From positions 5,669 to 69,668 of the forward strand of contig JBDRPX010000037.1 in the NCBI GenBank assembly GCA_043826565.1: a stretch of 64,000 nucleotides of DNA, written 5' to 3'. This document shows positions 1 through 64,000 of the stretch, in pieces. The position numbers and the translations under genes were made by a program. The notes under the pieces are model-generated. The model was not told the origin of the DNA. It saw only the letters and a program-made list of their open reading frames with translations, and searched no databases. The DNA comes from Candidatus Omnitrophota bacterium (lineage in GTDB: Bacteria; Omnitrophota; Gorgyraeia; B26-G9). Positions within the stretch are counted from its first letter, which is position 1, and the number at the start of each line of letters is the position of its first letter.

Positions 1-72
1 TTTTAAAAAATAAAATTCTTTTTTCCTCTGTTTATCTATTTAGTTTTCGTCTTGTCTAATTTCTTTATCTAT

Positions 73-80
73 TGTATAAT
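73..80 (+). promoter_or_regulatory. extended -10 promoter (TGTATAAT) upstream of first gene
   Basis: tgtataat at 73-80, followed by SD aggagg (111-116) and ATG at 123. Confidence 0.4.
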
Positions 81-122
81 AATGAGTTAAGCACACTTGA
101 TTTCAACTTTAGGAGGAAGTGC

Positions 123-1730
123 ATGTCAAAATATTCATTTGATGCGGTAATTTTCGATATGGATGGCGTGATTACAAAAACCGCACTTGTCCATGCTCAG
201 GCATGGAAGATAGTGTTTGATGAGTATTTACGTATTTGCCAACAGCGTGATAATAAGCCATTTGAAGAATTTACTTACCAAAAAGACTATCTGACCTATG
301 TCGATGGTAAGCCGAGAGTAGAAGGCATTAAGAGTTTTCTTAAATCCAGAGGGATAACGCTTCCTTTAGGAGCGCCTGATGATGATGAGAAGGCAGAAAC
401 GGTTTACGGCATCGGCAACAAAAAGAATAAAAAATTTAAAGATGTTTTAAATACCGACGGAGTAGAGCTGTATACTGCGACTAAGGAGCTTATTAAAGCT
501 TTAAAATCCGCAGGAATAAAAGTTGGTGTTGTTTCATCGTCAAAGAATTGTGAGTTTGTCCTTAAATCAGCAGATGTTTTGCAGCTTATGGACACAAGGG
601 TTGATGGAGTAATTGCGCTTCAGGAAAATATCGCGGGAAAGCCTGAAGGGGATATGTTCGTAACCGCGGCTTTTAATCTCGGGACTATTCCCAGCCGGAG
701 TGTAGTTGTCGAAGATGCTATATCCGGTGTGCAGGCAGGCCGCAATGGCGGGTTTGGCCTGGTTATCGGAGTTGCCAGAAGCGATAATGTTGATGATTTA
801 AATAAAAACGGTGCGGATGTAGTTGTAACTTGTCTGGAAGCGATTACTCTTGATTGGATAGAGAAATGGTTTAACCGATCAGCTGTCTCTTTATTAGACG
901 CATGGGATGATGTCAATATGACCCGGCAGGGTTATGCTGATCTGAAGACAGATGATATTGTAATTAATCCTAAATATTTTCGTACACCGCGGGATATTTT
1001 AAAAGGGGACAAAAAACCGGTTTTTTTCCTTGATTATGACGGCACATTAACGCCGATTGTTTCCCGGCCTGACCTTGCGGTAATTTCCGATAAGATGAAG
1101 AGCACAGTTGCGGCTTTATCAGAAAAATGTACTACAGCTGTTGTCAGCGGAAGAATGCGGGAAGATGTGGAAAATCTTGTCGGCATAAAAGGACTTTTTT
1201 ATGCGGGAAGTCATGGGTTTGATATTCTTGGTAAAGGAGTTTCTATGGTTTTGCCTCAGGCGCAGAAAACTATTCCGGTTGTGACTGAGGTGATCGAGTG
1301 GCTTAAAAAGGAAATAGGCAGTATTGAAGGTATTATTATTGAGGAAAAAAAGTTTAGTACGGCAGTGCATTATCGCTTGGTTTCCGAGCAGCATTTGAAA
1401 AAGATAGAGCAGGCGGTAGCTCATGTTATAGAAAAGCATAAGGATTTGCGTTTGATGCGGGGGAAAATGGTATATGAGATCCTTCCGGCAATTGATTGGA
1501 ATAAAGGAAAAGCTGTATGCTGGATAATGAAGGCATTGAATATTTCCTGGGAAGAAGCTATCGTGGTATATATCGGTGATGATACTACGGACGAGGATGC
1601 GTTCCGGGCTGTTCGCAGCAGAGGTGTGTCCATATTGGTTTGCGATCAACAGCGGCCTTCATCTGCTGATTTCTGCTTGTCTTCTCCTGCTGAAGTGCTT
1701 AAATTATTTGAATTGCTATTAAAATTATGA
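123..1730 (+). CDS. bifunctional HAD protein: N-terminal beta-phosphoglucomutase-like domain fused to C-terminal trehalose-6-phosphate phosphatase-like (HAD-IIB) domain
   Basis: N-term FDAVIFDMDGVITKTALVHAQAWK matches the beta-PGM motif (DxDGV...AW); C-term FFLDYDGTLTPIV...GDDTTDE matches the OtsB/TPP family; SD aggagg 7 nt before ATG 123 (ORF track starts at 72). Confidence 0.75.
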   Translation: MSKYSFDAVIFDMDGVITKTALVHAQAWKIVFDEYLRICQQRDNKPFEEFTYQKDYLTYVDGKPRVEGIKSFLKSRGITLPLGAPDDDEKAETVYGIGNKKNKKFKDVLNTDGVELYTATKELIKALKSAGIKVGVVSSSKNCEFVLKSADVLQLMDTRVDGVIALQENIAGKPEGDMFVTAAFNLGTIPSRSVVVEDAISGVQAGRNGGFGLVIGVARSDNVDDLNKNGADVVVTCLEAITLDWIEKWFNRSAVSLLDAWDDVNMTRQGYADLKTDDIVINPKYFRTPRDILKGDKKPVFFLDYDGTLTPIVSRPDLAVISDKMKSTVAALSEKCTTAVVSGRMREDVENLVGIKGLFYAGSHGFDILGKGVSMVLPQAQKTIPVVTEVIEWLKKEIGSIEGIIIEEKKFSTAVHYRLVSEQHLKKIEQAVAHVIEKHKDLRLMRGKMVYEILPAIDWNKGKAVCWIMKALNISWEEAIVVYIGDDTTDEDAFRAVRSRGVSILVCDQQRPSSADFCLSSPAEVLKLFELLLKL

Positions 1731-1821
1731 AAGTTGAGTATTGAGAGTAGAATGTTGGTAGATAATTTTTACAATTTTCAACCTTCAATTTTCAACACTC
1801 TGTTTTAAAAAAGGTTTTACT

Positions 1822-4236
1822 GTGAAAAAAGATTTATTATGGAAACTTACTTATAATCGTTTTTCTCCGGAGGAGGAAGGATTAAGGGAATCCTTATGTA
1901 CCTTGGGTAATGGGTATATGGGAACTCGCGGCGCGGCAACCGAAGCAATTCCTTCGGAAATGCATTGTCCGGGCACCTATATAGCCGGTTTGTATAACCG
2001 GACTCCTACTGAGATTGCCGGCAGGACTATTTATAATGAAGATATGGTGAATTGTCCTAACTGGATACATATTGTCTTCCGGATCGGTAATGGCCGATGG
2101 ATTCGTCCTTCCTCAGCTAAAATTCTTTCCTATCGCCAGGAACTTGATATGCAGAAAGGTATTCTTACGCGTAATATTAGATTTCAAACTTCCAATGGGC
2201 AGAAGACATCAATTGAAGAAACGCGGCTGGTGCATATGGATAATCCGCATTTAGCGGCGATCAGATACATAATAACTCCGGAAAATTATAATGATATTAT
2301 TACCCTCCGGACAATGCTTGATGGCACGGTAGAGAATCTTAATGTGGAGCGTTACCGGGAGCTTAATACACATCATTTAACCTCTCATCACGCCGGCAGA
2401 TTTGCTAAAAATGGGATTTATCTTTGCGCAAAAACCAGTCATTCCAAGGTTGATATTTGTGTGGCGGAAAAGCTAAAAATATATATAGGAGATAAAAAGA
2501 TACAGCCGGTGATTGAGTTATTGAAGCGTCACAAAAATCAGACGATTGGGCAGGAGGCCCGTGTTTCTCTTCAAAAGGGGCAATCATTACGTATCGAAAA
2601 AATTGTTTCTATATATACATCTGGTGATGAAGGGATAGATTCTCCGAAAGAAGCAGCGATTAAAACAGTTAAAGTAGCTTCTAAGTTTAGGATGCTTTTG
2701 GAAACGCATCAAAAAGCCTGGGCAAGATTATGGGAAAAATTTGATATTAAAGTTGAGGGGCATAAATTTGCCCAGAAAGTATTAAGACTGCACATGTTTC
2801 ATTTATTGCAGACAGCTTCAACGCATAACGTTAAAGTTGATGCTGGTTTTCCGGCCCGGGGGTTGCATGGAGAGGCTTATCGCGGCCATGTTTTCTGGGA
2901 TGAGATGTTTGCGATGAAGTTCTTTTCTTTGAATAGCCCGGAAGTAGCGAAAGCATTGCTGATGTATCGGTATCGGCGGCTGTCTAAAGCCAGAGAATAC
3001 GCAAAAGAAAACGGATATAATGGGGCGATGTTCCCCTGGCAGAGCGGCTCCAGCGGCAGAGAAGAAACTCAGGAAGTCCATCTTAACCCGATGTCCGGGA
3101 AATGGGGCCCGGATTATAGCTGTTTGCAGAGGCATGTTTCTGTCGCTATCGCTTATAATATTTGGCGGCATTGGCGGATAACCGGTGACCTGGAGTTTCT
3201 GGTAAGTTATGCCGCAGAGATATTTTTATCGATCGCCCAGTTTTTTTCAAGTCTGGTTTGTTTTGATGAAAAGGACGGCAGATATCATACGGAAAGAGTG
3301 ATGGGGCCGGATGAGTTTCATGAGAAAATGCCGAATTCCTCTGAGCCGGGATTAAGAGACAATGCCTATACTAATATTATGATTGTCTGGGTATTGCTTA
3401 AAGCAGAAGAAGTTTTGGCGTTTTTGCCGGAAAAGGACAAGCAGCGTTTAATGAAAAAAATAAAACTTACTGCGGAAGAAATGCTGAGATGGGAAGATAT
3501 CTCCCGGAAGATGAATATAATTTTTGATGAAAAAGGTATTATTAGTCAGTTTGACGGGTATTTTCAATTAAAAGAATTAGACTGGAATAAGTATAAGAAA
3601 AAATACGATAATATCCACCGGATGGACAGAATTTTAAAGGCGGAAGGAAAAACTCCGGACGCATATAAATTATCTAAGCAGGCGGATGTGCTGATGATCT
3701 TCTATCTGCTGCGTTTTTCCGAAGTGCAGAAAATATTTAAACGCTTGGGGTATTCATGTGATATTAATAAGGTCAGAAAGAATTATGATTATTATGTCAA
3801 AAGAACATCCCATGGTTCTACTTTGAGCAAGGTTGTCCATTGTTTTGTAGCTCAGCTTATGGGCCGTGAACAGGAAGTGTGGAAATGGTTTTTGCAGGTG
3901 CTTGAATCCGATATTAATGATACCCAGAGCGGAACAACTCCGGAAGGAATCCATGCCGGTGTTCTGGGCGGTTCAATCGACGTGGTTATCCGCGGATTTG
4001 CGGGTATCGAGATGCTGGATGACCGGATAAAAATCACTCCCCGGGTGCCCCGGCAGCTTAAAAGAATATGTTTTAAGATTTGTTATCGGAAGCGTTGGAT
4101 TGACATAGAAGTAACTAAGAAAGAATTAAAAATTCATATTGGCGGCCGGCGTAAGGTTGTTAACATGATGCCGGTGGAGATTAATTCTAAGCTTCATCTT
4201 CTACCAGAAGGCCGGGCGGTTAAATTTTCTATATAA
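1822..4236 (+). CDS. glycoside hydrolase family 65 disaccharide phosphorylase (trehalose/trehalose-6-P/kojibiose/maltose phosphorylase family)
   Basis: 804 aa; GFPARGLHGEAYRGHVFWDE and the overall GH65 architecture; GTG start. Confidence 0.75.
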   Translation: MKKDLLWKLTYNRFSPEEEGLRESLCTLGNGYMGTRGAATEAIPSEMHCPGTYIAGLYNRTPTEIAGRTIYNEDMVNCPNWIHIVFRIGNGRWIRPSSAKILSYRQELDMQKGILTRNIRFQTSNGQKTSIEETRLVHMDNPHLAAIRYIITPENYNDIITLRTMLDGTVENLNVERYRELNTHHLTSHHAGRFAKNGIYLCAKTSHSKVDICVAEKLKIYIGDKKIQPVIELLKRHKNQTIGQEARVSLQKGQSLRIEKIVSIYTSGDEGIDSPKEAAIKTVKVASKFRMLLETHQKAWARLWEKFDIKVEGHKFAQKVLRLHMFHLLQTASTHNVKVDAGFPARGLHGEAYRGHVFWDEMFAMKFFSLNSPEVAKALLMYRYRRLSKAREYAKENGYNGAMFPWQSGSSGREETQEVHLNPMSGKWGPDYSCLQRHVSVAIAYNIWRHWRITGDLEFLVSYAAEIFLSIAQFFSSLVCFDEKDGRYHTERVMGPDEFHEKMPNSSEPGLRDNAYTNIMIVWVLLKAEEVLAFLPEKDKQRLMKKIKLTAEEMLRWEDISRKMNIIFDEKGIISQFDGYFQLKELDWNKYKKKYDNIHRMDRILKAEGKTPDAYKLSKQADVLMIFYLLRFSEVQKIFKRLGYSCDINKVRKNYDYYVKRTSHGSTLSKVVHCFVAQLMGREQEVWKWFLQVLESDINDTQSGTTPEGIHAGVLGGSIDVVIRGFAGIEMLDDRIKITPRVPRQLKRICFKICYRKRWIDIEVTKKELKIHIGGRRKVVNMMPVEINSKLHLLPEGRAVKFSI

Positions 4237-4298
4237 ACAAAATTAAATGCGCAGTAAATATTTAGCGGTATTCGGGTATTAAAACAGGGGGAAATAAA

Positions 4299-6131
4299 AT
4301 GATGATTGGTGCACACTATATTGATGATAATAAGTGTGAATTTACGGTTTGGGCTCCTTTTTTGAATGATGTTTCTTTGAAAATTGTTTCGCCGGATAGT
4401 ATGACTATTCCGATGCAAAAGGATGAACAGGGTTATTGGCGGATTATTGTCGAAAATATTCATGCGAACGTCTGCTACTTATATGAGCTTGATCATGCCC
4501 AGGAAAAACCCGATCCTGCGTCTTTTTATCAACCCAAAGGAGTACATGGCCCGTCACAGGTAATTAACCATAAAAATTTTTCTTGGGGAGACGGCGGATG
4601 GAATGGCATCTCCATTGATAAGATGATAATCTATGAGCTTCACGTAGGGACATTCACTCCGGAGGGAACCTTTGATGCGATTATTCCCCGGCTTGAGGAA
4701 TTAGTGGATCTTGGTATAAATACAATAGAAGTTATGCCGGTAGCGCAATTCCCGGGAACAAGGAACTGGGGGTATGACGGGGTGTACCCATATGCGGTAC
4801 AGAATTCTTATGGCGGCCCGGACGGTTTTAAACGGTTTATTAATGCCTGTCATAAAAAAGGCATAGCGGTAATTCTTGATGTTGTTTATAATCATCTTGG
4901 CCCGGAAGGTAATTACCTTTGCGAGTTCGCGCCATATTTTACTAATAAATATTATACCCCTTGGGGAAATGCTATAAATTTTGATGATGCCTATAGCCCG
5001 GGGGTAAGGAATTATTTTATTGAAAACGCTTTAAGCTGGCTTGAAAATTATCATGTGGACGGTTTGCGATTAGATGCGGTACACAGCATATATGATTTTG
5101 GGGCAAAACATATATTAGAAGAACTGGCGGAAAAAATTTATGATCTTTCTGTCCAAAAAACAAGGAAGCTGTATTTAATAGCCGAAAGCAATCTTAACGA
5201 TATCCGGATTATTAAGCCGGTCGGGGCCGGCGGTTATGGGATTGATGCCCAGTGGTGTGATGATTTTCATCATTGTCTTCACGTTTTACTTACCGGGGAG
5301 CAAACCGGATACTATGCTGATTACGGAAGTACCGGGCAAATGGTAAAATCCTTAAGAGAAGGATTTGTATATTCCGGTCAATATTCTTCTTTTAGAAAAA
5401 AATGTTACGGCAGTTCCTCTAAAGATATCCCGGCAAATCAGCTAATTGTTTTTTCACAAAATCATGATCAGGTGGGCAATCGTATGCTCGGAGACAGGCT
5501 TTCCGGGCTGGTATCATTTGAAGCTTTAAAACTGGCGGCAGCAGCAACAATCTTGTCTGTATATACTCCGATGATTTTTATGGGGCAGGAATATGGAGAA
5601 GAAACACCGTTTCAGTATTTTGTAGATCATTCGGACGAAGATTTAATTGCGGCAGTACGCCGGGGAAGAAAAGAAGAATTTGCCGCGTTTAAATGGAGCG
5701 GAAATCCTCCGGATCCGCAGGATGAGGGATCTTTTTTAGCTTCAAAATTGAAATGGGAACAAAAGAATGAGGGAAGGTACAAGATTTTATGGCAATTTTA
5801 TAAAATTCTTATTATGTTGAAAAAACGTATTCCTGCGATTTCTGATGGCGGAAAAACCCAGATGGAAGTATCGTATGATGAGACGAAAAAACTTATTTTT
5901 TGGAGAAGATGGTATAAACGAAGTGAAATTTTTTGTATAATGAATTTCAGCAAAGAAGATGCGCAGTGCCGCATCGTTCTTCCTTTAGGCAAATGGAAAA
6001 GATTGATAAATTCCTCGCAAGAGCAATGGATGGGAAAAGGGGCATTGCTGCCTGAGTATATAGAGAATAACCAGGAGATCCAGGTGCGCTCATTCGGGAT
6101 AGCTTTGTATGAGAAAGAATTACTAAAATAG
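4299..6131 (+). CDS. treZ: malto-oligosyltrehalose trehalohydrolase (GH13, CBM48 N-term)
   Basis: N-term CEFTVWAP...; GINTIEVMPVAQFPGTRNWGYDGV; ILDVVYNHLGPEGNYL; ~610 aa is typical of TreZ. Confidence 0.8.
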   Translation: MMIGAHYIDDNKCEFTVWAPFLNDVSLKIVSPDSMTIPMQKDEQGYWRIIVENIHANVCYLYELDHAQEKPDPASFYQPKGVHGPSQVINHKNFSWGDGGWNGISIDKMIIYELHVGTFTPEGTFDAIIPRLEELVDLGINTIEVMPVAQFPGTRNWGYDGVYPYAVQNSYGGPDGFKRFINACHKKGIAVILDVVYNHLGPEGNYLCEFAPYFTNKYYTPWGNAINFDDAYSPGVRNYFIENALSWLENYHVDGLRLDAVHSIYDFGAKHILEELAEKIYDLSVQKTRKLYLIAESNLNDIRIIKPVGAGGYGIDAQWCDDFHHCLHVLLTGEQTGYYADYGSTGQMVKSLREGFVYSGQYSSFRKKCYGSSSKDIPANQLIVFSQNHDQVGNRMLGDRLSGLVSFEALKLAAAATILSVYTPMIFMGQEYGEETPFQYFVDHSDEDLIAAVRRGRKEEFAAFKWSGNPPDPQDEGSFLASKLKWEQKNEGRYKILWQFYKILIMLKKRIPAISDGGKTQMEVSYDETKKLIFWRRWYKRSEIFCIMNFSKEDAQCRIVLPLGKWKRLINSSQEQWMGKGALLPEYIENNQEIQVRSFGIALYEKELLK

Positions 6132-6170
6132 AAGATATTAACTCAAAAATCAAAGGTCAAAAGTCAAAAC

Positions 6171-6200
6171 TGCCAGCCTCGCCAGCTTAGCTAGGCGGGC
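6171..6200 (+). terminator. GC-rich hairpin flanked by TCAAAA/TTTTGA repeats after treZ
   Basis: gcctcgccagcttagctaggcgggc forms a stem-loop in an otherwise AT-rich spacer. Confidence 0.35.
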
Positions 6201-6317
6201 AACTTAAAAGTCAAGATTTAAAGTTTATATGGTTTTAAGTTTTATTTGTATTTTTGAATTTTGATTTTAAAAAGTATGTGGATTGAAATATTTTCAGTTT
6301 CAAAAGCTTAGTTTTGT

Positions 6318-8756
6318 ATGGAGATTAAAGTTATGAATAGATACTTATGTGTACATGGTCATTTCTATCAGCCTCCCCGGGAAAACCCCTGGTTAGAGGA
6401 AGTGGAACTTCAGGATTCGGCTTATCCTTTTCATGATTGGAATCAGCGGATTACTACTGAATGTTATGCTCCGAATGCTGCCTCCCGGATTTTAGATAAT
6501 GAAGATAAGATTACTGATCTTATCAGCAACTATGCTCAGATCAGTTTTAATTTTGGCCCAACACTGCTTTCCTGGATGGAACGGAATATGTCCGATACAT
6601 ACAAGATGATCCTGGAAGCGGATAAATTAAGCCAAAAGAACTTTTCCGGACATGGCTCGGCGATTGCTCAGGTTTATAACCATATGATAATGCCGCTGGC
6701 CAATACCAGAGATAAGCATACGCAGGTGGTTTGGGGGATAAAGGATTTCAAGTATCGTTTTAAAAGAGAACCGGAAGGGATGTGGCTTGCGGAAACAGCA
6801 GTGGATACTGAAACATTGGAAGTTTTAGCTGAGCATAATATAAAGTTTACAATTCTTTCTCCGTATCAGGCACAGAACGTTAAAACCATAGCCGCTCAGG
6901 AATGGACTGATGCCAGCGGAGGAAAAATAGATCCCAAAATGCCGTATCTGTGTATCCTTCCTTCGGGTAAAAAAATTAGTATTTTCTTTTACGACGGGCC
7001 GGTATCACGGGATATTGCTTTTGGAGGTTTATTGGATAACGGAGAAAAATTAGCCAGCCGGCTAGTGGGAACATTTTCCGATAATGAAGACCAGCCGCAG
7101 CTAGTGCATATTGCTACGGATGGGGAGACTTATGGCCATCATCATCATTACGGAGAGATGGCTTTATCATACGGATATCACTATATAGCGTCCCGACAGC
7201 TTGCTCATATTACGGTTTACGGAGAATATCTGGAAAAGTTTCCGCCGACTCATCAAGTGCAGATAATTGAGAATTCCTCGTGGAGTTGTATGCATGGAGT
7301 AGAGCGATGGCAAAGTGATTGCGGTTGTAAGCTCGGAGGAAATAACTGGAATCAGGCTTGGCGCGGGCCGCTGCGTAAGGCTATGGACTGGCTGCGGAAT
7401 AGTTTGACTAAAATTTATGATAATCAAATAGCTGAATATGTTAATGATCCGCACAAGGCCAGAAATGATTATATAGAAATCATATTAAACCGGACGGATA
7501 AAAATATCGATAAGTTTTTTGCCGAACATGGGGTGGCTACGCTGTCGGGTCAGGAAAAAACAAAAGTTTTAAAACTGCTGGAAATGCAGCGTCACGCAAT
7601 GCTGATGTATACAAGCTGCGGCTGGTTTTTTAATGAAATTTCCGGTATAGAAACGATCCAAATAATGCAGTATGCGGCCCGGGCTATTCAGCTGGCCAGA
7701 GAAGTCAGCGAAAAGGATCTGGAGCCGGAGTATATTAAAAGACTGCATAAAGCTCTCAGTAATCTTGAGGAATATGAGACCGGAGCTTTTATCTATGAGA
7801 AATTTGTAAAGCCAACGGTTATTGATCTGCATCGTGTGGGAGCGCATTATGCAGTATCGTCTCTTTTTGAAGAATATGAAAAAAAGAGCGACATCTATTG
7901 TTATACGGTCGAAAGCGAGGTTTATGAGCGTTCCCAAGCCGGCAGGCAGAAGATTGTTTTCGGGCGGGCGGCAATAAGGTCGAATATTACATATGAAGAG
8001 AATATTGTAAGCTTTGCGGCTTTGCATTTAGGGGATCATAACCTTTTCGGCGGGGTTCGTGATTATATGGGTGCGGAACCATTTGAAGAAATGCAGCAAC
8101 AGATAAAAGAAGCGTTTTTAAAAAGTAATATATCGGAGATAATCCATCTTATTGATACTCACTTTGGCAGCCATAATTATTCGTTATGGCATTTGTTTAA
8201 GGATGAACAGAGAAAAGTGCTTAATGAGATACTTGTTTCCACCCTTGATGAAATCGAAAATTCATTCCGCCAGATAAACGAACATCATTATCCGGTAATG
8301 CAGGTTATAAAAGAAATGAATATGCCTTTACCTAAAATCTTTTCGACGACACTTGAATTTGTCGTTAACTCTGATATTAGAAAGATGCTGCAAAATAATG
8401 AGACGGATCTGGAACGTTTGAAAAATCTTGTTAAAGAGGCGAGAAGGTGGTCGCTGGAGCTTGATCGTCCGATGTTGAAATATGTTGCCAGCAAAAGGAT
8501 TCTTAAGTTAATGAAAAAGCTGCAGCAAAGTCCGGAGGATGTCTCCGTAATAGAAGTTATTGAGGGATTGTTTAAGATCCTGCGTCCGCTGGGATTAGAG
8601 CTTAGTTTGTGGAAAACTCAAAATATTTACTTTTCTATTAATCAGCAGCTGCATGATTTAATGATTAGAAAAGCTGACCAAAAAGACAGGATTGCCAGGA
8701 AGTGGATTAAACATTTCGACACGCTGGGTAATTATTTGCGCGTAAGAAGCAAGTGA
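6318..8756 (+). CDS. glycoside hydrolase family 57 protein (long form with C-terminal DUF3536-like extension)
   Basis: HGHFYQPPRENPW is the hallmark GH57 N-terminus; 812 aa; start may be ATG 6333. Confidence 0.7.
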   Translation: MEIKVMNRYLCVHGHFYQPPRENPWLEEVELQDSAYPFHDWNQRITTECYAPNAASRILDNEDKITDLISNYAQISFNFGPTLLSWMERNMSDTYKMILEADKLSQKNFSGHGSAIAQVYNHMIMPLANTRDKHTQVVWGIKDFKYRFKREPEGMWLAETAVDTETLEVLAEHNIKFTILSPYQAQNVKTIAAQEWTDASGGKIDPKMPYLCILPSGKKISIFFYDGPVSRDIAFGGLLDNGEKLASRLVGTFSDNEDQPQLVHIATDGETYGHHHHYGEMALSYGYHYIASRQLAHITVYGEYLEKFPPTHQVQIIENSSWSCMHGVERWQSDCGCKLGGNNWNQAWRGPLRKAMDWLRNSLTKIYDNQIAEYVNDPHKARNDYIEIILNRTDKNIDKFFAEHGVATLSGQEKTKVLKLLEMQRHAMLMYTSCGWFFNEISGIETIQIMQYAARAIQLAREVSEKDLEPEYIKRLHKALSNLEEYETGAFIYEKFVKPTVIDLHRVGAHYAVSSLFEEYEKKSDIYCYTVESEVYERSQAGRQKIVFGRAAIRSNITYEENIVSFAALHLGDHNLFGGVRDYMGAEPFEEMQQQIKEAFLKSNISEIIHLIDTHFGSHNYSLWHLFKDEQRKVLNEILVSTLDEIENSFRQINEHHYPVMQVIKEMNMPLPKIFSTTLEFVVNSDIRKMLQNNETDLERLKNLVKEARRWSLELDRPMLKYVASKRILKLMKKLQQSPEDVSVIEVIEGLFKILRPLGLELSLWKTQNIYFSINQQLHDLMIRKADQKDRIARKWIKHFDTLGNYLRVRSK

Positions 8757-8772
8757 TCCCAAAAGGCTCTAC

Positions 8773-11562
8773 ATGAAAATTCCAATATCCACCTATAGAT
8801 TACAGTTTAATCCGGCATTTACTTTTGCGGATGCTAAAAAAAACCTTTCTTATTTAAAATCATTAGGAATATCCGATATATATGCTTCTCCGATTTTCAA
8901 GTCCCGTAAAGGGAGCATGCATGGTTATGATATTGTTGATCCTAATCAGCTTAATCCGGAATTGGGATCTACTGAAGATTTCAATGCGCTGACTGAAGAT
9001 GTGAAAAACCGTCAGATGGGATGGGTGCAGGATATTGTGCCCAACCACATGGCATTTGACCGTGAGAATGAGATGCTTATGGATGTGTTGGAGATGGGAA
9101 AGCTTTCCCCATATTATAAATATTTTGATATTGACTGGAACCATCCGTATGAGAGTATGCGGGGAAGGCTGCTGGCCCCGTTTCTGGGAAAATTCTATGC
9201 AGAATGTTTAGAAGCTGGGGAAATTAAACTTCAATACAGTGAAAAAGGATTAAGCATAAACTACTACTCATTACAATTTCCCTTAAAAATAGAATCTTAC
9301 AAAATGGTTTGTCTGTTTAATATCGACGAACTTAAACTGACATTAGGGCAGAGCCATCCGCTTTTTTTAAAATACCTTAATATTTGTTCTGTTTTTGATG
9401 TTGATGATAATTTGCCGGAGATGGAAAAATATAATCAGCTTAGGCAGGGGAAAGATCTGTTGCGGGAGCTTTATGTTAATGATGAGCTGATTAAAAATTT
9501 TATAGATGGTAATATCAAAGCTTTTAACGGGACACCGGCAGATGTGGAGAGTTTTAATCTGCTGGAGGATATTCTTTCACGTCAGTTATTCCGCTTGTCA
9601 TTCTGGAAGGTGGCTACCGAGGAAATTAATTATCGAAGATTTTTTAATATTAACGAATTAATCTGTCTGAGAATAGAAGATGATGACGTATATCGTCGTA
9701 CGCATGTACTTCTTGGCCGTCTTTTTGACGAGGGAAAAATTAGCGGGATTCGCGTTGACCATATTGATGGTTTGTATGACCCCGGGACATATTTGGAAAA
9801 ACTAAAAAAACAGTTTCCGGACAGCTACCTGCTTGTCGAAAAGATTTTAATCTCGCAGGAAAAGCTTCCGGGATGCTGGCCGGTGCAGGGCACCACCGGA
9901 TATGATTTCTTAAATTATGTGAACGGTTTATTTTGCTTAAAGAGAAATCAGCGAAAAATTAACCGGATATACAGTAAATTTACGTCTAATAATATTGCTT
10001 ATGATGAACTCGCGGGAAATAAAAAGAGATTAATAATCGGTAAGCATATGGCCGGGAATATTGATAATCTTGCTCATTTCATGAAAAAGATATCCAGTTA
10101 TAGCCGTTATGGCAGTGATATTACGCTTTACGGGCTTAGGAGAGCTTTGGTGGAAGTGTTGACCAATTTTCCGGTTTATCGGACATATATTAGCCGGGAT
10201 AATTTTAAAGATACGGATGTGCAATATGTTTTAAGCGCGATAAAAAAAGCAAAGCAGTCAATCCCCGGTCTTGTATATGAACTTGATTTTATAGAAAAAT
10301 TTCTTTTGCTTAAACCTGAGCACTATATCCGGGAGCAGGAACGGGGAGAAGTTACTGATTTTGTTATGCAGTTTCAGCAGGTCAGCGGGCCGCTGATGGC
10401 TAAAGGTGTAGAAGATACCGTATGTTACGTTTATAACAGGCTTTTGTCTTTAAATGAAGTTGGCGCAAGCCCGGATAAGTTTGGGATTTTTTCTAGTGAT
10501 TTTCATTATTTTAGTAAAAGAAAGAAAAAAAAATGGCCGTATTCTTTAAACTCTTTATCAACGCATGATACCAAAAGAGGAGAGGATGTCCGGGCGAGAA
10601 TTAACGTGCTTTCGGAAATACCCGCGGTCTGGGAGCAGAATATAAAGCATTGGCATAGACTAAATAAAAAGTTTAAAACTTCGGTAAATGGAATGCTGGC
10701 TCCGGATAAAAATGATGAATACTTTTTATATCAGACCTTAATTGGGGCATTCCCGTTTTTTGAAAAGCAATACCCGAGATTTTTAGACCGGGTTAAAGAA
10801 TATATTATTAAAGCGGTCAGAGAGGCGAAAGTTCATACCGCGTGGTTAAAGCCGGATATTGACTATGAGAACGCTTATATTTCATTTGCCGAGGAATTGC
10901 TGAAATTTTCTCCGGCAAGTGTGTTTATGAATGAGTTCTTATCGTTTCAAAAAAAAGTTGCGCATTATGGGATTTTTAATTCTTTAGCCCAGGCCTTGAT
11001 TAAAATAACCGCTCCCGGAGTTCCGGATTTTTATCAGGGAACTGAACTATGGGATCTTACTTTGGTTGATCCGGATAACCGCCGTCCGGTTGATTTTGGG
11101 CTAAGACAAAAGTTTTTAGCGGATATTATTGAAAAAGCGGGTACGGATTTGCCGGGATTGATTTCTGAATTATGCAATACTCATGAAGATGGCCGGATAA
11201 AATTATTTTTAATATATATGGCTTTGCGGGCAAGAAAAGAAAACAGTATCCTTTTTCGCGAAGGCGCATATGTTCCCATAAATACCGGAGGTAAATACAA
11301 AGATCATATTATTGCGTTTGCCAGAAAATATGATAATATGATAGCCATAACTGTTATTCCGAGATTTCTCGCTTTGCTTATAAAGGAGAGTGAATATCCA
11401 TTTGGGGAATATGTTTGGCAGGATACGTATGTGGTGAGCCCTGAAGATGGTAAGTGTAAATGGAAGAATGCATTCACCGGTGAAGAAATAGAAGGAAAAA
11501 AGATTTTATCAGTGAGTGATATTTTTAAATCTTTTCCGGTTGCGTTATTAATTAGCGTTTAG
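8773..11562 (+). CDS. treY: malto-oligosyltrehalose synthase
   Basis: 929 aa; N-term IPISTYRLQFNPAFTFADA...LGISDIYASPIF is typical of TreY. Confidence 0.8.
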   Translation: MKIPISTYRLQFNPAFTFADAKKNLSYLKSLGISDIYASPIFKSRKGSMHGYDIVDPNQLNPELGSTEDFNALTEDVKNRQMGWVQDIVPNHMAFDRENEMLMDVLEMGKLSPYYKYFDIDWNHPYESMRGRLLAPFLGKFYAECLEAGEIKLQYSEKGLSINYYSLQFPLKIESYKMVCLFNIDELKLTLGQSHPLFLKYLNICSVFDVDDNLPEMEKYNQLRQGKDLLRELYVNDELIKNFIDGNIKAFNGTPADVESFNLLEDILSRQLFRLSFWKVATEEINYRRFFNINELICLRIEDDDVYRRTHVLLGRLFDEGKISGIRVDHIDGLYDPGTYLEKLKKQFPDSYLLVEKILISQEKLPGCWPVQGTTGYDFLNYVNGLFCLKRNQRKINRIYSKFTSNNIAYDELAGNKKRLIIGKHMAGNIDNLAHFMKKISSYSRYGSDITLYGLRRALVEVLTNFPVYRTYISRDNFKDTDVQYVLSAIKKAKQSIPGLVYELDFIEKFLLLKPEHYIREQERGEVTDFVMQFQQVSGPLMAKGVEDTVCYVYNRLLSLNEVGASPDKFGIFSSDFHYFSKRKKKKWPYSLNSLSTHDTKRGEDVRARINVLSEIPAVWEQNIKHWHRLNKKFKTSVNGMLAPDKNDEYFLYQTLIGAFPFFEKQYPRFLDRVKEYIIKAVREAKVHTAWLKPDIDYENAYISFAEELLKFSPASVFMNEFLSFQKKVAHYGIFNSLAQALIKITAPGVPDFYQGTELWDLTLVDPDNRRPVDFGLRQKFLADIIEKAGTDLPGLISELCNTHEDGRIKLFLIYMALRARKENSILFREGAYVPINTGGKYKDHIIAFARKYDNMIAITVIPRFLALLIKESEYPFGEYVWQDTYVVSPEDGKCKWKNAFTGEEIEGKKILSVSDIFKSFPVALLISV

Positions 11563-11627
11563 CGTAGAGCGGATAGCGAATAGAAAAAATTTTTACTAAA
11601 CACGATAGATCAGAGAATGGAGTTAAG

Positions 11628-13124
11628 ATGGAAAAACGAGGCAGCGGCATATTATTGCATATTTCGTCATTACCTTCTGATTTTGGCATCGGAGATATGG
11701 GCGAAGCGGCCTACAAATTCGTTGATTTTTTAGCCCAGGCAAAACAAAAATACTGGCAGGTACTCCCCTTTAACCCGACAAGTTTGATCAACGGCAGCTC
11801 TCCCTACAGCAGTGTCTCGGCGTTTGCCACCAATACATTATTGATCAGCCCGGAATTGTTGTGTAAGGACGGATTTCTTACCTCGGGGGAAATAGATTCA
11901 TCCTCTCAGAACGGCAGCAGGGCGGTTGACTATGAAAATGTTTTGGAATTAAAAGCCAAATTATTTGCCATAGCTTTCGAACGGTTTGAAAAACTTAAAG
12001 ATAAAGCTGGTTTTAATAATTTTTGTTCTGAAAATAAATATTGGTTGGATGATTTTGCCGCGTTCATCGCTTTTAAAGAACATTTTCAGGACTGCATTTG
12101 GACTGACTGGCCGAAGGAGATCAGGGATCGGGATAAAAAATCCATGAATGAGCTTAAAGAGCAGCTGACCCGGCAGATTAAAAAAGAAAAGTTTCTTCAA
12201 TATTTGTTTTTAAAACAATGGATTGGTTTGAAGAATTATTGTAACCAAAAAGGCGTTCAAGTTATCGGAGATATCCCGATCTATGTCACCTATGATAGTG
12301 TTGACGTGTGGAAAAATCCGGAAATTTTTAAACTTGATGAAAATAAAAACCCGGTTTATGTTGCCGGTGTACCTCCGGATTATTTTAGCAAAACCGGTCA
12401 GTTGTGGGGTAATCCGGTATATGATTGGGATGTGCTTGCTGAAAATAATTATTCCTGGTGGATGCAGCGAATAAATCATAATTTAAAACTTTTTGATTTA
12501 ATAAGGATTGATCATTTCCGGGGATTTGTGGATTATTGGCAGGTGAAAAACGCAGAGAAAACAGCAATTAATGGAGAGTGGCAAAAAGCTCCGGCAAAAG
12601 AATTCTTTAAAGCTTTGCTAAAAGAATTTCCCGAACTGCCGTTAATTGCGGAAGATCTGGGGATTATTACTGATGAGGTAAGGGAAACAATGAAATACTT
12701 TGGGTTCCCGGGGATGAAGATAGTGATGTTTGCCTTCGGAGAGGATGATCCGGAGCATCCTTATTTGCCGCAGAATTTTGCGACTAATTGTGTTGCTTAT
12801 ACCGGAACGCATGATAATAATACCGCCCGGGGCTGGTTTGAGCAAGAAACAACCCCGGAAGACCGAAAAAGACTTTCTGATTGTTTAGGTAAGGAAACAA
12901 ATGCCGATAAATTGCACTGGGATCTTATTGAGTTGTTAATGAAGTCTGCAGCGCATACAGTTATTTTTCCTTTGCAGGATGTTTTTGGCCTTCCACAAGC
13001 GGATCGTATGAATATCCCGGGAACAGTGGGCAATAACTGGAAATGGCGTTTTAAACCGGAACAAATTACTCCTCAGGTAACAGTTCAGCTGGCAAAAATG
13101 ACCGAGCAATATTCTCGCACCTAA
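11628..13124 (+). CDS. malQ: 4-alpha-glucanotransferase (amylomaltase, GH77)
   Basis: GSGILLHISSLPSDFGIGDMG N-terminus and GH77 motifs. Confidence 0.85.
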   Translation: MEKRGSGILLHISSLPSDFGIGDMGEAAYKFVDFLAQAKQKYWQVLPFNPTSLINGSSPYSSVSAFATNTLLISPELLCKDGFLTSGEIDSSSQNGSRAVDYENVLELKAKLFAIAFERFEKLKDKAGFNNFCSENKYWLDDFAAFIAFKEHFQDCIWTDWPKEIRDRDKKSMNELKEQLTRQIKKEKFLQYLFLKQWIGLKNYCNQKGVQVIGDIPIYVTYDSVDVWKNPEIFKLDENKNPVYVAGVPPDYFSKTGQLWGNPVYDWDVLAENNYSWWMQRINHNLKLFDLIRIDHFRGFVDYWQVKNAEKTAINGEWQKAPAKEFFKALLKEFPELPLIAEDLGIITDEVRETMKYFGFPGMKIVMFAFGEDDPEHPYLPQNFATNCVAYTGTHDNNTARGWFEQETTPEDRKRLSDCLGKETNADKLHWDLIELLMKSAAHTVIFPLQDVFGLPQADRMNIPGTVGNNWKWRFKPEQITPQVTVQLAKMTEQYSRT

Positions 13125-13151
13125 CCTATTGAAATCATTAGAGAAATTAAT

Positions 13152-13180
13152 TTGCTAAAAAGAAAAAACTATGGTATAAT
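13152..13180 (+). promoter_or_regulatory. sigma70-type promoter TTGCTA-17-TGGTATAAT driving the riboswitch leader
   Basis: -35 ttgcta 13152-13157; extended -10 tggtataat 13172-13180. Confidence 0.55.
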
Positions 13181-13221
13181 TAAGTAGATTTAAAAAGTAT
13201 GTAATTTCTTAAATAAATCCG

Positions 13222-13362
13222 AAAAGGCAAAACTCAAGAAATTGAGTGACGCAAAGCCACGGGTCTAAAGCTTGATGCTAGGATCGCCGGGTATATCGAT
13301 AACGCGAAACTAGGAGCTTGTGATGGCCGGACTGCCGAAGAAAAAGGTAGTCTGGTTTTTTA
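13222..13362 (+). promoter_or_regulatory. c-di-GMP-I (GEMM) riboswitch aptamer (13222-13296) plus intrinsic terminator expression platform (13327-13361)
   Basis: GGCAAAAC-CUCAA-GAAA-UUGAG-UGACGCAAAGCC-ACGGGUCUAAAGC...GCCGGGU aligns almost position by position with the Vibrio Vc2 aptamer (GGCAAACC-P1 GNRA hairpin-GGGACGCAAAGCC-...CUAAA...). Downstream hairpin CCGGACUGCC-gaagaaaaa-GGUAGUCUGG followed by UUUUUU. Confidence 0.8.
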
Positions 13363-13551
13363 ACATATGGAGACAAGATCATGAGGATACAGCGTGTTAC
13401 CCGAAAAATACAGGATGTATTAAGAGGGGATTTTGTACTTTACTCTCTCAAAAAAGAAGGAATAGTAAAGGTAATCTGGTTAACTGTGGTTACTTATATT
13501 ATTTTTTCTTTAATGATTATTTTAGGTAAATGATTACATTAAACCCCACAT

Positions 13552-13568
13552 AGTGATAAAATATCACT
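13552..13568 (+). promoter_or_regulatory. perfect palindrome AGTGATA-aaa-TATCACT (possible operator)
   Basis: 7-bp inverted arms, 3-nt spacer, located between the riboswitch and the promoter of gene A. Confidence 0.3.
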
Positions 13569-13648
13569 AATCTTTCCTAATTTATTATCCTTCAATATGT
13601 TATGCCTCTAAAAAAAGGCCATTTTTGTTTGCGCTACCCTCTAGAATA

Positions 13649-13657
13649 TGGTATACT
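13649..13657 (+). promoter_or_regulatory. extended -10 promoter TGGTATACT upstream of gene A
   Basis: tggtatact at 13649-13657; the same 9-mer recurs upstream of the sixth paralog (40478-40486). Confidence 0.4.
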
Positions 13658-13749
13658 TTAAAACCTTTTATGACTTCTCGCTTTTGCCCCTAACATTTTT
13701 TGTTTTAGCAGGTTAAGATTAATTAATAAAATAAAAGAACGTAGAAGAA

Positions 13750-16700
13750 ATGATGACCAGAAAAAGATTAAAGACTAGACGCTATACGCTGTGCGCTAAA
13801 CGCTTGGTTGTGTTTTTCCTGGTGCAGGCGATGGTTGCCGGCCCTTTGCCGGCGGCGCCGGCGGAGATGCTTACTCCCGCAATCCAAATTAACCATTCCG
13901 GACTGCAGCAGGCTTTTGTCGAAGCCGGCCAAGGAGAAAATTTTCTGCGGGAGTTTGTGGTCCGCAGAAAAGAGATATTATGTGAAGAATATTACGATAA
14001 GCAGAAACTATTACGTAAGGCGGCATATTCTACCGGAGAGATATTTGCGCAGTTTGATTATGACCAACACCGTCAGCTGCAGCATCCTGAAGCAATAGTT
14101 GATACTCTGGTTAACGCTGTTTTAACCAATACGGATATAGGAAAACAACAGGCCGCGGCGTATGTTTTAGAAACTATCAGAATCCCCAGGCGGGATCCCG
14201 GCATAGTTCGGACGGTCAGCAAAACAGATTTAAAAGTAATTGCCGAGAGCCTCGGTATTGCGCTGCACGGAGCTGATATTGATACGATAATTTTAAGTAA
14301 TGGGATCGTGCTTATGCCGGAGGGATATTCTCCCTCAAAAGTACGTGCTCGGGAACAGGTTAGCTTTTCTACTTTGTATTCCGGGGAACGGGCGTTTGGA
14401 GAATATCTTAGCCGGTTGGAAGCGCGGCGTGAGTCCGGGGAAAATAATTCGGCTTTGGATGAGGAGATTGTAACTCTTCGAAAGCTTAGGGATATGCGTA
14501 GATATATGCTTCGATTAACAGAAAAGGCGGATCAGGAGCGTGATTCGGTGATACCGATGCAGGAATATATTGCCGAGAAGGTAAAAACTGAATGGCTGGC
14601 TTGTGCCGGACAAGAAGGCCTTAGTAAAGACCAAGCTTTAAAATCAATCCAACAGGCGCGTATGCTGAACGTCGATTTAAAGTTAGCAGAGGATTTGCTA
14701 GATTTAGCCAAAAGGCATGAACAGGCTTTAGAAAACGAGTGGGTAATTGTTGGGCAGGAATTGCTTCAGGCACAGGAATTGTCCCGGCAAAACAGTAGTC
14801 AGGCAAACAGACAAATAGCTGATTATTGGCAGCGTTCTCACGCGTGTTTAGAACAACAGCTTGAGCAGGCCAAAGAGGAACGGAAAAAGGCTGAGCAGAA
14901 TTTTGAGGAAGAACGCACTTTACAGCTTAGGCAGGTTGAGGAGCACAGAAAAATCGTCAGAGATAATTCTCCGCACCAGATTTTGTTCGCCAAAAAAAGG
15001 AATATTAACACGATTACTTATCGCTTATTAACAATAGCCTTATGTTGTGCCGGGATAGAAGAGTTTAATGAATTAGACATAGACCTGGGCGCGGCCATTA
15101 TTATCGAGCGCGGAGAAAACGGGCCGTTTACAACCAGAGATGATTTTGTGCGGCGGATGTGCGAACGTTTAGGCGCGGATAAGAAATCGTTGATGAAAAA
15201 TATCTGCAAAAATTTCAGTAAGCTTACTATCCGCTTTTCCGCTGAACCTGTCGGAGAGCTGGAACTGGGGGTTGCCAGATATTATATGGACACGATGGAC
15301 GAATTACAGCGGGCGAAAGAACGATTTTCTTACCTGCGGCAGAGGCTGCATCAGGCCCAAGAAGAGCTGAGAGTTGCTTTATATCAGGAGTTAAAAATAA
15401 ACAATTCGTTTGCTGCGGCTGTGAGCGGTTATCCTGAATTGCAGCTGGATATTGAACGGACAGTTTCTTATTGTGAACGCAGTAGAGTTTCCTTCTCTGA
15501 TTATCATTCGCCAAAGTCTGAGTTTATTTCGGTTTTGCATGCTTTACAAAAAATATTTTCAAAAAGAGAGAACGCGGTTAGTTCCCGGATTGATTTCTAT
15601 ACCAATATTATATTTCAATTAATAGGCAGGCTTAGTTACTGGGAGGAAAAAGAAGATAAAGGGCTGAAGTTTTCTTCGAAAGAGATCCATGAATTTGAGC
15701 AGATAAAAATAATGTTGAGACTGCGCAAAATTGCGGAAAGCGGGCGCTATGTTTCGGACATCCATTGTTTTCAGCGTTTGCGGGATGAAGTAAGCAGGAT
15801 TAACTATACGGATGTATTACCGGGTTATCTGTCTACGGTAGCGATGAATGAGACATTATATGCCCGGGTGAATTCTCCGTGGAACATATTGATGAAAAAT
15901 CACCGGCGGGAGGCTCTGACGATGATTCCGGGAGCGGATGATGCGGTTCTTTTAGGAGTGCCGGCAAGGCATATCCTCTCCGAAGAACAGTCGCATCGAA
16001 TATTGGAGATCCCCATAGGATGGGAAATAGAGTTTACTTCGTCACAGCGGTATTTGCCTCCGGTGCCGCGGGAAAAATGGATAGATGCCATTATTCCCAA
16101 CGCCATAGAATTGCACGATAAAGGAGTTATTCTGGCGGATTTGCACAGGTTAAAAGAATATAATCTGCAGCCGACCTGGAGTTGGCGGACACAGCTATTG
16201 ATGCTGCGCAGAGTTATGTCCTTGGCGGGATTTAGCGGGACGCAGGCGGATTCTTTGCAGATTAATGTAGGGATTAAAGAAAAGGATTGGCAGATATTAA
16301 CTCCGGTGATGCGGGAAGACCTGGAAACCGATGCGCACTGGCTAATGTTTAATATTGTAGCAGCTTATGTCTCACCGGGAAGGATTGAACGCAAAAAAGT
16401 GGATAAAGTAGTCCAGGCAAAAGATGTTCAGGTTGTAGATATCGACGGAGAAAAATACCGCCGTTTCGAATATGCGTTTTGTGATTTTGAGAATATCGAA
16501 ATGATCGCGCCGCTGGTGCAGTATGGCCATACTTGTTTATTTTATTATTACTATGTGAGAAACGAATATGAACTGGGAAATTATAATGTTCCCGAATTAT
16601 ATAAGAAATTAGCCGCATTGGGAGAAAAATTAAGAAAGGCGGCTGACCGGGAGGATCTGGTAGGATTATTTGGTATCCAGCTGGATAAAGCTGGTACATA

Positions 16701-16905
16701 CCGGGAAAGCAGTTTGTTGACTCACCGGGAAAGAGGATCTAAACAGATTTTACAAATTAAAGGTATGTTGGATAATTTTCTGCGGGAATTTTGTGATCTT
16801 GCCGGATTACCCCGGGAAGTTGTATTGCCTGCAGAAGAACAAAAGCTTGTGCAGAAATTGAGTGATGAGGGATTTGAGATATTAATTATTGAACAGGCGA
16901 TATAG
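13750..16905 (+). CDS. large secreted protein, member A of EQAI-terminus paralog family (coiled-coil/Q-E-R-rich central region)
   Basis: signal-peptide-like N-term (LVVFFLVQAMVAGPLPAAPA), post-signal motif MLTPAIQINHSGLQQAF, C-terminal ...LIIEQAI-stop. Confidence 0.7.
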   Translation: MMTRKRLKTRRYTLCAKRLVVFFLVQAMVAGPLPAAPAEMLTPAIQINHSGLQQAFVEAGQGENFLREFVVRRKEILCEEYYDKQKLLRKAAYSTGEIFAQFDYDQHRQLQHPEAIVDTLVNAVLTNTDIGKQQAAAYVLETIRIPRRDPGIVRTVSKTDLKVIAESLGIALHGADIDTIILSNGIVLMPEGYSPSKVRAREQVSFSTLYSGERAFGEYLSRLEARRESGENNSALDEEIVTLRKLRDMRRYMLRLTEKADQERDSVIPMQEYIAEKVKTEWLACAGQEGLSKDQALKSIQQARMLNVDLKLAEDLLDLAKRHEQALENEWVIVGQELLQAQELSRQNSSQANRQIADYWQRSHACLEQQLEQAKEERKKAEQNFEEERTLQLRQVEEHRKIVRDNSPHQILFAKKRNINTITYRLLTIALCCAGIEEFNELDIDLGAAIIIERGENGPFTTRDDFVRRMCERLGADKKSLMKNICKNFSKLTIRFSAEPVGELELGVARYYMDTMDELQRAKERFSYLRQRLHQAQEELRVALYQELKINNSFAAAVSGYPELQLDIERTVSYCERSRVSFSDYHSPKSEFISVLHALQKIFSKRENAVSSRIDFYTNIIFQLIGRLSYWEEKEDKGLKFSSKEIHEFEQIKIMLRLRKIAESGRYVSDIHCFQRLRDEVSRINYTDVLPGYLSTVAMNETLYARVNSPWNILMKNHRREALTMIPGADDAVLLGVPARHILSEEQSHRILEIPIGWEIEFTSSQRYLPPVPREKWIDAIIPNAIELHDKGVILADLHRLKEYNLQPTWSWRTQLLMLRRVMSLAGFSGTQADSLQINVGIKEKDWQILTPVMREDLETDAHWLMFNIVAAYVSPGRIERKKVDKVVQAKDVQVVDIDGEKYRRFEYAFCDFENIEMIAPLVQYGHTCLFYYYYVRNEYELGNYNVPELYKKLAALGEKLRKAADREDLVGLFGIQLDKAGTYRESSLLTHRERGSKQILQIKGMLDNFLREFCDLAGLPREVVLPAEEQKLVQKLSDEGFEILIIEQAI

Positions 16906-16998
16906 AGTGGATTGCAAATTGCAAATAACAAATTGCAGATTAAACTAATGAAAATAAAAAAACAAATAAACTACATAATAATATTTTTGCTGGTGCAG
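16891..16998 (+). repeat. 108-nt junction repeat copy 1 (3' end of upstream gene + spacer + 5' signal-peptide coding of next gene)
   Basis: gaacaggcgatatagagtggattgcaaattgcaaataacaaattgcagattaaactaatgaaaataaaaaaacaaataaac...ctggtgcag, near-identical to 19720-19827. Confidence 0.9.
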
Positions 16999-19734
16999 AT
17001 GATAGCAATGAACAATGTTGTTTTTGCTCTTTCTCCTCAAATTAATATTAAAGGGGCAGCCTTGCAGAAAATTTTTGAGAGTAATAAAAAACCGCAAACC
17101 AGCCAGTTAATGGAACATGATTCCGGGAGGGGATACAGAGTATTTGATTTGCCGGAAGGATATCGTGATATTACTGTTGTTTTGATCCATCGCGGGGCCG
17201 GTTTTGGGAACCGGGGTGCGGTTAATAACCTATTAGTTAGTTTACAGCATCAATTCCGCGGTAAAAATATTAGTTTGCGATTAGCTTATAGTTTGGGGCG
17301 GCCGGGAGAAGAATCTGATCAGGAACTGCGTATGCAACAGGAGCTGATTGCTCAAAGAAATAGTAAGGCAGAAGCTGAAGGCCTGCCGAAAATTGAATTG
17401 GAAACATATTATACATTTACCATGGATGGAACACCGGTCATATCGGGGCTTCGAAAAACTGATGTGGCGATTTATTTTGGGTATGATTCTGCGGAAATGT
17501 TGGATGTGGCGCAGGATGAAGCTGATTTTTTAAGAAGAGAACAGATGGATGCAAAACTGGCATTTCATATTCCGATTTATGCTACCGGATACAGGCTTCG
17601 CGATGTTGATTATGCCCGCATTCTCAGAGGGGGAACAATACACAGAGTTATTCCGACAGCTAATTTTTTAAAAGGAACAGGCCGGATTGTTATTAACCCG
17701 GAACTTGTTGCGAAAAGTATCAAAATTGACGGATTAAATAAACAAGATGTTTTGCAGGAAAGAAGAAAGTTATTAGATAAACTGGGAGTAACGGAGATAC
17801 CTGATGGAGCTGAAGAAACAACTTGGGCATTTGCTTATACCCATAATTACGGAAAACTGGAAGAGTTTTTAAGAAATTGTGGAAAAAGCAAACAAAAGAT
17901 AACTCTTTTTCTTGCTCCAGGATATCTTATTAACCGGACGGTTAAATATTATTATAAAGATAATATCCGGCAGTTATTGGAATATTTTAAGGCTATCCCG
18001 GACAATGTTAATATTGTATTCTTAGAAGAAAATTTAGAGCGTAAAGACGCATATAACCAGATCATGCTTTTATCAGGAGTGTTGACGGAATATGGTTTAA
18101 AAGGGGGGTTTCCCAATCTGATTACCGGCGATCAATCGACCAGTGAAGTACTTTCGGCGCGCAGATTATTTGTGCATGACGGGATGAATGCGCAGGATGG
18201 AGATGAATTATGGCAGGGGTTATTTGCCGGGCCGCTGCAGAGATTTACCGTGCAATACAATGACTTGGAAGATATAGATAATAATTGGCCTAATCTGTTT
18301 ACTGCTAATCCCCAGGGAATGCCGGGAGAGTTTTCTGTCTTTAAGGCCATGGAAATGCAGATGGAATTTATTGCGGCCATAGACAGTATTCTAGAGCGGC
18401 GCAATATTGTTGATCATATTGGAAAGACGATTGTTGCCGAGGCAAGCCGTCAGGCTGCGGATGAGAACCTGGAAGCGATGTTAGATACTGCAGTGGTATT
18501 AAGAGAACAGTTAAATGGTTCGGTTTTTGAAAAAGTTTCCGCAGATATTTTTCAGGATGTTTATGTCTGTGTAAATCCCCGGACAAACCAATTTGTTACT
18601 TTATATGTTCCGACCAACATTGCTCAGCAATGGGAAACTAGTAATGGTGAAAAAGGTAAGCGTTTTGGCGGCCAGTATTCAGGAATGGTTGAACTGCACA
18701 ACCTGACGGGTATCGTCGGTGGAGAGCAACAGAAGCTTACTTTGGCTTTTGCCCATCCGGAAAATGGATTAGAACAAAATAATGATTTATCTATTCCCGG
18801 CAAAAAAGATCCGATGCTTGCTTTGACTGATGAGACATTTGGTTCCGGAGAAATAGCTAACTATGTGCAGAGGGTGCGGAATTTAATTATGGGAGAAAGC
18901 ATTGAGATTGTTAATATCCATTCTGAGCAGGAATTTAATGATTATCTGGGGATAGCGCCGGAGGAACATTCTGCGATTTTGTATTCAGAACATCCGGAGA
19001 CAACCTTAAGAGTTATGTGTAAAAACTTTAATGAAGATAAACCGCTGGCTAATATTAGAAAAGAACATACTTTTGCCGCGCGTATTCAGGCTAATGGCCG
19101 GGAATATATTTGGTTTGCCCAATTCTCCATCGGAGATGATAAGCAGATAAGATATAATGAAGCATATTTAATGAAGGTATTAGAGGAAACTGAGCATAAG
19201 TACCTGGAAGTCGGCCATGGATATTATGATGTGCCTAAAAATCCTGTTCCCGGTCATTGCTGTATTGATCTTATGTATGGAATTGATAACCGCTTTCGAT
19301 TTCAGGAAGCGCATATTAAGCATGCCCGGGCATTATTTGAACTGCGGTTAAAAGCGCTGGATAAGCTCTATAAACCTGCTGCATTTGTTATTCCTTCCGG
19401 ACAAATAATTTCAGATATTGCATTGTATTTTTACGGCCGGTTTGGATTTTTGCCCTTGGACTACGGAGCCAGAGCAGATGTGACTTCTAAATATTTAATT
19501 CCTTACCGGATTAAATCTCCGGGAAAAATGATCGGGGAGGGGATGGAAGTTTTTGGTAAATATCTGATTATCGGAGCGTTTGGAGATTTTGCTCTGGTGT
19601 TGAGACCGCAAGGGATCAAAGGGAGTAAAAGACATTTTGATATGCCGGAGATGTTAAAAAATAGAGGTATTCCCATATCAATGCAGCAACCGCCGGCACG
19701 AAGACATCTGGAGCTTATTGAACAGGCGATATAG
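16948..19734 (+). CDS. large secreted protein, member B of EQAI-terminus paralog family
   Basis: [17 protein letters not shown] signal peptide; ALSPQINIKGAALQKIF motif; C-term LELIEQAI-stop; C-terminal ~150-aa domain (EYIWFAQ...GHGYYD...FGFLPL) is shared with member E. Confidence 0.75.
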   Translation: MKIKKQINYIIIFLLVQMIAMNNVVFALSPQINIKGAALQKIFESNKKPQTSQLMEHDSGRGYRVFDLPEGYRDITVVLIHRGAGFGNRGAVNNLLVSLQHQFRGKNISLRLAYSLGRPGEESDQELRMQQELIAQRNSKAEAEGLPKIELETYYTFTMDGTPVISGLRKTDVAIYFGYDSAEMLDVAQDEADFLRREQMDAKLAFHIPIYATGYRLRDVDYARILRGGTIHRVIPTANFLKGTGRIVINPELVAKSIKIDGLNKQDVLQERRKLLDKLGVTEIPDGAEETTWAFAYTHNYGKLEEFLRNCGKSKQKITLFLAPGYLINRTVKYYYKDNIRQLLEYFKAIPDNVNIVFLEENLERKDAYNQIMLLSGVLTEYGLKGGFPNLITGDQSTSEVLSARRLFVHDGMNAQDGDELWQGLFAGPLQRFTVQYNDLEDIDNNWPNLFTANPQGMPGEFSVFKAMEMQMEFIAAIDSILERRNIVDHIGKTIVAEASRQAADENLEAMLDTAVVLREQLNGSVFEKVSADIFQDVYVCVNPRTNQFVTLYVPTNIAQQWETSNGEKGKRFGGQYSGMVELHNLTGIVGGEQQKLTLAFAHPENGLEQNNDLSIPGKKDPMLALTDETFGSGEIANYVQRVRNLIMGESIEIVNIHSEQEFNDYLGIAPEEHSAILYSEHPETTLRVMCKNFNEDKPLANIRKEHTFAARIQANGREYIWFAQFSIGDDKQIRYNEAYLMKVLEETEHKYLEVGHGYYDVPKNPVPGHCCIDLMYGIDNRFRFQEAHIKHARALFELRLKALDKLYKPAAFVIPSGQIISDIALYFYGRFGFLPLDYGARADVTSKYLIPYRIKSPGKMIGEGMEVFGKYLIIGAFGDFALVLRPQGIKGSKRHFDMPEMLKNRGIPISMQQPPARRHLELIEQAI

Positions 19735-19827
19735 AGTGGATTGCAAATTGCAAATAACAAATTGCAGATTAAACTAATGAAAATAAAAAAACAAATAAAC
19801 CACATAATAATATTTTTACTGGTGCAG
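19720..19827 (+). repeat. 108-nt junction repeat copy 2
   Basis: about 2 mismatches versus 16891-16998. Confidence 0.9.
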
Positions 19828-21069
19828 GTATTGTTTTTAATTCCGCATGCTTTAGCTTTAGATGAATATACATTGTCCCCCCAGCTGGTGGTAGGCGGAG
19901 GTTTTTTTGGTGAAGCTTATCTGCGGTTATTAGCGCAGGACGAAGCGCGTTTAAGCCGGCAGGAACAGGAAATTTTCACGCAGCTTTTTGATGCGCTTGA
20001 AATAGACCTGAACAGTTTGGCTTGGGACACACAAGGGAATGATTATGATTTATCCGAAGTGCCGGTTGCTGATATTAATGAAGATACTTTGCGGGAAATG
20101 TTTTGTTTGCCTTTTAGTTATAAAATCGGTGGTACTTTAGGGATTATTCGTTATCAAAATTTTCCGATATTAATTTATCTTTGTGATCAAGTAAGGAACG
20201 TAACTTTTATTGACCTGACAAAATATTATCGTTCATCATTTGCCGCTAATTTAGGCTGGGGAATTAAACAGGATATATGTATAATCTTTAAAAGGAAGAA
20301 TTTTTTTAAAGTAAGTCAAATTGAAATAACTCATCCGTATGTTACCGTAGCTATCAACGGCAGCGGTGATCTTGCTCATATTACCGAATATGATTTTAGT
20401 GATGAAGAGGCGGATGTCTTCCCCAGAAGAAAGATAGAATTACCTTTATTGCCCGGGGTCTGGATGCCCAAAAGTACGTCAAGTTATTTAATTGCCGAGG
20501 CAACTGCAGAATTTGTGCGTCCGGGGATGAGAGTGCTGGTTATTGGAACCGGAGCTGGCCTGGAAGCGCGGATTGCCGCGGAAAAAGGAGCCTTGGTCGA
20601 TGCGGTTGATATTAAGAAGCTGGCAGTTAGAAATACAAAACTGACATGTTCAGAAGAAGAGTATGCGGTGCGGGTTAATGCTTTTGTTAATAATATGTTT
20701 CATGGCTTGGGAAAATATGATTTGATTATCTGGAATATGCCGCATTTTGTCGGGACGGAAGAGCCAAAAGAGGATTTTCCCGATTATTCCAATAGTTCTG
20801 ATTTTACGGGGAAAATATTGCGGGAATTTGCGCAAAACGTATGTTCGCATTTGAAAAAAAATGGAAAAGCTGTTGTGATTAACAAAAGCGATGAACAGGT
20901 GAAACAGATCCTGGAATATTTTTCGGGTAAACATGTTGAGGATTATGGGGTCTCTAAAAAACGATACTCTCAAGGGTATATTATAGATAATCAACGGGTA
21001 AAAAGATGGAAGAAGATGAGGCCTTTCCCGGAAGGGATAATAAGTGTTTATATGGAGCAGGCGGTATAA
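19777..21069 (+). CDS. secreted protein, member C of EQAI-terminus family, with class I SAM-methyltransferase-like Rossmann domain
   Basis: [17 protein letters not shown]; TLSPQLVVGG motif; VLVIGTGAGLEARIAAEKGALVDAVDI (motif I) and IIWNMPHF (NPPY-like motif IV); C-term VYMEQAV-stop. Confidence 0.7.
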   Translation: MKIKKQINHIIIFLLVQVLFLIPHALALDEYTLSPQLVVGGGFFGEAYLRLLAQDEARLSRQEQEIFTQLFDALEIDLNSLAWDTQGNDYDLSEVPVADINEDTLREMFCLPFSYKIGGTLGIIRYQNFPILIYLCDQVRNVTFIDLTKYYRSSFAANLGWGIKQDICIIFKRKNFFKVSQIEITHPYVTVAINGSGDLAHITEYDFSDEEADVFPRRKIELPLLPGVWMPKSTSSYLIAEATAEFVRPGMRVLVIGTGAGLEARIAAEKGALVDAVDIKKLAVRNTKLTCSEEEYAVRVNAFVNNMFHGLGKYDLIIWNMPHFVGTEEPKEDFPDYSNSSDFTGKILREFAQNVCSHLKKNGKAVVINKSDEQVKQILEYFSGKHVEDYGVSKKRYSQGYIIDNQRVKRWKKMRPFPEGIISVYMEQAV

Positions 21070-21073
21070 GTAA

Positions 21074-21105
21074 AGAGTAGTGAGTAGCAAGTAGAGAGTA
21101 GAGAG
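21074..21105 (+). repeat. tandem heptamer array (AGAGTAG TGAGTAG CAAGTAG AGAGTAG) directly after stop codon
   Basis: 7-nt period places TAG in all three frames. Confidence 0.7.
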
Positions 21106-21123
21106 AAAGATAAAAAGTAAATA

Positions 21124-23568
21124 ATGAAAATAAAAAAACAAATAAACCACATAATAATATTTTTGCTGGCGCAAACATTTTTGTTCGGACAGTGTGTTTG
21201 GGCCGGACAGACGGATACTCTTGCGCCGCAATTAAAGGTGTATACACCTGTTTTGCATAAAGATTTTCTCCAACAGATGTCTATTTCTGTTGTCCCGATG
21301 CTTGCTGAACATCTTGATAAATTAGATATCAAGGAGCAATACATAGACGGGAAAGAGGATACTTTAACATTAATTCGCCAGGCGCATGACGGGCTTATAA
21401 GAGCAGGATATCCGATTTCTTCCCGGATAGTCAAAACATATACTCCGGAATACTTGCATATTGACGGTTGCTCAGCTTTTTCAACGGGAAGAATTCAAAT
21501 GGTTTGTTTTCGGGTAAACGGAAATTTTGATCAAAAAAGCATTGCTATCCCGCGGCCTCATGATGAAGCATATTGTTTTTCTTTAATAAGCGGAGGAAAA
21601 GTTGTCGGCCATGGAGTTCTAGCCTATGATTACCATCATCCGGATACGGTATTTTTTAGATATGCTATACACGGCAGCCATTTTATTGTAGATGGATATG
21701 ATTTTACAAATCAGGGGTTTGGAACAGACAGCCTCACATTACTGGCGGCAATCATAAAAACCGGGAAGCTTTTTCCTGCGAATATGCGGAAAATGGAGTA
21801 TTTAGCCAGTAATGATGACCTTTTAAAATGGGGCAATTTTTCTCCCATTTATAACCGGATGAAGAAGTTTTTGCTGAAATCCGGATTTGTTGATGCCTCA
21901 GAAGAGAGAATTGCGCCGTTTTTTGATATTACTAAACAAAACATCGGATTTAAGTTAGGAAATAATGATGAAGGCAGTGTTGCCGGACAAAGAGTTTATT
22001 TGTCAGCTAGTGTTGCCGGCTGTATTGGTAAGCCGGCAAAATATATTCATGATGCTTTGCTGAAAGTACCTCCGGAACTTATTGCGGAAGCATATTACCG
22101 GCGTTTTAACTTATTATCAAATCCATATGGCAAGGAATTTCAAGGTTTGTGGGGCCGGGATGAAACCAAAGCTATAGAATTCCTTGCGAGAGGATATAAA
22201 ACATTGCATGATCTTAATAGTCAGGGCCATGTCCGGGTAGATTTTATTCCGCATGATATGAAAGGAGATGTTCCGGAAGGATTAGAAGGCATGGTTTTGT
22301 TCAGTAATTCCAAGAAAGCTTATCAGACTGAATTTGTAGAATGGGCATGGGTTCCGGAAGTAGAAGCATGGCTGCCGGTAGCAGATGAAAGCGCTAAGAC
22401 TTCGCAACGGCCGGCATTTATACGTGTTGTGCTTACCGCGGATAAAAAGAAAGTAGTAAGAGTAGCGAAGAGCCTTACAAAAGATAAGTTACAGGAACTT
22501 ATCTTAGAGCATGGAGATTGTATTGTCTGCGGCAGAGTTCCGCCAAGTGCTCACTTGTCACTTGTGCGTGACAGTTCTCTGGGCATACGTGAAAGCGGAA
22601 ACTATACTATTGATGGAAAAGGAAATAATTTGTATATAGCATCTCTTAGCCGGGAAGGGGTGCCGACCGGTTTTCAGTTTTTTGGGAACGGAGAAAAGGT
22701 TCCACTGCGGGTAGCTGTAAAAAGAAATCGTGAAGGGAAAGTGATGGAGAGGATCGAATCCCAGAGATATTTTGCCGGAGAAACATTGGCGCAGATATAT
22801 GCGAAAAAAGGGCAGTATTGGGTGATGCCGGTCTATGTGCAAACCCCTGTTCATTCAGCCCGGCATACAAAGATCCAGGCTGGCTCACGTTTTGTTGTGA
22901 CCGGAGAAAAAGGAAAAAAAATCAAGAGCGAAGTAACAGAAGAAGTGGAATATAATTATTATCTGGATGCGGCATATTCCGGAGCAGAGGCGCAGCTTTT
23001 GATCGGCCGCTCCGGGGTGCCGGTTTATTTATATGTTTCCGGTGATGTCCGGAAGGGGGTGCCGGCATTAGAGTGCTTGTTAAAATTGATAGAGGTGAGG
23101 AATAGCCGGGATGAAGTTATTGATGTTATAAACTCATCTAATGCCGAGATATCCCGGCAAATTCTGCAAATAGCAGTAAAAAATGCCCGGGTTAAAGATG
23201 GACGCGTAGTAGTAACACGAATACCGGTAGAATCCTCTTTTTTAAAACGAAGCACTTTAGCTGTACGCTGCGGCGGAGAGGAAATATGTGTTAATCAAAA
23301 ATTGCCGGATTTCCCCGGTCAAAAATATGCGGAGCTGGTTTATGGAAAAAATAAATTTGATGCGCCGGTTCCGATTAGTATCAGAATAGGATTTTATGAG
23401 GGTGATGATCCGCTTAATTTTAACAAAATAAAATTTCATGTGTTAAAGGAATTTTTCATTGAACGTGCGCAAAATAATAAGTTCTATGAGACCAGAGAAA
23501 CAAAGACTTTGGTGGAAACTGAAAAAATGCCGCTGGAAAATTTAACTATTCTGGAACAGGCGATATGA
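21124..23568 (+). CDS. large secreted protein, member D of EQAI-terminus family
   Basis: [17 protein letters not shown]; TLAPQLKVYTPVLHKDF; C-term LTILEQAI-stop. Confidence 0.75.
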   Translation: MKIKKQINHIIIFLLAQTFLFGQCVWAGQTDTLAPQLKVYTPVLHKDFLQQMSISVVPMLAEHLDKLDIKEQYIDGKEDTLTLIRQAHDGLIRAGYPISSRIVKTYTPEYLHIDGCSAFSTGRIQMVCFRVNGNFDQKSIAIPRPHDEAYCFSLISGGKVVGHGVLAYDYHHPDTVFFRYAIHGSHFIVDGYDFTNQGFGTDSLTLLAAIIKTGKLFPANMRKMEYLASNDDLLKWGNFSPIYNRMKKFLLKSGFVDASEERIAPFFDITKQNIGFKLGNNDEGSVAGQRVYLSASVAGCIGKPAKYIHDALLKVPPELIAEAYYRRFNLLSNPYGKEFQGLWGRDETKAIEFLARGYKTLHDLNSQGHVRVDFIPHDMKGDVPEGLEGMVLFSNSKKAYQTEFVEWAWVPEVEAWLPVADESAKTSQRPAFIRVVLTADKKKVVRVAKSLTKDKLQELILEHGDCIVCGRVPPSAHLSLVRDSSLGIRESGNYTIDGKGNNLYIASLSREGVPTGFQFFGNGEKVPLRVAVKRNREGKVMERIESQRYFAGETLAQIYAKKGQYWVMPVYVQTPVHSARHTKIQAGSRFVVTGEKGKKIKSEVTEEVEYNYYLDAAYSGAEAQLLIGRSGVPVYLYVSGDVRKGVPALECLLKLIEVRNSRDEVIDVINSSNAEISRQILQIAVKNARVKDGRVVVTRIPVESSFLKRSTLAVRCGGEEICVNQKLPDFPGQKYAELVYGKNKFDAPVPISIRIGFYEGDDPLNFNKIKFHVLKEFFIERAQNNKFYETRETKTLVETEKMPLENLTILEQAI

Positions 23569-23573
23569 TCAAA

Positions 23574-23591
23574 GAGTAGCGAGTAGAGAGA
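23574..23591 (+). repeat. GAGTAG heptamer repeat (AGAGTAG CGAGTAG AGAG) after stop codon
   Basis: same motif as 21074-21105 and 30676-30710. Confidence 0.6.
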
Positions 23592-23607
23592 ATATATAAC
23601 GTAAGAT

Positions 23608-25593
23608 ATGAAAATAAAAAAACAAATAAACCACATAATAATATTTTTACTGGTACAGGCGATGAGTGCTGGTTCCCTGGCTATTGCTGTTCCGGAAGAC
23701 CGGACTTTATCTGCGAAAATTATCATTAATCAGCAATCCTTGCAGGAAGTATTTGCCCGTCTATCTCAACAGGATGATGAGGTGTTACAATGGGGTAGTT
23801 CCCGTATTCCTAACTCTCTGCCTCAAGAAAGTATCCCCGCGGAAATGTGGCGGGATACTTTTAGCAGAAATCCGGTTTCTCGATATATTCAAAATATTAG
23901 AGATAATATTACCGGAGCAGATGTTGATATTACTGTTTTAGATTCCACGGCGCAGTTATTAGAGTATCTGGGATTGACAGAACCGAGAGATATTGTTTGT
24001 TCCGGATATCTTAGTGAGCTGCAGCTTATGTGTCAATCAGCGGAAAAGCCGGAGTTTGTCAAAATGGTGACGCAATTAAAACAGCTTATGCCATCACAAA
24101 TGCCTGTGGGTAATATGCTGGCAGCACGTATTTATAAGAATGGGTATGAATATATCTGGATAACCCAGGTGCTTCCCGATCAGTCTATCCCGCCGGATGA
24201 TTTTATTTTTAATGAAACATATTTAGTAGCTGAAACTCAAAAGGGAAGAAAGAAATATGTTGAAATAGGTCATGGTTATTATGGAGTCAGCGGAGTTCAA
24301 GGCGGAAGAATCGGCTTATCTTTTGGGATTGATGAGGATTATCAATCCCGGCATAGAAACGGCGGGAAATTCAGCCATGCGCATAATATATTTGAATTCA
24401 GGCTGCAGGCATTAGAGACACTCTTTAGGCCGAGTATTCTTATTGTGCCTCAGGCGCAGGCAACAAGTGCACCTGATTTTTCCCGGAAAACAGTTTTATT
24501 TTACGCCGGATTCGGGTTTCTGCCTTTAAAAGATTTTAGAAGGGAACAGCTGGTTAACGGATATCTTTTGCCGGTGAAAATAAACCGGACTTTGGCAAAG
24601 ATAAAAAATCCCGCGGCGGTTTTTGACGATAAGTTTATGTATAAAGCCGGCGACTTCATGCTGATTTTAAGAGATAAAAGAACGGAAATAAAAGATGTTT
24701 GCAGACGATACCGGATCTTTGATGAAGCCGAAGTCCGGCAATATGAAGCGCTGAATGCGCGTTACGGTCAAAACCCCTCAGCTTTAGATGACTCAGAAGC
24801 ATACGATCTGTTTGGGTATTTGAGTATTACAGGAAGGCTTAACCAGGGAAATAATTATGCCGTGCTTATTCAGAGAATCGGATGGCTGAAGGCTCAGGCC
24901 CAAAAAGGAGGAGAATTTAAACAGCAAATCGGCGGTAAATACATTGGCCATATTGTCGGGATGAACGATGTCTTGAATCCGGCAGCGCCGTATTTAGATA
25001 TTAAGCCCCAGGATACTGTGCTTGATATCGGTTTTGCCGTCGGCGGAGAAACGATTGGTTTAGCAGCAGCTCATCCGGAGGCTGATTTTGTTATGGCTAA
25101 CCCGGAACTGAGATTTGTACAGCATGCTGTTCGTCAGGCGGAATCTTACCGGCCTTTGTTAAATAATTTGCGGATTGCTCCAAAAGTTTTTGAGGAACTT
25201 GCTTTACCGGCACATTCGGTTAATCATATTATTATTCGTAACATTTTCTTTGACTTAGATGAGGTGAAGATAAAAGATATGCTGATAGAATTAATGCGCA
25301 TTGCCGCCCCGGATGCTACGATTGTAATTACCGGATATCGGCATTTAGAGAAAAATACACAGGAAAATGCTCGAGCTGGTATAAAACCTGAGTATAATCT
25401 GGAGTTATTGACAGAAGTATGTGCAGAGATGGGGATTAGTTATACGGTTGATCATCCCACATCTTTTCCTAATCGTGATGCGCGGATCAGGCTAATTCCG
25501 GCGAGTCGACGAAATACATTATTCGAAGAGACCCAAGCTGTGAGTTTAAAAAAGAAAGCAGAGCCAGCTGTTTTTGTCGAACAGGCAATATAA
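23608..25593 (+). CDS. secreted protein, member E of EQAI-terminus family; N-terminal half shares domain with B, C-terminal half SAM-MTase-like
   Basis: [27 protein letters not shown]; [18 protein letters not shown]; YEYIWITQ...GHGYYGV...FGFLPL; [14 protein letters not shown] (motif I); C-term VFVEQAI-stop. Confidence 0.75.
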
Positions 25594-25639
25594 TCCATCC
25601 TTTACCCTTACCGGTTTTTCCTATATAATAACATCTACT

Positions 25640-26884
25640 ATGGAAAAAGTTATCCTTGTTACTATCAAGCTTGATGATAAGTCGGAGCAATGGTCTTTGG
25701 AAGAACTAAGCCAGGAGCTTCGGGTCCTTTCAAAAACCGCGCATGCTGATATCGTCGGTGAAATAAAATGTAATCGTCACGCGCCGATGCCTTCCTTATA
25801 TATAGGGAAAGGAAAAGCCGAGGAACTGAAACAATTGATAGCCGAAACTGGAGCCCAGACGGTTATCTTTAATAATGACCTTACTCCCACCCAGGGGCGG
25901 AATCTTGAAGAAATCCTTGATGTGAAAACAATCGACCGGACCCAGTTAATTCTGGATATCTTTGCTTCTCATGCCAAAAGTCAGGAAGGAAAAGTTCAAG
26001 TTGAATTAGCTCAATTGCAATATCTTCTGCCGAGGCTTTCCGGGAAGGGAACGGAACTTTCGCGTTTAGGCGGCGGAATCGGAACCCGCGGCCCGGGAGA
26101 ACAGAAGCTGGAAATAGACCGCAGAAGAATCCGGGACAGAATAGATCTTCTTAAAAAAGATATAACCGCGGTCAAAAACCGCCGTTTGGAAATTAGAAAA
26201 AAACGCCGGGAAAATGATATCCCCGCGATCGCGATGGTCGGATATACTAATGCCGGGAAATCGACTTTGCTCAATGCCTTGACTGATGCCCGGGTAAAGG
26301 TAAAGGATGAGATGTTTAGTACTCTTGATGCGATTACCCGAAGATTTGTTTTGCCGGTAAGCGGACAGACTGTGCTTTTTTCCGATACCGTCGGATTTTT
26401 GTATAAATTACCGCATCATCTGATTGAAGCATTTAAAGCTACACTTGAAGTGGTAACCGAAGCTGATCTTTTACTTGTGGTGCTTGATGTTTCCAGTGAA
26501 AAAATGCATCAGCATAATGACGCGATATGGCAGGTCTTAGGAGAGCTTCAGGCCCTGAATAAGCCGGTTTTGTATGTTTTGAATAAAATTGATAATCTGC
26601 ATGACGAGAGCATGATGGAACGATTTAAATTAAAATTCGACCAATGTATTTCGATTTCCGCTAAAGACAGGATCAATTTAGATGGACTTATCAATTATAT
26701 AGAAACACATTTATTTAACCGGGTTACTGACCTGAAAATATTTATCGAACACGCTAATGCCAAAGTAATACATTACATTCATGAACATGGTAAAGTGAAT
26801 TATTGTGAATATCGTGATGAGGGGGTATACCTGGAAGCAAAACTTCCGGCTTTGCTCGCTAAAAAAGTGATCACTCAGATATAA
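25640..26884 (+). CDS. hflX: GTPase HflX
   Basis: [34 protein letters not shown]; start taken at MEKVILV (ORF track begins upstream at 25574). Confidence 0.85.
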
Positions 26885-26918
26885 TTCTTTAGAGGGTAAT
26901 TGGAGAGTAAAAAAAATC

Positions 26919-26948
26919 TTGACATAAATTTGGATGTTATGATATATT
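26919..26948 (+). promoter_or_regulatory. sigma70-like promoter (TTGACA ... TATATT) upstream of hrcA
   Basis: ttgaca 26919-26924; -10-like tatatt 26943-26948 immediately abutting CIRCE. Confidence 0.45.
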
Positions 26949-26973
26949 AGCACTCTGAGAGAGAGAGTGCTAA
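26947..26973 (+). promoter_or_regulatory. CIRCE operator (TTAGCACTC-N9-GAGTGCTAA)
   Basis: perfect match to the HrcA operator consensus: ttagcactc tgagagaga gagtgctaa. Confidence 0.95.
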
Positions 26974-26992
26974 TTGCATATTAGGTGAAAAA

Positions 26993-28045
26993 ATGTCCAT
27001 AGATATTGAAGCAAGAAGAGAGAAAATATTAAGAGTAATTATTAATACCTATATTAATTCCGGTAATCCGGTGAGCTCGCGTACGGTAAGTTCTCGTTCC
27101 CGGTTGGGGCTTTGTTCAGCTTCGGTACGTAATGTAATGGCGGATCTTGAGGAAATGGGATTAATTACTCATTTACATACTTCTGCGGGAAGAGTTCCCA
27201 CGGATCGGGGGTATCGTTTTTATGTGGATAGGCTGTTAGAACATTCCGGGCTTACGAAACAGGAAGAATCGGATATTCGCCGGGAAATAATCGCCCGGCA
27301 TTTAGTGCTCGAGGAAGTTATATCTAAAACAACAAAAGTATTGTCGGATTTTACTAAATACACCGGAGTTGTTTCTCAGCCGGTGACAACGAAAAGTTAT
27401 TTTAAACAGATACATTTTACTCTCTTGGGAGAGGGTAGAATTTGTGTGACGGTAGTGGCTAATACCGGCGCGGCTAAAAGTTCGGTTGTATCTTTGAATT
27501 TTGATATTGGAAAAGATCAATTAAAAAGAATTGAGAATTTTTTAAATGTTCAGCTTGAAAGTACTCCTTTAAGTAAGATTAAAACAAAACTGCGCCGGCT
27601 GATGATCCAGGAAAGAGACTCGCTTTTTTATTTGCTAGAGCAGGCCGCGGTCCTGATCGAGATGAGTTTGCCGGCAAATGAAAATACCCGGGTGTATTTT
27701 GAAGGGATAAGCAATATTTTGAGTTTTCCGGAATTTTCCGATTCAACAATAATGCGTTCACTTTTTTCCACACTTGATGAAAAAAGCACAGTAGCGGAAT
27801 TGGTTCAGGAGATTGTTGATGAAGAATTCGGAGATAAAAAGGTTAAGATTTTTATCGGCGGCGAAAATCCGCACAGTGAGATGAATAATTGTACGATCAT
27901 ATTAAGCAGGTATCGTATTGATGATGAGACTGTAGGCGGATTGGGAATTATCGGGCCCAAGCGTATGAATTACGGCAGAACTATCGCCGCGGTAGAATAT
28001 GCTTCGGATATGTTAAGTAACTTGTTAACACAATTAAATATTTAA
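26993..28045 (+). CDS. hrcA: heat-inducible transcription repressor HrcA
   Basis: 350 aa; N-term winged-helix region characteristic of HrcA; sits behind CIRCE and ahead of grpE-dnaK-dnaJ. Confidence 0.85.
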   Translation: MSIDIEARREKILRVIINTYINSGNPVSSRTVSSRSRLGLCSASVRNVMADLEEMGLITHLHTSAGRVPTDRGYRFYVDRLLEHSGLTKQEESDIRREIIARHLVLEEVISKTTKVLSDFTKYTGVVSQPVTTKSYFKQIHFTLLGEGRICVTVVANTGAAKSSVVSLNFDIGKDQLKRIENFLNVQLESTPLSKIKTKLRRLMIQERDSLFYLLEQAAVLIEMSLPANENTRVYFEGISNILSFPEFSDSTIMRSLFSTLDEKSTVAELVQEIVDEEFGDKKVKIFIGGENPHSEMNNCTIILSRYRIDDETVGGLGIIGPKRMNYGRTIAAVEYASDMLSNLLTQLNI

Positions 28046-28171
28046 TGAGCGCGGTATTTAGAGAACGTAGCAAACTAAATGATATGCGCGAATTAAACCC
28101 TGTACCGAAGGAGCATTGTGTAATAATGCGAGTTCTGGTATCGGGGGTAAGATAATCAGAGGACAATAAAC

Positions 28172-28750
28172 GTGAAAAAACACAATAAACAGCAACAAGA
28201 AAAAGAAGAAATTCAGCCGGAAAATATAATTGATGAGCAGGGATCCTTAGATGTCCCGGCAGCGGCAATGGTTACTATTTCTGAGAAAGAATTCCGGGAA
28301 TTGAAAGCCAGGGAAACCGAAGTCAACGAACGTATGGCTCGGGCGCAGGCTGATTTTGATAATGCGCGTAAACGGCTGGAACGGGATAAACTTGAATTTT
28401 TGAAATTTTCCGATGAGAAAATAATCGGAGAACTGATTCCGTTTATTGATGATTTTCAGCGTGCTTTTGCCGCGGCGGATAAAACAAAAGACTTTGAGGT
28501 TCTTCATAAAGGAGTGGAAATGATCCTGAATCATTTACTTGAACTTTTGAAGAAAAAAGGGATCATGTCAATTGAAGCACAGGGAAAACCATTTGATCCG
28601 GCTTATCATGAAGCATTGATGCAGGTTGAATCTGATGAATATCCGGAGGATACGGTTGTTGAGGAATTAGAAAAAGGATATTTATTAAATAATAAAGTAC
28701 TGCGTACAGCAAAAGTGAAGGTGTCTAAACCTTCGGGGAATAACGAATAA
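28172..28750 (+). CDS. grpE: nucleotide exchange factor GrpE
   Basis: 192 aa; coiled-coil N-term and the [10 protein letters not shown] motif. Confidence 0.85.
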
Positions 28751-28778
28751 CCTTAATATTAACGAGGAGGTAAATATC

Positions 28779-30659
28779 ATGGCAAAAGTAATTGGAATTG
28801 ATTTAGGGACTTCAAATTCAGCAGCCTCTGTTTTAGAAGGCGGCAGACCGGTGATTATTCCTTCCGCTGAAGGGACTACGGTCGGCGGCGGAAAAGCATT
28901 TCCGTCATATGTCGCGTTTACTAAAGACGGACAAAGGCTTGTGGGAGAACCGGCACGTCGGCAGGCAGCGATTAATCCGCTGGGAACGATTGTTGCGGCA
29001 AAAAGAAAAATGGGAATGGATTATAAATTCTCGGCTCATGGACAGGAATATACTCCGCAGCAGATCTCCGCGTTTATCCTACAGAAGATTAAGCAGGATG
29101 CCGAGGCGTATTTGGGAGATAAGGTTGAAGAAGTAGTTATTACGGTTCCGGCGTATTTCGATGATAATCAAAGAACCGCAACTATCGATGCCGGAGAAAT
29201 TGCCGGATTGAAGGTTTTACGACTTATTAATGAACCTACGGCAGCGTGTCTGGCTTATGGTTTGGATAAATCCGGGGCTGAGCAGAAGATCATGGTATTT
29301 GATTTAGGCGGAGGAACACTTGATGTTACGGTTATGGAAATGGCCGAAGGAGTGTTTGAGGTCAAGTCTACACACGGTGATACTCAGCTGGGTGGTACAG
29401 ACATGGATAATGCTGTGCTTGATTATATTGCTGAGGAGTTTAAGAAAACAGACGGAATTGATATTCGTAAGGATAAGATGGCGATGCAGCGTTTAAGAGA
29501 AGCCGCGGAAAAAGCAAAGATCGAGCTTTCCAGTACGCTGACTACGGATATTAATCTGCCGTTTATTACTGCGGATGCAACCGGTCCGAAGCATCTTACG
29601 ATGAATATTAACCGGGCAAAACTTGAAGAATTGATCTCGCCGATTATTGACCGCTGCCGGGGTCCGCTGGAATCAGCGATCAGTGATGCGAAACTTTCTC
29701 CGAAAGATGTTGACCGGGTTATTATGGTTGGCGGACCGACCCGTATGCCGATTGTTCAGAAATTTGTCGAAGATTTTATCGGTAAAAAAATTGAGCGCGG
29801 TGTAGATCCGATGGAATGTGTTTCTATGGGCGCGGCAATTCAGGCCGGAATTATTAAAGGAGACGTAAAAGATGTATTATTGCTGGATGTTACGCCGCTT
29901 TCTTTAGGAATTGAAACATTAGGAAGTGTCTGTACAAAACTTATCGAACGCAATACTACAGTACCGACGAAAAAAAGCCAGACATTTTCCACGGCTGCGG
30001 ATAATCAGTCAGCAGTAACCATCCGTGTTTTACAGGGTGAACGCCAGATGGCTAATGATAATGTTGAGTTGGGACAGTTTAATTTAGAAGGTATTCCTCC
30101 GGCTCCGCGCGGGATTCCGCAAATTGAAGTAAGTTTTGATATTGATGCTAATGGGATTGTGCATGTTTCCGCAAAAGATCTGGGTACCGGGAAAGAGCAG
30201 TCAATCCGGATTACCGCTCCGAAGAAACTTTCTAAAGAAGAGATTGACAGAATGGTTAAAGATGCTGAGCAGTTTGCTGAAGCTGATGCCAAGAGAAAAG
30301 AAGAAGTGGAATCGCGTAATCAGGCGGAGCAGCTTGTTTATGCTACGGAAAAATCTCTGAAAGATTACGGAGATAAGGTAAGTGCTCCGGAAAAAGAAGC
30401 TATTGAAAAGAAATCCGCGGCGCTTAAAGAAGCATTAAAGGGTACAGATATTGAAAAGATAAAAAAATCAACCGAAGAACTAACCCAGGCTTCCCATAAG
30501 CTTGCCGAAGCGGTATATAAAGCGCAAGCACAGCAGCAGCAGGCTGCGGCCGGCGGGCAGGCACAGCAGCAGACTCAGGGACAACAGCAGTCCCAGGAAG
30601 AAACTAAAAAACCGGAGGATGTTGTTGACGCTGAATATAAAGTAGAGGATGATAAATAA
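28779..30659 (+). CDS. dnaK: molecular chaperone DnaK (Hsp70)
   Basis: [26 protein letters not shown]-rich C-terminus; strong SD gaggagg. Confidence 0.95.
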
Positions 30660-30675
30660 ATAACTAACTAAATAA

Positions 30676-30734
30676 GAAGTAGCGAGTAGAGAGTAGCAGG
30701 TAGAGAGAGAAAGCCTGCTACTCACTGCTTTTTT
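30676..30734 (+). terminator. GAGTAG heptamer array merged with rho-independent terminator after dnaK
   Basis: GAAGTAG CGAGTAG AGAGTAG CAGGTAG; stem gagtagcagg/cctgctactc with 13-nt loop, then T-tract ctttttt. Confidence 0.7.
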
Positions 30735-30743
30735 AGGAGAAAT

Positions 30744-31877
30744 ATGTCGACAAAACGTGATTATTACGAAATATTAGGTGTTAGCAAAGAATCCTCTATT
30801 GATGAAATAAAAAAATCCTATCGCCAGCTGGCGATGAAATATCATCCTGATCGTGTGACTTCGGATAAACGCAAGGAAGCGGAAGCGCAGTTTAAGGAGA
30901 TATCTGAAGCGTACGCGGTATTATCTGATCAGAATAAGCGTTCTCAATATAACCAGTTCGGACATGCCGGGATTGACGGCCGGTACTCTTCTGAAGATAT
31001 ATTCCGGGGTGCGGATTTTAGTTCAATTTTTGAGGATTTTGGTTTTGGCGATGTTTTTTCCAGTTTTGGTTTTGGCGGCGGAACGCGGCGAAGCCGTGGC
31101 GGTTCCCGGCGCGGCGCAGACCTTGAGCATTCACTGACACTTACTTTTGAAGAAACAGCTTCCGGTGTAGAAAAAACTATTTCCATAAGACGCAGAGAAA
31201 TATGCAGCACCTGTAATGGAGAAGGTGCTAAGCCGGGCACGAAGAAAGTAACTTGTCAGACATGTCAGGGGCAGGGACAGGTCGGGCAGTCTGCGGGCTT
31301 TTTTACTATCGCCAGAACCTGCGATCGTTGCCAGGGGCAAGGCCAGATAATCGAGACACCGTGTAAAGATTGTCAGGGGGCCGGCATGGTTGCTACACCC
31401 CGAAAAATACAGGTTAAAATTCCTGCGGGAGTTGATTCCGGGGCGCATCTTCGTGTTCGCGGAGAAGGTGAAGCCGGAACAAAAGGCGGGCCGCGCGGTG
31501 ATCTGTATGTGGTTATCCGGCTTAAACAGCATGATCTTTTTGAACGCCATAATAATGATGTGTATTGTAAAATGCCGGTTAGTTTTGTTACCGCGGCATT
31601 AGGGGGAGAAATTGAAGTTCCCACGATATATAAGGAAACTGTGCGGATGAAAATACCGGCGGGAACGCAAAGTAATAAAATGTTTAGATTGAGCGGTAAA
31701 GGATTTCCGGATTTGCGCGGGCATGGCAAAGGCGATGCTTATGTTGTTGTGCATGTTGCCGTACCGGTTAATCTTACCGGAGCGCAGAAAAAGTTACTGC
31801 AGGAATTTGCTAAAATTAGCGGTGAAGATGGAAACCATAAATCTTTTAAAGAAAAAATAAAGAAAGCTTTTAAATGA
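30744..31877 (+). CDS. dnaJ: co-chaperone DnaJ
   Basis: J-domain with HPD (YHPDR), G/F-rich region, four CxxCxGxG zinc-finger repeats. Confidence 0.95.
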   Translation: MSTKRDYYEILGVSKESSIDEIKKSYRQLAMKYHPDRVTSDKRKEAEAQFKEISEAYAVLSDQNKRSQYNQFGHAGIDGRYSSEDIFRGADFSSIFEDFGFGDVFSSFGFGGGTRRSRGGSRRGADLEHSLTLTFEETASGVEKTISIRRREICSTCNGEGAKPGTKKVTCQTCQGQGQVGQSAGFFTIARTCDRCQGQGQIIETPCKDCQGAGMVATPRKIQVKIPAGVDSGAHLRVRGEGEAGTKGGPRGDLYVVIRLKQHDLFERHNNDVYCKMPVSFVTAALGGEIEVPTIYKETVRMKIPAGTQSNKMFRLSGKGFPDLRGHGKGDAYVVVHVAVPVNLTGAQKKLLQEFAKISGEDGNHKSFKEKIKKAFK

Positions 31878-31925
31878 CGACATTGGTTATGGAGTATTGC
31901 GAACATAACCGATAAGTCGGAATTT

Positions 31926-31981
31926 ATCCCGCCCTTTGGGTGGGAGTTGATAATTTAATAGGTTTGCCCAAAGGGCGGGAT
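31926..31981 (+). other. long perfect hairpin (15-bp stem ATCCCGCCCTTTGGG / CCCAAAGGGCGGGAT, 26-nt loop)
   Basis: seen directly in the dnaJ-fmdB spacer; extends to about 20 bp with flanking AATTT/TTAATT. Confidence 0.6.
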
Positions 31982-32053
31982 TTAATTCGCAGACGGATAA
32001 ATTCCTATGATTTTCATGTTTGCAAATCATCTGCTCATTAAAGGAGGGAAGAA

Positions 32054-32395
32054 GTGCCTACATATGATTATAACTGTCCGAAATGCGGAACGTTTGAGTT
32101 ATGGCAAAAAATGACGGACAAGGTTTTAACTAAGTGTCCGGAATGCGGCTCAAAAAAGATTCGCCGGCTGATTGGTTCCGGAATAGGAGTTATTTTTAAG
32201 GGCTCCGGGTTTTACGAGACTGATTATAAGAGAAAAGACTGGCCGTCTGAGAAAAAAACAGAATCGAAAGATACTCCGAAAACTGAAAAAAAACCAGAAG
32301 CAAAAACAGAGTCTAAAGCGGAAAATAAAACATCAGATACTTCCAAAAGTACGGAAAAGAAAACGGAAAAGAAAACGGAAAAGAAAAAGAAATGA
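32054..32395 (+). CDS. FmdB-family zinc-ribbon protein with C-terminal K/E/T-rich repeat tail
   Basis: CPKCG...CPECG double CxxC; tail KTEKKTEKKTEKKKK. Confidence 0.7.
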   Translation: MPTYDYNCPKCGTFELWQKMTDKVLTKCPECGSKKIRRLIGSGIGVIFKGSGFYETDYKRKDWPSEKKTESKDTPKTEKKPEAKTESKAENKTSDTSKSTEKKTEKKTEKKKK

Positions 32396-32748
32396 TAATC
32401 CCATTTATAAAATATTGGCTGCCGGTAGGAATATGGGCAGTAATTATTTTCACCTTATCTTCTTTTTCGTCATTTCCCGATCCGGTTGCTCCGCTTGGTG
32501 ACTATAGTAATATTTGGCATTTAGCAGAATATGCGATATTGAGTTTTCTGCTGGCCCGGGCATTAAAAAACTCAAAACAAGAAACTTTAAGTCAAAAATT
32601 TCGTATTTTAGCGTTTGTCCTGGCGGTTTTTTATGGGATTTCCGATGAGTTTCATCAGTATTTTGTTCCATTGCGTTGTGTTTCGGTTTTGGATTTAGCT
32701 TTTGATGCCGTCGGGGCTTTTATCGGACAAATGATTTATAGAACTTAA
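32392..32748 (+). CDS. VanZ-like membrane protein
   Basis: GISDEFHQYFVP motif typical of the VanZ family; 3-4 TM segments. Confidence 0.55.
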   Translation: MIIPFIKYWLPVGIWAVIIFTLSSFSSFPDPVAPLGDYSNIWHLAEYAILSFLLARALKNSKQETLSQKFRILAFVLAVFYGISDEFHQYFVPLRCVSVLDLAFDAVGAFIGQMIYRT

Positions 32749-32777
32749 CCTTTTTACAAATAAAGGAGTAATTTGAG

Positions 32778-34049
32778 ATGGCTGATATTTTTCCGTTTCA
32801 CGGTTTGCGGTATAATGATAAAAAAGTAAAAAACACAAACAAGGTTTTTGCTCCGCCTTATGATGTGATTTCAGAAAAAGAACAGGATAAACTTTATTCT
32901 GAGCATCCGCATAATGTGATCCGGCTGATTTTGGGTAAACAATCCGCTAAAGATACCGCTAAGGATAATCGCTATACCAGAGCGGCATCATGCTTCTCTA
33001 AGTGGATTGATGATGAAATTATGGTTCTCGACGAGAAACCATCCATATATGTATATGTGCAGGATTATGTGACCGTAGAAGGGGTGGCGAAGCAAAGAAT
33101 AGGCTTTTTTGCCCGGATGAAGTTTGATGATAAAGAGGAAGGATGTTTGCCGCATGAGCTGACCCTGGCAAAACCTAAAGTTGACAGGCTGAAGCTGATG
33201 CGGGCAGTGCAGGCAAACCTAAGCCCGATTTTTTCTTTTTATCTTGATCCTAAAAATGCTGTAGAGGCGGTATTAAAGCCGTATATAAAGAAAAAAGCGA
33301 TCATTGATTTTAAGGACAAAGAAAATATTCGTCATCGTTTTTGGCAAATTGACGATCCGAAGGCAATTCAAAAGGTAAGAAAACTTATGCGTGCTAAGAG
33401 AATTTTTATTGCCGATGGCCATCACCGGTATGAAGTATCGCGTACTTATCGGGATGAGATGATTGCCAAAGGAAACACCGCGATTGACGGATATAACTAT
33501 TGCATGATATATTTTACCGGATTTAATGAAGAAAATTTAAGTGTTTTACCGACACATCGTTTAGTGAAAGGAATCACAAATATCGATGATAAAATTAAAG
33601 ACATTGAAGAATATTTTGAAAAGAAAAAATGCAAAAATCTCAGTGAGATGCTTTCTCGTCAGAGTAAATCAAAGGGATTTACTTTAGGAATGTATTATCA
33701 GGGTGGTTTTTATACCTTAGCTATGAAGAGCAAGGCTCTGCTTAATAATTTAATGAAAGATGCTCCGGAACAGTGGAGAAATCTTGATGTGGCAATGTTA
33801 AATAAAGTAGTGTTTGAGCATATATTTAAATTGAATGAGAAACAGAAGGAAGAAAAAATAAGCTATACCCGGGATCCGGAGTTTGCGGTAACTGCGGTTA
33901 AGAAAAAACTTGCCGATGTATCATTCTTTCCCAATACAACAAAACCCGAGCAGGTGAGAAAGATCGCGTCCAGCGGACATAGGATGCCTCAGAAATCGAC
34001 TTATTTTTATCCAAAGCCGATTACCGGGTTAGTGATACATAAATTTTAA
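32778..34049 (+). CDS. DUF1015 family protein
   Basis: N-term MADIFPFHGLRYN and FIADGHHRYE are characteristic of DUF1015. Confidence 0.65.
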   Translation: MADIFPFHGLRYNDKKVKNTNKVFAPPYDVISEKEQDKLYSEHPHNVIRLILGKQSAKDTAKDNRYTRAASCFSKWIDDEIMVLDEKPSIYVYVQDYVTVEGVAKQRIGFFARMKFDDKEEGCLPHELTLAKPKVDRLKLMRAVQANLSPIFSFYLDPKNAVEAVLKPYIKKKAIIDFKDKENIRHRFWQIDDPKAIQKVRKLMRAKRIFIADGHHRYEVSRTYRDEMIAKGNTAIDGYNYCMIYFTGFNEENLSVLPTHRLVKGITNIDDKIKDIEEYFEKKKCKNLSEMLSRQSKSKGFTLGMYYQGGFYTLAMKSKALLNNLMKDAPEQWRNLDVAMLNKVVFEHIFKLNEKQKEEKISYTRDPEFAVTAVKKKLADVSFFPNTTKPEQVRKIASSGHRMPQKSTYFYPKPITGLVIHKF

Positions 34050-34166
34050 ATCAAAAATCAAAAGGCAAAAGTCAAAATTACAAGTTACAAATCAAAATTA
34101 TTAAAAACTAAAAAAACAAAAGGCTTTAGAATTTTTTAAGTTTGAGTTAACTATAAGGTATTAAAA

Positions 34167-34745
34167 ATGAAGAAAACAAAAGAAATGCTGGATCTTTTCG
34201 CGGAAACCGGGCTTTTAAAACGGGTTAAAAGAAGCGGCTGGTGGGTTATTGGAATTAAAGACCCGGAAACTGTTGCTGAGCATTGTTATCGCTGCGCGGT
34301 GATCGGATATGTGATGGCTAAGTTGGAAAAGGCTAATGTCCATGAAACAACTATGATGTGTCTTTTTAATGATCTGCACGAAGCCAGGATTAATGATCAT
34401 CATAAAGTAACTATCCGCTATATAAACCATAAAGAAGCCGAGGATAAAGCGTTTAAAGAACAGGTACAGTCTTTGCCCAAGGTTCTAAAGGATGAGATGT
34501 GGGGATGGCGCACGGAATACACGGGTCAAAAAACCAAAGAAAGTATTATTGCCCGGGACGCGGATATATTAGAATGCCTTTTACAGGCAAAGGAATATTA
34601 TGAACAAGGTGTGCCTCAGGCCAAGCTGTTCTTTCAGAAGGCCCCGAAGTTTTTAAAGACAAAAACCGCCAAAAAATTCTGGAAAGAAATTAAAACCTGG
34701 AAAAGCAGTGATTGGTGGCAGAAGGTGTGTAGTTTTGAGAGATAA
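34167..34745 (+). CDS. HD-domain phosphohydrolase
   Basis: AEHCYR...H..D motif arrangement of the HD superfamily, 192 aa. Confidence 0.55.
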   Translation: MKKTKEMLDLFAETGLLKRVKRSGWWVIGIKDPETVAEHCYRCAVIGYVMAKLEKANVHETTMMCLFNDLHEARINDHHKVTIRYINHKEAEDKAFKEQVQSLPKVLKDEMWGWRTEYTGQKTKESIIARDADILECLLQAKEYYEQGVPQAKLFFQKAPKFLKTKTAKKFWKEIKTWKSSDWWQKVCSFER

Positions 34746-34901
34746 AATTAAATCAAAAGTCAAAGGTCAAAAGTCAAAAATGCAACTCAAAATTAAAAAG
34801 TGAGATGTGTTTTTTGCTTATTCTGGTGAAAGTAATTTTGCTTTTTGAATTTTGACTTTAGAAGATTATGTTGAATATTCTTAAGAAAGGAGCTTCAAAA
34901 A

Positions 34902-35378
34902 ATGGCTGCAGGAGATGTTTTTTTAACACGCGAAGGATATGAAAAGCTAAAAAAAGAATACGAAAATTTAAAGAAGGTCAAGCGTCCGGAGATATCACTG
35001 GCCATAGAAAAAGCCCGGGAACTCGGTGATTTAAAAGAAAACGCGGAATATCACGCGGCCAAAGAAGCCATGGCCTATAGTGAAAAGAGAATTGCGGAGC
35101 TGGAAGATTTAATCAGCCGCGGCCGGATAATAGATGATGAAAATATAGATAAAGATAAAGTTTTGCTTGGAGCTACGGTGAAAATTCGTGATGCCAGCGA
35201 TGAGGAGATAGAGACCTATACACTGGTATCGGAAGCAGAAGCAGATTTTAGTATAAATAAAATTTCGATTACTTCTCCTCTGGGGCAGGGCATGCTTGGC
35301 CATAAAAAAGGTGACGTTATCCAGGTTAAGATTCCGGCGGGTGTAATGACGATTGAGATACTGGAAATAACAAGATAA
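34902..35378 (+). CDS. greA: transcription elongation factor GreA
   Basis: LTREGYEKLKKEYENLK...AEYHAAKEAM...; 158 aa. Confidence 0.9.
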   Translation: MAAGDVFLTREGYEKLKKEYENLKKVKRPEISLAIEKARELGDLKENAEYHAAKEAMAYSEKRIAELEDLISRGRIIDDENIDKDKVLLGATVKIRDASDEEIETYTLVSEAEADFSINKISITSPLGQGMLGHKKGDVIQVKIPAGVMTIEILEITR

Positions 35379-35413
35379 GAAACAAATTCAAAAATCAAAA
35401 GTCAAAATTCAAA

Positions 35414-36463
35414 ATGACAAATCAAAAATCAAAAATAATAAAAAATTATCCTGTAGGGGCGGGCCTTGCGTCCGTCCGGGACAAAAAGAATATTAGAGCG
35501 CTTGGACTTTTATCCGGCGGCCTTGATAGTATCCTGGCGGTTAAGGTTTTACAACAGCAGGGAATTGAAGTTACCGGCCTTTCCTTTACTACCCCGTTTT
35601 TTGGGTCAGCTGCAGCGGAAAAAGCTGCCGAGGCTTTAGGTATTGAACTTTTAATCGAGGATATCACCGAAGAGCATTTTGAGATGGTTAAAAATCCTCC
35701 CCATGGATATGGTAAAACAATGAATCCTTGTATTGATTGCCATGCAATGATGGTTAATGCAGCCGGGAAAATAATGAAGGATAAAGGGTTTGATTTCATT
35801 TTTACCGGAGAAGTTCTTGATGAACGGCCAATGTCTCAGAATAGAGGTTCCTTAGAAGTAGTTGCCAAAACATCAGGATATAAAGGATATCTTCTCCGGC
35901 CCTTAAGTGCAAAATTACTTAATCCGATTATTCCCGAGCAGAATGGGTTGATTGATCGCGATAAATTATTAGATCTCCGGGGACGCTCCCGAAAAAGACA
36001 GTTTGCTTTGGCCGAGGAATTTAACGTTACTGAATATCCTAATCCTGCCGGAGGCTGTCTGCTTACTGACCGCGGTTTTTCCCAAAGGCTTAAGGAATTA
36101 CTTTCGAAGGAGGAAAATCCCAGTATAAAAGATGTGCGCATGTTAAGAGCTGGCCGGCATTTTAGATTTTCCGATACCGTTAAATTATTAGTCGGCAGGG
36201 ATGAAAAAGATAATAAAAGACTTGAGGATCTTTATGATGGGTCGGACTATATTATGGACGCGGGGGATATTCCGGGGCCCATATGCGTATTAACAGGAAT
36301 TGATGCTCAGCTTTTTCTGAATAAAGCCGCGGCTATCTGTGCTTCTTATAGTGATATTGATGAAGGCTCGGAGTGTTTAATTATGGTAAGAAGAGGGGAA
36401 CACAAACAGCAGATAAAAGTTATTGCCTGCAAAGATGCCAGAGATCAAGTACCGATGCTCTGA
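35414..36463 (+). CDS. PP-loop superfamily ATPase with Cys cluster (tRNA thiolase / ThiI-TtuA-like; exact function uncertain)
   Basis: LLSGGLDS PP-loop motif; NPCIDCH cysteine cluster; N-terminus is encoded by the TCAAAA repeat region, so the true start is uncertain. Confidence 0.5.
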   Translation: MTNQKSKIIKNYPVGAGLASVRDKKNIRALGLLSGGLDSILAVKVLQQQGIEVTGLSFTTPFFGSAAAEKAAEALGIELLIEDITEEHFEMVKNPPHGYGKTMNPCIDCHAMMVNAAGKIMKDKGFDFIFTGEVLDERPMSQNRGSLEVVAKTSGYKGYLLRPLSAKLLNPIIPEQNGLIDRDKLLDLRGRSRKRQFALAEEFNVTEYPNPAGGCLLTDRGFSQRLKELLSKEENPSIKDVRMLRAGRHFRFSDTVKLLVGRDEKDNKRLEDLYDGSDYIMDAGDIPGPICVLTGIDAQLFLNKAAAICASYSDIDEGSECLIMVRRGEHKQQIKVIACKDARDQVPML

Positions 36464-36485
36464 TAATTTTTAGTCAAATAAATAA

Positions 36486-36520
36486 AAACCCGGACAGCAT
36501 ATGAAATGCTGCCCGGGTTT
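36486..36520. terminator. bidirectional rho-independent terminator between convergent genes
   Basis: aaacccggacagcat-atgaa-atgctgcccgggttt; T-tracts on both strands. Confidence 0.75.
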
Positions 36521-36535
36521 AAGTTTTGTTTTTAA

Positions 36536-36883
36536 TTATAGATCTTCAGAATCCGGTTCAGATGGCGGCGGCGCGTATAATTCCGGAAACGCCTGTAAAT
36601 CATCTTTGTTCCCCCACTGAGATACTTTATTGTTTAGGAAATATATCTGATAAGTTGCTTTTGTTTTCTTGTCATAATATTCCCAAAGATCGAGCATATC
36701 ACCCTGGCCGTTTACTTTTGAAGCTTTAGCAACAAAACTATCGCCGAAAAGCGCCCGGACATCATCTTTGTGCATATTAATACTGAGCCTGTTCATCTTG
36801 GCGAGCAAATTAGCGCACCCGGTAAGACTTACGGCAATAATTACTGCTAGTACCGCAACGAGAATTCTATTCTGTTTAACCAT
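36536..36883 (-). CDS. small lipoprotein (BamE/SmpA-OmlA-like fold suspected)
   Basis: signal peptide with lipobox LTGC; 115 aa. Confidence 0.5.
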   Translation of the reverse strand: MVKQNRILVAVLAVIIAVSLTGCANLLAKMNRLSINMHKDDVRALFGDSFVAKASKVNGQGDMLDLWEYYDKKTKATYQIYFLNNKVSQWGNKDDLQAFPELYAPPPSEPDSEDL

Positions 36884-36982
36884 TTCCCCTCCCTAAGTTA
36901 AGGATTAATAATATATTGCTGTAGATATATATTACTAAATTATTTAATTTTGTCAAGTGAATGAATTAAGAAGTTTGCTTAA

Positions 36983-38029
36983 TTGACAAAACATGATGAT
37001 AGGATTAAACTAAAGTACATGATAAACAGGAGAAAGTTTAAAAATATACTAATTTTCGGGCATAGCAATATTGGAGATGTTTGTTATGACCTGATCCTGG
37101 CTAAGCCTTTGCGCGATACATTCCCGCAGGCGCGGATTAGTTTTGTTACTTCCGCGCAGGCGATGGAAATAGCTAAAAGTGTCAAAAGTATAGATGAGGT
37201 GATTGTTTTTGATAAACACAGCGTGCATAAAGGCTTATCCGGATATCTGAGATTTATCAGCCAAATCCGCAGAAAACATTTTGACTTAAATATTATTTTG
37301 CGTGATGTCCAAATGCATTATTTTTTCGGTATTCCTACCCAAATAAAGAGTAAAAAAAAATCCACCCAAGTTAAACAGAAGCATCCGGCTCAGAAGAACA
37401 TTGAATTGCTCGAGAGGATTGGCATTAGCTGGGTAACTCCGGAGTTTGAACTTGATTTTTCTGATAAAGAAGAAGATTCTGTTAATCAGATAATCGGCGC
37501 AGTAGGTAAAGATTCTTTAACCGTAGGGATAATGCCGTTTTCCGCCTGGAGGCTTAAATGCTGGCCGGTGGATAAATGGAATAAATTGATTGAATTTTTA
37601 ACCGGAGAGTTAACCGCAAAAGTTTTTGTTTTTGGAAAAAGCAGCGGAAGTCCCTGGGAAGAAGATTTTAAAATAAAACTCACTCAAAAGGCAATTTCAC
37701 TTATTGATAAATGTACTTTACGGGAAAGCTTGGCGGCAATTAAAAAACTGGATTTGTTTATCGGCTCGGATACCAGCTTGCTTCATTTTGCAAGTTGTCT
37801 GCATATCCCAACGATCGGATTATACGGGCCTACGGACCATAAAGTGTTTTATCCGTTTTTTCACAAAAATCTTGTTCTGAGCGCGGAAAGTCCGCTTGAG
37901 TGTATGCCTTGCTACCGCAACCCGGAAGTCGGCCCCTGCGGAGTTAAGGACAACCCGGCGCAATGCATGTTGGATATTACCGTCGAACAGGTAATCAACA
38001 AGGTGAAACAGGTAACAGAATTCAGATGA
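36983..38029 (+). CDS. glycosyltransferase family 9 (LPS heptosyltransferase-like)
   Basis: ILIFGHSNIGDVCYDL N-terminus and C-terminal GSDTSLLHFA motif typical of GT9. Confidence 0.65.
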   Translation: MTKHDDRIKLKYMINRRKFKNILIFGHSNIGDVCYDLILAKPLRDTFPQARISFVTSAQAMEIAKSVKSIDEVIVFDKHSVHKGLSGYLRFISQIRRKHFDLNIILRDVQMHYFFGIPTQIKSKKKSTQVKQKHPAQKNIELLERIGISWVTPEFELDFSDKEEDSVNQIIGAVGKDSLTVGIMPFSAWRLKCWPVDKWNKLIEFLTGELTAKVFVFGKSSGSPWEEDFKIKLTQKAISLIDKCTLRESLAAIKKLDLFIGSDTSLLHFASCLHIPTIGLYGPTDHKVFYPFFHKNLVLSAESPLECMPCYRNPEVGPCGVKDNPAQCMLDITVEQVINKVKQVTEFR

Positions 38030-38076
38030 CAGATGTCAGAAAAAATTTTAATGCAAAAACAAAATAGAGGCGTTAA

Positions 38077-38877
38077 ATGAATATAATAAAACCGATGTTA
38101 ATAATTGGATTTTTATTCTTATTTATGTATTTTTACGCGCGATATCTGGAAAGAAGCAGTCTGTATTATCCGGATAAAAATACAGAATCCACTCCCCAAG
38201 ATGCGGGAATCACTTATGAAGATGTATTTTTTAGCGCTGCGGATAAGGTCAAACTTCATGGATGGTTTATCCCTGCCGCCGGGCTAAACACAATAATTTT
38301 TTGTCACGGCAATGGCGGTAATATCAGCCATCGGATAGACAAGATATCGTTTTTTCATAACCTGGGGGTTAATATTTTTATGTTTGATTACCGCGGTTAT
38401 GGTAAAAGCGCGGGCCGGCCGAGCGAAGCCGGGCTGTATCAGGATGCTCAGGCTGCTTATGAGTATGTGAAATCACGCACAGCTTCAGAAAAGCAAAAAA
38501 TCATTATTTACGGAGAATCATTAGGCGGAGCAGTTGCGGTTGATCTGGCAAGTAAAGTAAAAGCTGATGGGCTTATTTTAGAAAGTACGTTTTCTAATGT
38601 CGCGGATATGGCCCGGGTTATTTATCCGTTTTTACCGGAATTTTTAATAAAAAGTAAATTTAATTCGATAGCAAAAATTACTGATATCAAAATCCCCAAA
38701 TTGTTCATGCATAGTGAAGATGATAATATTGTTCCTTTTAAATTAGGTAAAAAGCTTTTTGATACAGCGGGCTTGCCAAAGACCTTTTTAAAAATAGAAG
38801 GTATCCATAATGACGCGTTTTATATATCTCAGGCCAAGATAAAACCAATTATTAAATCATTCCTGGAATCAATATAA
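38077..38877 (+). CDS. alpha/beta-hydrolase (S9/S33-like serine hydrolase) with N-terminal TM anchor
   Basis: HGNGGN oxyanion region, GESLGG nucleophile elbow, downstream D/H. Confidence 0.6.
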   Translation: MNIIKPMLIIGFLFLFMYFYARYLERSSLYYPDKNTESTPQDAGITYEDVFFSAADKVKLHGWFIPAAGLNTIIFCHGNGGNISHRIDKISFFHNLGVNIFMFDYRGYGKSAGRPSEAGLYQDAQAAYEYVKSRTASEKQKIIIYGESLGGAVAVDLASKVKADGLILESTFSNVADMARVIYPFLPEFLIKSKFNSIAKITDIKIPKLFMHSEDDNIVPFKLGKKLFDTAGLPKTFLKIEGIHNDAFYISQAKIKPIIKSFLESI

Positions 38878-38903
38878 CTAATTATTTTTAAATTATTAAT
38901 GGG

Positions 38904-39455
38904 CTAATCTGTGTTTACCGGCTGTATTGGCCGGGGCGGAGGTAGCGGTATGCGCAGCTGCTGTTGCTGGAGAATTCTCATTTGCTGCTGATGTTGGATC
39001 TGCATTTGAATTCTTTGAGAATTTTGATAGGTGTTGACAGTATCTAGTGTTTGTTTTGTCCGGATCGCTTCTTCGGTTATGGAGCGAAGCCATTGCTGGT
39101 AATGCTGCATGTCAAAATCAGTATACTCTGTTGAGATCACGCCGAGTTTTTGCAGTTCATCCATAATCGCTCCGGGATTATCTTCGGCCCAGCTGTAAAG
39201 TTCTCCGTCAACGAATATCAAAGATATGATTTTATCTTTCTTGAAAAGACTGCCTTTTTCTTTGTAATCCCAAACTTCCACGGGATATTTATCGCGGGTC
39301 ATTCCCACCGGGGCTTTTGTTGAGGGTTCTCCCCAAAGTTGAACTACCTGTTCCATGGTAAAACCGTTTTCTAAAGCAGGTTTTTTCTTTTGCGCAGTGG
39401 CACAGCCAGCGCTGGTAAAAGCGATTAAAATTAGGATGGTAATAAATCTTCTCAT
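38904..39455 (-). CDS. lipoprotein with BamE-like N-domain and C-terminal Gln-rich tail
   Basis: MRRFITILILIAFTSAGC lipobox; GFTMEQVVQLWGEP; tail QMQIQHQQQMRILQQQQLRIPLPPPRP. Confidence 0.45.
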   Translation of the reverse strand: MRRFITILILIAFTSAGCATAQKKKPALENGFTMEQVVQLWGEPSTKAPVGMTRDKYPVEVWDYKEKGSLFKKDKIISLIFVDGELYSWAEDNPGAIMDELQKLGVISTEYTDFDMQHYQQWLRSITEEAIRTKQTLDTVNTYQNSQRIQMQIQHQQQMRILQQQQLRIPLPPPRPIQPVNTD

Positions 39456-39550
39456 ATCTTGAAATTTAACATAAATAATATTAATTGTCAAAGTAATAAA
39501 GTGAGTGTATCAAATCCTATTTGCCATTTTATATGAGAAATTTTTTAAGA

Positions 39551-39588
39551 TTGTCAATTTTGACAATCTTAAAAGAGTATTATATAAT
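39551..39588 (+). promoter_or_regulatory. canonical promoter TTGACA-17-TATAAT whose -35 lies inside perfect palindrome TTGTCAA-TT-TTGACAA
   Basis: ttgtcaattttgacaa 39551-39566; tataat about 39583-39588; ATG at 39599. Confidence 0.5.
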
Positions 39589-39598
39589 ATTACGAAAT

Positions 39599-40201
39599 AT
39601 GAAAATAACCCTGAAATCACTTTTAGCATCTATCGTAGCAATATTTATATGTTTCCTTTTAACTATCGGGTATTCAGATGTAAAAGGAGAAGAAGAACTA
39701 GCCTGCGTTTTAAAAGCGTCTAAAAACGTATTTAATAGCGGCGAAAATATAACTTTATTAGTAACTGTAAAAAATTATACCCACAAAGAGATTTATTTCA
39801 TAGACTATAAACAAAGGAATGCTCCGTTTGGCAGTACTATGCCGATTATAACTAATGATCAAGAGCAAAAAATCAATATTATTTGGAAGATATCTAAAGT
39901 ATATCCGCCTCTTCCTCCAACAGTTACAGCAATTAAAATCATTCCGGACGGAGAATGGACAACAAAAATTCAATTAAGCCCGGACAATCTGCGTTTAGTG
40001 CAAAAAGATGTAGATAGTTTCATGCCGCCGGGAAAGTATCAGATTAAAATTAACTTTAATCCGCCAGCTTTAGAAGTTTGCGAGATTAAAGTAGAAGAAC
40101 TTAGAAATCCGTTTGGATTAGAAGAATTGAAGAAAATGAATGTTGATTTTTGGTCTGGAAATGTTCAATCAAATGCGATTAATATAAAAACAATTAAATA
40201 A
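39599..40201 (+). CDS. hypothetical secreted protein
   Basis: N-terminal signal peptide MKITLKSLLASIVAIFICFLL; no recognisable domain. Confidence 0.45.
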   Translation: MKITLKSLLASIVAIFICFLLTIGYSDVKGEEELACVLKASKNVFNSGENITLLVTVKNYTHKEIYFIDYKQRNAPFGSTMPIITNDQEQKINIIWKISKVYPPLPPTVTAIKIIPDGEWTTKIQLSPDNLRLVQKDVDSFMPPGKYQIKINFNPPALEVCEIKVEELRNPFGLEELKKMNVDFWSGNVQSNAINIKTIK

Positions 40202-40538
40202 AAAATAGTAACTTGAAATAAAAGTTGATTTTTCGACTCAAAACTAAATTAGCAGTAATTAAGAAAGTATGATATACTTGAACATAGAGGACAGGCGAGT
40301 TCGTGTAGTACGTTTTAGATTTGGATCAAGAAATAAGTTCAAAAGTTAAAGTGTAGTGTAACACCGCCTGTCCTTATTTAATTCTACTAAAAGATCATCA
40401 AGCATAACCCCTTTAATACAAAGGGGTTATGTAATAATAGGCCATTCTGATAAAAATTTGCAAGAATATTTTTCTTATGGTATACTTTATAATCTTATTT
40501 TATATATTTAAAAAGATTTTCTAAACAAAAAGAAAGCA

Positions 40539-42947
40539 ATGAAAAAAATGTCCAAACAAAAATACATAATCTATATTGTCGCATTAATATTTGTGCTGAA
40601 TGTATCTTTAGCCCAGGCAGAAGAAGTATTTATTCAGAGGGATCACCTGGCGCCTCAGGTACAGATAGACAGTATTAATTTTAAAGATGCATATGCCCAA
40701 TTAAGTCAAAAAGATGCTGATGATGCGCGGCAGGCAATGTGGAGTTCTTTAAGAAACGTTTTAAACACACATGGTTTGAAATGGGAAAATTTTGCCAAAG
40801 CTCTTATGGATATAAGATCTAATCTGGACGTTTCTTTTGCTCAGAACCGGGGCAAAAAAACAGGGAAAATCACTAAAGTTGAAAATCTAGCCAGAATGCG
40901 CGGGCTTATTGACGCTTATTTTGGGGACGAGAGCCAATACGGAATGGTCCATATTGAAAAGAATGACGAGCGTCTTGCGGTGATTGACGCGGTTTGGAGT
41001 GATTTAAAAGAACAGTTCCGTTTATTGCAGGAAGCCGGCTTTGCATTTGAAGGGACAAAAGCGGTGGCCCGGGCATTTAAGCGAGATTGGAAAACTATTG
41101 GTAATGAATTTGGATATATTAAAAATGCTGTTGCCGTGGCTTATGCTTTAAAGCGTGGGGTTAGGCGTATAGATTCTTTAGATAAATTACCGGGAAATGA
41201 AAATATTGATAACCTGATCCAGGGGTTTTTTGATACTAACGGAACTTTGGGAATTAAAGATGCCAAGGCTGCCGAGGCTTTTTTAAATGCGGTAAGAGGA
41301 GATATGCAGGCGTATATGGATGAATTGATCGCCCGCGGAAGCAGGTTTAACGGAGTGGAAAGATTGCTTGAAGGCAGAAATATCGATAGGACGAAGATAG
41401 AGGCATTTAAGCAGGAAGCCAGAGAAATTATCCGCGATACATTTTCACAAAACAGATCGCTCAGGGAATTGCCGGAGATGGATGCGATAAAACCGCATAT
41501 GCGTAAAATCGCTACTATCGGCGGACAGAGAGAAAATCTGGGAATAACTGATAAAACATTAGGGAATGATATTATCAGAGCAATATGGGGTGATCTTTTA
41601 TTTTATTTTAATGAAATGAAGGCGCAAGGATCTGAGTTTAGCGGAGCTTTAGAGCTTGCTTCTAAAGTACAAGGTGCTGACCTGAATGCTATCCGCGATC
41701 AGCGGAATAATCTGCGCGCGGAAATTTCCCGGCAATATCATCTGGATCGTACGATTGAACATGTGGAAGATATTACTGCGGTATCCTTGGTTATGGAGTT
41801 TTTATTCGGGGAGAATATGCGGGGAGGCATAGCTAAAATCGGGAATCCCACTACAGCCCGCGCAATACAAACTGCTTTGATCCATGAATTGCAAATATTC
41901 TTACATGAATTGTCCGGAGACGGAGTAAAAATTCCGGCAGAGCAATTATTTTATGAGGAAAACAAAGGGCCTGTTGCCGGAAACTCGCTGGCGGCTTTAG
42001 CCGAATCTTTACGAAACAGGAATGTAAGCCCTGACCAGTGGAATGAAATGATGAGCGCGTTTAAATGTATGCAGAGAAATATTGATTCGGACCATCCTTA
42101 TCCGCGGGCATATGAAAGAGCTCAATCGCCTAATCTGGTTGACCAGTGGCTGAAGCAGTTTAGCCCGTATTATTTTCCGGCAATAACGGATTCCGCAGCA
42201 TTGGCTGAACTCCACCAGGTATTATTGACGGTTTTTTATGATCAACATGGAAATGCGCGGGATCAGCACATGGCTTTGTCTTTAGGATCGCTGGCAAGAA
42301 AGCAGATTACCAAAAAAGAGTGGCTTGAACCGAGAAAAGAGCCGGAACCGGATGGTGCATATGTTATTGAAGATGCTGATCTTGATTCCGCAGATTGGGT
42401 AAATCTTATATACAGCCCAAATGCCCATGGTATTGCAGGAGAAACAGTGGCAAGTTTACAAACTGTTTTAGATGGGTATAATGAAAATATAGATATTATT
42501 ACCCGGGAACAGTGGAGTGAGATTGCCGAGGCTTTTGCGGTTATGAATGGAGCGACTCAGGACGGACCGCATTATCCTGCGGAATACAACAGCCAGGTTG
42601 TGGATGATTGGTATAATTCATTTATTTTTGTTTATACCGACCGTGTTAACGGAAGGTATGCAAGGAATTTTCCGGATGCTTTAAAGCAGCTGCTGATCGC
42701 AGCTTTTTATCGCGATAATGGCCGGGCCAGGGATAAAAGTGAAGCCTTAACATTTACTAAGGCTATTGGTAATATGTTGACCGCGGAATCCAGATATACA
42801 AGAATACGGAAAAAACTGTTGGCAGAACGTGTTCCGGAGCTTGATCTGGATGCCTATCTGAATGAAAATCCTGGGGACGGCCCGCAACAGATGTTTCAGG
42901 AATTTGGAATTAATAGAGCGGCTGAGTTAGTGGAAAACGCCATATAA
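40539..42947 (+). CDS. large secreted protein, diverged sixth member (F) of the EQAI-terminus family, with internal tandem domain duplications
   Basis: signal peptide KQKYIIYIVALIFVL; HLAPQVQIDSINFKDAYAQLSQKD motif; C-term AELVENAI-stop; two pairs of internal repeats about 90 aa each. Confidence 0.65.
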   Translation: MKKMSKQKYIIYIVALIFVLNVSLAQAEEVFIQRDHLAPQVQIDSINFKDAYAQLSQKDADDARQAMWSSLRNVLNTHGLKWENFAKALMDIRSNLDVSFAQNRGKKTGKITKVENLARMRGLIDAYFGDESQYGMVHIEKNDERLAVIDAVWSDLKEQFRLLQEAGFAFEGTKAVARAFKRDWKTIGNEFGYIKNAVAVAYALKRGVRRIDSLDKLPGNENIDNLIQGFFDTNGTLGIKDAKAAEAFLNAVRGDMQAYMDELIARGSRFNGVERLLEGRNIDRTKIEAFKQEAREIIRDTFSQNRSLRELPEMDAIKPHMRKIATIGGQRENLGITDKTLGNDIIRAIWGDLLFYFNEMKAQGSEFSGALELASKVQGADLNAIRDQRNNLRAEISRQYHLDRTIEHVEDITAVSLVMEFLFGENMRGGIAKIGNPTTARAIQTALIHELQIFLHELSGDGVKIPAEQLFYEENKGPVAGNSLAALAESLRNRNVSPDQWNEMMSAFKCMQRNIDSDHPYPRAYERAQSPNLVDQWLKQFSPYYFPAITDSAALAELHQVLLTVFYDQHGNARDQHMALSLGSLARKQITKKEWLEPRKEPEPDGAYVIEDADLDSADWVNLIYSPNAHGIAGETVASLQTVLDGYNENIDIITREQWSEIAEAFAVMNGATQDGPHYPAEYNSQVVDDWYNSFIFVYTDRVNGRYARNFPDALKQLLIAAFYRDNGRARDKSEALTFTKAIGNMLTAESRYTRIRKKLLAERVPELDLDAYLNENPGDGPQQMFQEFGINRAAELVENAI

Positions 42948-43182
42948 ATATTAAAAAAACCCTCCGAAATTTCCTTTTACTTCGACTATTGCAGTACCTC
43001 ATGGTTTATGCTAATATACTATCTACTGATTAAATAACCACCCACTAATGGAACTTTTGAAAAATTTTCAGATGCAAGGCCCCGACGAGTGAGCGCGGAG
43101 GCGTCCATTTCGGACGTCGCACAAGTGAAAGAGGAGGAAACGCCGCAGATGGGTGTTTTGCAAAAGTTTCCAAATGCATTTC

Positions 43183-46047
43183 ATGAGTAAAGAGTACATA
43201 ACAATCAAAGGTGCTAAAGAGCACAACCTTAAATCCATAGACCTGGAATTACCGCGGAACAGTTTAGTTGTTATTACCGGGCTTTCCGGTTCCGGGAAAT
43301 CTTCTTTGGCTTTTGATACTATCTATGCCGAAGGTCAGAGAAGGTATGTGGAAAGCCTTTCCGCTTATGCCCGGCAATTTTTAGAGCAGCTGCATAAACC
43401 GGATGTTGAATATATTGAAGGGCTTTCTCCGGCGATTGCTATTGAACAGCGTAATACCGGCTCAAATCCCCGTTCTACTGTAGCCACTCAAACCGAAATT
43501 TATGATTACCTGAGGCTTCTTTTTGCCAGGATCGGCACTCCGTTTTGTTACCGCTGCGGCAGAAAAATTTCCCGGCAGTCATCTCAGCAGATCGTCGACA
43601 GGATACTCGAGATTCCGGTACAGACAAAAATTTATTTACTCGCGCCTTTGGTTCGGGGGCGTAAAGGAGAGTATCGTAAAATATTTGAAGATGTCGGAAA
43701 ATCAGGTTTTGTCCGGGTGCGGGTTGACGGAAATATTTATGATATCAATGAGCCGATCAAGTTGAATAAAAAAAAGAAACATTCCATAGAAGTCGTGGTG
43801 GACCGGCTGATTGTAAAACCGGAAATGTCCCGTCTAAAAACCTTCACATCCTGTGAACCGACCCGATCATTTCATCCTGAAATGAAAAAAAGGCTGACTG
43901 ATTCTGTAGAGACGGCCTTAAAAGTAGGAAATGGAACTTTAATTCTCGCAACTGAAGATGAATCAGGAGCATTAAAAGAGATAATTTTCAGTGAAGTTTA
44001 TGCTTGTGCTGAGTGCGGGATAAGTTTTGAAGAAATGCAGCCGCGGATGTTTTCATTTAATAGTCCATACGGAGCTTGTTCTGCCTGCGCCGGCTTAGGT
44101 AATAAAGTGGAGATAGATGAAGATCTTGTGGTGCAGGATAAGAACAAAACTTTAAGAGAAGGAGCATTGGAGCCCTGGCGCAGAGGCGGCAAAGGTTATC
44201 TGATGTATTATCGCAGTTTGCTGGGAGAGTTGGCTTCTGTAGAAGGATTTAGTCTGGATGCTCCGTTTAAAAAATTGCCCAGAGAAACCCAGAAACTTAT
44301 TCTTTACGGCGGAGATGTTCAGGTCTGGGGAAAACCCTATGAGGGAATAATCCCGCATTTAGAAAGACTTTTTCAGCAGACCGACAGTGATTTTCTAAAG
44401 CAGGAAATTAATAAGTATATGAGTAATCTTCCTTGTCCGGAATGCCGGGGAGCGCGTTTGCGTCCGGAAAGCCTGGCGGTTAAAATCGGGAAATTATCAA
44501 TTAATGATGTGACCAGGTTATCCATATCCGCGGGTTTGGAATTCTTTAATTCTTTAAAATTAAGTGAAAAAGAAAAAATTATTTCCCACCAGGTATTAAA
44601 AGAGATAAAACAGCGTCTTGAATTTATGCTGAATGTCGGCCTGGGATATTTAACTCTGGACCGGCAAAGCAGTACACTCTCCGGCGGAGAAGCCCAGAGA
44701 ATTCGATTAGCTACCCAGATCGGGTCACGTCTTACCGGAGTTATTTATATTCTTGATGAGCCGAGTATCGGGTTGCACCAGCGGGATAATGAAAAACTGC
44801 TGGATACTTTAAAAGCATTAAGAGATTTGGGAAATACCCTGGTGGTTGTTGAGCATGATGAGGCGACCATAACTGCGGCTGATTACATTGTTGATTTGGG
44901 TCCGGGAGCCGGAAGAAACGGCGGCAGTGTTGTCTGTAAAGGAACATTAGCGCAAGTGTTAAAGTGTAAAAATTCTTCAACCGCGAATTATCTTAACGGA
45001 AAACTTAAAATAATTCCGCATTTTGCCAAGCGTTTATATGAAAATAAGAAAATACTTAAGATAATCGGAGCATGTGAACATAATCTGAAAAATATTGATG
45101 TAAGTATTCCTCTGGGGTTATTTGTTTGTGTGACCGGAGTCTCCGGCTCGGGCAAGTCCACGCTTATTGATGAGATCACTTATAAAGCTTTGGCGAAAAA
45201 ATTATATCGTTCTAAGGAAAAACCCGGCCGGCATAAGCAGATAACCGGGATTGAACATATTGATAAAGTAATTGTTATTGATCAGTCGCCGATCGGACGT
45301 ACTCCCCGGTCAAATCCGGCTACCTATACAGGAATTTTTTCTCCGATCCGGGAGTTCTTCGCGCAATTACCGGAGTCAAGGATCAGAGGATATAAGCCGG
45401 GACGGTTCAGTTTTAATGTTAAAGGCGGCCGTTGTGAAGCTTGTCAGGGCGATGGAATTAAAAAAATTGAAATGCATTTTTTACCGGATATATATGTTGA
45501 ATGTGAGATTTGTAAAGGGAAGCGTTATAATGAACAGACATTAGAAGTGAAATATAAAGGCATGTCGATCTCCGATGTATTGGAAATGACGGTAGAAGAT
45601 GCCAAGGAACTGTTCAAGAATATTTCGCGGATTATGAATAAATTACAGGTTTTAAATGATGTCGGATTGGGGTATATTCAGTTAGGACAATCCGCAACTA
45701 CTTTATCCGGCGGGGAAGCGCAAAGAGTAAAACTTTCTACGGAGCTGGCAAAAAAAGCTACCGGACGCACATTATATATTCTTGATGAGCCGACTACCGG
45801 CCTGCACTTTGCGGATGTGGACAAATTGTTGAAAGTTTTGCACACTTTGGTAGACTATGGTAATACCGTGCTGGTTATCGAGCACAATCTGGATGTTATA
45901 AAAACCGCTGATTATATTATTGATCTAGGCCCGGAGGGCGGGGAAAACGGCGGAGAAGTTGTCGGAGCGGGGAGTCCGCAGGAGTTAATGGACAATACAC
46001 GTTCATATACCGGAAAATATTTAAAAAAACACATAGAAAGACACTAA
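43183..46047 (+). CDS. uvrA: excinuclease ABC subunit A
   Basis: two ABC ATPase modules ([18 protein letters not shown]), zinc-finger CxxC pairs, 950+ aa; start taken at MSKEY (track's GTG at 43153 is probably too early). Confidence 0.95.
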
Positions 46048-46099
46048 AAATAAGTGTAGGGGCGGGGCTTGCCCCCGCCCGTTATAGAACAAAAATATA

Positions 46100-48604
46100 A
46101 TGAGTAATTTAATGAAGATATATTACAAAAAAATCATTTTTTTTCTTATAGTCTTTTGTCTCTGGTCTTTTGTCTCTGGTCGGGGAACGCCGGCCTACTC
46201 TCAGCAAAACGAATACAAAGATTTATTTCTGGCCAAGCAGGCTTTTGAAGACGGTTTTTATGATGTTGCCGAGCGGCAGTTAAATAAGTTTTTAAGATAT
46301 TACCCTTATAGTAAACGCAGCTTTGATGTTCAGCTCTTACTTGCTCAGAGTTATTTAAAACAAGGCCAGGTGTATAAAGCTTCTAATATTTTTGAAGAAT
46401 TGTTAAAGGGTGGAGCGGCCCAGGAAAAAGGCAGATTGGATGAAGTTAATTTCTGGCTGGGTGAGACTTATTTTAAAGGGAAAGACTATGAAGGCGCGCT
46501 TGTTTTTTATGAAAAGATGATCAATGAATTTCCGGATACAAAATGGCTTTCTTACGCCTATTATAACAAGGCCTGGTGTTTGTACGAGTTGAAACGGTTT
46601 GAGGATTCTAAGCGGCAGTTCGAGGATTTTATCCGCAAATATCCGGGACATGAATACGTGTTTGAAGCTGAGTATAAGATCGGGGAGATTTTATTTGAAT
46701 CGCAGAAATTTGAGCAGGCTAAAAAATATCTTTTAATCTATGTCAAAAAACATCCGGCCCAGCATAGTGTACCCAGGCCGTATTGTCTACTGGGAGAAAT
46801 TCATTACCGGATTGGGGATTACAGCCAAGCCATAAAATTTTATGAAGAATCTCTTAAGTATGGACTGCGTTCACAATATACTCCCTACGCGCGTTATGGA
46901 ATCGGCTGGTCATATTATAAATTGGGCGCTTATAAAGAAAGTCTTGATGCTTTTGCGAAATTCATGGAATTTTTTCCTAAGCATAATCTGGCCCAACTGG
47001 TAATTCTGCAGATGGGGCAGTGTGGTTTGGAATTAAAGGATTATGAAGGGGCCTTGGGATATTACAATGAGCTCATCAGCCGATTCCCTAAAGGTGATCT
47101 GCTCCATCGCGCGTATCTATCAAAGGCCAAGACAGTATTTGAACTTGGCAGGATCGATGAATCGATAATTGTTTATAAAGAACTGCTGGAGAGATTTACT
47201 CAGGCCGATATTATTTCCGAAGCCCATTATAATCTGGGGATTGCCTATCTGGAAAATAAAGATTTAAATAATGCGGTCGATGAATTTAAGTTAGCTGAGA
47301 AACTTTCTCCGGAGGCGGTTATGAAAGTAAATGCCTTGACCAAGATCGCCGATATCCATCTTGAAAAAGGCGAGTTTGATTTAGCTCAAAAATTATATGA
47401 TAAAATCCTGATTGATTTTAGTGATAGCAAAGATGCTGATTATGCGCAATATCAATTAGGGGTAAGCTTTCTGGGGCAAGGCCGGTTTGATGCGGCGATA
47501 CTCGCGTTCGCGAATATTTTAAATAATTTTCCTAAAAGCCGGATTATCGGAAAAACACAATATCATTTGGGAATTGCGTATTTTAAAAAGGGTAATTTTT
47601 CTGTTGCCGAAAGCAAACTTAAAAGTTTTATAGAGCAGTATCCGAAGAGTGAATTTAATGATCAGGCTCTTTTCCATATGGCGGCTTCTATGTATAATTT
47701 AAAAAATTGTAAAGAGGCAATAATACTCTATACCCGTCTAATAAGATCTGTTACCGACCGGGAGCTTCTCTGGCGCTCTACTTATCAGCGGGCGTGGTGT
47801 TATTATCATTTGGGAAAAGAAAAAGAAGCGATTAACGGCTTTGTTGCTTGTCTTTCCCAATTCAGTGATATCCCGATTAGTGCCGATATTCAATTCTGGC
47901 TGGGGCAGTATTATCTGGAGAAAAATGATTTTGGCAAGGCGCAAGGGTATTTTCTTGCGGTATTGAATAATCCGCTGCCGAATGAATTAAAGGATGACGC
48001 GATGTTCCAGTTGGGCGTATGTTATCGAAAGTCCGGCCGGCTTAGTTTAGCGGTAAAGCAGTTTAATAATTTTAAAAGAGGGTTTCCGGAGAGTGAATTT
48101 ATTCCTGAGGTTATGTTAAGGATTTCCCATATGTTTATAACTCAGAAAAAGAAGGACAAGGCCCAGGCGGAATTAAAAGAGCTTATTAATAAATTTGCGT
48201 CAACGGCATATGAAAGCATCGCCTATAAAAAACTGGCGGATATTGAAGAATCGGAAAATAATATTCAGCAGGCGATAAGCTATCTTAACAGCGCTTTAAA
48301 TAATACTCAGGTCTTGGCGGAGTTTAAAGCGCAGTTACAGTATGATGTGGCGCGTTTGTGGGAAGCCTCCGGAGATGATGAGCAGGCAACAGAAGAATAT
48401 TTGAAAGTAGGGTATCTTTATCCGGATAATAAAGAACAGGCGGGTAATTCATATTGGAAAGTAAGCATGATTTTTGAAAATAATAAAGAATATGAAAAAG
48501 CAGTAAGTATCTATGAAAAAATAATTGCCCAGGGGCTAAAAGAAAAAGAAAAAGCTAAGGAGAGATTAGAATGTTTAAAAGAAAAATTATCTGCTACACC
48601 GTAA
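46100..48604 (+). CDS. TPR-repeat protein (834 aa, secreted/periplasmic)
   Basis: N-terminal signal/TM; more than 15 TPR-like repeats (YxxAxxxYxxGxYxxA pattern). Confidence 0.7.
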   Translation: MSNLMKIYYKKIIFFLIVFCLWSFVSGRGTPAYSQQNEYKDLFLAKQAFEDGFYDVAERQLNKFLRYYPYSKRSFDVQLLLAQSYLKQGQVYKASNIFEELLKGGAAQEKGRLDEVNFWLGETYFKGKDYEGALVFYEKMINEFPDTKWLSYAYYNKAWCLYELKRFEDSKRQFEDFIRKYPGHEYVFEAEYKIGEILFESQKFEQAKKYLLIYVKKHPAQHSVPRPYCLLGEIHYRIGDYSQAIKFYEESLKYGLRSQYTPYARYGIGWSYYKLGAYKESLDAFAKFMEFFPKHNLAQLVILQMGQCGLELKDYEGALGYYNELISRFPKGDLLHRAYLSKAKTVFELGRIDESIIVYKELLERFTQADIISEAHYNLGIAYLENKDLNNAVDEFKLAEKLSPEAVMKVNALTKIADIHLEKGEFDLAQKLYDKILIDFSDSKDADYAQYQLGVSFLGQGRFDAAILAFANILNNFPKSRIIGKTQYHLGIAYFKKGNFSVAESKLKSFIEQYPKSEFNDQALFHMAASMYNLKNCKEAIILYTRLIRSVTDRELLWRSTYQRAWCYYHLGKEKEAINGFVACLSQFSDIPISADIQFWLGQYYLEKNDFGKAQGYFLAVLNNPLPNELKDDAMFQLGVCYRKSGRLSLAVKQFNNFKRGFPESEFIPEVMLRISHMFITQKKKDKAQAELKELINKFASTAYESIAYKKLADIEESENNIQQAISYLNSALNNTQVLAEFKAQLQYDVARLWEASGDDEQATEEYLKVGYLYPDNKEQAGNSYWKVSMIFENNKEYEKAVSIYEKIIAQGLKEKEKAKERLECLKEKLSATP

Positions 48605-50067
48605 TCGTTCTATTATTTATAGCGGCGATAAATACGGTAAAGGTATACGGGGAGGATTTGAAAAAACCGCTATTGGATCTGCCGCATGTGGTTGGGGATG
48701 ATCTCCTGCCGGATGCGTTTATGCCTGAAGAAAGCCGGGAGAAAACCGGAATTGAAGATAGTTCCGGGTTTTTCAGCTTTGCTTATGGCAGGTTTCATTC
48801 CAGTACTTATGATATTAAACAATCAGCCCGGGGAGACAATTTTTATTATACCGCGCGAATCAATATTGATGATTCCGGCGGAGAACGTGATAACAGTAAA
48901 TTCACAACGTACCGGCCGAGTTTTGAGTTAGGTATCCCTTTTGACCGGGAAAATGAGGCTGTTTTCAAGGTTAATTATTTCAATAAGATTATGAATCTTC
49001 CCGGGAAAATGGATGCGCTTACTCCCGGGGCAAAAAGGAAGAACACGGATTTTGAGATATCTGCGCAGTTTATTCGCGGATTGGATAATGGGCAGGTGAA
49101 AATAGAGCCTTATTATGGCCGCTCAATATTGGATGAAGATATTAATCGCCGGGATTTCCGAAATAAACTTTTGGGAACAAGGATAAATTTTGAAGCTGAT
49201 GAAAATGAAGTAAAAATAGACGCGTTTGATAATAAACTGGTGGACCGGTATGAGCATTTAATTACGGATGCTAAGATAAGATTAAAACCCATTCCGCTTG
49301 ATGAGCAATGGCAGTTTAGGCTGGGGGCTAATATTTTTGCTCAGGAAGGTTTTGGGCAAAGGCCCTCTCCTTATGTAGAGTTAATGTTTAGTTCACAAGA
49401 GGACAGTTCTCATAAATTAAAAGCCACGCGTGAATTTGCTCCGCTTGTGTTTCGGGAAATCTACCTTAATGATAATTTCGTGGAAGCAACCCCTCTGGAA
49501 TTACGCCCGCGAAGAAAGTCGATTATTTCCTATGAATTCGACAAATATGTCAGCCGGGAGTGGAGGACAAACTTAGTTATCTATGTACAGCAGGACAAAG
49601 ATCTGTGGTTTTGGAATGATCCGGATAATAATGGCTTATACTCTCCGGAGATCATTGAAAAGGTAAATTTCGGCGGGATAAAGATATCTACTGAGTATAC
49701 CTGGAGTGAAGCCTTCAGCCATTTTATTAGTTTGAATTTACGCAGTATAACCAGTAAAGATCCTGATTATGAGTTTGTGCCGTTTGAGCCTAAGCAAAGA
49801 ATAGCTGTCGGGCTTACTTATAAGATTGACGAAAGATTTAAGATGGATATTACCGGCGATTACTTCGGCCGGCGCTTTTTTCAGGGTAATTCCAAGGAGA
49901 GTTTTAGCGCGTATTTTCTCTTGGCAAGCAAGCTGACCTATCAACTGAAAGATTACTTGACTTTATTTGTGTTAGTTGATAATTTATTAAATGACCATTA
50001 TGAAATAGTAAAAGGTTATCCCAGCCAGAGTAGGAGTGCCTTGGCCGGAGCATCGGTTAAATTCTAA
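48571..50067 (+). CDS. putative outer-membrane beta-barrel protein
   Basis: signal peptide; alternating amphipathic strands; C-terminal ...GASVKF ends in an aromatic residue as in OMPs. Confidence 0.45.
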   Translation: MFKRKIICYTVIVLLFIAAINTVKVYGEDLKKPLLDLPHVVGDDLLPDAFMPEESREKTGIEDSSGFFSFAYGRFHSSTYDIKQSARGDNFYYTARINIDDSGGERDNSKFTTYRPSFELGIPFDRENEAVFKVNYFNKIMNLPGKMDALTPGAKRKNTDFEISAQFIRGLDNGQVKIEPYYGRSILDEDINRRDFRNKLLGTRINFEADENEVKIDAFDNKLVDRYEHLITDAKIRLKPIPLDEQWQFRLGANIFAQEGFGQRPSPYVELMFSSQEDSSHKLKATREFAPLVFREIYLNDNFVEATPLELRPRRKSIISYEFDKYVSREWRTNLVIYVQQDKDLWFWNDPDNNGLYSPEIIEKVNFGGIKISTEYTWSEAFSHFISLNLRSITSKDPDYEFVPFEPKQRIAVGLTYKIDERFKMDITGDYFGRRFFQGNSKESFSAYFLLASKLTYQLKDYLTLFVLVDNLLNDHYEIVKGYPSQSRSALAGASVKF

Positions 50068-50246
50068 TAAATCTTTTATTATGAATATGTTATGTTCTGG
50101 GGAAATCTTACCGGGTTTTTTATGCTGAAAAGATTTTAATATTAGTATAAACTTCTAATCATAAAAAATCCGATATTAATTTGTTGGTACTAAAAGACCT
50201 CTCACCTTTGCAGGTTCGAGGTTAATTTACGTAGTAAATTAAGGAG

Positions 50247-50939
50247 ATGATTATGCAGAGAATAATGTATCGTATCGCGTGGGTGGCCATGTCGTTATTG
50301 ATTTCCATAGGTTTATATATGAAAGTAGACATAATCAGTAAAGGCGGGCCGGTAATGATTCCGATAATTTTGTGTTCTATTTTCGCGCTGGCGATAATGC
50401 TCGAAAGAGCAGTAAGTTTATATCGTTCAAAAATAGATACAAATAAGTTTATGGATGAAATAACCACGGCCTTAAAACGCAATCGAATTAACGAGGCCTT
50501 GGATATTTGTGAGCAGACCCAAGGACCGATTGCCCGGATCTTAAAAGCGGGAATTTCTAAACATGACCGTCAGCGCCACGAAATTAGAGAGGCAATTGAA
50601 GACGCGGGATTACATGAGGTGCCTAAGCTGGAAAAGAACTTAAGCGCCTTGGCAACGATTGCCCATGTCAGCCCGTTGTTGGGATTATTAGGCACGGTTA
50701 CCGGGATGGTTTCTACATTTCAGATAATTCAGCAAAAAGCGGTAGCCATGTATCCGGTGGATCCATCTGTTCTGGCTAAGGGAATATGGGAAGCGTTAAT
50801 TACTACCGTAGCCGGGCTTATCGTGGCGATCCCTTGTTTTGTCGCTTATAATTATTTGGTATCGAAAGTCCAGAATTTGGTAGTGGAGATGGAAGTTTCC
50901 GCGACTGATCTGGTTAATATACTTACGCAGCGAAGATGA
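50247..50939 (+). CDS. exbB: MotA/TolQ/ExbB proton-channel protein
   Basis: three TM segments; TIAHVSPLLGLLGTVTGM motif. Confidence 0.8.
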   Translation: MIMQRIMYRIAWVAMSLLISIGLYMKVDIISKGGPVMIPIILCSIFALAIMLERAVSLYRSKIDTNKFMDEITTALKRNRINEALDICEQTQGPIARILKAGISKHDRQRHEIREAIEDAGLHEVPKLEKNLSALATIAHVSPLLGLLGTVTGMVSTFQIIQQKAVAMYPVDPSVLAKGIWEALITTVAGLIVAIPCFVAYNYLVSKVQNLVVEMEVSATDLVNILTQRR

Positions 50940-50981
50940 ATCTTTGTGGATTTTCAATAAATTCAAATATCAAAGATCAAA

Positions 50982-51353
50982 ATGCAAAATGATAAAGAAA
51001 AATTCAAAAAGGAATTTATATCAAGATTAGTAAAATTCTCCTTGTTAGTTTTAAAGCTGGGAGAGAAAATGAGGAAAGAAAGAATTCTTTGGCCAATAAT
51101 AGACCAGTTAGTCCGGAGTAGTACTTCAATTGGAGCCAATGTAGTAGAGGCTAAGTCTTCAAGTTCAAGAAGAGATTATCTTAAGTTTTTTGAAATAGCT
51201 TTAAAGTCAGCAAATGAAACAAAGTATTGGTTGATACTAGTAAAAGAAAGCAGTAATGATTTTAAGGTGGAATCGGATAATCTCTTAAAGGAAATAAAAG
51301 AAATATCAAATGTAATTGGTGCTAGTGTGTTGACCTTAAAAGGTAAGAATTAA
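50982..51353 (+). CDS. four-helix-bundle protein (TIGR02436, 23S-rRNA-IVS protein family)
   Basis: IDQLVRSSTSIGANVVEA...ETKYWL signature. Confidence 0.75.
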   Translation: MQNDKEKFKKEFISRLVKFSLLVLKLGEKMRKERILWPIIDQLVRSSTSIGANVVEAKSSSSRRDYLKFFEIALKSANETKYWLILVKESSNDFKVESDNLLKEIKEISNVIGASVLTLKGKN

Positions 51354-51429
51354 TGTTTTTTACATTTTAATTTGTCATTTTGATTTTTGCATTTTGCAGT
51401 TTGATTTTTAATTTTAAAAAGGAGATACC

Positions 51430-51843
51430 GTGCGTTTTAGAAAGCATTTGGAACTTGAAAAAGGGCAAAAGGAAATAAATATCACGCCATTAGTGGACAT
51501 GGTATTTCTTCTGCTTATTTTTTTCATGCTCACTTCCAGCTTTATTGTAATGCCGGGGATAAGGGTTAATCTGCCCAAGGCGGTAACTTCAGAGGTTATT
51601 AAGGATAAAAACATTACGGTAACTGTTAATAATAAAAATGTTATTTATCTGAATGATAAACCGATCACGGCTAAAGAACTGACTAGTTACCTTGAAGAAG
51701 TTGTTAAAAATAAAGAAGAAAAACCACTGCTTATAAAAGCGGATACGGACACCCAATTAGGGGCAGTAGTAAGGGTCTGGGATATTTGCCGGAAAGTAGG
51801 TATCTCTCAGATCAATATTGCGACTCTTCAGGAAATAAACTAA
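51430..51843 (+). CDS. exbD: ExbD/TolR biopolymer transport protein
   Basis: INITPLVDMVFLLLIFFM N-terminal TM signature. Confidence 0.8.
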   Translation: MRFRKHLELEKGQKEINITPLVDMVFLLLIFFMLTSSFIVMPGIRVNLPKAVTSEVIKDKNITVTVNNKNVIYLNDKPITAKELTSYLEEVVKNKEEKPLLIKADTDTQLGAVVRVWDICRKVGISQINIATLQEIN

Positions 51844-51846
51844 GCG

Positions 51847-52458
51847 ATGCAGGGTAAAAATATTTTTGGTATTGCGTTATCTTGTTCTATTATTTGGCAC
51901 CTGGTTGGTTTTGGTGCGATAAATATTGTTTGTCCGGAACAATTATTGCGGCCTGAATTTGCACCGGTTAATTTTTTAGGCGCGATATTAGATCGGCCGG
52001 CGGCCCGAATTGATGTTGTACCTGAGATTTTACCGCAAGCTCAGGGCTTGGCCGGAAAAAGTATTCCCCGTTCATTAGAAAAGGAAACTCTCCCTTTTTC
52101 GGAACTTTCTAATAAAGCAATTCCCGATACTAATGCGGTTTTGACCGGGCCTAAGCAATTTATGATCACAGAAGTTTTAGGGGAGGGCTTCCGGCGCGGA
52201 ATTATACAAAAGCCGGCATTACCGGTTTGCCCGGAATGGGCGAAAAAACTCAGCAGCGATTTTGAGATACAATTAAAATTTCTGATCCTGCCCGAAGGAA
52301 CTGTCGGAACGGTAGAAAAAATTACTTCATCCGGATATCCGGAACTTGATGAAATCGGGGTCAGGTATATAAGAAAATGGAAATTCATGCCGCTTGCTGA
52401 AGATTCGCTTCTACAGGAACAATGGGGCAATATTAAGTTACTGTTTAAAATAAAATGA
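51847..52458 (+). CDS. TonB-family energy transducer (TonB_C domain)
   Basis: N-terminal TM segment; C-terminal SSGYPELDEIGVRYIRKWKFMP matches the TonB C-domain. Confidence 0.6.
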   Translation: MQGKNIFGIALSCSIIWHLVGFGAINIVCPEQLLRPEFAPVNFLGAILDRPAARIDVVPEILPQAQGLAGKSIPRSLEKETLPFSELSNKAIPDTNAVLTGPKQFMITEVLGEGFRRGIIQKPALPVCPEWAKKLSSDFEIQLKFLILPEGTVGTVEKITSSGYPELDEIGVRYIRKWKFMPLAEDSLLQEQWGNIKLLFKIK

Positions 52459-52691
52459 TAAATCTAGAATTAAGCCAGGTGGTTGCTGTTTATGTGCTCT
52501 TGTTTATCATGGGGTTTTTAGGGGCATGGACTTTTTCATTCTTGAAAAATAAAGTCAGCCGGGATATAATTCAATATAAGCTGTGTCAATGTGCTATTTG
52601 TACGTTTGTGTATTCTACGGTCATGGACATGGAAATGACAATTTGCCCAAGATGCGGCAGTTATAACAAAAAAGAGGAGGTGGGGGGATGA
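52455..52691 (+). CDS. small membrane protein with C-terminal CxxC..CPRCG zinc ribbon (hypothetical)
   Basis: translationally coupled to tonB. Confidence 0.35.
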   Translation: MINLELSQVVAVYVLLFIMGFLGAWTFSFLKNKVSRDIIQYKLCQCAICTFVYSTVMDMEMTICPRCGSYNKKEEVGG

Positions 52692-52885
52692 TTATTGGAA
52701 TCGGAATTGTTGCCGGAGATATCTGGCATTATTTAGATGATCATGGGACAGTTTTATTAAATGATCTGGTTAAGGCTCTGGATAAGCCCAGAGATATAGT
52801 TCTCATGAGCCTGGGCTGGTTGTCCCGGGAAGGGCATGTGATGATCAAGGGAGAAGATAACTTTAGTATCTCTTTGCGTAAGTAG
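52688..52885 (+). CDS. small hypothetical protein (65 aa)
   Basis: overlapping start/stop with the previous gene; no recognisable motif. Confidence 0.3.
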   Translation: MIIGIGIVAGDIWHYLDDHGTVLLNDLVKALDKPRDIVLMSLGWLSREGHVMIKGEDNFSISLRK

Positions 52886-52909
52886 ATAGTTATCTAAGCG
52901 GAGTAGCTT

Positions 52910-53233
52910 ATGGGTATTGAAAGCGGTTATATTATTGTATTTGTTACTGCTTCTTCAGCAGAAGAAGCTGGTAAATTATCAAAGGCTTTGATTGATCATA
53001 AGTTAGCGGCTTGTGTTAACACAGCTCCGGTGGCCTCTGTTTTTACCTGGCAGGGGAAAACAGAAAAAGCCGAAGAGATATTAATGATCATTAAAACCCG
53101 GGCGGATCTGTTTGAGAAGCTGGAAACGCTGGTTAAAAAAGAGCATAGTTACGATGTGCCGGAAATAATCGCTATCCCAATATTTGCAGGGAGTAAGGAT
53201 TATTTGGATTGGATAGACGAGAGCACTAAGTAA
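52910..53233 (+). CDS. cutA: divalent-cation tolerance protein CutA
   Basis: 107 aa; YIIVFVT..S...A..I...L..KLAAC.N motif. Confidence 0.8.
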   Translation: MGIESGYIIVFVTASSAEEAGKLSKALIDHKLAACVNTAPVASVFTWQGKTEKAEEILMIIKTRADLFEKLETLVKKEHSYDVPEIIAIPIFAGSKDYLDWIDESTK

Positions 53234-53262
53234 TACCTGAGAAGATAGTTTGTTATGTACTA

Positions 53263-53292
53263 AGGCCGGGTTAATTCTAACCCGGCCTTTTT
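53263..53292 (+). terminator. rho-independent terminator after cutA
   Basis: aggccgggtt-aattcta-aacccggcct followed by ttttt. Confidence 0.8.
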
Positions 53293-53475
53293 AGTTCTTA
53301 AAAAGTGGATAAAAATTTGCATGTGTAGCTAAAAACACCCCCAGAGCACTCAATAATAGTATATTTTAAATTATGTTTAACTAATTTGAGTGTTATATGA
53401 TATAATAACAAATAATATTAAATAGTGATTTTTGTACTTTTAACCTGAAAATGTGATAAAAATGCAGGAGGGGCT

Positions 53476-54483
53476 GTGAGAGGAGAAATTCAATCTGCTA
53501 AAGCTTTCAAGAGGTTTTTTGGAGAAATTGAAGATTTTAATAGAATAATGACTGAGTTAGAATCGTCTTTATCTAAAAAATTGGTTACAAATAATGAGGT
53601 GTATTACAAAAAGTTATGTAAAGCTATGGGAAAACTAGTTCAAAAAATTAACTGTTTGGAGAAGCATATTGCTGGGTCAAAAGAATTATTGCTGTTTAGT
53701 AAGAATGCTTTTAGAGTTTTATCGGGAAAATTATTTGATAAAAGTTCGATATTAAAACACTGTTTTTATAAACCTCAGGGATATCCTGGTGATTATATTA
53801 CGATGGAAAGATTTTATGATGGGCGCCCTCGAGGAAGAGGAATAGGGAGGTTGCTTGATCGTTATTATTTAGAAGGAGATGGCCCTCAAGCTATTCGTTG
53901 CAGAAAAGAAGCAATTTTAAATATAGTAACTGATTTTATTAAAAATTCTCATAAAAAAATTTCTTTGATTGATATTGGTTGTGGTTCCTGCCGTATAGAA
54001 AAAGAACTAATTGATCTTGTTGGGGAGCAAGTATTTTCAAAAATTGTTTTTGTTGATCAGGATATAGATGCGCTCTCATTTAGTAAAAAGATTAATGAGA
54101 AACATGTAGAAAAGTGCAAAATGCGATTTCAGCAAATGGATGTGATTAGTTTACTGAGGCGATCACAATTATTCACGGAAGAAAAATTCGATGTAATCTT
54201 TTGTATTGGGTTATTTGATTATATTTATGATGCTACTTTTGGCAGGCTTGTCAAATATTTATGGCGTATGTTAGCTCCGGGGGGAATGATTGTGCTATCT
54301 AACTGTAGCCTTGCTCATTTAAATAGGACGGAAAGAGAATGGATTGTTGATTGGAGAATGCATCATCGCAGCAAGGAGCAGATACAAGGGATTTTAGAAC
54401 AGACGGAAATACAGGATTTAAAGTTTAAATTTTCCATGGAGAGGTCAAACGGTATTATTATTATTACACTTTATAAGCGGTAG
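53476..54483 (+). CDS. class I SAM-dependent methyltransferase (atypical codon usage)
   Basis: LIDIGCGSC (motif I), VFVDQD, GGMIVLSN; Arg mostly AGA/AGG, unlike the rest of the window. Confidence 0.65.
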   Translation: MRGEIQSAKAFKRFFGEIEDFNRIMTELESSLSKKLVTNNEVYYKKLCKAMGKLVQKINCLEKHIAGSKELLLFSKNAFRVLSGKLFDKSSILKHCFYKPQGYPGDYITMERFYDGRPRGRGIGRLLDRYYLEGDGPQAIRCRKEAILNIVTDFIKNSHKKISLIDIGCGSCRIEKELIDLVGEQVFSKIVFVDQDIDALSFSKKINEKHVEKCKMRFQQMDVISLLRRSQLFTEEKFDVIFCIGLFDYIYDATFGRLVKYLWRMLAPGGMIVLSNCSLAHLNRTEREWIVDWRMHHRSKEQIQGILEQTEIQDLKFKFSMERSNGIIIITLYKR

Positions 54484-54492
54484 GGGGTAGCT

Positions 54493-55947
54493 ATGGGGGA
54501 TTATAGAGAAAATAATTATGATGTAGTTATTATCGGAGCAGGGGTTGGTGGGTTGGTATGCGGTTGCTTTTTAGCTAAATCAGGGTTTAAAGTTATGATT
54601 GTTGAGAGTAATAAGAATCCTGGCGGATGTTGTGTTTCTTTTAGGAGAAAAGGGTTTGTTTTTGATGCAGGAGTTTTTTCTTTAGGTGATTGTGATGATG
54701 GCGGAAAACTGGGGCAAATTATTGAGATGTTGTCATTAAAAGAATTTGTGAATTTAATACAGTTAGATCCTACCGAAGTTATTGTTACTCCAGACGTAAA
54801 TGTTGTCGTAAGTAAATCATTTCATAGTACTATGTCAGCATTTCAGCGATGTTTTCCTTCTCAGGCAAATAAAATTGAAAAGTTTTTAGAGTTTTTGCAA
54901 GAATCTTCTCCGGTCAGATTGCTTGCTGCATTTAAGGATTATTCTTTTGAGGAATTGCTGGATAGTTATTTTTCTGATGATCAGTTGAAGCTAGTTTTTT
55001 ATACAATTATGGCTACGTTTGGTCAACCAAGCAAAAACATTTCTGCAGTGACGGCAGCAGTTGTTCTTAAAGAGTTTATTGTAAATGGAGGGTATTATCC
55101 TGAAGGGGGTGTGCAGAAATTTGCCGAAGGGTTAGTGAGTGTTTTTGAAAAAATGGGAGGAGTTATAAAATATTCTTGCACTGCTACCAAAATATTGGTG
55201 AAAGATAATAAAGTAAAAGGAGTTTTTGTGAATAAGGAAACCCTGATTAATGCAGATATTGTTATCTCCAATTGTGATGCTTCCCAGACTTTTTTAAAAC
55301 TAATAGATTGTGAGCATTTAGACAATAATTTTATTGAGATAATTCAGAATAGAATTCCTTCAATATCATCATTTATGGTTTTTTTGGGGGTTGGACACAA
55401 GTTTAATGAATTAAAGTATAAATGTAAATATTGGTGCGCGCTAAATTCCAATATAATTTCGGGGGGGGAGGGAGATATTAAAAATGATTGGTCGCGTATA
55501 GGGGATCATTTGATCGTGAGTTTTCCTTCTTTGTATGACAGTTCTTTGTCACCGGAGAATAAAGAAAGTGTTTGCATCTTAGTAAGTGTTCCTTTTGGAA
55601 ATAAAGAATTTTGGATAAAAAACAAGGCTGAGATAGCGGAGCAAGTGATTAGTAAAACGGAGAAAATATTTCCTGGACTTTCTAAGGATATCGAAATTAA
55701 AGAAATTGCAACTCCATTGACTTATGTTAGATTTACGCAAAACCGTAATGGCGCAGCCTATGGGTGGGATGGAACAAGAGCACAGTTAACAGAAAACGTT
55801 TTGTCTTATAAAACCCCAATCAAGGGACTTTATGTTGTCGGGCATTGGACAAAGGATGGTTTTGGGGTTTCCCGCGCTGCTTTTTCGGGGTATAATGTAT
55901 CAAGACTAGTTTCTGCATCTTATAAAAAAGATTTAACAGTTAATTAA
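54493..55947 (+). CDS. FAD-dependent oxidoreductase, phytoene-desaturase (CrtI)-like family
   Basis: VVIIGAGVGGLVCGCFLAKSG...VESNKNPGG dinucleotide-binding motif; 484 aa. Confidence 0.65.
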   Translation: MGDYRENNYDVVIIGAGVGGLVCGCFLAKSGFKVMIVESNKNPGGCCVSFRRKGFVFDAGVFSLGDCDDGGKLGQIIEMLSLKEFVNLIQLDPTEVIVTPDVNVVVSKSFHSTMSAFQRCFPSQANKIEKFLEFLQESSPVRLLAAFKDYSFEELLDSYFSDDQLKLVFYTIMATFGQPSKNISAVTAAVVLKEFIVNGGYYPEGGVQKFAEGLVSVFEKMGGVIKYSCTATKILVKDNKVKGVFVNKETLINADIVISNCDASQTFLKLIDCEHLDNNFIEIIQNRIPSISSFMVFLGVGHKFNELKYKCKYWCALNSNIISGGEGDIKNDWSRIGDHLIVSFPSLYDSSLSPENKESVCILVSVPFGNKEFWIKNKAEIAEQVISKTEKIFPGLSKDIEIKEIATPLTYVRFTQNRNGAAYGWDGTRAQLTENVLSYKTPIKGLYVVGHWTKDGFGVSRAAFSGYNVSRLVSASYKKDLTVN

Positions 55948-55950
55948 ATT

Positions 55951-58122
55951 ATGGATATATTATTGTTCCCTGTCCCAGTGGTTGCTGTTTTTGCTTTAGT
56001 TCTGGGCATTTTTGTTTTTAAGCATAATACTGCTGCAAGTGTAAATAGAGGGTTTTTAGCTTGCGGGATAGCGGTATTTATATGGCTATTTGTTACGAGC
56101 CTTGGATATATTATTAAGGATCGCTCAATGGCTCTTGTCTTGGGAAAACTGGGATATATTGGTGTCCTGTATATCCCCGCTGTATTTTATCATTTTACTA
56201 TTGGTTTTCTGAAAAAAACTGAAAAGGCAAAGTTTATAGCGGTCATTTATGGCATAAGCTCTATATTTACTTTTTATCTATTCTTAACTTCTTGCTTGGT
56301 TTCAGGGGTAAATGTTTTCCCGTGGGGATATTATATTCGTGCAGGTATTCTCACTCCGGTTTTTCTTCTTTTTTTTGTTTCTTCTTATCTGAGTTGCTTG
56401 ATACTTTTATTGTTGGCGGTAAAAGAAGAAAAAGGGGGTGCTATAGATCAGATTAAAAAGAAATACATTTTTATTGCTTTTTTTATTCCGGTATTTGCTT
56501 GTATAGATTTTATTCCGCAGTTTAATATTTTAGTGTATCCGTTAGGCTATATATTTATTTTCATTTGGCTTTCAGTAGTAGCTTATACAATACTTAAATA
56601 TCAATTTTTGGACATTCGCCTTGTTTTTACACGCACGGCAATTTTAATTATTGTTTACGCTTTAATTATTAGTACTCCGTTTGTTTTTATAGGTTGTTTC
56701 AGAAGCTGGCTGGTAACGGTGTTGAAAGACAAGTGGTTTTACCCGCCGTTATTTTTATATTCGGTATTAGCTTTGCTGGCTCCGTATATTTATTTGCGGC
56801 TGCAGGAAAAAGCCGAGCATAAAAGGATGATGCGGCAGTTGTGGCTGCACCAGTCACTGGCCGCGGCTTCTAAAACCACGATCGAAGTCCAGAGTGTAAA
56901 TAAGTTAGCCAAAGTAATTCCGCGTTATTTATTAAGGCTTTATGCGAAACTGGACAATAAAATTGAGCATATTAGTTTATTTCTTTTAGACAAAAGCAAA
57001 AAAATGTATCAGCTTAGATCTTCCGTAGGCAAGAAAAAATTAGATGCTGATACAGTAATTTGCGCGGACAGTTATCTGGTGGAGTGGTTTACCCGTACCC
57101 GGAATACCCTGATCGAAGCCGGTGTTGTCAGGTTGAAGGAGGTTGCCGTATTAGTTTATGAGGATATTGACTATTTGCTGGGTAAAACTCATCGGGGGAA
57201 TATCCCGGGGGAAGACCTGCGCCATATTTTAGAAAGATTGAAAGGTATTCTTTGGGCATTAGATGCCCGGATTGTTATCCCCTCGGTTTATCAAAACGAG
57301 CTGTTGGGTTTTTTGATCTTAGGTGAAAAAACGCCGGACCTTTATACCTCAAGCGATATCGATACTTTTTCTGTTTTAGCTAATGACAGTGCCATGTCTT
57401 TTAAAGCCGCCGAATTATTTGAGGATTTAAAAATTGCCCAGGCCCGGATGATTCAGTCGGAGAAATTAAGTTTGCTCGGACAGCTGGCTTCTTCAATGGC
57501 GCATGAGATCAATAATCCCTTAGCGATCATTTCCGGGCATACTCAGCTGCTGATCATGGAGGAAAAAGATAAACGAAAACGGGAAACACTGGAAAAAATT
57601 GATGCCCAGACCGCCCGGGGGTATAAGATAATCCGCCGTTTGCTTAATTTTTCGCGTCTGCCTAAAGAAGAAATTAAAGATATTAATATTAATGATCTTA
57701 TTGATGAGACATTGGAACTGGTTGACCATAAGATGATGCATACTAAAATAATCATAAACAAAAAATTCGGAAGCTTAAATATTATCCAGGGTAACCCTAC
57801 TCAAATCCAGGAAGTTTTGCTCAATCTTTTTGTCAATGCCATTCAGGCTATGCCGCAGGGCGGCAGTTTGAGTATTTTTACCGAGCAAGTTGATTGTATG
57901 GTAATCATAGAAGTGCAGGATGCCGGGGAAGGGGTAAAAGAGGAAGATCTGGAAAATGTTTTTGATCCCTTTTATACGAAGGGCAAAGAGAACGGTACCG
58001 GGTTAGGATTATTTGTTGCCGACCAGATAATGAAACTGCATAAAGGAAGTATAGGTTTGAAAAGCACAATAGGTAAAGGTACTACCTTTACTTTGAAATT
58101 CCCGCTTAATTTAGATGGTTGA
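55951..58122 (+). CDS. membrane sensor histidine kinase (N-terminal multi-TM domain + HisKA + HATPase_c), orphan
   Basis: about 8 predicted TM helices; H-box SMAHEINNPL; G-boxes GTGLGL; no adjacent response regulator. Confidence 0.75.
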   Translation: MDILLFPVPVVAVFALVLGIFVFKHNTAASVNRGFLACGIAVFIWLFVTSLGYIIKDRSMALVLGKLGYIGVLYIPAVFYHFTIGFLKKTEKAKFIAVIYGISSIFTFYLFLTSCLVSGVNVFPWGYYIRAGILTPVFLLFFVSSYLSCLILLLLAVKEEKGGAIDQIKKKYIFIAFFIPVFACIDFIPQFNILVYPLGYIFIFIWLSVVAYTILKYQFLDIRLVFTRTAILIIVYALIISTPFVFIGCFRSWLVTVLKDKWFYPPLFLYSVLALLAPYIYLRLQEKAEHKRMMRQLWLHQSLAAASKTTIEVQSVNKLAKVIPRYLLRLYAKLDNKIEHISLFLLDKSKKMYQLRSSVGKKKLDADTVICADSYLVEWFTRTRNTLIEAGVVRLKEVAVLVYEDIDYLLGKTHRGNIPGEDLRHILERLKGILWALDARIVIPSVYQNELLGFLILGEKTPDLYTSSDIDTFSVLANDSAMSFKAAELFEDLKIAQARMIQSEKLSLLGQLASSMAHEINNPLAIISGHTQLLIMEEKDKRKRETLEKIDAQTARGYKIIRRLLNFSRLPKEEIKDININDLIDETLELVDHKMMHTKIIINKKFGSLNIIQGNPTQIQEVLLNLFVNAIQAMPQGGSLSIFTEQVDCMVIIEVQDAGEGVKEEDLENVFDPFYTKGKENGTGLGLFVADQIMKLHKGSIGLKSTIGKGTTFTLKFPLNLDG

Positions 58123-58218
58123 TAAAAACCAAAAATTGAATATTGATTTCTATTTTCAACTTTCAATGCTAAATGATTTACTATTCATGCATTATCCTTC
58201 CTGTGTTATAATACAATT

Positions 58219-58830
58219 ATGAGAAATGGGTTTACATTATTAGAAGTATTGATTGGGATTACCATATTTGCGATTGTCGCGGCTTCGGTTTATACCAGCC
58301 TGGCCTTAGGGATCAAGGTTTTTAAGCAGGAAGAAGCGCGTGATGAGCTGATGCAGGAAGCCATGGTCACTATCGGAGAAGTGCAAAGGTGCGTGCGCTG
58401 TGCTTTTATTAACCCGGAAAATGAAAATATTAAGTTTTTGGGAACAAAGGACAGTTTAGATTTATTTTCGGTTAATCAGGAAGGCGATGTGGAAAATGTT
58501 TCTTTTTATCTGGAAGCTTCCGATGGAGACCCCGGAGTGAAAGCTCTTTTTCGGGTAACCCGGCCGTATCTACAAAGTGAAAATGAAGAAATCCCGGGTA
58601 ATGTCGAGCTTATCCATGAAGGAATAGAGAAATTTGAATTAAGTTACTTTGACGCGAAAGATCAGAAGTGGTATGAAGAATGGCCCGAGGAATTGACTCT
58701 TCCGTCACAGATCAAGCTGGATATCGGGTTTAAGGCGGCGAACGAAAAACAAAGCGGTATTGAGCTGGCTAAGTATATGAATATCCCCTTGGCCAAAATA
58801 ATAAATTTTTCAGGGCCGGAAAGTGAATAA
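58219..58830 (+). CDS. prepilin-type N-terminal cleavage/methylation domain protein (minor pseudopilin, GspJ/PilW-like)
   Basis: GFTLLEVLIGITIFAIV class III signal. Confidence 0.6.
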   Translation: MRNGFTLLEVLIGITIFAIVAASVYTSLALGIKVFKQEEARDELMQEAMVTIGEVQRCVRCAFINPENENIKFLGTKDSLDLFSVNQEGDVENVSFYLEASDGDPGVKALFRVTRPYLQSENEEIPGNVELIHEGIEKFELSYFDAKDQKWYEEWPEELTLPSQIKLDIGFKAANEKQSGIELAKYMNIPLAKIINFSGPESE

Positions 58831-59665
58831 AACAATTCAGAATAAAAGCGGGACGATTTTAGTCTTAGTATTGTGGGTGCTGTTCTTTTTGTCGGTAGTG
58901 GTGCTGACTTTAGGATTTAAGAACAGGATAAGCATAAGGCTGCGCAGTTTAAATAATGAGCAATTAAAAATGTTTTATCTGGCGAAAGAAGGCCTTAACC
59001 GCGCGATTATGGAACTTGCCGAAGATAACCCTGATTTTGATGCTTTTATGGATAATTGGAGTAAAGATTTTACTTTACAAAATGAAGAGGGATTGTTATC
59101 TTACAAAGTGATTGATGAAGACAGGCGTGTTAATATCAATACTGTTGAACAGGATATTTTAAATAATATAAAGTTGATCGTGCCTGGTTTTACAGATCAG
59201 GAAAAAGAACTAATTGCCAAGCTTCGCCCCTTTAATGTGGAGCGGGAAATTCTGGCTGCGGCGGGGATTGATGAAGAGGTTTTTTGCGCTGATGAGGCTG
59301 TCGGGGGAGTAGGTTTAAGTGATTTAATTACCGTATATTCTGATGGTAGAATAAACTTAAATACTGCTTCTAAAGAAGTTCTCATGATTTTACCACAGGT
59401 AACGGAAGCTGTGGCCATGTCGATAATCGACCATCGCGCGGGGGCTCCGTTTGAAAGTGAAGAGGCTTTATCTGAAGACTTATCGCTTTTGGGTTTAACT
59501 CCGGCGCAGGTAAGTTCGATTGTAAAATTTACTAAAGTTAGTTCTTCTGTATTTCGGATCAGGGCAACAGCTTCTTCCGGGAATAAGCATATTTCCAAAG
59601 ACTTGGAAATGGTCATCAGCCGTAATAAAGGAAAATTTAATACATTGTTTTTTAAGGAGAATTAG
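58823..59665 (+). CDS. GspK/PilX-like minor pseudopilin with HhH motif
   Basis: N-terminal hydrophobic LVLVLWVL; internal ININTAS..VL helix-hairpin-helix as in GspK. Confidence 0.5.
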   Translation: MNKTIQNKSGTILVLVLWVLFFLSVVVLTLGFKNRISIRLRSLNNEQLKMFYLAKEGLNRAIMELAEDNPDFDAFMDNWSKDFTLQNEEGLLSYKVIDEDRRVNINTVEQDILNNIKLIVPGFTDQEKELIAKLRPFNVEREILAAAGIDEEVFCADEAVGGVGLSDLITVYSDGRINLNTASKEVLMILPQVTEAVAMSIIDHRAGAPFESEEALSEDLSLLGLTPAQVSSIVKFTKVSSSVFRIRATASSGNKHISKDLEMVISRNKGKFNTLFFKEN

Positions 59666-59667
59666 TT

Positions 59668-61023
59668 TTGCTCAAATACATTGCTTACCTTACAAAGAAA
59701 AAATTACGCATAGTTGTGTTTAATGTTTCTCGTGATTTCCGCAGGATCATTAAAGACAAAAGTATTGAATTACCGCAGGAAATAGTCGATCCGTCTCATC
59801 TAAAAGGTATTATTCAAAAAGAAGGTTTAGCAAAATCACGCTTTTTAAGTTGTTTTTTTCGTCATGAAGTAGGTGTAAGATTTTTCTCTTTTCCTTCCCG
59901 TCAGGAGCAGGAAATCGCGAGGATGGTAGATTACGAAGCGGCCGAGCTTCTACCTCTAAAACCGGAAGAGACAATTACCCGGCATTTGGTGTTAAATTCC
60001 CGCCCGGACGGGTATTCTGATACTTTTGTGGTTGTTACCCATAAAGAAGAGGTGGAAAAGCGGGTAAAAATTTTTGAGTCAGCCGGAGCTGAGATCGAGA
60101 GTTTAGGATTAAGCAGTCTGGCGATTTTCGCTTGTGTTAAAAAATTGATCATTGAAAAAAACAAATCTTCGTCAAAAGGGAATTTTCTGATTGTTTATCA
60201 GGAAGATGATGCGGTAGAGGTCATTATTATTAAAAACGAAAATTTAGTATTCAGCCGGGGTTTTTTGATGGAAACCGGCAATGATTTTCATAAAGGGCTT
60301 ATTAGTGAAATACGTCATAGTATTTCCTTGTTTTCCGATACTAAAAAAGAGGATAATTTTGACCGGATTATAATTAGCGGACACGGAGTGAACTTGGACG
60401 AAATAAAGGAAACTCTTAAAGATAAATTTGATGTGCCGATATATATAGAAGAAAAAATTGATATTGCTTATGGTTTGTCACTGGGGAATAAATCAGGGAT
60501 AAATCTCCTAAGCAATGAATTTGTAAATGCCAGAACCAAGAAAAAGCTAAAGAAAAAAATTTTACTAATGCTTTCTCTTCTAACTATAAGTATTATTCTT
60601 TCCGGGGTGCTTTTTATTACTCGTTTGCATAATAAAAAAGCTTATCTGGATAGTTTAAAAGAGCGTATGACGCAATTAAAACCCCAGGCGAAGGAGCTTC
60701 AGAATAAATTGGTTAAAATCCAGATGGTTAAGGTGCAGTTAAATTCGCAGATATTGATTTTAAATGCTATTAGCGATTTGGTAAGAGTGACCTCTTCTTC
60801 CTGCGTTTTAAACATGCTTTCGGTTAATGAAGAAGGGGTTTTGGTACTGCGCGGTCAGGCAGAAAATCTACAGGAAGTCCTGGATTTTGTTTCAAAGCTT
60901 GAAAATTCTCCATATTTTGAAGATAGCCATCTTAACTACTCCAGTCGAAGAAAGATAAGAGATAAAGAGGTCTTGGATTTTGAAATACAGGCAAGATTAA
61001 TGAAAGAGAAAATTAATAATTAA
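59668..61023 (+). CDS. PilM/PilN-fusion or GspL-like pilus/T2SS assembly protein
   Basis: actin-like ATPase fold N-term, single TM about aa 295-320, coiled-coil periplasmic C-term. Confidence 0.4.
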   Translation: MLKYIAYLTKKKLRIVVFNVSRDFRRIIKDKSIELPQEIVDPSHLKGIIQKEGLAKSRFLSCFFRHEVGVRFFSFPSRQEQEIARMVDYEAAELLPLKPEETITRHLVLNSRPDGYSDTFVVVTHKEEVEKRVKIFESAGAEIESLGLSSLAIFACVKKLIIEKNKSSSKGNFLIVYQEDDAVEVIIIKNENLVFSRGFLMETGNDFHKGLISEIRHSISLFSDTKKEDNFDRIIISGHGVNLDEIKETLKDKFDVPIYIEEKIDIAYGLSLGNKSGINLLSNEFVNARTKKKLKKKILLMLSLLTISIILSGVLFITRLHNKKAYLDSLKERMTQLKPQAKELQNKLVKIQMVKVQLNSQILILNAISDLVRVTSSSCVLNMLSVNEEGVLVLRGQAENLQEVLDFVSKLENSPYFEDSHLNYSSRRKIRDKEVLDFEIQARLMKEKINN

Positions 61024-61159
61024 AGCCCGTCAATAAAATATCCATAATTTAAACCCATAACCAATAATAATTCAAAAAGATGGAGTCATTCTTCTTTAGA
61101 CTGGAAGATATTTATAATTAAGTAAAATAATAATAGACAATAAAAATTAAAGAATGACC

Positions 61160-61259
61160 CTGATTACAATGATTAAAAAACTGATTACACCGATTGGATA
61201 ACTTATTTTAATAGTTATATTAAAATCTGTGTAATCTTTTAAAAATCTGTGAAATCAGG
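61160..61259 (+). promoter_or_regulatory. array of CTGATTACAC motifs (2 direct + 2 inverted copies) in the rsmD upstream spacer
   Basis: ctgattaca 61160, ctgattacac 61181, gtgtaatc 61229, gtgaaatcag 61249. Confidence 0.35.
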
Positions 61260-61295
61260 TTCTTTTATTCAACTTAAACAAGAAAGAACCAAAAG

Positions 61296-61868
61296 ATGCG
61301 AATTACATCAGGAGACTTTAAAGGCAGGACTTTAAAGATCCCTAAATCGAAAAATGTACGGCCGACTAGCGAAAAAGTCCGTCAGGCCATATTTGATGTG
61401 CTCGGTGATTTTGTGCAGGGAAAAGAAGTCCTGGATCTCTTTAGCGGCAGCGGAGCGCTAGGCTGTGAGGCATTAAGCCGTGGGGCGAAAGGGGTTACGT
61501 TTGTTGAAAACAGGAGAGAAAGTGTCCGGATTATTCGTGAAAACCTGGTATCATTGAAGTTAGATAAAAAATGCACCATATTAGCTCAAGATGTGCTTAC
61601 TGTGGGGGGTATTTTAGCCAAAAAAAACAAGAAATTTCAGGTTATTTTAGCGGATCCTCCTTACCGCCAAGACCTGGCAAAAAAATGCTTGCTCGAAATA
61701 GTCAAGTATGATATATTGAACGCGCCAACTATTATTATAATAGAACATTATAAAAAAGATGAGTTGCCCCAACAACTTGGAGACATTGAACTTTGGCAGC
61801 TTAAAAAGTATGGGGACACTTTTGTGTCTTTTTATCAAATGAGGCAATCACTTAGCGGACAAAGTTAA
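61296..61868 (+). CDS. rsmD: 16S rRNA (guanine966-N2)-methyltransferase
   Basis: LDLFSGSGALG and DPPY motifs; 190 aa. Confidence 0.85.
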   Translation: MRITSGDFKGRTLKIPKSKNVRPTSEKVRQAIFDVLGDFVQGKEVLDLFSGSGALGCEALSRGAKGVTFVENRRESVRIIRENLVSLKLDKKCTILAQDVLTVGGILAKKNKKFQVILADPPYRQDLAKKCLLEIVKYDILNAPTIIIIEHYKKDELPQQLGDIELWQLKKYGDTFVSFYQMRQSLSGQS

Positions 61869-61970
61869 GCTAAGTGATATTACCGAATTTGACCCCGCCA
61901 AGATTTCCGCCAAAAAAAATAGCGGACAGGTATGGCGGGTTAAAGAAGGCAGGACTAGGGAGGGATTATC

Positions 61971-62453
61971 TTGAAAAGGCGTGCGGTATATCCGGGAACA
62001 TTTGATCCGGTGACCTATGGTCATATTGATATAATTAAACGGGCGGCAGCCATTTATGATGAAGTTATTGTTGCTGTTGCTCATAATGCGTCGAAAAAAC
62101 CATTGTTTAACTGGGACGAGCGGGTAGCGATGATTAAAAAGGCAACCTGTAATTTAAAAGGTGTTGTCGTGGATAGGTTTGAATGTCTAATGGTTGATTA
62201 CGTAAGCAGTAAAAATGCTAAAGTAGTTATTCGCGGATTAAGGATGATCTCTGATTTTGAATCTGAATTTCAGATGGCCTTGACCAATAGAAAGCTTAAT
62301 AACAAAATTGAGACTATCTTTATGATGCCGAATGAATCGTATTCTTTTGTTTCCAGTAAGCTTATCAAAGAAGTTGCTCTATTAAGTGCTGATTTGTCAG
62401 CGTTTGTGCCGTTGTTTGTGGAAAAGAAACTTAAAGCAGTGCTAAAGAAATAA
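61971..62453 (+). CDS. coaD: phosphopantetheine adenylyltransferase
   Basis: AVYPGTFDPVTYGHIDII; 160 aa; non-ATG (TTG) start per ORF track. Confidence 0.9.
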   Translation: MKRRAVYPGTFDPVTYGHIDIIKRAAAIYDEVIVAVAHNASKKPLFNWDERVAMIKKATCNLKGVVVDRFECLMVDYVSSKNAKVVIRGLRMISDFESEFQMALTNRKLNNKIETIFMMPNESYSFVSSKLIKEVALLSADLSAFVPLFVEKKLKAVLKK

Positions 62454-62465
62454 GGTGGAGAAATA

Positions 62466-63461
62466 ATGGATATTATTAGTCAAATAAGAGAGAAATCAGT
62501 ACAAAAGCAGCGGACAATAGTACTGCCGGAAACAGCAGACAAACGAATTTTAGAAGCAACGAAGATCATCATTGAAAAAAACTATGCGAAAATAATACTT
62601 ATCGGGGCCGAAGAAAACCTTAAAGGTCCGGCAGCGGAAATAGGATTGGATTTATCAAAGGTTACGGTGGTTAATCCTTTAACAAGTCCGGACTTGGAAA
62701 AGTATGCGAGAGAGTTTTATGAGTTAAGAAAACATAAAGGTATCACTGAGGCAGAGGCCAAAGAGCAGATATGTAATTTTGTTTATTTTGGCGCGATGAT
62801 GGTGCGTAACGGGATTGCTGACGGGCTGGTTGCCGGAGCGATTACCACCACGGCCGATGTCGCAAAATCTGCAATTTATTGTATTGGTTTTGGGGAGCAG
62901 GTAAGGACTCTATCAAGCTGTTTTTTGATGAGTATTCCGGATAGTGAGTACGGTGAAAAGGGAACATTCGCTTTTGCCGATTGCGGGATCATTCCTGATC
63001 CCAAACCAGCGCAGTTAGCTAATATCGCGAAGTCCGCAGCAGATTTATTTGAGTTGTTGGTGGGGGTGCAGGCCAGGGTTGCTTTGTTGAGTTTTTCTAC
63101 TATGGGAAGCGCGGAGCATCCGACAATAGAAAAAGTTTTAAGCGCGAAAAAAATAATTGATGAAAAATATCCCGATCTAATTGCCGACGGAGAATTACAG
63201 GTTGATGCGGCAATTGTTCCGGAAATAGCTAAAATGAAAGCTCCGGACAGCAAAGTTGCCGGCCGGGCTAATGTGTTGATTTTTCCAACTCTTAATGCGG
63301 GAAATATCTCATATAAATTAGTGCAGCGTTTAGCCAAGGCTCAGGTTGTCGGGCCGATGCTGATTGGTTTTAAGAAGCCTTGCTGTGATCTATCCCGGGG
63401 CTGTACTATAGATGAGATTATTAATGCCGTGTGTTCAACAGCGATAAGAGTAACTGACTAA
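62466..63461 (+). CDS. pta: phosphate acetyl/butyryl-transferase
   Basis: about 330 aa; RTIVLPE...; C-terminal ...DLSRGC motif; followed by ackA. Confidence 0.75.
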   Translation: MDIISQIREKSVQKQRTIVLPETADKRILEATKIIIEKNYAKIILIGAEENLKGPAAEIGLDLSKVTVVNPLTSPDLEKYAREFYELRKHKGITEAEAKEQICNFVYFGAMMVRNGIADGLVAGAITTTADVAKSAIYCIGFGEQVRTLSSCFLMSIPDSEYGEKGTFAFADCGIIPDPKPAQLANIAKSAADLFELLVGVQARVALLSFSTMGSAEHPTIEKVLSAKKIIDEKYPDLIADGELQVDAAIVPEIAKMKAPDSKVAGRANVLIFPTLNAGNISYKLVQRLAKAQVVGPMLIGFKKPCCDLSRGCTIDEIINAVCSTAIRVTD

Positions 63462-63660
63462 AAAAGTAGAGAGTTCTTTGAAATTACAATATTCAATAAA
63501 CAAATTACAACCAATAGACAATTAAAAAAATAATATGCAATTTTAGTTTTTATAATTTGAGGTATCGTTTTATCTTTGTTGATTTGTATATTGGGATTTA
63601 TTTGTAATTTGGATTTTGTTTATTGTAATTTGCGAAAATACAAATTAATTTAAGGATAGA

Positions 63661-64000
63661 ATGAATATATTAATTATAAATTGCGGTAGTTCTTCGATAA
63701 AATATCAGCTTTTTTGCATGGAAACAAAATGCCCCCTGTTAAACGGGATAGTGGAAAAAGTCGGAGAAAGTAATGCTTATATAGAGCATCATAAAGATGG
63801 GCAGGAATATAAATCAAAAATTAAGGATTGCACGTATTTTACCGCGGTAAATAAAATTGCCGAATTGCTTGTCGATGAGACCTGGGGCGCGATGAAACAT
63901 GAAGACCAAATCGGGGCGATCGGACACCGGGTTGTGCACGGAGGTGAGGAGTTTACCTCTTCGGTTGTTATTGATAACCATGTAATGAAGAGAATTAAGT
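63661..64000 (+). CDS. ackA: acetate kinase (N-terminal fragment, runs off window)
   Basis: MNILIINCGSSSIKYQLF. Confidence 0.85.
   Translation, partial: MNILIINCGSSSIKYQLFCMETKCPLLNGIVEKVGESNAYIEHHKDGQEYKSKIKDCTYFTAVNKIAELLVDETWGAMKHEDQIGAIGHRVVHGGEEFTSSVVIDNHVMKRIK

What the first reader, a model, noticed from the sequence alone, without database searches (positions are those of the whole stretch)
16885..19833. Two near-identical 108-nt junction repeats (gene 3' end + spacer + signal-peptide codons), partial copies at two further junctions
The A/B and B/C junctions carry the same sequence (gaacaggcgatatagagtggattgcaaattgcaaataacaaattgcagattaaactaATGaaaataaaaaaacaaataaac...ctggtgcag) with about 2 mismatches. 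The first about 50 nt of the D and E coding regions repeat the 3' half. The spacer contains three AAATTGCA units. Conserved 5' and 3' ends around variable bodies resemble recombination cassettes, where homology arms permit gene conversion or shuffling among paralogs (cf. vlp/vsp or pilS-type systems). The domain shuffling seen between B and E fits that picture.
Basis: seen in the sequence. Interest (0 to 1): 0.65.

Follow-up and report, generated by a model that had tools for sequence, protein, structure and literature searches.

The report
Shared address labels on tandem secreted-protein genes
The repeated junctions are the DNA for a shared export signal and a shared six-residue tail carried by five neighbouring, otherwise unrelated genes of an uncultured Omnitrophota bacterium; recent copying between neighbours made them near-identical, and nothing points to a programmed gene-shuffling device.

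Summary
A 113-nt block at 16886-16998 recurs at 19715-19827 with 2 mismatches, and its 3' half recurs at the starts of genes D and E.

The block consists of the last five codons plus stop of one gene, a 42-nt spacer, and the first 17 codons of the next gene. Five tandem genes (A-E, 13750-25593) lie between malQ and hflX in a Candidatus Omnitrophota MAG.

All five proteins, and at least 17 others in this MAG and in related Omnitrophota, share three features:
- a Sec-type signal peptide;
- an L[S/A]PxIxI motif;
- a C-terminal tail ending in (E)Q-A-I.

Their bodies are mostly unrelated (methyltransferase, HAD, HD, CYTH and orphan domains).

Other species keep the ends as protein but use different codons, so the ends look like protein-level sorting labels. 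Near-identity at the DNA level is confined to B-E. It uses minority codons and drops to random similarity after codon 17. That fits recent gene conversion or unequal crossover.

I found no silent cassettes, no expression site and no recombinase. The "AAATTGCA" units belong to 7-nt-periodic spacers found across this genome. A c-di-GMP-I riboswitch lies upstream of the array.

The parts
13152..13180 (+). Distal promoter-like site, TTGCTA-17-TATAAT with an extended -10 TG, upstream of the riboswitch
   Evidence: Consensus scan, 10 of 12 matches. TGGTATAATTAA at 13172.
13216..13300 (+). c-di-GMP-I riboswitch aptamer (RF01051)
   Evidence: Infernal score 67.5 bits against a gathering score of 35, E 1e-11, full model 1-87.
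13325..13361 (+). Intrinsic terminator hairpin (12-bp stem GGCCGGACUGCC/GGUAGUCUGGUU) plus a U tract. Likely the riboswitch expression platform.
   Evidence: Read from the sequence. The hairpin is present in both the MFE and centroid folds; z-score -2.95.
13629..13670 (+). Proximal promoter (-35 TTGCGC, 17 nt, TG-TATACT) followed by a conserved start region TTTAAAACCTTTT. Other family loci carry the same element.
   Evidence: Exact TGGTATACTTTA occurs only at 13649 and 40478 in the window. The same motif lies upstream of family genes in L083, L084, L085, L002, L003, L007, L008 and L090, L091, L092, L095.
13750..16905 (+). Gene A, 1051 aa. Divergent signal peptide, LTPAIQI motif, tail IIEQAI. 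No Pfam domain.
16886..16998 (+). Junction repeat copy 1: last 5 codons and stop of A, 42-nt spacer, first 17 codons of B
16906..16947 (+). Type-1 spacer, a 7-nt-period tandem repeat (ATTGCAA x4.4). No Shine-Dalgarno sequence and no stable RNA fold.
   Evidence: (z = 0.35).
16948..19734 (+). Gene B, 928 aa. Leader [24 protein letters not shown] motif, tail LIEQAI. Its C-terminal domain is related to the N-terminal domain of E.
19715..19827 (+). Junction repeat copy 2: tail and stop of B, 42-nt spacer, first 17 codons of C
19777..21069 (+). Gene C, 430 aa. Same leader, LSPQLVV motif, class I SAM methyltransferase domain, tail MEQAV. Its ortholog is the single gene at this slot in L002.
21070..21123 (+). 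Type-2 spacer, 7-nt-period AGTAGAG x5.3
   Evidence: The same type of spacer occurs in the dnaK/dnaJ gap and in the L085 array.
21124..23568 (+). Gene D, 814 aa. Same leader, LAPQLKV motif, tail ILEQAI. No Pfam domain.
23569..23607 (+). Type-2 spacer, shorter copy (AAAGAGTAGCGAGTAGAGAG...)
23608..25593 (+). Gene E, 661 aa. Same leader, LSAKIII motif, B-like domain plus a methyltransferase domain, tail FVEQAI. Its end overlaps the listed hflX ORF (25574-26884), which follows it.
40539..42947 (+). Gene F, 802 aa. A dispersed sixth family member: its own leader, LAPQVQI motif, tail LVENAI, and the family promoter at 40478.

Best explanation
The repeats are the coding sequence of two short protein labels plus the spacer between them. 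Genes A-E form a tandem array in a Candidatus Omnitrophota genome.

Shown: each gene encodes a protein with
- a basic, then hydrophobic, N-terminal signal peptide with small-residue (A-x-A type) cleavage candidates;
- an L[S/A]PxIxI...L(Q)..F motif 5-20 residues further on;
- a body that differs from gene to gene;
- a C-terminal hydrophobic-hydrophobic-E-Q-A-I tail.

Also shown: the same pair of labels marks at least 22 proteins with mostly unrelated bodies, in this MAG and in related Omnitrophota. The two labels co-occur far more often than chance allows.

Inferred: the labels are sorting signals. The protein would be exported by Sec and signal peptidase I. The new N-terminal motif and the C-terminal tail would then be read by an unidentified factor that retains, processes or secretes the cargo.

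Inferred, with strong support: near-identity at the DNA level within this array (A/B versus B/C junctions, and the leaders of B-E) is a recent patch made by homologous recombination between neighbours. That could be gene conversion or unequal crossover anchored in the label-coding ends. The same process would let the slot between malQ and hflX gain and lose whole genes; relatives hold 0, 1 or 2 genes there.

Inferred: the array is one operon. It would be driven by a family-specific promoter about 100 nt upstream of A and, from further upstream, by read-through of a c-di-GMP-I riboswitch terminator.
For: Anatomy of the repeat.

Protein-level conservation. The tail precedes three different stop codons and varies synonymously (GCG/GCA/GCC). 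Its final Ile is ATA in this MAG but ATT or ATC in L003, L007, L008 and L084.

The signature is real across species. An exhaustive hmmsearch of 1.84 billion representative proteins, using only the N-terminal profile, returned 17 hits. Seven were the query sequences themselves (A-F and P0003), 8 were new N-terminal hits and 2 were repeat-protein false positives. All 8 new hits carry the tail: 7 directly, and P0012 through its full-length cluster mate P0020. Among 859 ORFs of at least 200 aa in the window and fetched loci, 19 have the tail. 17 of those 19 are family members: 16 match the N-motif pattern, and H3 carries a variant (LAPSINA) that the pattern missed.

All 22 members have a basic n-region. 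21 have one hydrophobic segment at about residues 5-30 (L003 falls just below the threshold) and 21 have a small-residue cleavage candidate (all but L006). The bodies are mostly unrelated.

A variable slot. Relatives have malQ, then 0, 1 or 2 family genes, then hflX.

Homogenisation.
- The leader uses minority codons: ATA 27%, AAC 19%, CAC 15%, CAA 28% of their synonymous sets.
- Two independent copies would share all 12 of these codons with probability about 4e-4.
- B-E share 47-50 of the first 51 nt, then 14-24 of the next 51.
- Paralogs H2 and H3 of the same MAG encode similar leaders at only 34-38 of 51 nt, so the nucleotide sequence is not itself required.
- Neighbouring genes in the other arrays (L085, L092, L090) are not homogenised.

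Operon and regulation. Spacers are short (39-54 nt) and none of the terminator-like sites found lies in a spacer between A-E. Riboswitch and terminator. Shared promoter.
Against: - No experiment or dedicated predictor confirms signal-peptide cleavage. My check was a simple hydrophobicity and small-residue rule.
- Several bodies are enzymes that need cytoplasmic cofactors (SAM methyltransferases, HAD, HD, a kinase-like domain). Export to a periplasm is hard to reconcile with that unless the enzymes act in another cell.
- No candidate reader of the tail was found, and no neighbouring gene is conserved across loci.
- Gene conversion is inferred from one assembly. No strain variants exist in the databases searched.
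- The dispersed copy G differs from the B-E leader only at non-synonymous positions. This leaves room for some selection on the nucleotide sequence.
- A promoter lies between the riboswitch and gene A, so the riboswitch's control of the array is not established. No other family locus has such a riboswitch.
- Both structure predictions failed.
Confidence: 0.68

Rival explanations
1. Programmed recombination cassettes. The junction repeats are dedicated homology arms of a diversity-generating system that shuffles or converts gene bodies at high frequency, as in vlp/vsp or pilE/pilS.
For: Conserved ends flank variable bodies. Gene B is flanked by a 113-nt direct repeat with 86 nt of uninterrupted identity. 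The slot varies in gene number between species. B and E share one domain in different positions.
Against: All copies are complete genes in one orientation with short spacers. There are no silent or truncated cassettes and no single expression site. The bodies are unrelated folds or domains, not alleles of one antigen. None of the 17 window ORFs scanned has a recombinase, invertase or transposase domain. The other arrays of the family (L085, L092, L090) lack homogenised junctions. The B/E domain is only 32% identical, with no DNA similarity.
Confidence: 0.08
2. Nucleotide-level functional element. The junction (tail codons, spacer, A-rich leader) is conserved by selection as a translation-initiation or coupling element, or as a regulator-binding site, not by recombination.
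For: The family genes lack Shine-Dalgarno sequences. The junction RNA is unstructured and the leader is A-rich, as is typical of efficient start regions. Heptamer repeats next to SD-poor starts have been proposed as translational elements in Beggiatoaceae (PMC4679880). Copy G differs from B-E only at non-synonymous sites.
Against: Paralogs in the same genome (H1-H3, F, A) use different codons and different spacers for the same protein features. The C/D and D/E spacers differ from A/B and B/C although the leaders that follow are identical. AAATTGCA is not enriched in the window.
Confidence: 0.14
3. Plain recent tandem duplication followed by divergence, with no gene conversion. The junctions would simply be the youngest parts.
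For: The array is tandem. The type-1 spacers are identical at 42 of 42 nt.
Against: Sequence immediately outside the 113-nt block is at random similarity on both sides. The gene bodies show no detectable similarity. A young duplication would leave extended flanking identity. The leader stays 92-98% identical while the adjacent type-2 spacers have diverged.
Confidence: 0.07
4. Assembly artefact. The metagenome assembler mis-joined or duplicated a repeat, so the order A-B-C is not real.
For: The source is a MAG. An independent Logan assembly of the same sample carries no record of B, D or E, as expected if contigs break at the repeats.
Against: The two copies differ at two positions, and each is linked to a different body. 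The leader occurs four times before four different complete ORFs. The independent Logan contig matches the window at 11,980 of 11,980 nt downstream. Misassembly could permute the order but could not create the repeats.
Confidence: 0.03

Closest known systems
Helicobacter pylori bab/Hop outer-membrane-protein paralogs (babA/babB/babC)
   Same: These paralogs have conserved 5' and 3' ends around variable middles. Intragenomic homologous recombination or gene conversion anchored in the ends produces chimeras and changes which gene sits at which locus (PMC4552749).
   Different: bab genes are dispersed variants of one adhesin fold, and their long conserved 3' region encodes a structural domain. 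Here the genes are tandem, the bodies are unrelated, the conserved 3' end is only about 6 codons, and no chimeras have been observed.
Phytoplasma SVM (sequence-variable mosaic) signal-peptide motif, Pfam PF12113, on effectors such as SAP11 and SAP54
   Same: A conserved signal-peptide module sits in front of unrelated mature secreted proteins in a host-dependent bacterium (PMC8026896).
   Different: There is no sequence relationship: neither the Pfam nor the NCBIfam scans matched the ends of A-E. SVM proteins have no conserved C-terminal tail and are linked to mobile units. The family here also has a mature N-terminal motif and a shared promoter.
Two-ended cargo labels of dedicated sorting systems: T9SS cargo (Sec signal plus C-terminal domain) and PEP-CTERM/exosortase-type C-terminal signals
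   Same: An N-terminal Sec signal plus a conserved C-terminal label is shared by functionally diverse cargo within one lineage (PMC11285876 for the T9SS CTD).
   Different: The T9SS CTD is a folded beta-sandwich domain (PMC11285876). PEP-CTERM-type signals contain a transmembrane helix and a basic cluster (from my own knowledge). Here the C-terminal label is about 6 residues with a free -A-I carboxyl end and no transmembrane segment. No matching machinery was identified.
Antigenic-variation cassette systems (Borrelia vlp/vsp, Neisseria pilE/pilS)
   Same: Conserved flanks around variable segments can serve as homology for gene conversion.
   Different: Those systems have one expressed locus plus silent, often truncated, donor cassettes of the same protein (from my own knowledge). 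None of these features is present here.
c-di-GMP-I riboswitch-controlled surface and secreted-protein genes (for example Clostridioides difficile and Bacillus thuringiensis adhesins and pili)
   Same: A full-length c-di-GMP-I aptamer with a terminator platform lies upstream of genes for exported proteins (PMC6366702, PMC4933901).
   Different: The aptamer is 450 nt from the first start codon, with a second promoter in between. The lineage (Omnitrophota) and the cargo differ from the studied cases.
Intergenic heptamer direct repeats (TAACTGA repeats of Beggiatoaceae, some Cyanobacteria and Bacteroidetes)
   Same: [quoted passage not shown]
   Different: Here the unit sequence changes from gap to gap (ATTGCAA, AGTAGAG, TCAAAAG, AAAATCA) and only the 7-nt period is constant. 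The arrays start right after stop codons.

Membership tests
Antigenic-variation or recombination cassette system (vlp/vsp, pilE/pilS type) | Silent, promoterless or truncated donor cassettes alongside one expression locus | tested here: not met
   All five genes are complete ORFs with a start codon, signal peptide and stop codon, in one orientation with 39-54-nt spacers.
Antigenic-variation or recombination cassette system (vlp/vsp, pilE/pilS type) | Variable regions are alleles of one protein and can be aligned with each other | tested here: not met
   BLASTP of the bodies finds no similarity except the B/E domain at 32%. Pfam content differs between genes.
Antigenic-variation or recombination cassette system (vlp/vsp, pilE/pilS type) | Observed recombinant or chimeric variants within a population | not testable with these tools
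   No close variants exist in 5.8 billion proteins. The leader has no match in the GTDB representative genomes or in JGI metagenomes.
Site-specific shuffling systems (shufflon, invertase or integron type) | A recombinase gene next to the repeats; inverted or attC-like sites | tested here: not met
   None of the 17 window ORFs scanned (A-E, hflX, hrcA and ten further ORFs) has a recombinase, integrase or transposase domain; the remaining window ORFs were not scanned. The repeats are direct and coincide with coding ends.
Paralog family homogenised by gene conversion (bab/Hop-like behaviour) | A sharply bounded tract of near-identity between paralogs whose flanks are diverged, with synonymous sites identical inside the tract | tested here: met
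   111 of 113 nt identical, with random flanks. Leaders share 47-50 of 51 nt and then 14-24 of 51. Minority codons are shared at all 12 codons, P about 4e-4 per pair. Same-genome paralogs H2 and H3 share only 34-38 of 51.
Sec/SPase I signal peptide | Basic n-region, hydrophobic h-region of about 10-20 residues, small residues at positions -3 and -1 of a cleavage site | tested here: met
   All 22 members have +2 to +6 net charge in the first 14 residues. 21 have one hydrophobic segment at about 5-30 (L003 falls just below the threshold) and 21 have small-residue cleavage candidates, mostly at about 22-35 (none for L006). This was a rule-based scan, not SignalP, and has no experimental support.
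T9SS cargo (C-terminal domain) | A folded C-terminal beta-sandwich domain | tested here: not met
   Conservation is limited to the last 6 or so residues. No CTD model matched in Pfam or NCBIfam.
PEP-CTERM, GlyGly-CTERM or LPXTG type C-terminal sorting signals | Motif followed by a transmembrane helix and a basic cluster at the C-terminus | tested here: not met
   There is no hydrophobic segment at the C-terminus. The protein ends directly in -Q-A-I. NCBIfam sorting-signal models did not match.
Phytoplasma SVM signal motif (PF12113) | A match to the Pfam SVM signal model | tested here: not met
   Pfam scans of A-E, F and the relatives gave no such hit.
c-di-GMP-I riboswitch (RF01051) | Covariance-model score above the Rfam gathering threshold over the full aptamer | tested here: met
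   67.5 bits against 35, model positions 1-87 of 87, E 1e-11.
c-di-GMP-I riboswitch (RF01051) | An expression platform, and ligand-dependent control of the downstream genes | tested here: inconclusive
   A terminator hairpin and U tract at 13325-13361 are predicted. A further promoter lies before gene A, and ligand response cannot be tested here.

The most novel reading that the evidence does not exclude
The Sec signal, the L[S/A]PxIxI motif and the hydrophobic-hydrophobic-E-Q-A-I carboxyl tail together form the address label of an undescribed protein-sorting or secretion route in a clade of Omnitrophota. This route would take enzymes of cytoplasmic type (SAM methyltransferases, HAD and HD hydrolases, CYTH/kinase modules, a protein carrying an RGGDEF motif) out of the cell, possibly into host or prey cells. 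The genes would form a regulon with a shared promoter, partly wired to c-di-GMP. The label-coding ends would double as recombination anchors that let whole effector genes be swapped, gained and lost at fixed chromosomal slots (malQ-hflX and downstream of pgi).
Probability: 0.3. Interest if true: 0.8.

Novelty: new variant of a known kind. Interest (0 to 1): 0.58.

Why it matters
Omnitrophota are uncultured nanobacteria, widespread and thought to depend on hosts or prey. How they deliver proteins to the outside is unknown. The literature on their giant proteins already notes 'cytoplasmic' enzyme domains sitting behind signal peptides (10.1101/2023.11.21.568195; 10.64898/2026.06.07.730766).

This family offers a short label that can be searched by sequence. 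It marks a set of diverse cargo proteins, comes with a shared promoter, and in one case has a c-di-GMP riboswitch upstream. That gives a concrete handle for defining an effector repertoire and for hunting the machinery that reads the label.

For the original claim, the result is a caution. Conserved gene ends around variable bodies need not mean a variation device. Here they are best read as sorting signals, with occasional concerted evolution on top.

Tried and rejected
- Exact-product look-ups for B, D, E and hflX found nothing. The short-read Logan assembly probably breaks at the repeats. Only hrcA gave a contig, identical to the window.
- Degenerate leader scans of the GTDB representative genomes and of JGI metagenomes gave 0 hits.
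- Word-indexed homolog searches with E, with the N-terminal alignment and with C returned only self, B, the L002 ortholog and one fragment. Only the exhaustive HMM search found the family.
- PDB sequence searches for B, D and F found nothing.
- AlphaFold models were unusable, so no fold search was run and my guess that the B/E domain is GNAT-like stays untested. The B/E shared domain gave pLDDT 50.8 and protein C gave 41.4.
- I looked for a conserved neighbouring gene as a candidate reader and found none.
- I rejected AAATTGCA as a specific operator. Its count equals chance and the 7-nt periodicity is genome-wide.
- I rejected a structured RNA in the junction (z = 0.35).
- I found no other c-di-GMP riboswitch at family loci in relatives.
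- Of 12 metagenome loci matching the promoter motif, 6 are unrelated sequences: four with about 20% GC (L087-L089, L097) and L094/L096. L086 has no family gene, and L093 ends 38 nt after the motif.
Full report
**1. The observation**

Reading 15800-21500 and listing ORFs shows five consecutive + strand genes:
- A, 13750-16905
- B, 16948-19734
- C, 19777-21069
- D, 21124-23568
- E, 23608-25593

They lie between malQ (11628-13124) and hflX (listed as 25574-26884).

The repeat finder reports a 113-nt direct repeat, 16886-16998 versus 19715-19827, at 98% identity. The two mismatches are at 16972 and 16989, and the 40 nt on either side match at the random level.

A 41-nt string at the start of the coding regions occurs four times, at 16948, 19777, 21124 and 23608, with 0-1 mismatch. 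Shuffles give an expectation of 0.

The block has three parts: the last five codons and the stop codon of the upstream gene, a 42-nt spacer, and the first 17 codons of the downstream gene.

The 'three AAATTGCA units' are two exact copies plus one 7-of-8 copy. The octamer is not enriched in the window (8 found, 7.9 expected).

**2. What the conserved ends encode**

All five proteins begin with a basic, then hydrophobic, segment. In B-E this is MKIKKQIN[H/Y]IIIFLL[V/A]Q. About 10-25 residues later comes L[S/T/A]PxIxI followed by L(Q)..F.

All five end in E-Q-A-[I/V], after two mostly hydrophobic residues, in front of three different stop codons: TAG, TAA and TGA. A sixth gene in the window, F (40539-42947), has the same architecture with a different leader and the tail LVENAI.

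Pfam and NCBIfam find class I SAM methyltransferase domains in C and E. They find nothing in A, B, D or F.

The bodies do not resemble each other, with one exception. A 280-residue domain is shared by the C-terminal part of B and the N-terminal part of E, at 32% identity.

**3. Source organism and relatives**

E and B are annotated in NCBI as proteins of a Candidatus Omnitrophota MAG (locus tags ABII88_) on a 118,753-bp contig. A Logan contig from run SRR26275510 is identical to the window over 11,980 nt.

I used HflX to fetch related loci. The closest relatives show the same synteny, malQ then hflX, with a variable number of family genes between them:
- one in L002, a 36%-identical ortholog of C ending in LVGEAI;
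- one each in L003, L006 and L008, ending in LLESSI, LVEQAI and LGQSI;
- two in L007;
- none in L004, L010, L013 or L014.

The single genes carry quite different bodies:
- L002 has a methyltransferase domain;
- L003 has a HAD hydrolase domain;
- the L006 protein is 2362 aa with DHH, PRK and CYTH domains.

**4. The two labels go together**

I built a 64-position profile from the N-termini only and ran it exhaustively against 1.84 billion representative proteins. It gave 17 hits at E <= 1e-3: the seven query sequences themselves (A-F and P0003), two internal-repeat false positives, and eight new proteins matched at their N-termini.

All eight new proteins end in the tail:
- P0009, LILESI
- P0010, LVEQAI
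- P0011, LLEQAI
- P0014, LLEQAI
- P0015, PIETAI
- P0016, AVEQAI
- P0017, FINQAV
- P0012, which is truncated, through its full-length cluster mate P0020, SINEAV.

In the window plus all fetched loci, 19 of 859 ORFs of at least 200 aa have the tail. 17 of those 19 are family members: 16 match the N-motif pattern, and H3 carries a variant that the pattern missed.

The N-terminal features are consistent across the 22 members:
- All 22 have a basic n-region.
- 21 have a single N-terminal hydrophobic segment (L003 falls just below the threshold).
- 21 have small-residue cleavage candidates (all but L006).
- Only one member, H1, has further membrane-like segments.

Body domains include methyltransferases, a Kdo-transferase-like domain plus HD, LMW phosphatase, HAD and CYTH. 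One member (P0014) carries an RGGDEF motif that I saw by eye; Pfam did not call a domain there.

Accession numbers show that P0009, P0014 and P0016 come from the same MAG. P0014 sits in a second tandem array of three complete family genes plus one partial (L085). This genome therefore has at least 12 members.

I found no description of this label pair in the Omnitrophota literature I could search. That literature does note signal peptides in front of 'cytoplasmic' enzyme domains in giant proteins.

**5. Why the DNA is near-identical here**

Across species the ends are conserved as protein but not as DNA. The terminal Ile is ATA, ATT or ATC, the Ala is GCG, GCA, GCC or GCT, and the leaders are written quite differently.

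Within B-E the leader uses minority codons at most positions (ATA 27%, AAC 19%, CAC 15%, CAA 28% of their synonymous sets). Codons 2-13 are the same in C, D and E; B differs only at codon 9 (TAC for CAC). The chance that two independent copies share all 12 is about 4e-4.

Identity over the first 51 nt is 47-50 of 51 among B-E. Against the dispersed copy G it is 45-46. Against H2 and H3 of the same genome it is only 34-38. Over the next 51 nt it falls to 14-24 of 51 for every pair.

Neighbouring genes in the other arrays (L085, L092, L090) do not have homogenised leaders.

So the exact nucleotide sequence is not required for function, and the sharp-edged patch is best explained by recent homologous recombination between neighbours. 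A plain young duplication is unlikely, because nothing outside the patch is similar.

The 113-nt direct repeat around B contains 86 nt of uninterrupted identity. That could support precise loss or duplication of B. Whether this happens cannot be tested with the data available.

**6. What argues against a programmed cassette system**

- No silent or truncated copies.
- No single expression site.
- No inverted sites.
- No recombinase or transposase domain in the 17 window ORFs scanned; the remaining ORFs were not scanned.
- The bodies are unrelated proteins.

The nearest behavioural analogue is the H. pylori bab/Hop family, in which conserved gene ends mediate intragenomic gene conversion (PMC4552749). 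For the shared signal in front of unrelated secreted proteins, the nearest analogue is the phytoplasma SVM signal motif (PMC8026896).

**7. The spacers**

Both spacer types are degenerate 7-nt tandem repeats. A/B and B/C carry ATTGCAA x4.4. C/D carries AGTAGAG x5.3, and D/E has a shorter copy.

This is a property of the whole genome. Period-7 arrays sit just after stop codons in many gaps. Self-identity at lag 7 in the first 45 nt after 39 stop codons is 0.404, against 0.27-0.35 at other lags apart from lag 14 (0.377), and 0.25 in coding sequence.

An AGTAGAG spacer also lies between dnaK and dnaJ. Heptamer-type spacers also separate family genes in L085 (AGTAGAG type) and L092 (AAAGACA type).

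The junction RNA has no stable fold, and the family genes lack Shine-Dalgarno sequences. Intergenic heptamer repeats next to SD-poor start codons have been described in Beggiatoaceae, where a translational role was proposed (PMC4679880).

**8. Regulation**

The 625-nt gap upstream of A contains, in order:
- a promoter-like site, 13152-13180;
- a full-length c-di-GMP-I aptamer, 13216-13300, at 67.5 bits against a gathering score of 35;
- a 12-bp terminator hairpin with a U tract, 13325-13361;
- a second promoter, 13629-13657, whose extended -10 and following bases read TGGTATACTTTAAAACCTTTT.

Upstream of family genes in relatives, the -10 core (TGGTATACTT, with one-base variants in L085 and L007) recurs in L002, L003, L007, L008 and L085. 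L083 and L084 carry the full 20-nt string.

Within the window, the exact 12-mer occurs only upstream of A and F.

A metagenome scan for the 20-mer found 12 loci:
- In L090 (two copies), L091, L092 and L095 a family gene follows each copy.
- L093 ends 38 nt after the motif.
- Six are unrelated sequences: four with about 20% GC, plus L094/L096.
- L086 has no family gene.

I infer a family regulon, with this one array additionally open to c-di-GMP-dependent read-through. No other family locus examined has the riboswitch.

**9. Limits**

Signal-peptide cleavage, the role of the tail and the destination of the proteins are all inferences. The methyltransferase, HAD and HD bodies need cytoplasmic cofactors. 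That fits delivery into another cell better than a periplasmic function, but this is speculation.

Both structure predictions failed for lack of homologs. No population data were available.

**10. Verdict**

The repeat is real. It is best explained as label-coding gene ends of a lineage-restricted family of exported proteins, homogenised locally by recombination. The cassette-variation reading is not supported as stated.

What is new is the label pair itself and its regulon, not the DNA repeat.

Noticed in passing
window 13216-13300 (aptamer), 13325-13361 (terminator), 13152-13180 (promoter-like site): A full-length c-di-GMP-I riboswitch (67.5 bits) with a terminator platform lies in the gap between malQ and gene A. 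It was not found at any other family locus or in the relatives examined.
   Followed up: partly
window, many intergenic gaps: 1768-1795, 6143-6169, 16911-16941, 19740-19770, 21069-21105, 30678-30707, 34048-34077, 34753-34779, 35384-35436, 50963-50981: Intergenic spacers are built from degenerate 7-nt tandem units that start right after stop codons. The unit differs from gap to gap (TCAAAAG, ATTGCAA, AGTAGAG, AAAATCA). Lag-7 self-identity is 0.40 after stop codons against 0.25 in coding sequence. This resembles the heptamer repeats reported in Beggiatoaceae and Cyanobacteria, but without a fixed unit.
   Followed up: partly
window 13649-13670 and 40478-40489; L083 5641; L084 1971; L090, L091, L092, L095: A conserved extended -10 promoter plus start region (TGGTATACTTTAAAACCTTTT) precedes the first gene of family loci in several species. 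This suggests a co-regulated set with a conserved element at or just after the transcription start.
   Followed up: partly
L083 5732-8077; L084 2047-4572: A second conserved chromosomal slot for the family lies directly downstream of pgi. It holds P0009 in this MAG and P0010 in a JGI metagenome organism, with unrelated bodies.
   Followed up: partly
L085 2601-10064 (same MAG, locus tag ABII88_07495 region): A second tandem array of three complete family genes plus one partial, separated by AGTAGAG-type spacers. The leaders of its adjacent genes are only 42 of 51 nt identical.
   Followed up: partly
L082 1183-2225 versus L003 8719-9762: In a Logan strain variant the L003-type gene (leader plus HAD hydrolase) is split into a 132-aa leader fragment and a separate 186-aa HAD ORF. 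In L005 a HAD gene without a leader occupies the same position. This hints that leaders are gained or lost on an otherwise ordinary enzyme.
   Followed up: no
L090 545-4427 (- strand): A 914-aa family ORF lacks the tail. It overlaps a 386-aa ORF that ends in IQSAI. This is probably one gene interrupted by a frameshift or a sequencing error.
   Followed up: no
window 38077-38877: A 266-aa protein with an N-terminal hydrophobic segment ends in FLESI, which is tail-like, but it lacks the LSPxIxI motif. This may be coincidence or a partial relative.
   Followed up: no
signal peptides of all family members, e.g. window 16990-16998 (CTG GTG CAG): A glutamine is conserved in the middle of the hydrophobic core of the signal peptide ([LIV][LIV]Q). 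In A and E the leader continues CAG GCG ATG, which echoes the tail codons CAG GCG ATA. I could not judge its significance.
   Followed up: no
window 30660-30743: The dnaK-dnaJ gap holds AGTAGAG repeats whose last units form the 5' arm of a hairpin (GAGTAGCAGG...CCTGCTACTC) followed by a T run. This looks like an internal attenuator or terminator in the hrcA-grpE-dnaK-dnaJ operon.
   Followed up: no
window 58219-61023: Type II secretion or type IV pilus-like genes lie in the same window as the family genes: a pseudopilin with an N-methylation motif and a T2SS-J domain, and a PilM/PilN-like protein. No link to the family was established.
   Followed up: no

Follow-up and report, generated by a model that had tools for sequence, protein, structure and literature searches.

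Omnitrophota are widespread, uncultured and very small bacteria in which predatory or host-dependent lifestyles are suspected, and five neighbouring genes in one of their genomes (A to E; Table 1) raise the question of what methyltransferase-type domains would do behind signal-peptide-like leaders. The genes form a tandem, co-directional array within the window, the 64-kb stretch of DNA that was analysed, and occupy a slot of variable content that lies between malQ and hflX. Their products have like beginnings and like four-residue endings, with middles that differ. In C, the leader is followed by a 170-aa domain without assigned function, a methyltransferase domain and the tail YMEQAV; in E, by a module shared with B, a methyltransferase-like domain and the tail FVEQAI. 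Searches of Pfam and NCBIfam found no recognisable domain in the cargo of A or of D, and profile searches found no recognisable catalytic domain in A, B or D. The methyltransferase annotation of C and E has already been made by NCBI, while the leader/tail family itself appears to be undescribed so far. Each sequence feature named by an earlier note on this DNA was found in its place, and gene C is 430 aa long from the ATG also used by NCBI, rather than the 442 aa given by an upstream TTG start.

Table 1. Coordinates of the genes, domains, motifs and junction repeats of the A to E array, numbered from the first nucleotide of the window.
Feature	Position	Strand	Details
Gene A	13750..16905	+	1051 aa; leader with RR-containing n-region, LTPAIQI motif, tail IIEQAI
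A/B junction cassette	16886..16998	+	end of A (..ATTGAACAGGCGATATAG), 42-nt spacer, leader of B
EQAI directly before stop in A	16891-16902	+	
Gene B	16948..19734	+	928 aa (NCBI call, P0004); leader MKIKKQINY..., LSPQI motif, tail LIEQAI
Orphan shared module in B	18790..19605	+	residues 615-886 of 928; C-terminal; YIWFAQ, GHGYY, FGFLPL
B/C junction cassette	19715..19827	+	second copy of 113-nt repeat
EQAI directly before stop in B	19720-19731	+	
Gene C	19777..21069	+	430 aa; P0001; NCBI: 'methyltransferase'
Leader of C	19777..19920	+	signal-peptide-like, putative ALA cleavage site, then TLSPQLVV....F..AY
Class I SAM-methyltransferase domain of C	20431..20970	+	residues 219-398; MTS / HemK2-MTQ2-like amino-methyltransferase type
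Motif I of C, VLVIGTGAG	20533-20559	+	residues 253-261
Beta2 acidic Asp of C, in VDAVDI	within 20596-20613	+	residues 274-279
Motif IV of C, NMPHF	20734-20748	+	residues 320-324
EQAV directly before stop in C	21055-21066	+	
Gene D	21124..23568	+	814 aa; leader, TLAPQL motif, tail ILEQAI
EQAI directly before stop in D	23554-23565	+	
Gene E	23608..25593	+	661 aa; P0003; NCBI: 'class I SAM-dependent methyltransferase'
Orphan shared module in E	23815..24672	+	residues 70-355 of 661; N-terminal
Divergent class I methyltransferase-like region of E	24694..25557	+	residues 363-650; homologous to P0007
Variant motif I of E (GFAVG)	25018-25047	+	residues 471-480
Acidic-residue position of E (Asn), in FVMANPE	25087-25107	+	
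EQAI tail of E	25579..25590	+	C-terminal tetrapeptide

The five proteins belong to a family defined by its two ends. Leaders and tails could be aligned across nine proteins from at least five genomes. In A to E, (T)LSPQ[IL]x[IV]....L...F is the conserved motif around the predicted mature N-terminus, the tail is an invariant hydrophobic-x-EQA[IV]-COOH, and 350–1000 aa of variable cargo lie between the two. Among the ORFs of the 64-kb window, only A to E end in EQA[IV]. Codons for LSPQ vary among members, which indicates selection at the protein level, and outside the leaders the cargo of different members shows no mutual similarity. The family is tiny and known from MAGs only: a search of 5.8e9 proteins with a profile of leader and tail gave no match, and a term search of the available portions of two Omnitrophota preprints found neither the LSPQ leader motif nor the EQAI tail (West-Roberts et al. 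2023; 2026 complete-genome preprint).

Signal peptides were judged from sequence alone, by a basic n-region, a hydrophobic stretch and a small-x-Ala site. On inspection, these elements are present in all nine family members, the hydrophobic core of A to E containing FLLVQ, and Kyte-Doolittle analysis shows one hydrophobic segment per protein, at the N-terminus. The leaders resemble Sec (signal peptidase I) signal peptides, via which the products of A to E would be exported; the hydrophobic segment could instead be an uncleaved anchor. A Tat signal peptide was rejected, as the S/T-R-R-x-F-L-K motif is absent, KK occurs in B to E and RR only in A (TRRYTL) and in P0002, a homologue of C (SRRLKF), and the h-regions are strongly hydrophobic. 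Likewise rejected was a lipoprotein signal peptide, since the members have no Cys in common where the h-region ends.

In combining an N-terminal Sec-type signal peptide and a conserved element at the C-terminus with cargo that varies greatly, A to E resemble type IX secretion substrates and autotransporters. Known C-terminal sorting domains, however, are folded units of 70–300 aa or transmembrane-helix tags such as LPXTG, PEP-CTERM and GlyGly-CTERM, whereas the conserved tail of this family is only ~6–8 residues long. The type IX (T9SS) CTD, LPXTG, PEP-CTERM, GlyGly-CTERM and the autotransporter barrel were each rejected, with no Pfam or NCBIfam match at E <= 1 and no C-terminal hydrophobic window or helix. 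A partial survey of the 64-kb window found no secretion-system genes. Published descriptions of Omnitrophota mention loci resembling those for type II secretion and propose that the lifestyle is predatory.

The methyltransferase homology of C is strongly supported. Residues 250–382 score 30.5 bits with Pfam MTS (PF05175), whose gathering score is 23 (35.6 bits for P0002), and NCBIfam models of HemK2/MTQ2 type match with E = 8e-17 to 3e-14; motif I, VDAVDI and NMPHF all lie within these matches. The earlier note had seen in C a Rossmann motif I and an acidic residue ending beta2, and both are intact: an HMMER alignment with Thermotoga HemK (1nv8, 1sg9) pairs IGTGAG with IGTGSG and AVD with ATD, and the glycine-rich motif and the Asp are invariant in P0002, the sole outside homologue of C found. 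Its comparison of NMPHF with the NPPY of amino-methyltransferases holds for the aligned position (N-M-P-H against N-P-P-Y) but not for the aromatic residue: the Asn and second Pro are retained, while Met replaces the first Pro and His replaces Tyr. This unusual motif IV is conserved as NMPHY in P0002.

By these criteria, C contains a genuine class I SAM-methyltransferase domain whose nearest relatives by sequence are HemK2/MTQ2-type amino-methyltransferases. It shares with the HemK2/MTQ2-PrmC and MTS enzymes the class I fold signature, including motif X (PGVWxP), motif I, the beta2-ending Asp and an N-x-P-aromatic/His motif IV at the NPPY position. It differs from them in the NMPH of motif IV, in the placement of the domain after a leader and an uncharacterised domain, and in scores far under every equivalog cutoff (61.3 versus 162, 61.1 versus 243 and 53.2 versus 87 bits; PrmC-related, 15.1 versus 248.8); on these scores it was rejected as a HemK2/MTQ2 or PrmC equivalog. 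Conservation along the protein is uneven, with core residues 226–325 being 72% identical to P0002 and the remainder only 22–29%; as a yardstick, the HflX proteins of the two genomes are 70% identical. Because its cofactor-binding and catalytic half is conserved like a housekeeping protein, C is probably an active SAM-dependent N-methyltransferase, whose substrate may be protein or nucleic acid.

E is a more distant case. No match exceeds a curated Pfam or NCBIfam cutoff (Methyltransf_25, 22.3 versus 27 bits, a match that contains motif I; Methyltransf_4, 18.2 versus 24; TrmB TIGR00091, 15.9 versus 112.65), and homology to class I SAM methyltransferases was established at the profile level. A phmmer search of 1.84e9 proteins linked E to P0007 (E = 2.7e-4), a leaderless methyltransferase of 274 aa on record with Pfam Methyltransf_31/12/25 matches, and a profile of residues 363–661 of E with P0007 matched 47 methyltransferase sequences in the PDB (best, 5wp5 with 2.3e-6). 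In the alignment, GFAVGG of E corresponds to GCGEGN in P0007 and GCGIGG in the PDB matches, and the beta2 acidic position holds Asn in E, Glu in P0007 and Asp in 5wp5, with a Glu two residues downstream in E. The motif I that had been proposed for E is where it was placed (Table 1), but departs from GxGxG, and the homologous residue at the end of beta2 is Asn and not acidic. SAM binding by E is doubtful and activity uncertain because both positions are non-canonical; these changes lower the likelihood of activity without excluding it, and some active methyltransferases tolerate changes of this kind. An AlphaFold model from the single sequence had low confidence (pLDDT 36.6). The class I methyltransferase domain of E is TrmB-like and divergent, and may be active or a pseudoenzyme. 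With P0007 it aligns to known structures of generic class I methyltransferases (Methyltransf_4/25) and weakly to TrmB models, and it is set apart from them by its sub-cutoff scores, its motifs and its fusion to an orphan module within the leader/tail frame.

That module also bears on how modular the cargo is. The domain common to B and E is real (BLASTP E = 6e-33, 32% identity over 300 columns), although it spans ~290 aa and not the ~150 aa first proposed; a core of ~190 aa also occurs in two outside proteins. Its reported positions, C-terminal in B and N-terminal in E, were borne out. Among 1.84 billion representative proteins, it has four carriers with four different architectures: B, E, P0005 (218 aa) and P0006 (1428 aa, leader-bearing, with the module at residues 305–465). 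Neither Pfam nor the PDB gave a sequence match, and AlphaFold on the four sequences gave a low-confidence model (pLDDT 45.8) for which Foldseek returned no match at E <= 1e-3. From the FY..GF motif, a GNAT acyltransferase fold may be suspected.

The modularity of the cargo suggested earlier is thus evident, both in the architectures of this module and in the leader and tail, which enclose cargo of unrelated kinds in eight proteins or more. Junctions between genes offer a candidate route for cargo exchange. The A/B and B/C junctions are 98% identical over 113 nt, and the DNA sequences of the leaders of B to E hardly differ. These tail-spacer-leader junctions (~110 nt, nearly identical) could act as homology arms, across which recombination would exchange cargo between frames. 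Between malQ and hflX, other Omnitrophota carry a single gene (one in L001/L004, one in L006 and one in L017) or none (L005, L009, L015, L018 and L019), and P0002, the syntenic homologue of C, lies there alone. Among the genes found in this slot are relatives with other cargo of cytoplasmic type, one of them with a class IV adenylate cyclase.

Taken together, these features make it a plausible, if still tentative, reading that A to E are a paralogue array of exported enzymes with swapped cargo, effector-like and acting inside another cell. Following Sec export, the leader motif and the tail, both conserved, would take part in sorting or delivery. The cell in which the enzymes act would be prey or host, the phylum being possibly predatory or host-dependent. 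Cofactor logic and analogy are what suggest this effector role. SAM and ATP are unavailable outside the cytoplasm, yet the cargo of relatives includes domains of the class IV adenylate cyclase, uridine-kinase-like and DHH phosphoesterase types; in the relative L006p, CyaB (class IV adenylate cyclase) scores 86.8 bits against an NCBIfam equivalog cutoff of 57.95, and the PRK/uridine kinase family and DHH phosphoesterase are also matched.

The same cofactor-dependent, normally cytoplasmic enzyme types would suit proteins that stay with the producer, held by an uncleaved N-terminal anchor with their domains at the cytoplasmic face, where SAM and ATP are available. Leaderless homologues exist for both domains of E (P0005 for the module, P0007 for the methyltransferase), and 46% of long Omnitrophota proteins are predicted to be TM-only with cytoplasmic domains, an arrangement that would match this one. 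We nevertheless consider such tethering unlikely: Lys/Arg lie ahead of the hydrophobic core and acidic residues behind it, an order that by the positive-inside rule puts most of the protein outside; the small-x-Ala site that ends all nine leaders is typical of signal peptidase I; and the LSPQ motif and EQAI tail would be left without a role.

Export could also yield envelope or surface pseudoenzymes, serving as binding or structural modules (e.g. in adhesion) and varying through surface exposure, as in the leader-sharing surface families of Mycoplasma or Borrelia. The non-canonical SAM motifs of E, the lack of a recognisable catalytic domain in A, B and D, the very fast divergence beyond the conserved ends and the conservation of leaders at the DNA level, as in those families, are consistent with this, but we regard it as improbable given that C is 72% conserved over its catalytic half, where motifs I, post-I and IV are intact, and that the CyaB domain of L006p scores above its equivalog cutoff, since conserved cofactor motifs are unexpected in a purely structural role. 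Restriction-modification or methylation-associated defence (e.g. MADS), with the neighbours of C and E as partners, is suggested by a match of C to PADLOC mad2 (1.9e-14) but is effectively refuted, as nothing beyond the generic methyltransferase domain is matched (239–398 of C versus 283–431 of 492), A, B, D and E match no PADLOC defence model, signal-peptide-like leaders are not a known feature of defence methyltransferases, and P0002, the single syntenic homologue, has no partners in the slot.

Several known systems resemble the effector-like array in part. Polymorphic toxin and effector arrays and leader-sharing paralogue families likewise have constant trafficking ends, swapped cargo, tandem arrays, constant parts conserved at the DNA level and fast cargo divergence. 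Unlike polymorphic toxin arrays, A to E have no immunity genes and no Rhs/CDI/LXG-type trafficking domains, and both termini are constant rather than the N-terminus only. Secreted bacterial methyltransferase effectors, such as Mycobacterium tuberculosis Rv1988, Legionella RomA and Anaplasma OMT, are SAM-dependent enzymes that act away from the producer, methylating their targets in surroundings that contain SAM (PMC5349108; PMC13534545; PMC4636158). C and E, known from sequence, can be likened to them, although those effectors are SET domains or O-methyltransferases with other secretion routes and eukaryotic hosts. Within the phylum, giant proteins combine a signal peptide or TM segment with methyltransferase, GNAT, NUDIX and kinase modules, according to two preprints (West-Roberts et al. 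2023; 2026 complete-genome preprint). Methyltransferase folds behind signal peptides, described as unusual in the earlier note, are so only in relative terms, given that long Omnitrophota proteins commonly combine such parts. The 'Archaeovorin'-type proteins described there share with A to E the phylum and the pairing of a signal peptide or TM segment with mixed enzyme modules, and have a proposed role in predation or secretion; they span 7,000 to >100,000 aa with many modules each, whereas A to E have 430–1050 aa, one or two modules and a tandem arrangement.

Were the proteins membrane-tethered housekeeping enzymes or surface pseudoenzymes, this would be an ordinary lineage-specific paralogue family, to which the methyltransferase annotation adds little. 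A bolder proposal, which we hold to be rather unlikely, is that LSPQ[IL]...L...F and EQAI form an undescribed two-part sorting signal for an Omnitrophota-specific delivery of cytoplasm-type enzymes (amino-methyltransferase, class IV adenylate cyclase, nucleoside kinase and phosphoesterase) into prey or host, with malQ-hflX as a cassette hot spot of gain, loss and shuffling via repeated junctions. Action of Omnitrophota on other cells has so far been a matter only of speculation about giant proteins. The appeal of the present family lies in its recognisable export-type frame around single enzyme modules, including a well-conserved amino-methyltransferase and, in a relative, an adenylate cyclase. 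At 430–1050 aa, its members are small and tractable enough to be handled in experiments, as candidate secreted effectors and as carriers of a sorting signal that may be new.

Five neighbouring genes of the window, A–E, encode proteins that share both of their ends while differing in the region between, referred to here as cargo. All five have a basic n-region that leads into a single, strongly hydrophobic segment (..IIIFLLVQ..), then a small-x-Ala site and the motif (T)LSPQ[IL]x[IV]....L...F, and all five end in hydrophobic-x-EQA[IV] immediately before the stop codon. Endings of the EQA[IV] type occur in no other ORF of the window. The genes are co-directional and separated by spacers of just 40–55 nt, which suggests that they may be co-transcribed. 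A scan of 13–27 kb gave 21 terminator-like sites compared with 12.7 ± 3.8 in shuffled sequences, with only a few weak + strand sites inside the array, and promoter-like sites at chance level. The ATG starts used for B and C agree with the NCBI protein lengths; the 442-aa numbering of C in the earlier note stems from an in-frame TTG upstream of the ATG.

Gene array A–E and its flanks (window positions)
Feature	Position	Strand	Length	Remark
malQ (GH77)	11628-13124			upstream flank of array
gene A	13750-16905	+	1051 aa	
gene B	16948-19734	+	928 aa	
gene C	19777-21069	+	430 aa	
gene D	21124-23568	+	814 aa	
gene E	23608-25593	+	661 aa	
hflX-hrcA-grpE-dnaK	from 25640			downstream flank of array

Across positions 1-64000, nearly all ORFs of at least 150 aa are encoded by the + strand. 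Every 2-kb bin has a positive GC skew and the cumulative curve rises monotonically, which places the whole window on a single replichore arm with strong strand bias. Pfam has no match for two large ORFs, 40539-42947 (802 aa) and 48571-50067 (498 aa). Elsewhere (53476-58122), a leaderless class I methyltransferase of ordinary type (Methyltransf_31, 1e-14), not related to the A–E family, has as neighbours a flavin amine oxidase and a histidine kinase of the 7TM-sensor type.

The shared ends are also visible in the DNA. The first 41 nt of the coding regions of B–E are almost identical, and the A/B (16886-16998) and B/C (19715-19827) junctions have 113 nt in common at 98% identity, a stretch that takes in the last part of one gene, the spacer and the next gene's leader. 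The cargo of the family members has diverged beyond recognition. LSPQ codons differ among members and the tails carry synonymous and stop-codon differences, and hence the amino-acid motifs are selected as protein features. Junction identity suggests gene conversion, recent cassette duplication, or possible use of the junctions as recombination arms. An independently assembled contig from the same organism (L022; Logan SRR26275510, 17,108 nt) breaks off within gene A or directly behind it, as might be expected if the repeated junctions disturb the assembly of short reads. A leader-plus-tail profile run against 5.8e9 proteins returned 222 candidates, none at E <= 10, and also missed the window's own proteins; HMMER is suspected of penalizing so short and hydrophobic a profile.

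Family members occupy the same genomic site in other Omnitrophota. P0002, an outside homologue of C, is encoded alone in the order malQ, P0002, hflX, hrcA, grpE, dnaK, dnaJ, and HflX was consequently chosen as the anchor for retrieving the malQ-hflX slot from other genomes. The slot is filled in three further genomes: by P0002 (loci L001/L004; leader TLSPQIFL, tail LVGEAI), by a 2362-aa protein at locus L006 (FLSPAINM, HLVEQAI) and by a 1182-aa protein at locus L017 (ATLSPQLRM, GYVEQAI). The L017 slot also holds an unrelated membrane-like ORF of 473 aa (8546-9967). Five genomes (L005, L009, L015, L018 and L019) have no family gene between malQ and hflX, and these include the one with the closest HflX relative (L018, 71% identity). 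The slot is thus a presence/absence site, holding zero, one or five family genes among related Omnitrophota. P0006, a protein encoded at another locus, has the leader (ALAPQLV) with a different tail. Given this pattern of filled and empty slots, and the recurrence of the leader elsewhere, the family appears lineage-restricted, prone to gain and loss, and defined by its ends rather than its cargo.

Gene C almost certainly contains a methyltransferase domain. Pfam MTS (PF05175) matches residues 250–382 at 30.5 bits, above its gathering score of 23. Archaeal HemK2/MTQ2-type NCBIfam models match at 8e-17 to 3e-14, scores that lie far under their equivalog cutoffs, and the PADLOC mad2 methyltransferase model matches at 1.9e-14. 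Among PDB sequences, phmmer matched C to Thermotoga HemK (1nv8, 1sg9 and 1vq1), pairing PGVWMP with EGVFVP, IGTGAG with IGTGSG, AVD with ATD, and N-M-P-H with N-P-P-Y, where His replaces Tyr. This pairing bears out the earlier identification in C of motif I, its acidic residue and an NPPY-like motif, the equivalent of NPPY being NMPH. The domain would thus be an amino-methyltransferase in the broad sense (one for protein Gln-N5, or for nucleic-acid N6A/N2G/N4C), a group too varied for a substrate to be assigned. In a word-index search of 5.8e9 proteins, the sole outside homologue of C was P0002 (653 aa, 36% identity overall), which comes from a 'PVC group bacterium' MAG. Identity between the two reaches 72% in residues 226–325, from motif X to motif IV, compared with 22% in the N-terminal domain of C and 25–29% in the remainder. 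Since HflX of the same two genomes is 70% identical, the cofactor-binding/catalytic half of C is as constrained as a housekeeping protein, which is the strongest argument at hand for C being an active enzyme.

The corresponding region of E is more divergent. Searched alone, E remains below threshold (Methyltransf_25, 22.3 bits with a cutoff of 27; Methyltransf_4, 18.2 with a cutoff of 24; TrmB, E = 0.006) and has no match among PDB sequences. Word-index searches with C and with E each recovered the query plus one homologue or paralogue only, and an exhaustive HMMER search of 1.84e9 representative proteins with E found five: E itself, its paralogue B, P0005, P0006 and P0007. The last aligns to E 363–570 and is a leaderless 274-aa protein that adjoins aspS and has recorded Pfam Methyltransf_31/12/25 matches. 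A profile of E 363–661 plus P0007 matches 47 PDB methyltransferase sequences, the best being phosphoethanolamine N-methyltransferase (5wp5, 2.3e-6), and on this basis E is very probably homologous to class I methyltransferases. At the motif I position, E reads GFAVGG, P0007 GCGEGN and solved enzymes GCGIGG. An acidic residue closing beta2 had been attributed to both C and E. The attribution is right for C and not strictly so for E, where the profile alignments place Asn opposite the Glu or Asp of P0007 and the solved enzymes. SAM binding by E is therefore uncertain. The E and C methyltransferase profiles match by hhalign over only 24 columns around motif I, with a probability of 11%, which rules out the two domains being recent duplicates of each other. 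AlphaFold prediction of full-length E from its single sequence, without an alignment, gave an unusable model (pLDDT 36.6).

B and E share a second module. B 615–886 (of 928) aligns with E 70–355 (of 661) by BLASTP (E = 6e-33; 32% identity over 300 columns). Its position, C-terminal in B and N-terminal in E, is as the earlier note had it, and its length is about twice that claimed. A core of ~190 aa also occurs in P0006 (residues 305–465 of 1428 aa) and in the 218-aa P0005, giving four carriers with four different architectures. The GHGYY motif is absent from P0006 and so is not invariant; positions that are invariant include Y.W, GID, F...L..L..P, Q, FY...GF.P and DF..L. The contig encoding P0005 (L002; JGI Ga0216261_1042843, 1852 nt) repeats its N-terminal coding sequence on the opposite strand (587-1243 + and 1048-1662 -), probably through a hairpin or inverted-duplication assembly artefact, which makes the 'stand-alone' status of P0005 uncertain. 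No relatives of the module were found in Pfam or by PDB profile search, hhalign detected no relation between it and D, and A, B and D have no significant match among PDB sequences. An AlphaFold model built from the four known sequences has low confidence (mean pLDDT 45.8), and Foldseek found no match for it in the PDB at E <= 1e-3. By these comparisons the module is a true orphan; a GNAT-like fold is suspected because of the FY..GF motif and the predicted strand-strand-strand-helix order.

Inspection of the A–E leaders indicates that they fit Sec/signal-peptidase-I signal peptides. None of the proteins has a second hydrophobic segment, and the charges flanking the hydrophobic core would favour an outside location of the cargo; overall, export of A–E is reasonably likely. 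Tat signals were rejected, as B–E have no Tat motif, and lipoprotein signals likewise in the absence of a lipobox. The leaders of A (13750-13860, TRRYTL) and P0002 (L001 10001-10060, SRRLKF) have loosely Tat-like twin arginines, which are probably not significant; B–E have KK. The main alternative to export is that A–E are membrane-associated, with their enzyme domains facing the cytoplasm. According to two papers on Omnitrophota, methyltransferase modules in membrane-associated proteins of the phylum are not rare, and for many of these proteins a cytoplasmic orientation is predicted.

The cargo of the L006 protein, encoded directly upstream of hflX (131-7219 of Omnitrophota MAG JAHIOQ010000085.1), includes a CyaB domain (class IV adenylate cyclase), which exceeds the NCBIfam cutoff of 57.95 with 86.8 bits, as well as a uridine-kinase-like domain and a DHH/family II pyrophosphatase-like domain. 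A signal-peptide-like leader ahead of an adenylate cyclase recalls cyclase toxins. With the methyltransferases counted in, every recognizable cargo domain is predicted to be an enzyme dependent on cytoplasmic cofactors. These folds might alternatively be surface modules that are now non-catalytic. The conservation pattern counts against this for C, as does the above-cutoff CyaB domain for the L006 protein; however, neither argument applies to E. A defence or restriction–modification role for A–E was rejected with PADLOC.

The methyltransferase calls are not new: in the NCBI pipeline C bears the name 'methyltransferase', and E is a 'class I SAM-dependent methyltransferase'. What appears to be undescribed is the frame with its two conserved ends (the LSPQ motif of the leader and the EQAI tail), the way this frame goes with exchanged enzyme cargo of cytoplasmic type, the orphan module of B and E, and the variable malQ-hflX slot; none was found by term search within the two Omnitrophota papers, and all of them fall outside the Pfam and NCBIfam models. 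The same papers propose predatory or host-dependent lifestyles, place type II secretion-like loci beside giant genes, and describe giant proteins in which methyltransferase, GNAT, NUDIX and kinase modules occur together with a signal peptide or transmembrane helices. The family would belong to a known kind, that of exported modular enzyme or effector families. The presence of export-type leaders on enzymes that depend on cofactors raises the tentative and rather doubtful idea that A–E act as effectors in another cell, a reading that fits these proposals for the phylum.

Follow-up and report, generated by a model that had tools for sequence, protein, structure and literature searches.

Two terminal motifs define an undescribed protein family of Omnitrophota that includes an unlinked gene with an unrelated body

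The window, i.e., the whole stretch of 64,000 nucleotides analysed here (positions 5,669 to 69,668 of contig JBDRPX010000037.1, assembly GCA_043826565.1), comes from a metagenome-assembled genome (MAG) of Candidatus Omnitrophota and harbors six genes, A to F, whose products share their two ends. A to E form an array in the malQ-hflX slot, in which the intergenic spacers are only 39–54 nt long and contain no ORF. F lies outside this slot, 13.7 kb downstream of hflX. The open reading frame of F described in the earlier note was confirmed, with its ATG start and a length of 802 aa; its NCBI entry is the hypothetical protein ABII88_10655. The features are as follows.

13649..13657, + strand: extended -10 element TGGTATACT, 92 nt upstream of A
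13750..25593, + strand: five-member array A–E in the malQ-hflX slot
13750–16905, + strand: A
16948–19734, + strand: B
19777–21069, + strand: C
21124–23568, + strand: D
23608–25593, + strand: E
39599..40201, + strand: 200-aa ORF bearing a signal peptide, between a bamE-like gene and uvrA, inserted together with F
40458..40486, + strand: promoter-like site of F, TTGCAA with a 17-nt spacer to the hexamer of the TG-extended -10 TGGTATACT, 52 nt upstream of the ATG
40539..42947, + strand: coding sequence of F, 802 aa, ATG start, sixth family member in the window
40539..40619, + strand: predicted Sec signal peptide of F, aa 1–27, read from the sequence by crude scoring
40635..40709, + strand: post-signal N-motif of F, aa 33–57, qrdhLAPQVQIDsinFkdAYaqlsq (HMM, hhalign and alignment)
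40977..41183, + strand: repeat R1, degenerate first copy, aa 147–215 (R1 HMM)
41244..41540, + strand: repeat R1, second copy, aa 236–334, GIKDAKAAEAFLNAVRGDMQAYMDEL... (self-alignment)
41535..41837, + strand: repeat R1, third copy, aa 333–433, GITDKTLGNDIIRAIWGDLLFYFNEM... (self-alignment)
42018..42413, + strand: repeat R2, first copy, aa 494–625, PDQWNEMMSAFKCMQ...HPYP... (self-alignment)
42492..42908, + strand: repeat R2, second copy, aa 652–790, REQWSEIAEAFAVMNG...PHYP... (self-alignment)
42927..42947, + strand: C-terminal tag L-V-E-N-A-I with the stop codon; family consensus [LIF][LVI]-E-Q-A-I-COOH

F and the 200-aa ORF together constitute a 3.6-kb insertion that is missing in the closest relative, locus L082, whose UvrA is 80% identical, and uvrA directly follows F. 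The 200-aa ORF does not belong to the family, and none of the fetched loci contains a homolog of it. Eighty metagenomic uvrA loci, used as a negative control, contain neither a family member nor a homolog of F. The GC content of F and of A–E is the same as that of their surroundings, so that a recent foreign origin is not indicated by composition. Logan contigs carrying F and a variant of A belong to the same organism, and short-read assemblies end at the borders of the array.

F has what is predicted to be a classical Sec signal peptide with an AQA cleavage site. Its N-terminus reads MKKMSKQKYIIYIVALIFVLNVSLAQA|EEVFIQRDHLAPQVQIDSINFKDAYAQLSQKD, in which an n-region with four K and no D/E is followed by a core of 12 hydrophobic residues (mean KD 3.0), the A-Q-A site and then EE. 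Downstream, F carries HLAPQVQIDSINFKDAY at residues 36–52, and the protein terminates with ...AELVENAI-stop. F is therefore, as had been proposed, an unlinked sixth member with the architecture of A–E: a signal peptide, an L-[AS]-P-x motif and the ending hydrophobic-hydrophobic-E-[QN]-A-I-COOH. The body of F is unrelated to the bodies of A–E. The E[QN]A[IV] C-terminus is found in exactly 6 out of 132 ORFs of the window (six-frame, at least 80 aa), namely A–E and F, all on the + strand, while a single ORF among 3071 from 160 other loci ends in this way, and this one is itself a family member. For the N-terminal side, a profile HMM was trained on 11 members, with F and all signal peptides left out. 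F is the top non-training match to this profile among 1597 ORFs (E = 0.002; the next has E = 1.2), and hhalign puts the motif profile on residues 33–57 of F (P = 2e-4). The likeness of the F signal peptide to those of A–E, which had also been pointed out, turned out to be only generic: the best BLAST match is C with E = 0.21.

The family is wider than the earlier description, which was confined to this genome: the same termini recur in five other Omnitrophota genomes, giving about 12 members seen in six genomes. Membership was defined by L-[AS]-P-x-h-x-h-[NQD]-x3-[LF]-x3-[FY] no farther than about 30 residues from the cleavage site and by a tail of hydrophobic-hydrophobic-[EGA]-[QNEST]-[AS]-[IV]-stop; in F, these correspond to LAPQVQIDSINFKDAY at residues 37–52 and to LVENAI. 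The N-motif itself is described by L-[AS]-P-x-hydrophobic-x-hydrophobic-[NQ]-x3-L-x3-[FY], spans about 20 residues, begins 0–26 residues after the predicted cleavage site and has the family consensus tLsPxixIN~~~L~~~f. The tail loosens in the relatives to hydrophobic-hydrophobic-x-x-[AS]-I. Among the 1597 ORFs, the [AS]I tail occurs in 29, the N-motif in 19, and the two together in 11 against about 0.35 expected, while none of 1533 ORFs from 80 control loci has both end motifs. An HMM built from the window alone scores individual foreign members below significance (E of 0.5–16); the link across genomes is thus a joint one, made by the two end motifs, the signal peptide, the synteny, the promoter and one body that is orthologous. 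By eye, the stretch D/E-x-T-L-x-P-x-I-x-V resembles TonB boxes.

The foreign members occupy the malQ-hflX slot as A–E do, with different bodies. This slot is typical for the family, though not defining. One of them (L002) is a methyltransferase orthologous to C (36% identity, E = 1e-70); C itself matches models of HemK/MTQ2-type methyltransferases at 7.7e-17, and its GxGxG and NMPH motifs are kept in common with the L002 member. Others are HAD phosphatases (L003 and L006b), ORFans (L006a and L008), and a protein of 2362 aa (L007) combining DHH and CYTH domains with a PRK domain, a P-loop of the uridine-kinase-like type. The cargoes range from 350 to 2360 aa and are enzymes or helical repeat proteins. 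The family is an undescribed one, specific to this clade within Omnitrophota and defined by its two ends rather than by the body.

Leaders of all 12 members have, by sequence rules, a K/R-rich and acid-free n-region, a hydrophobic core and a small-x-small site. In 8 of the 12, the hydrophobic stretch contains a Gln (LVQ/LIQ), a residue not usually seen there in plain signal peptides. This feature would suit an uncleaved N-terminal anchor, in which case the proteins would be periplasmic enzymes tethered to the inner membrane and their ends would be structural parts of a shared membrane-proximal module, and the cleavage is indeed predicted from such rules only. However, all members have small-x-small sites, and a stable anchor would be expected to have a longer core than the roughly 12 residues present. 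In F, the A-Q-A|EE site is a textbook one. The motif lies 0 to 26 residues from the core, depending on the member, which is not the geometry of a fixed module. We consider the anchor very unlikely and cleavage the preferred reading.

F and A–E are diverged at the nucleotide level, as claimed before, and the DNA of the F leader and tail shows no significant identity to that of A–E. Furthermore, the codons at the conserved positions (Leu, Ser, Pro, Ala and Ile) differ among members, which also use all three stop codons. Because the termini are kept in the protein while synonymous codons and stops vary, selection rather than recent duplication accounts for them. This part of the earlier claim stands for F and the foreign members, whereas B–E are a partial exception: 46 nt are identical among their leaders, which looks like gene conversion, and the A/B and B/C junctions, each comprising tail, spacer and leader, are a 113-nt repeat with 98% identity. 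Together with the assembly breaks at the array borders, these identities could be taken to mean that gene conversion or cassette exchange through the junction repeats produced the shared ends incidentally, with no function for them as peptides. Such an origin is extremely improbable for the family, and it is already largely refuted by the codon and stop variation: in F and every foreign member, the motifs are encoded by different codons and the stops differ as well, F lacks significant DNA identity to A–E at either end, and motif and tail are preserved in five other genomes.

The upstream regions are also similar. The element TGGTATACT occurs in the window exactly twice, at 13649 and 40478, in line with what had been noted for A and F. 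A near-identical TTGCAA-N14-ATGGTATACTTTA precedes A, F and four foreign members: in the form TTGCAA-N14-ATGGTATACTT, the element is located in register 49–97 nt upstream of A, F and the L002, L003, L006a and L008 members. It appears to be a near-consensus extended -10 promoter of the sigma-70 type. Its presence in other genomes strengthens the earlier promoter idea, with shared regulation as a possibility. A scan of the region upstream of F against Rfam at a permissive threshold gave chance-level matches only, and no riboswitch was found in the related loci.

The body of F consists largely of internal repeats. Two pairs of about 90 aa each had been described. Both are real (R1 pair, 236–334 against 333–433, z = 10.7; R2 pair, 494–625 against 652–790, z = 15.3; 0 of 300 shuffles equal either score), and the size fits R1, with about 97 aa, while R2 is longer, about 130–140 aa with a period of 158. 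A weak third copy of R1 at aa 147–215 scores 12.0 bits against a shuffle maximum of 3.9 (n = 300), so that F contains three copies of R1 and two of R2. The secondary structure is predicted to be all-helical by an AlphaFold2 model made without an alignment, a model of low confidence (pLDDT 36); the corresponding model of C has a pLDDT of 39, and both are too poor for use at the tertiary level. On this predicted structure, F may be an all-helical, internally duplicated ORFan cargo, and a role as a binding or scaffolding effector would be guesswork.

Database searches with F recovered only F itself, both in a word-indexed search of 5.8e9 proteins and in an exhaustive phmmer search of 1.84e9 representative proteins, in which no homolog was found. 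F also had no match in Pfam, NCBIfam, PADLOC, PHROGs or the sequences of PDB; weak hits of F to GH72, gp41 mimetics and a type II specificity subunit were far below thresholds and were treated as chance. Outside this MAG, neither F nor the E/B pair has a homolog, a homology search with E having returned only E itself and B. No useful match came from PDB searches with A, C, D and E, and a search for PADLOC or toxin domains gave nothing significant except the methyltransferase-type match of C. Exact-protein look-ups for A, B and D revealed no further contigs. The DNA pattern of the B–E leaders has no exact match in species-representative genomes, which indicates that this MAG is absent from that collection. 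A profile made from the six N-termini gave no match at E<=10 in a large protein collection, probably because it is too short or compositionally biased. A literature search on the tail sequence and on Omnitrophota secretion signals found nothing relevant.

What the two ends do can be proposed from these patterns. We regard it as about evenly balanced whether they are a bipartite tag that routes Sec-exported enzymes of cytoplasmic type onward, probably to another cell, a host or prey. The proteins would be exported by Sec and then cut by signal peptidase I, after which the N-terminal peptide exposed by cleavage may act jointly with the C-terminal tail as a short-linear-motif address for a receptor. 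The most concrete candidate for the receptor would be a PDZ-type or other carboxylate-binding module at an outer-membrane or type II-like secretion step, by which the cargo would be routed out of the periplasm. Genes for type II or type IV-pilus-like pseudopilins are present within the window, and in the loci examined, none of the members has a PDZ or secretin gene linked to it. Traits of host dependence, predation or parasitism have been described in Omnitrophota (PMC10066038). Since several cargoes need SAM or ATP (HemK/MTS-like methyltransferases, the uridine-kinase-like P-loop protein, CYTH, DHH) and the phylum shows traits of host dependence, another cell is the likeliest destination, where the proteins would be effectors. 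Not every cargo requires a host cytoplasm, as HAD phosphatases are able to function in the periplasm. The lack of homologs for F and E/B and the location of F in an insertion suggest the fast turnover that is typical of effectors.

Alternatively, the tags might hold the proteins on the envelope of the producer itself, by docking, either non-covalent or through strand complementation, to a scaffold in the outer membrane, the peptidoglycan or a pilus-like structure, so that these would be surface-displayed or periplasmic enzymes. The combination of a signal peptide with a short peptide prone to strand formation at either end suits docking by beta-strand addition equally well, HAD phosphatases and nucleotidases of the DHH type can be active outside the cytoplasm, and the pilus/type II-like genes of the window would be compatible with a scaffold. 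Docking of this kind is nevertheless unlikely, as it is not obvious where SAM-dependent methyltransferases and a P-loop kinase would obtain their cofactors in the periplasm or at the cell surface. Moreover, the members are not linked to a scaffold gene and lack an anchoring domain, lipobox or transmembrane segment.

The tail deserves separate consideration. Its conservation is limited to the last six residues and stops abruptly, with nothing conserved upstream of position -6, and all 12 members terminate in Ile or Val. Tail-specific proteases and ClpX read C-terminal signals of this type, such as ssrA (...LAA) and MuA (...KKAI). The tail could thus be a degradation or quality-control tag for a tail-specific PDZ protease of the Prc/CtpA type, or for ClpXP acting on unexported copies, with the N-motif as a pro-peptide or chaperone site, which would limit self-damage or time the activity. 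The short conserved ending of a small residue plus Ile with a free carboxylate is what such a degron would look like, enzymes that may do harm would call for a safeguard, and the genes are not followed by small ORFs of immunity type. But the strict coupling of the tail to a second motif beside the signal peptide is then left unexplained, the acidic/polar residues at -3/-2 are unlike known ClpX motifs, and no protease gene is linked; we judge the degron quite unlikely and keep sorting as the preferred function.

The Omnitrophota, nanobacteria that are abundant and uncultivated, are presumed to live on other cells, and attention has so far been paid to their giant proteins and Tad pili (PMC10066038; bioRxiv 10.64898/2026.06.07.730766). 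A more speculative picture, which we consider possible though doubtful, is a new sorting pathway in host-dependent Omnitrophota, in which a receptor would read LxPxIxIN...L...F and the EQAI carboxylate and deliver interchangeable enzymes and ORFans into a partner cell. The malQ-hflX slot would then be a hot spot of effector swapping, and control by c-di-GMP may be layered on in this genome. If true, the two-ended tag would be a rule readable from sequence for listing candidate effectors of Omnitrophota, including ORFans like F, and would point to a sorting step covered by no curated sorting-signal model. The tag is short enough for direct reporter-fusion and peptide-binding tests.

Several known systems can be set aside. 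Signals for sortase, exosortase, archaeosortase and rhombosortase (LPXTG, PEP-CTERM, PGF-CTERM and GlyGly-CTERM) gave no match to NCBIfam models, and the chain stops after the motif without a hydrophobic helix. An outer-membrane beta-barrel was rejected because the last residue is Ile/Val and not aromatic, F is predicted to be helical by the low-confidence model, and several bodies are Rossmann or HAD folds. A lipoprotein or a Tat substrate does not fit the F leader MKKMSKQKYIIYIVALIFVLNVSLAQA, which has neither Cys nor RR. Type I secretion of RTX type was rejected since a Sec-type leader is present, no RTX or other repeat family is matched, and the repeats of F are helical units of 97–158 aa. 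Polymorphic toxins and contact-dependent inhibition were rejected as well: there is no ORF in the A–E spacers, uvrA follows F, and no PADLOC or toxin match is significant.

Other systems are alike in part. Cargo of the type IX secretion system (T9SS) in Bacteroidota also combines an N-terminal Sec signal with a C-terminal element on unrelated bodies, frequently in gene arrays, and its signal is a folded beta-sandwich domain of about 70–100 aa (PMC11285876). The signal of the present family, in contrast, is six residues with a free carboxylate, plus a second motif beside the signal peptide, and none of the six proteins of the window matches a Pfam/NCBIfam model of the T9SS C-terminal sorting domain (about 80 aa, Por_Secre_tail type).

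Short peptides at the mature N-terminus are known to target export across the outer membrane, such as N22 of the curli subunit CsgA and the N-terminal extension of chaperone-usher subunits. Like these, the N-motif is short, alternates hydrophobic residues (P-x-I-x-I-N) and could dock by strand addition, but the known subunits are small and of the amyloid or Ig-fold type, and the family has no genes for an usher, CsgG or a chaperone in its vicinity. C-terminal peptides are read by carboxylate-binding modules in DegS (YxF tails of outer-membrane proteins), Prc/Tsp, CtpA, the PDZ domain of GspC in type II secretion and ClpX (ssrA/MuA). The tail resembles these signals in being very short and strictly C-terminal, with a small plus hydrophobic end and non-conserved sequence before it, whereas E at -3 and Q/N/S/T/E at -2 fit no defined class exactly.

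In the PEXEL proteins of Plasmodium (RxLxE/Q/D) and the RxLR proteins of oomycetes, a short linear motif lies no more than a few tens of residues downstream of the signal peptide, on fast-evolving bodies encoded in arrays. These are eukaryotic systems with other motif sequences and no C-terminal tag, but they share with the present family a motif soon after the signal peptide, lineage-specific bodies and expansion in arrays.

In a Candidatus Omnitrophota metagenome-assembled genome (NCBI locus tags ABII88_; Logan run SRR26275510; GC 39.8%), the protein F is encoded apart from five linked proteins, A to E, which the earlier note had joined with it in one family.

13750-16905, + strand: A, ORF named as a member in the earlier note
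16948-19734, + strand: B, likewise
19777-21069, + strand: C, likewise
21124-23568, + strand: D, likewise
23608-25593, + strand: E, likewise
40539-42947, + strand: F, ORF of 802 aa

For B and C, the TTG starts called mechanically precede the real ATG by 12 codons, and the NCBI lengths (928 and 430 aa, respectively) match the ATG starts. F begins with MKKMSKQKYIIYIVALIFVLNVSLAQA, followed after the predicted cleavage site by EEVFIQRDHLAPQVQIDSINFKDAYAQLSQKD, and ends in AELVENAI-stop. Its leader is built like a Sec signal peptide, with four Lys, zero acidic residues, a hydrophobic core of 12 residues and the site A-Q-A. Cleavage in family members is a sequence-rule prediction; the alternative, in which the N-terminal segment stays uncleaved as a membrane anchor, is very unlikely. 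Eight of the 12 family leaders (A to E and those from loci L002, L007 and L008 of other genomes; e.g., 21124-21204) carry Gln within the hydrophobic core as [LI]-[VI]-Q (FLLVQ, VLIQ, IIQI, FLVQA), apparently unusual against ordinary signal peptides, and F has Asn at a comparable position (FVLN).

The resemblance of the F leader to those of A to E described in the earlier note is generic (best BLAST E=0.21), and BLAST finds nothing similar between F and A to E beyond it. The proposed link through the N-motif, which comes after the signal peptide, is borne out: of 1597 ORFs searched with an HMM trained on the 11 members other than F, signal peptides left out, F scores highest outside the training set (E=0.002, 14.3 bits; runner-up E=1.2), and the profile comparison by hhalign puts the motif profile on F residues 33-57 (P=2e-4). 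Furthermore, E[QN]A[IV] ends are found in exactly six of 132 six-frame window ORFs (at least 80 aa), namely A to F. F is, with high probability, a true member of the family.

The body of F is an ORFan. Nothing but F itself is retrieved from 5.8 billion proteins by word-indexed search or from 1.84 billion cluster representatives by exhaustive phmmer, and there is no match for it in Pfam, NCBIfam, PADLOC, PHROGs or PDB sequences. The internal repeats described earlier are real, of two kinds (R1, residues 236-334 vs 333-433, z=10.7; R2, residues 494-625 vs 652-790, z=15.3), and R1 has a degenerate third copy at residues 147-215 (12.0 bits vs a shuffled maximum of 3.9). The AlphaFold2 model without alignment has a pLDDT of 36, at which low confidence the secondary structure looks all-helical. 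Clusters containing A to F have one or two members each; for E, the large protein collection holds only E itself and B. B (18790-19605, aa 627-898) and E (23815-24672, aa 70-355) have in common an ORFan domain of ~300 aa (32% identity, E=4e-32) that keeps an E-[VI]-G-H-G-Y-Y stretch and has zero matches in Pfam, NCBIfam, PDB and the large protein collection.

L082, the nearest relative found (UvrA 80% identical), shares the gene order dnaK-dnaJ-...-hydrolase-bamE-like-uvrA-TPR-ExbB, but there uvrA comes directly after the bamE-like gene with nothing between, so that F and a neighboring 200-aa ORF form a ~3.6 kb insertion. This ORF has zero Pfam matches and lacks the family motifs, and no homolog of it or of F occurs in the fetched loci; the GC content of F is unremarkable. 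Beyond the large TPR protein 3′ of uvrA, ExbB and a TonB C-terminal-domain protein (50247-52458) are kept in relatives. A trehalose/alpha-glucan cluster (72-13124; trehalose phosphatase, GH65, GH13 enzymes, GH57, malQ) lies 5′ of the A to E array.

Elements upstream of A and F

13152-13180: promoter of the riboswitch, TTGCTA-17-TATAAT with TG
13216-13300: c-di-GMP-I riboswitch aptamer, 67.5 bits vs gathering score 35
about 13325-13363: 12-bp hairpin with U6 run, 3′ of the riboswitch
13381-13533: 50-aa ORF with C-terminal hydrophobic segment, 3′ of the hairpin
39599-40201: 200-aa ORF with predicted signal peptide, immediately 5′ of F in the same insertion
40249-40278: second promoter-like site, TTAGCA-18-TATACT with TG, upstream of the F promoter
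40287-40375 and 40402-40432: two very stable hairpins 5′ of the F promoter (MFE -49.8 kcal/mol, z=-7.0), neither with a U-run

As noted earlier, A and F share a promoter motif: the window has exactly two copies of TGGTATACT, one 92 nt 5′ of A and the other 52 nt 5′ of F. The same 9-mer, with just 24 exact copies in 2.5 Mb of fetched loci, lies 55, 62 and 97 nt 5′ of the L002, L003 and L008 members, respectively, and TGGTATAAT lies 49 nt 5′ of L006a. Seven upstream regions, the seventh being the empty-slot copy of L010, align gap-free as TTGCAA-N14-ATGGTATACTTTA, which by its sequence is a predicted near-consensus extended -10 sigma-70 promoter. The common promoter speaks for shared ancestry and strong expression, and by itself does not demonstrate shared regulation. 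In L010 (9579-9649), TTGCAA-N14-ATGGTATACTTAA is kept in a member-free interval between malQ and hflX, 374 nt 5′ of hflX, which would fit the loss of a former cargo gene.

Upstream of A, the order is riboswitch, hairpin, 50-aa ORF, then a second promoter and A. As this ORF and promoter intervene, the riboswitch would directly control the 50-aa ORF and could reach A to E by read-through only. L003 shows weak conservation of the riboswitch promoter and the small ORF, and no c-di-GMP riboswitch is found in related loci. Upstream of F the arrangement is comparable, with promoter, structured RNA, second promoter and gene in that order; the segment 40249-40432 matches no Rfam family.

With HflX, encoded directly 3′ of E, as anchor, 80 loci were fetched from species-representative genomes. 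Five related Omnitrophota genomes, their HflX 63-70% identical, have proteins of the same three-part architecture (signal peptide, N-motif, tail) with differing bodies in the malQ-hflX slot.

Family members in other genomes

L007, 131-7219: 2362 aa, N-motif FLSPAINMG, tail LVEQAI
L002, 7980-9956: 658 aa, N-motif TLSPQIFLQ, tail LVGEAI
L003, 8662-9705: 347 aa, N-motif NLAPALAINQ, tail LLESSI
L006a, 662-2242: 526 aa, N-motif TLAPALLINAD, tail LIASAI
L006b, 2591-3631: 346 aa, N-motif KLAPSVVINQ, tail HLETSI
L008, 7196-9859: 887 aa, N-motif NLSPRLLINMQ, tail FLGQSI

The window and the fetched loci together give 12 members from six genomes. The slot lacks a member in three further relatives with upstream sequence present (L004, L005, L010) and is likewise empty in L013 and L014. 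Among 1597 ORFs of at least 100 aa, 29 have the [AS]I tail, 19 the N-motif pattern and 11 both (12 with C, which ends AV) against ~0.35 expected, and 0 of 1533 ORFs from 80 unrelated control loci have both, numbers that overstate significance because the patterns were defined after the members were seen. By an HMM from the window members alone, the foreign members are singly non-significant (E 0.5-16), and all six are within the top 38 of 3071. Membership across genomes is supported by motif, tail, signal peptide, synteny and promoter taken together, along with a single clear orthologous pair, namely C and the L002 protein (E=1e-70; 36% identity over 350 aa).

The N-motif consensus, t-L-s-P-x-i-x-I-N-x3-L-x3-f, lies 0-26 residues downstream of candidate signal-peptidase sites. 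The last six residues follow [LIF]-[LVI]-E-Q-A-I (E 9/12, Q 7/12, A 9/12, I 11/12), and upstream of position -6 no conservation is seen among the 12 members. Codons vary at the conserved positions (Leu CTT/TTG/TTA/CTG, Pro CCC/CCT/CCG, Ala GCG/GCA/GCC/GCT, Ile ATA/ATC/ATT), and all three stop codons are in use. The earlier claim of selection on the termini therefore stands, since both motifs are preserved despite synonymous change, which points to selection on peptides, not DNA; that the shared ends are pure DNA-level cassette junctions is contradicted by this variation and is highly improbable.

Within the array, the first 46 nt of the B to E leaders (starts 16948, 19777, 21124, 23608) are the same bar two positions and diverge abruptly beyond, and the A/B (16886-16998) and B/C (19715-19827) junctions carry a 113-nt direct repeat (98% identical) made up of tail, spacer and leader; these sequence identities indicate concerted evolution by gene conversion. 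Logan short-read contigs of the same sample stop exactly at the array borders. Tandem arrays of 7-nt period (4-8 copies; units ATTGCAA, AGTAGAG, AAATCAA, TCAAAAG, AAAATCA) occur in spacers just 5′ of start codons, at 16911-16941, 19740-19770, 21069-21105, 30678-30707, 34048-34077, 34753-34779 and 35384-35436, both within the A to E array and 5′ of housekeeping genes such as dnaJ, and may be a genome-wide spacer feature of this organism.

The bodies between the ends are diverse. C (7.7e-17) and the L002 protein (9.4e-9) hit models for methyltransferases of the HemK/MTQ2/MTS type and share GxGxG and N-M-P-H motifs; for E, a class I methyltransferase match is weak; the L003 and L006b members are HAD phosphatases; DHH, a uridine-kinase-like P-loop and CYTH come together in the L007 member; domain matches are lacking for A, B, D, F, L006a and L008. 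A bipartite peptide-level signature with a predicted Sec-type leader is shown to be common to unrelated bodies across genomes.

Carboxylate-binding modules, PDZ domains among them, recognize short, absolutely C-terminal tails, and the six-residue family tail, ending in a small residue and Ile after non-conserved sequence, would suit them. Probably, the proteins are exported by Sec and cleaved, and a receptor may recognize the new N-terminal peptide together with the free tail and send the cargo onward. The most concrete candidate would be a PDZ-domain component acting at the outer membrane, in a type II-like or other step; none is linked to members in the loci examined, and minor pseudopilin and PilM/N genes do occur in the window (a GspJ/GspK-like pair and a PilM-PilN fusion, 58219-61023). 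Omnitrophota have host-dependent traits (PMC10066038). Because of these traits, and because SAM- or ATP-dependent enzymes have no obvious periplasmic use, another cell would be the favored destination. Taken as a whole, this sorting and effector reading has about an even chance of being right. Envelope retention or surface display of the same proteins is unlikely, and a role of the tail as a degron or quality-control tag distinctly so.

Every membership test for a defined secretion or sorting system fails: the family lacks a transmembrane helix after the C-terminal motif, a lipobox or twin-arginine motif, an aromatic beta-signal at the C-terminus, RTX repeats and neighboring immunity genes, and no description of the motif pair was found in curated models or the searched literature. 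Type IX secretion cargo follows a similar logic, with a signal peptide and a C-terminal sorting element, but this element is a CTD domain, absent from the family; eukaryotic parasite effectors are likewise similar in logic, as they carry host-targeting motifs close to the signal peptide.
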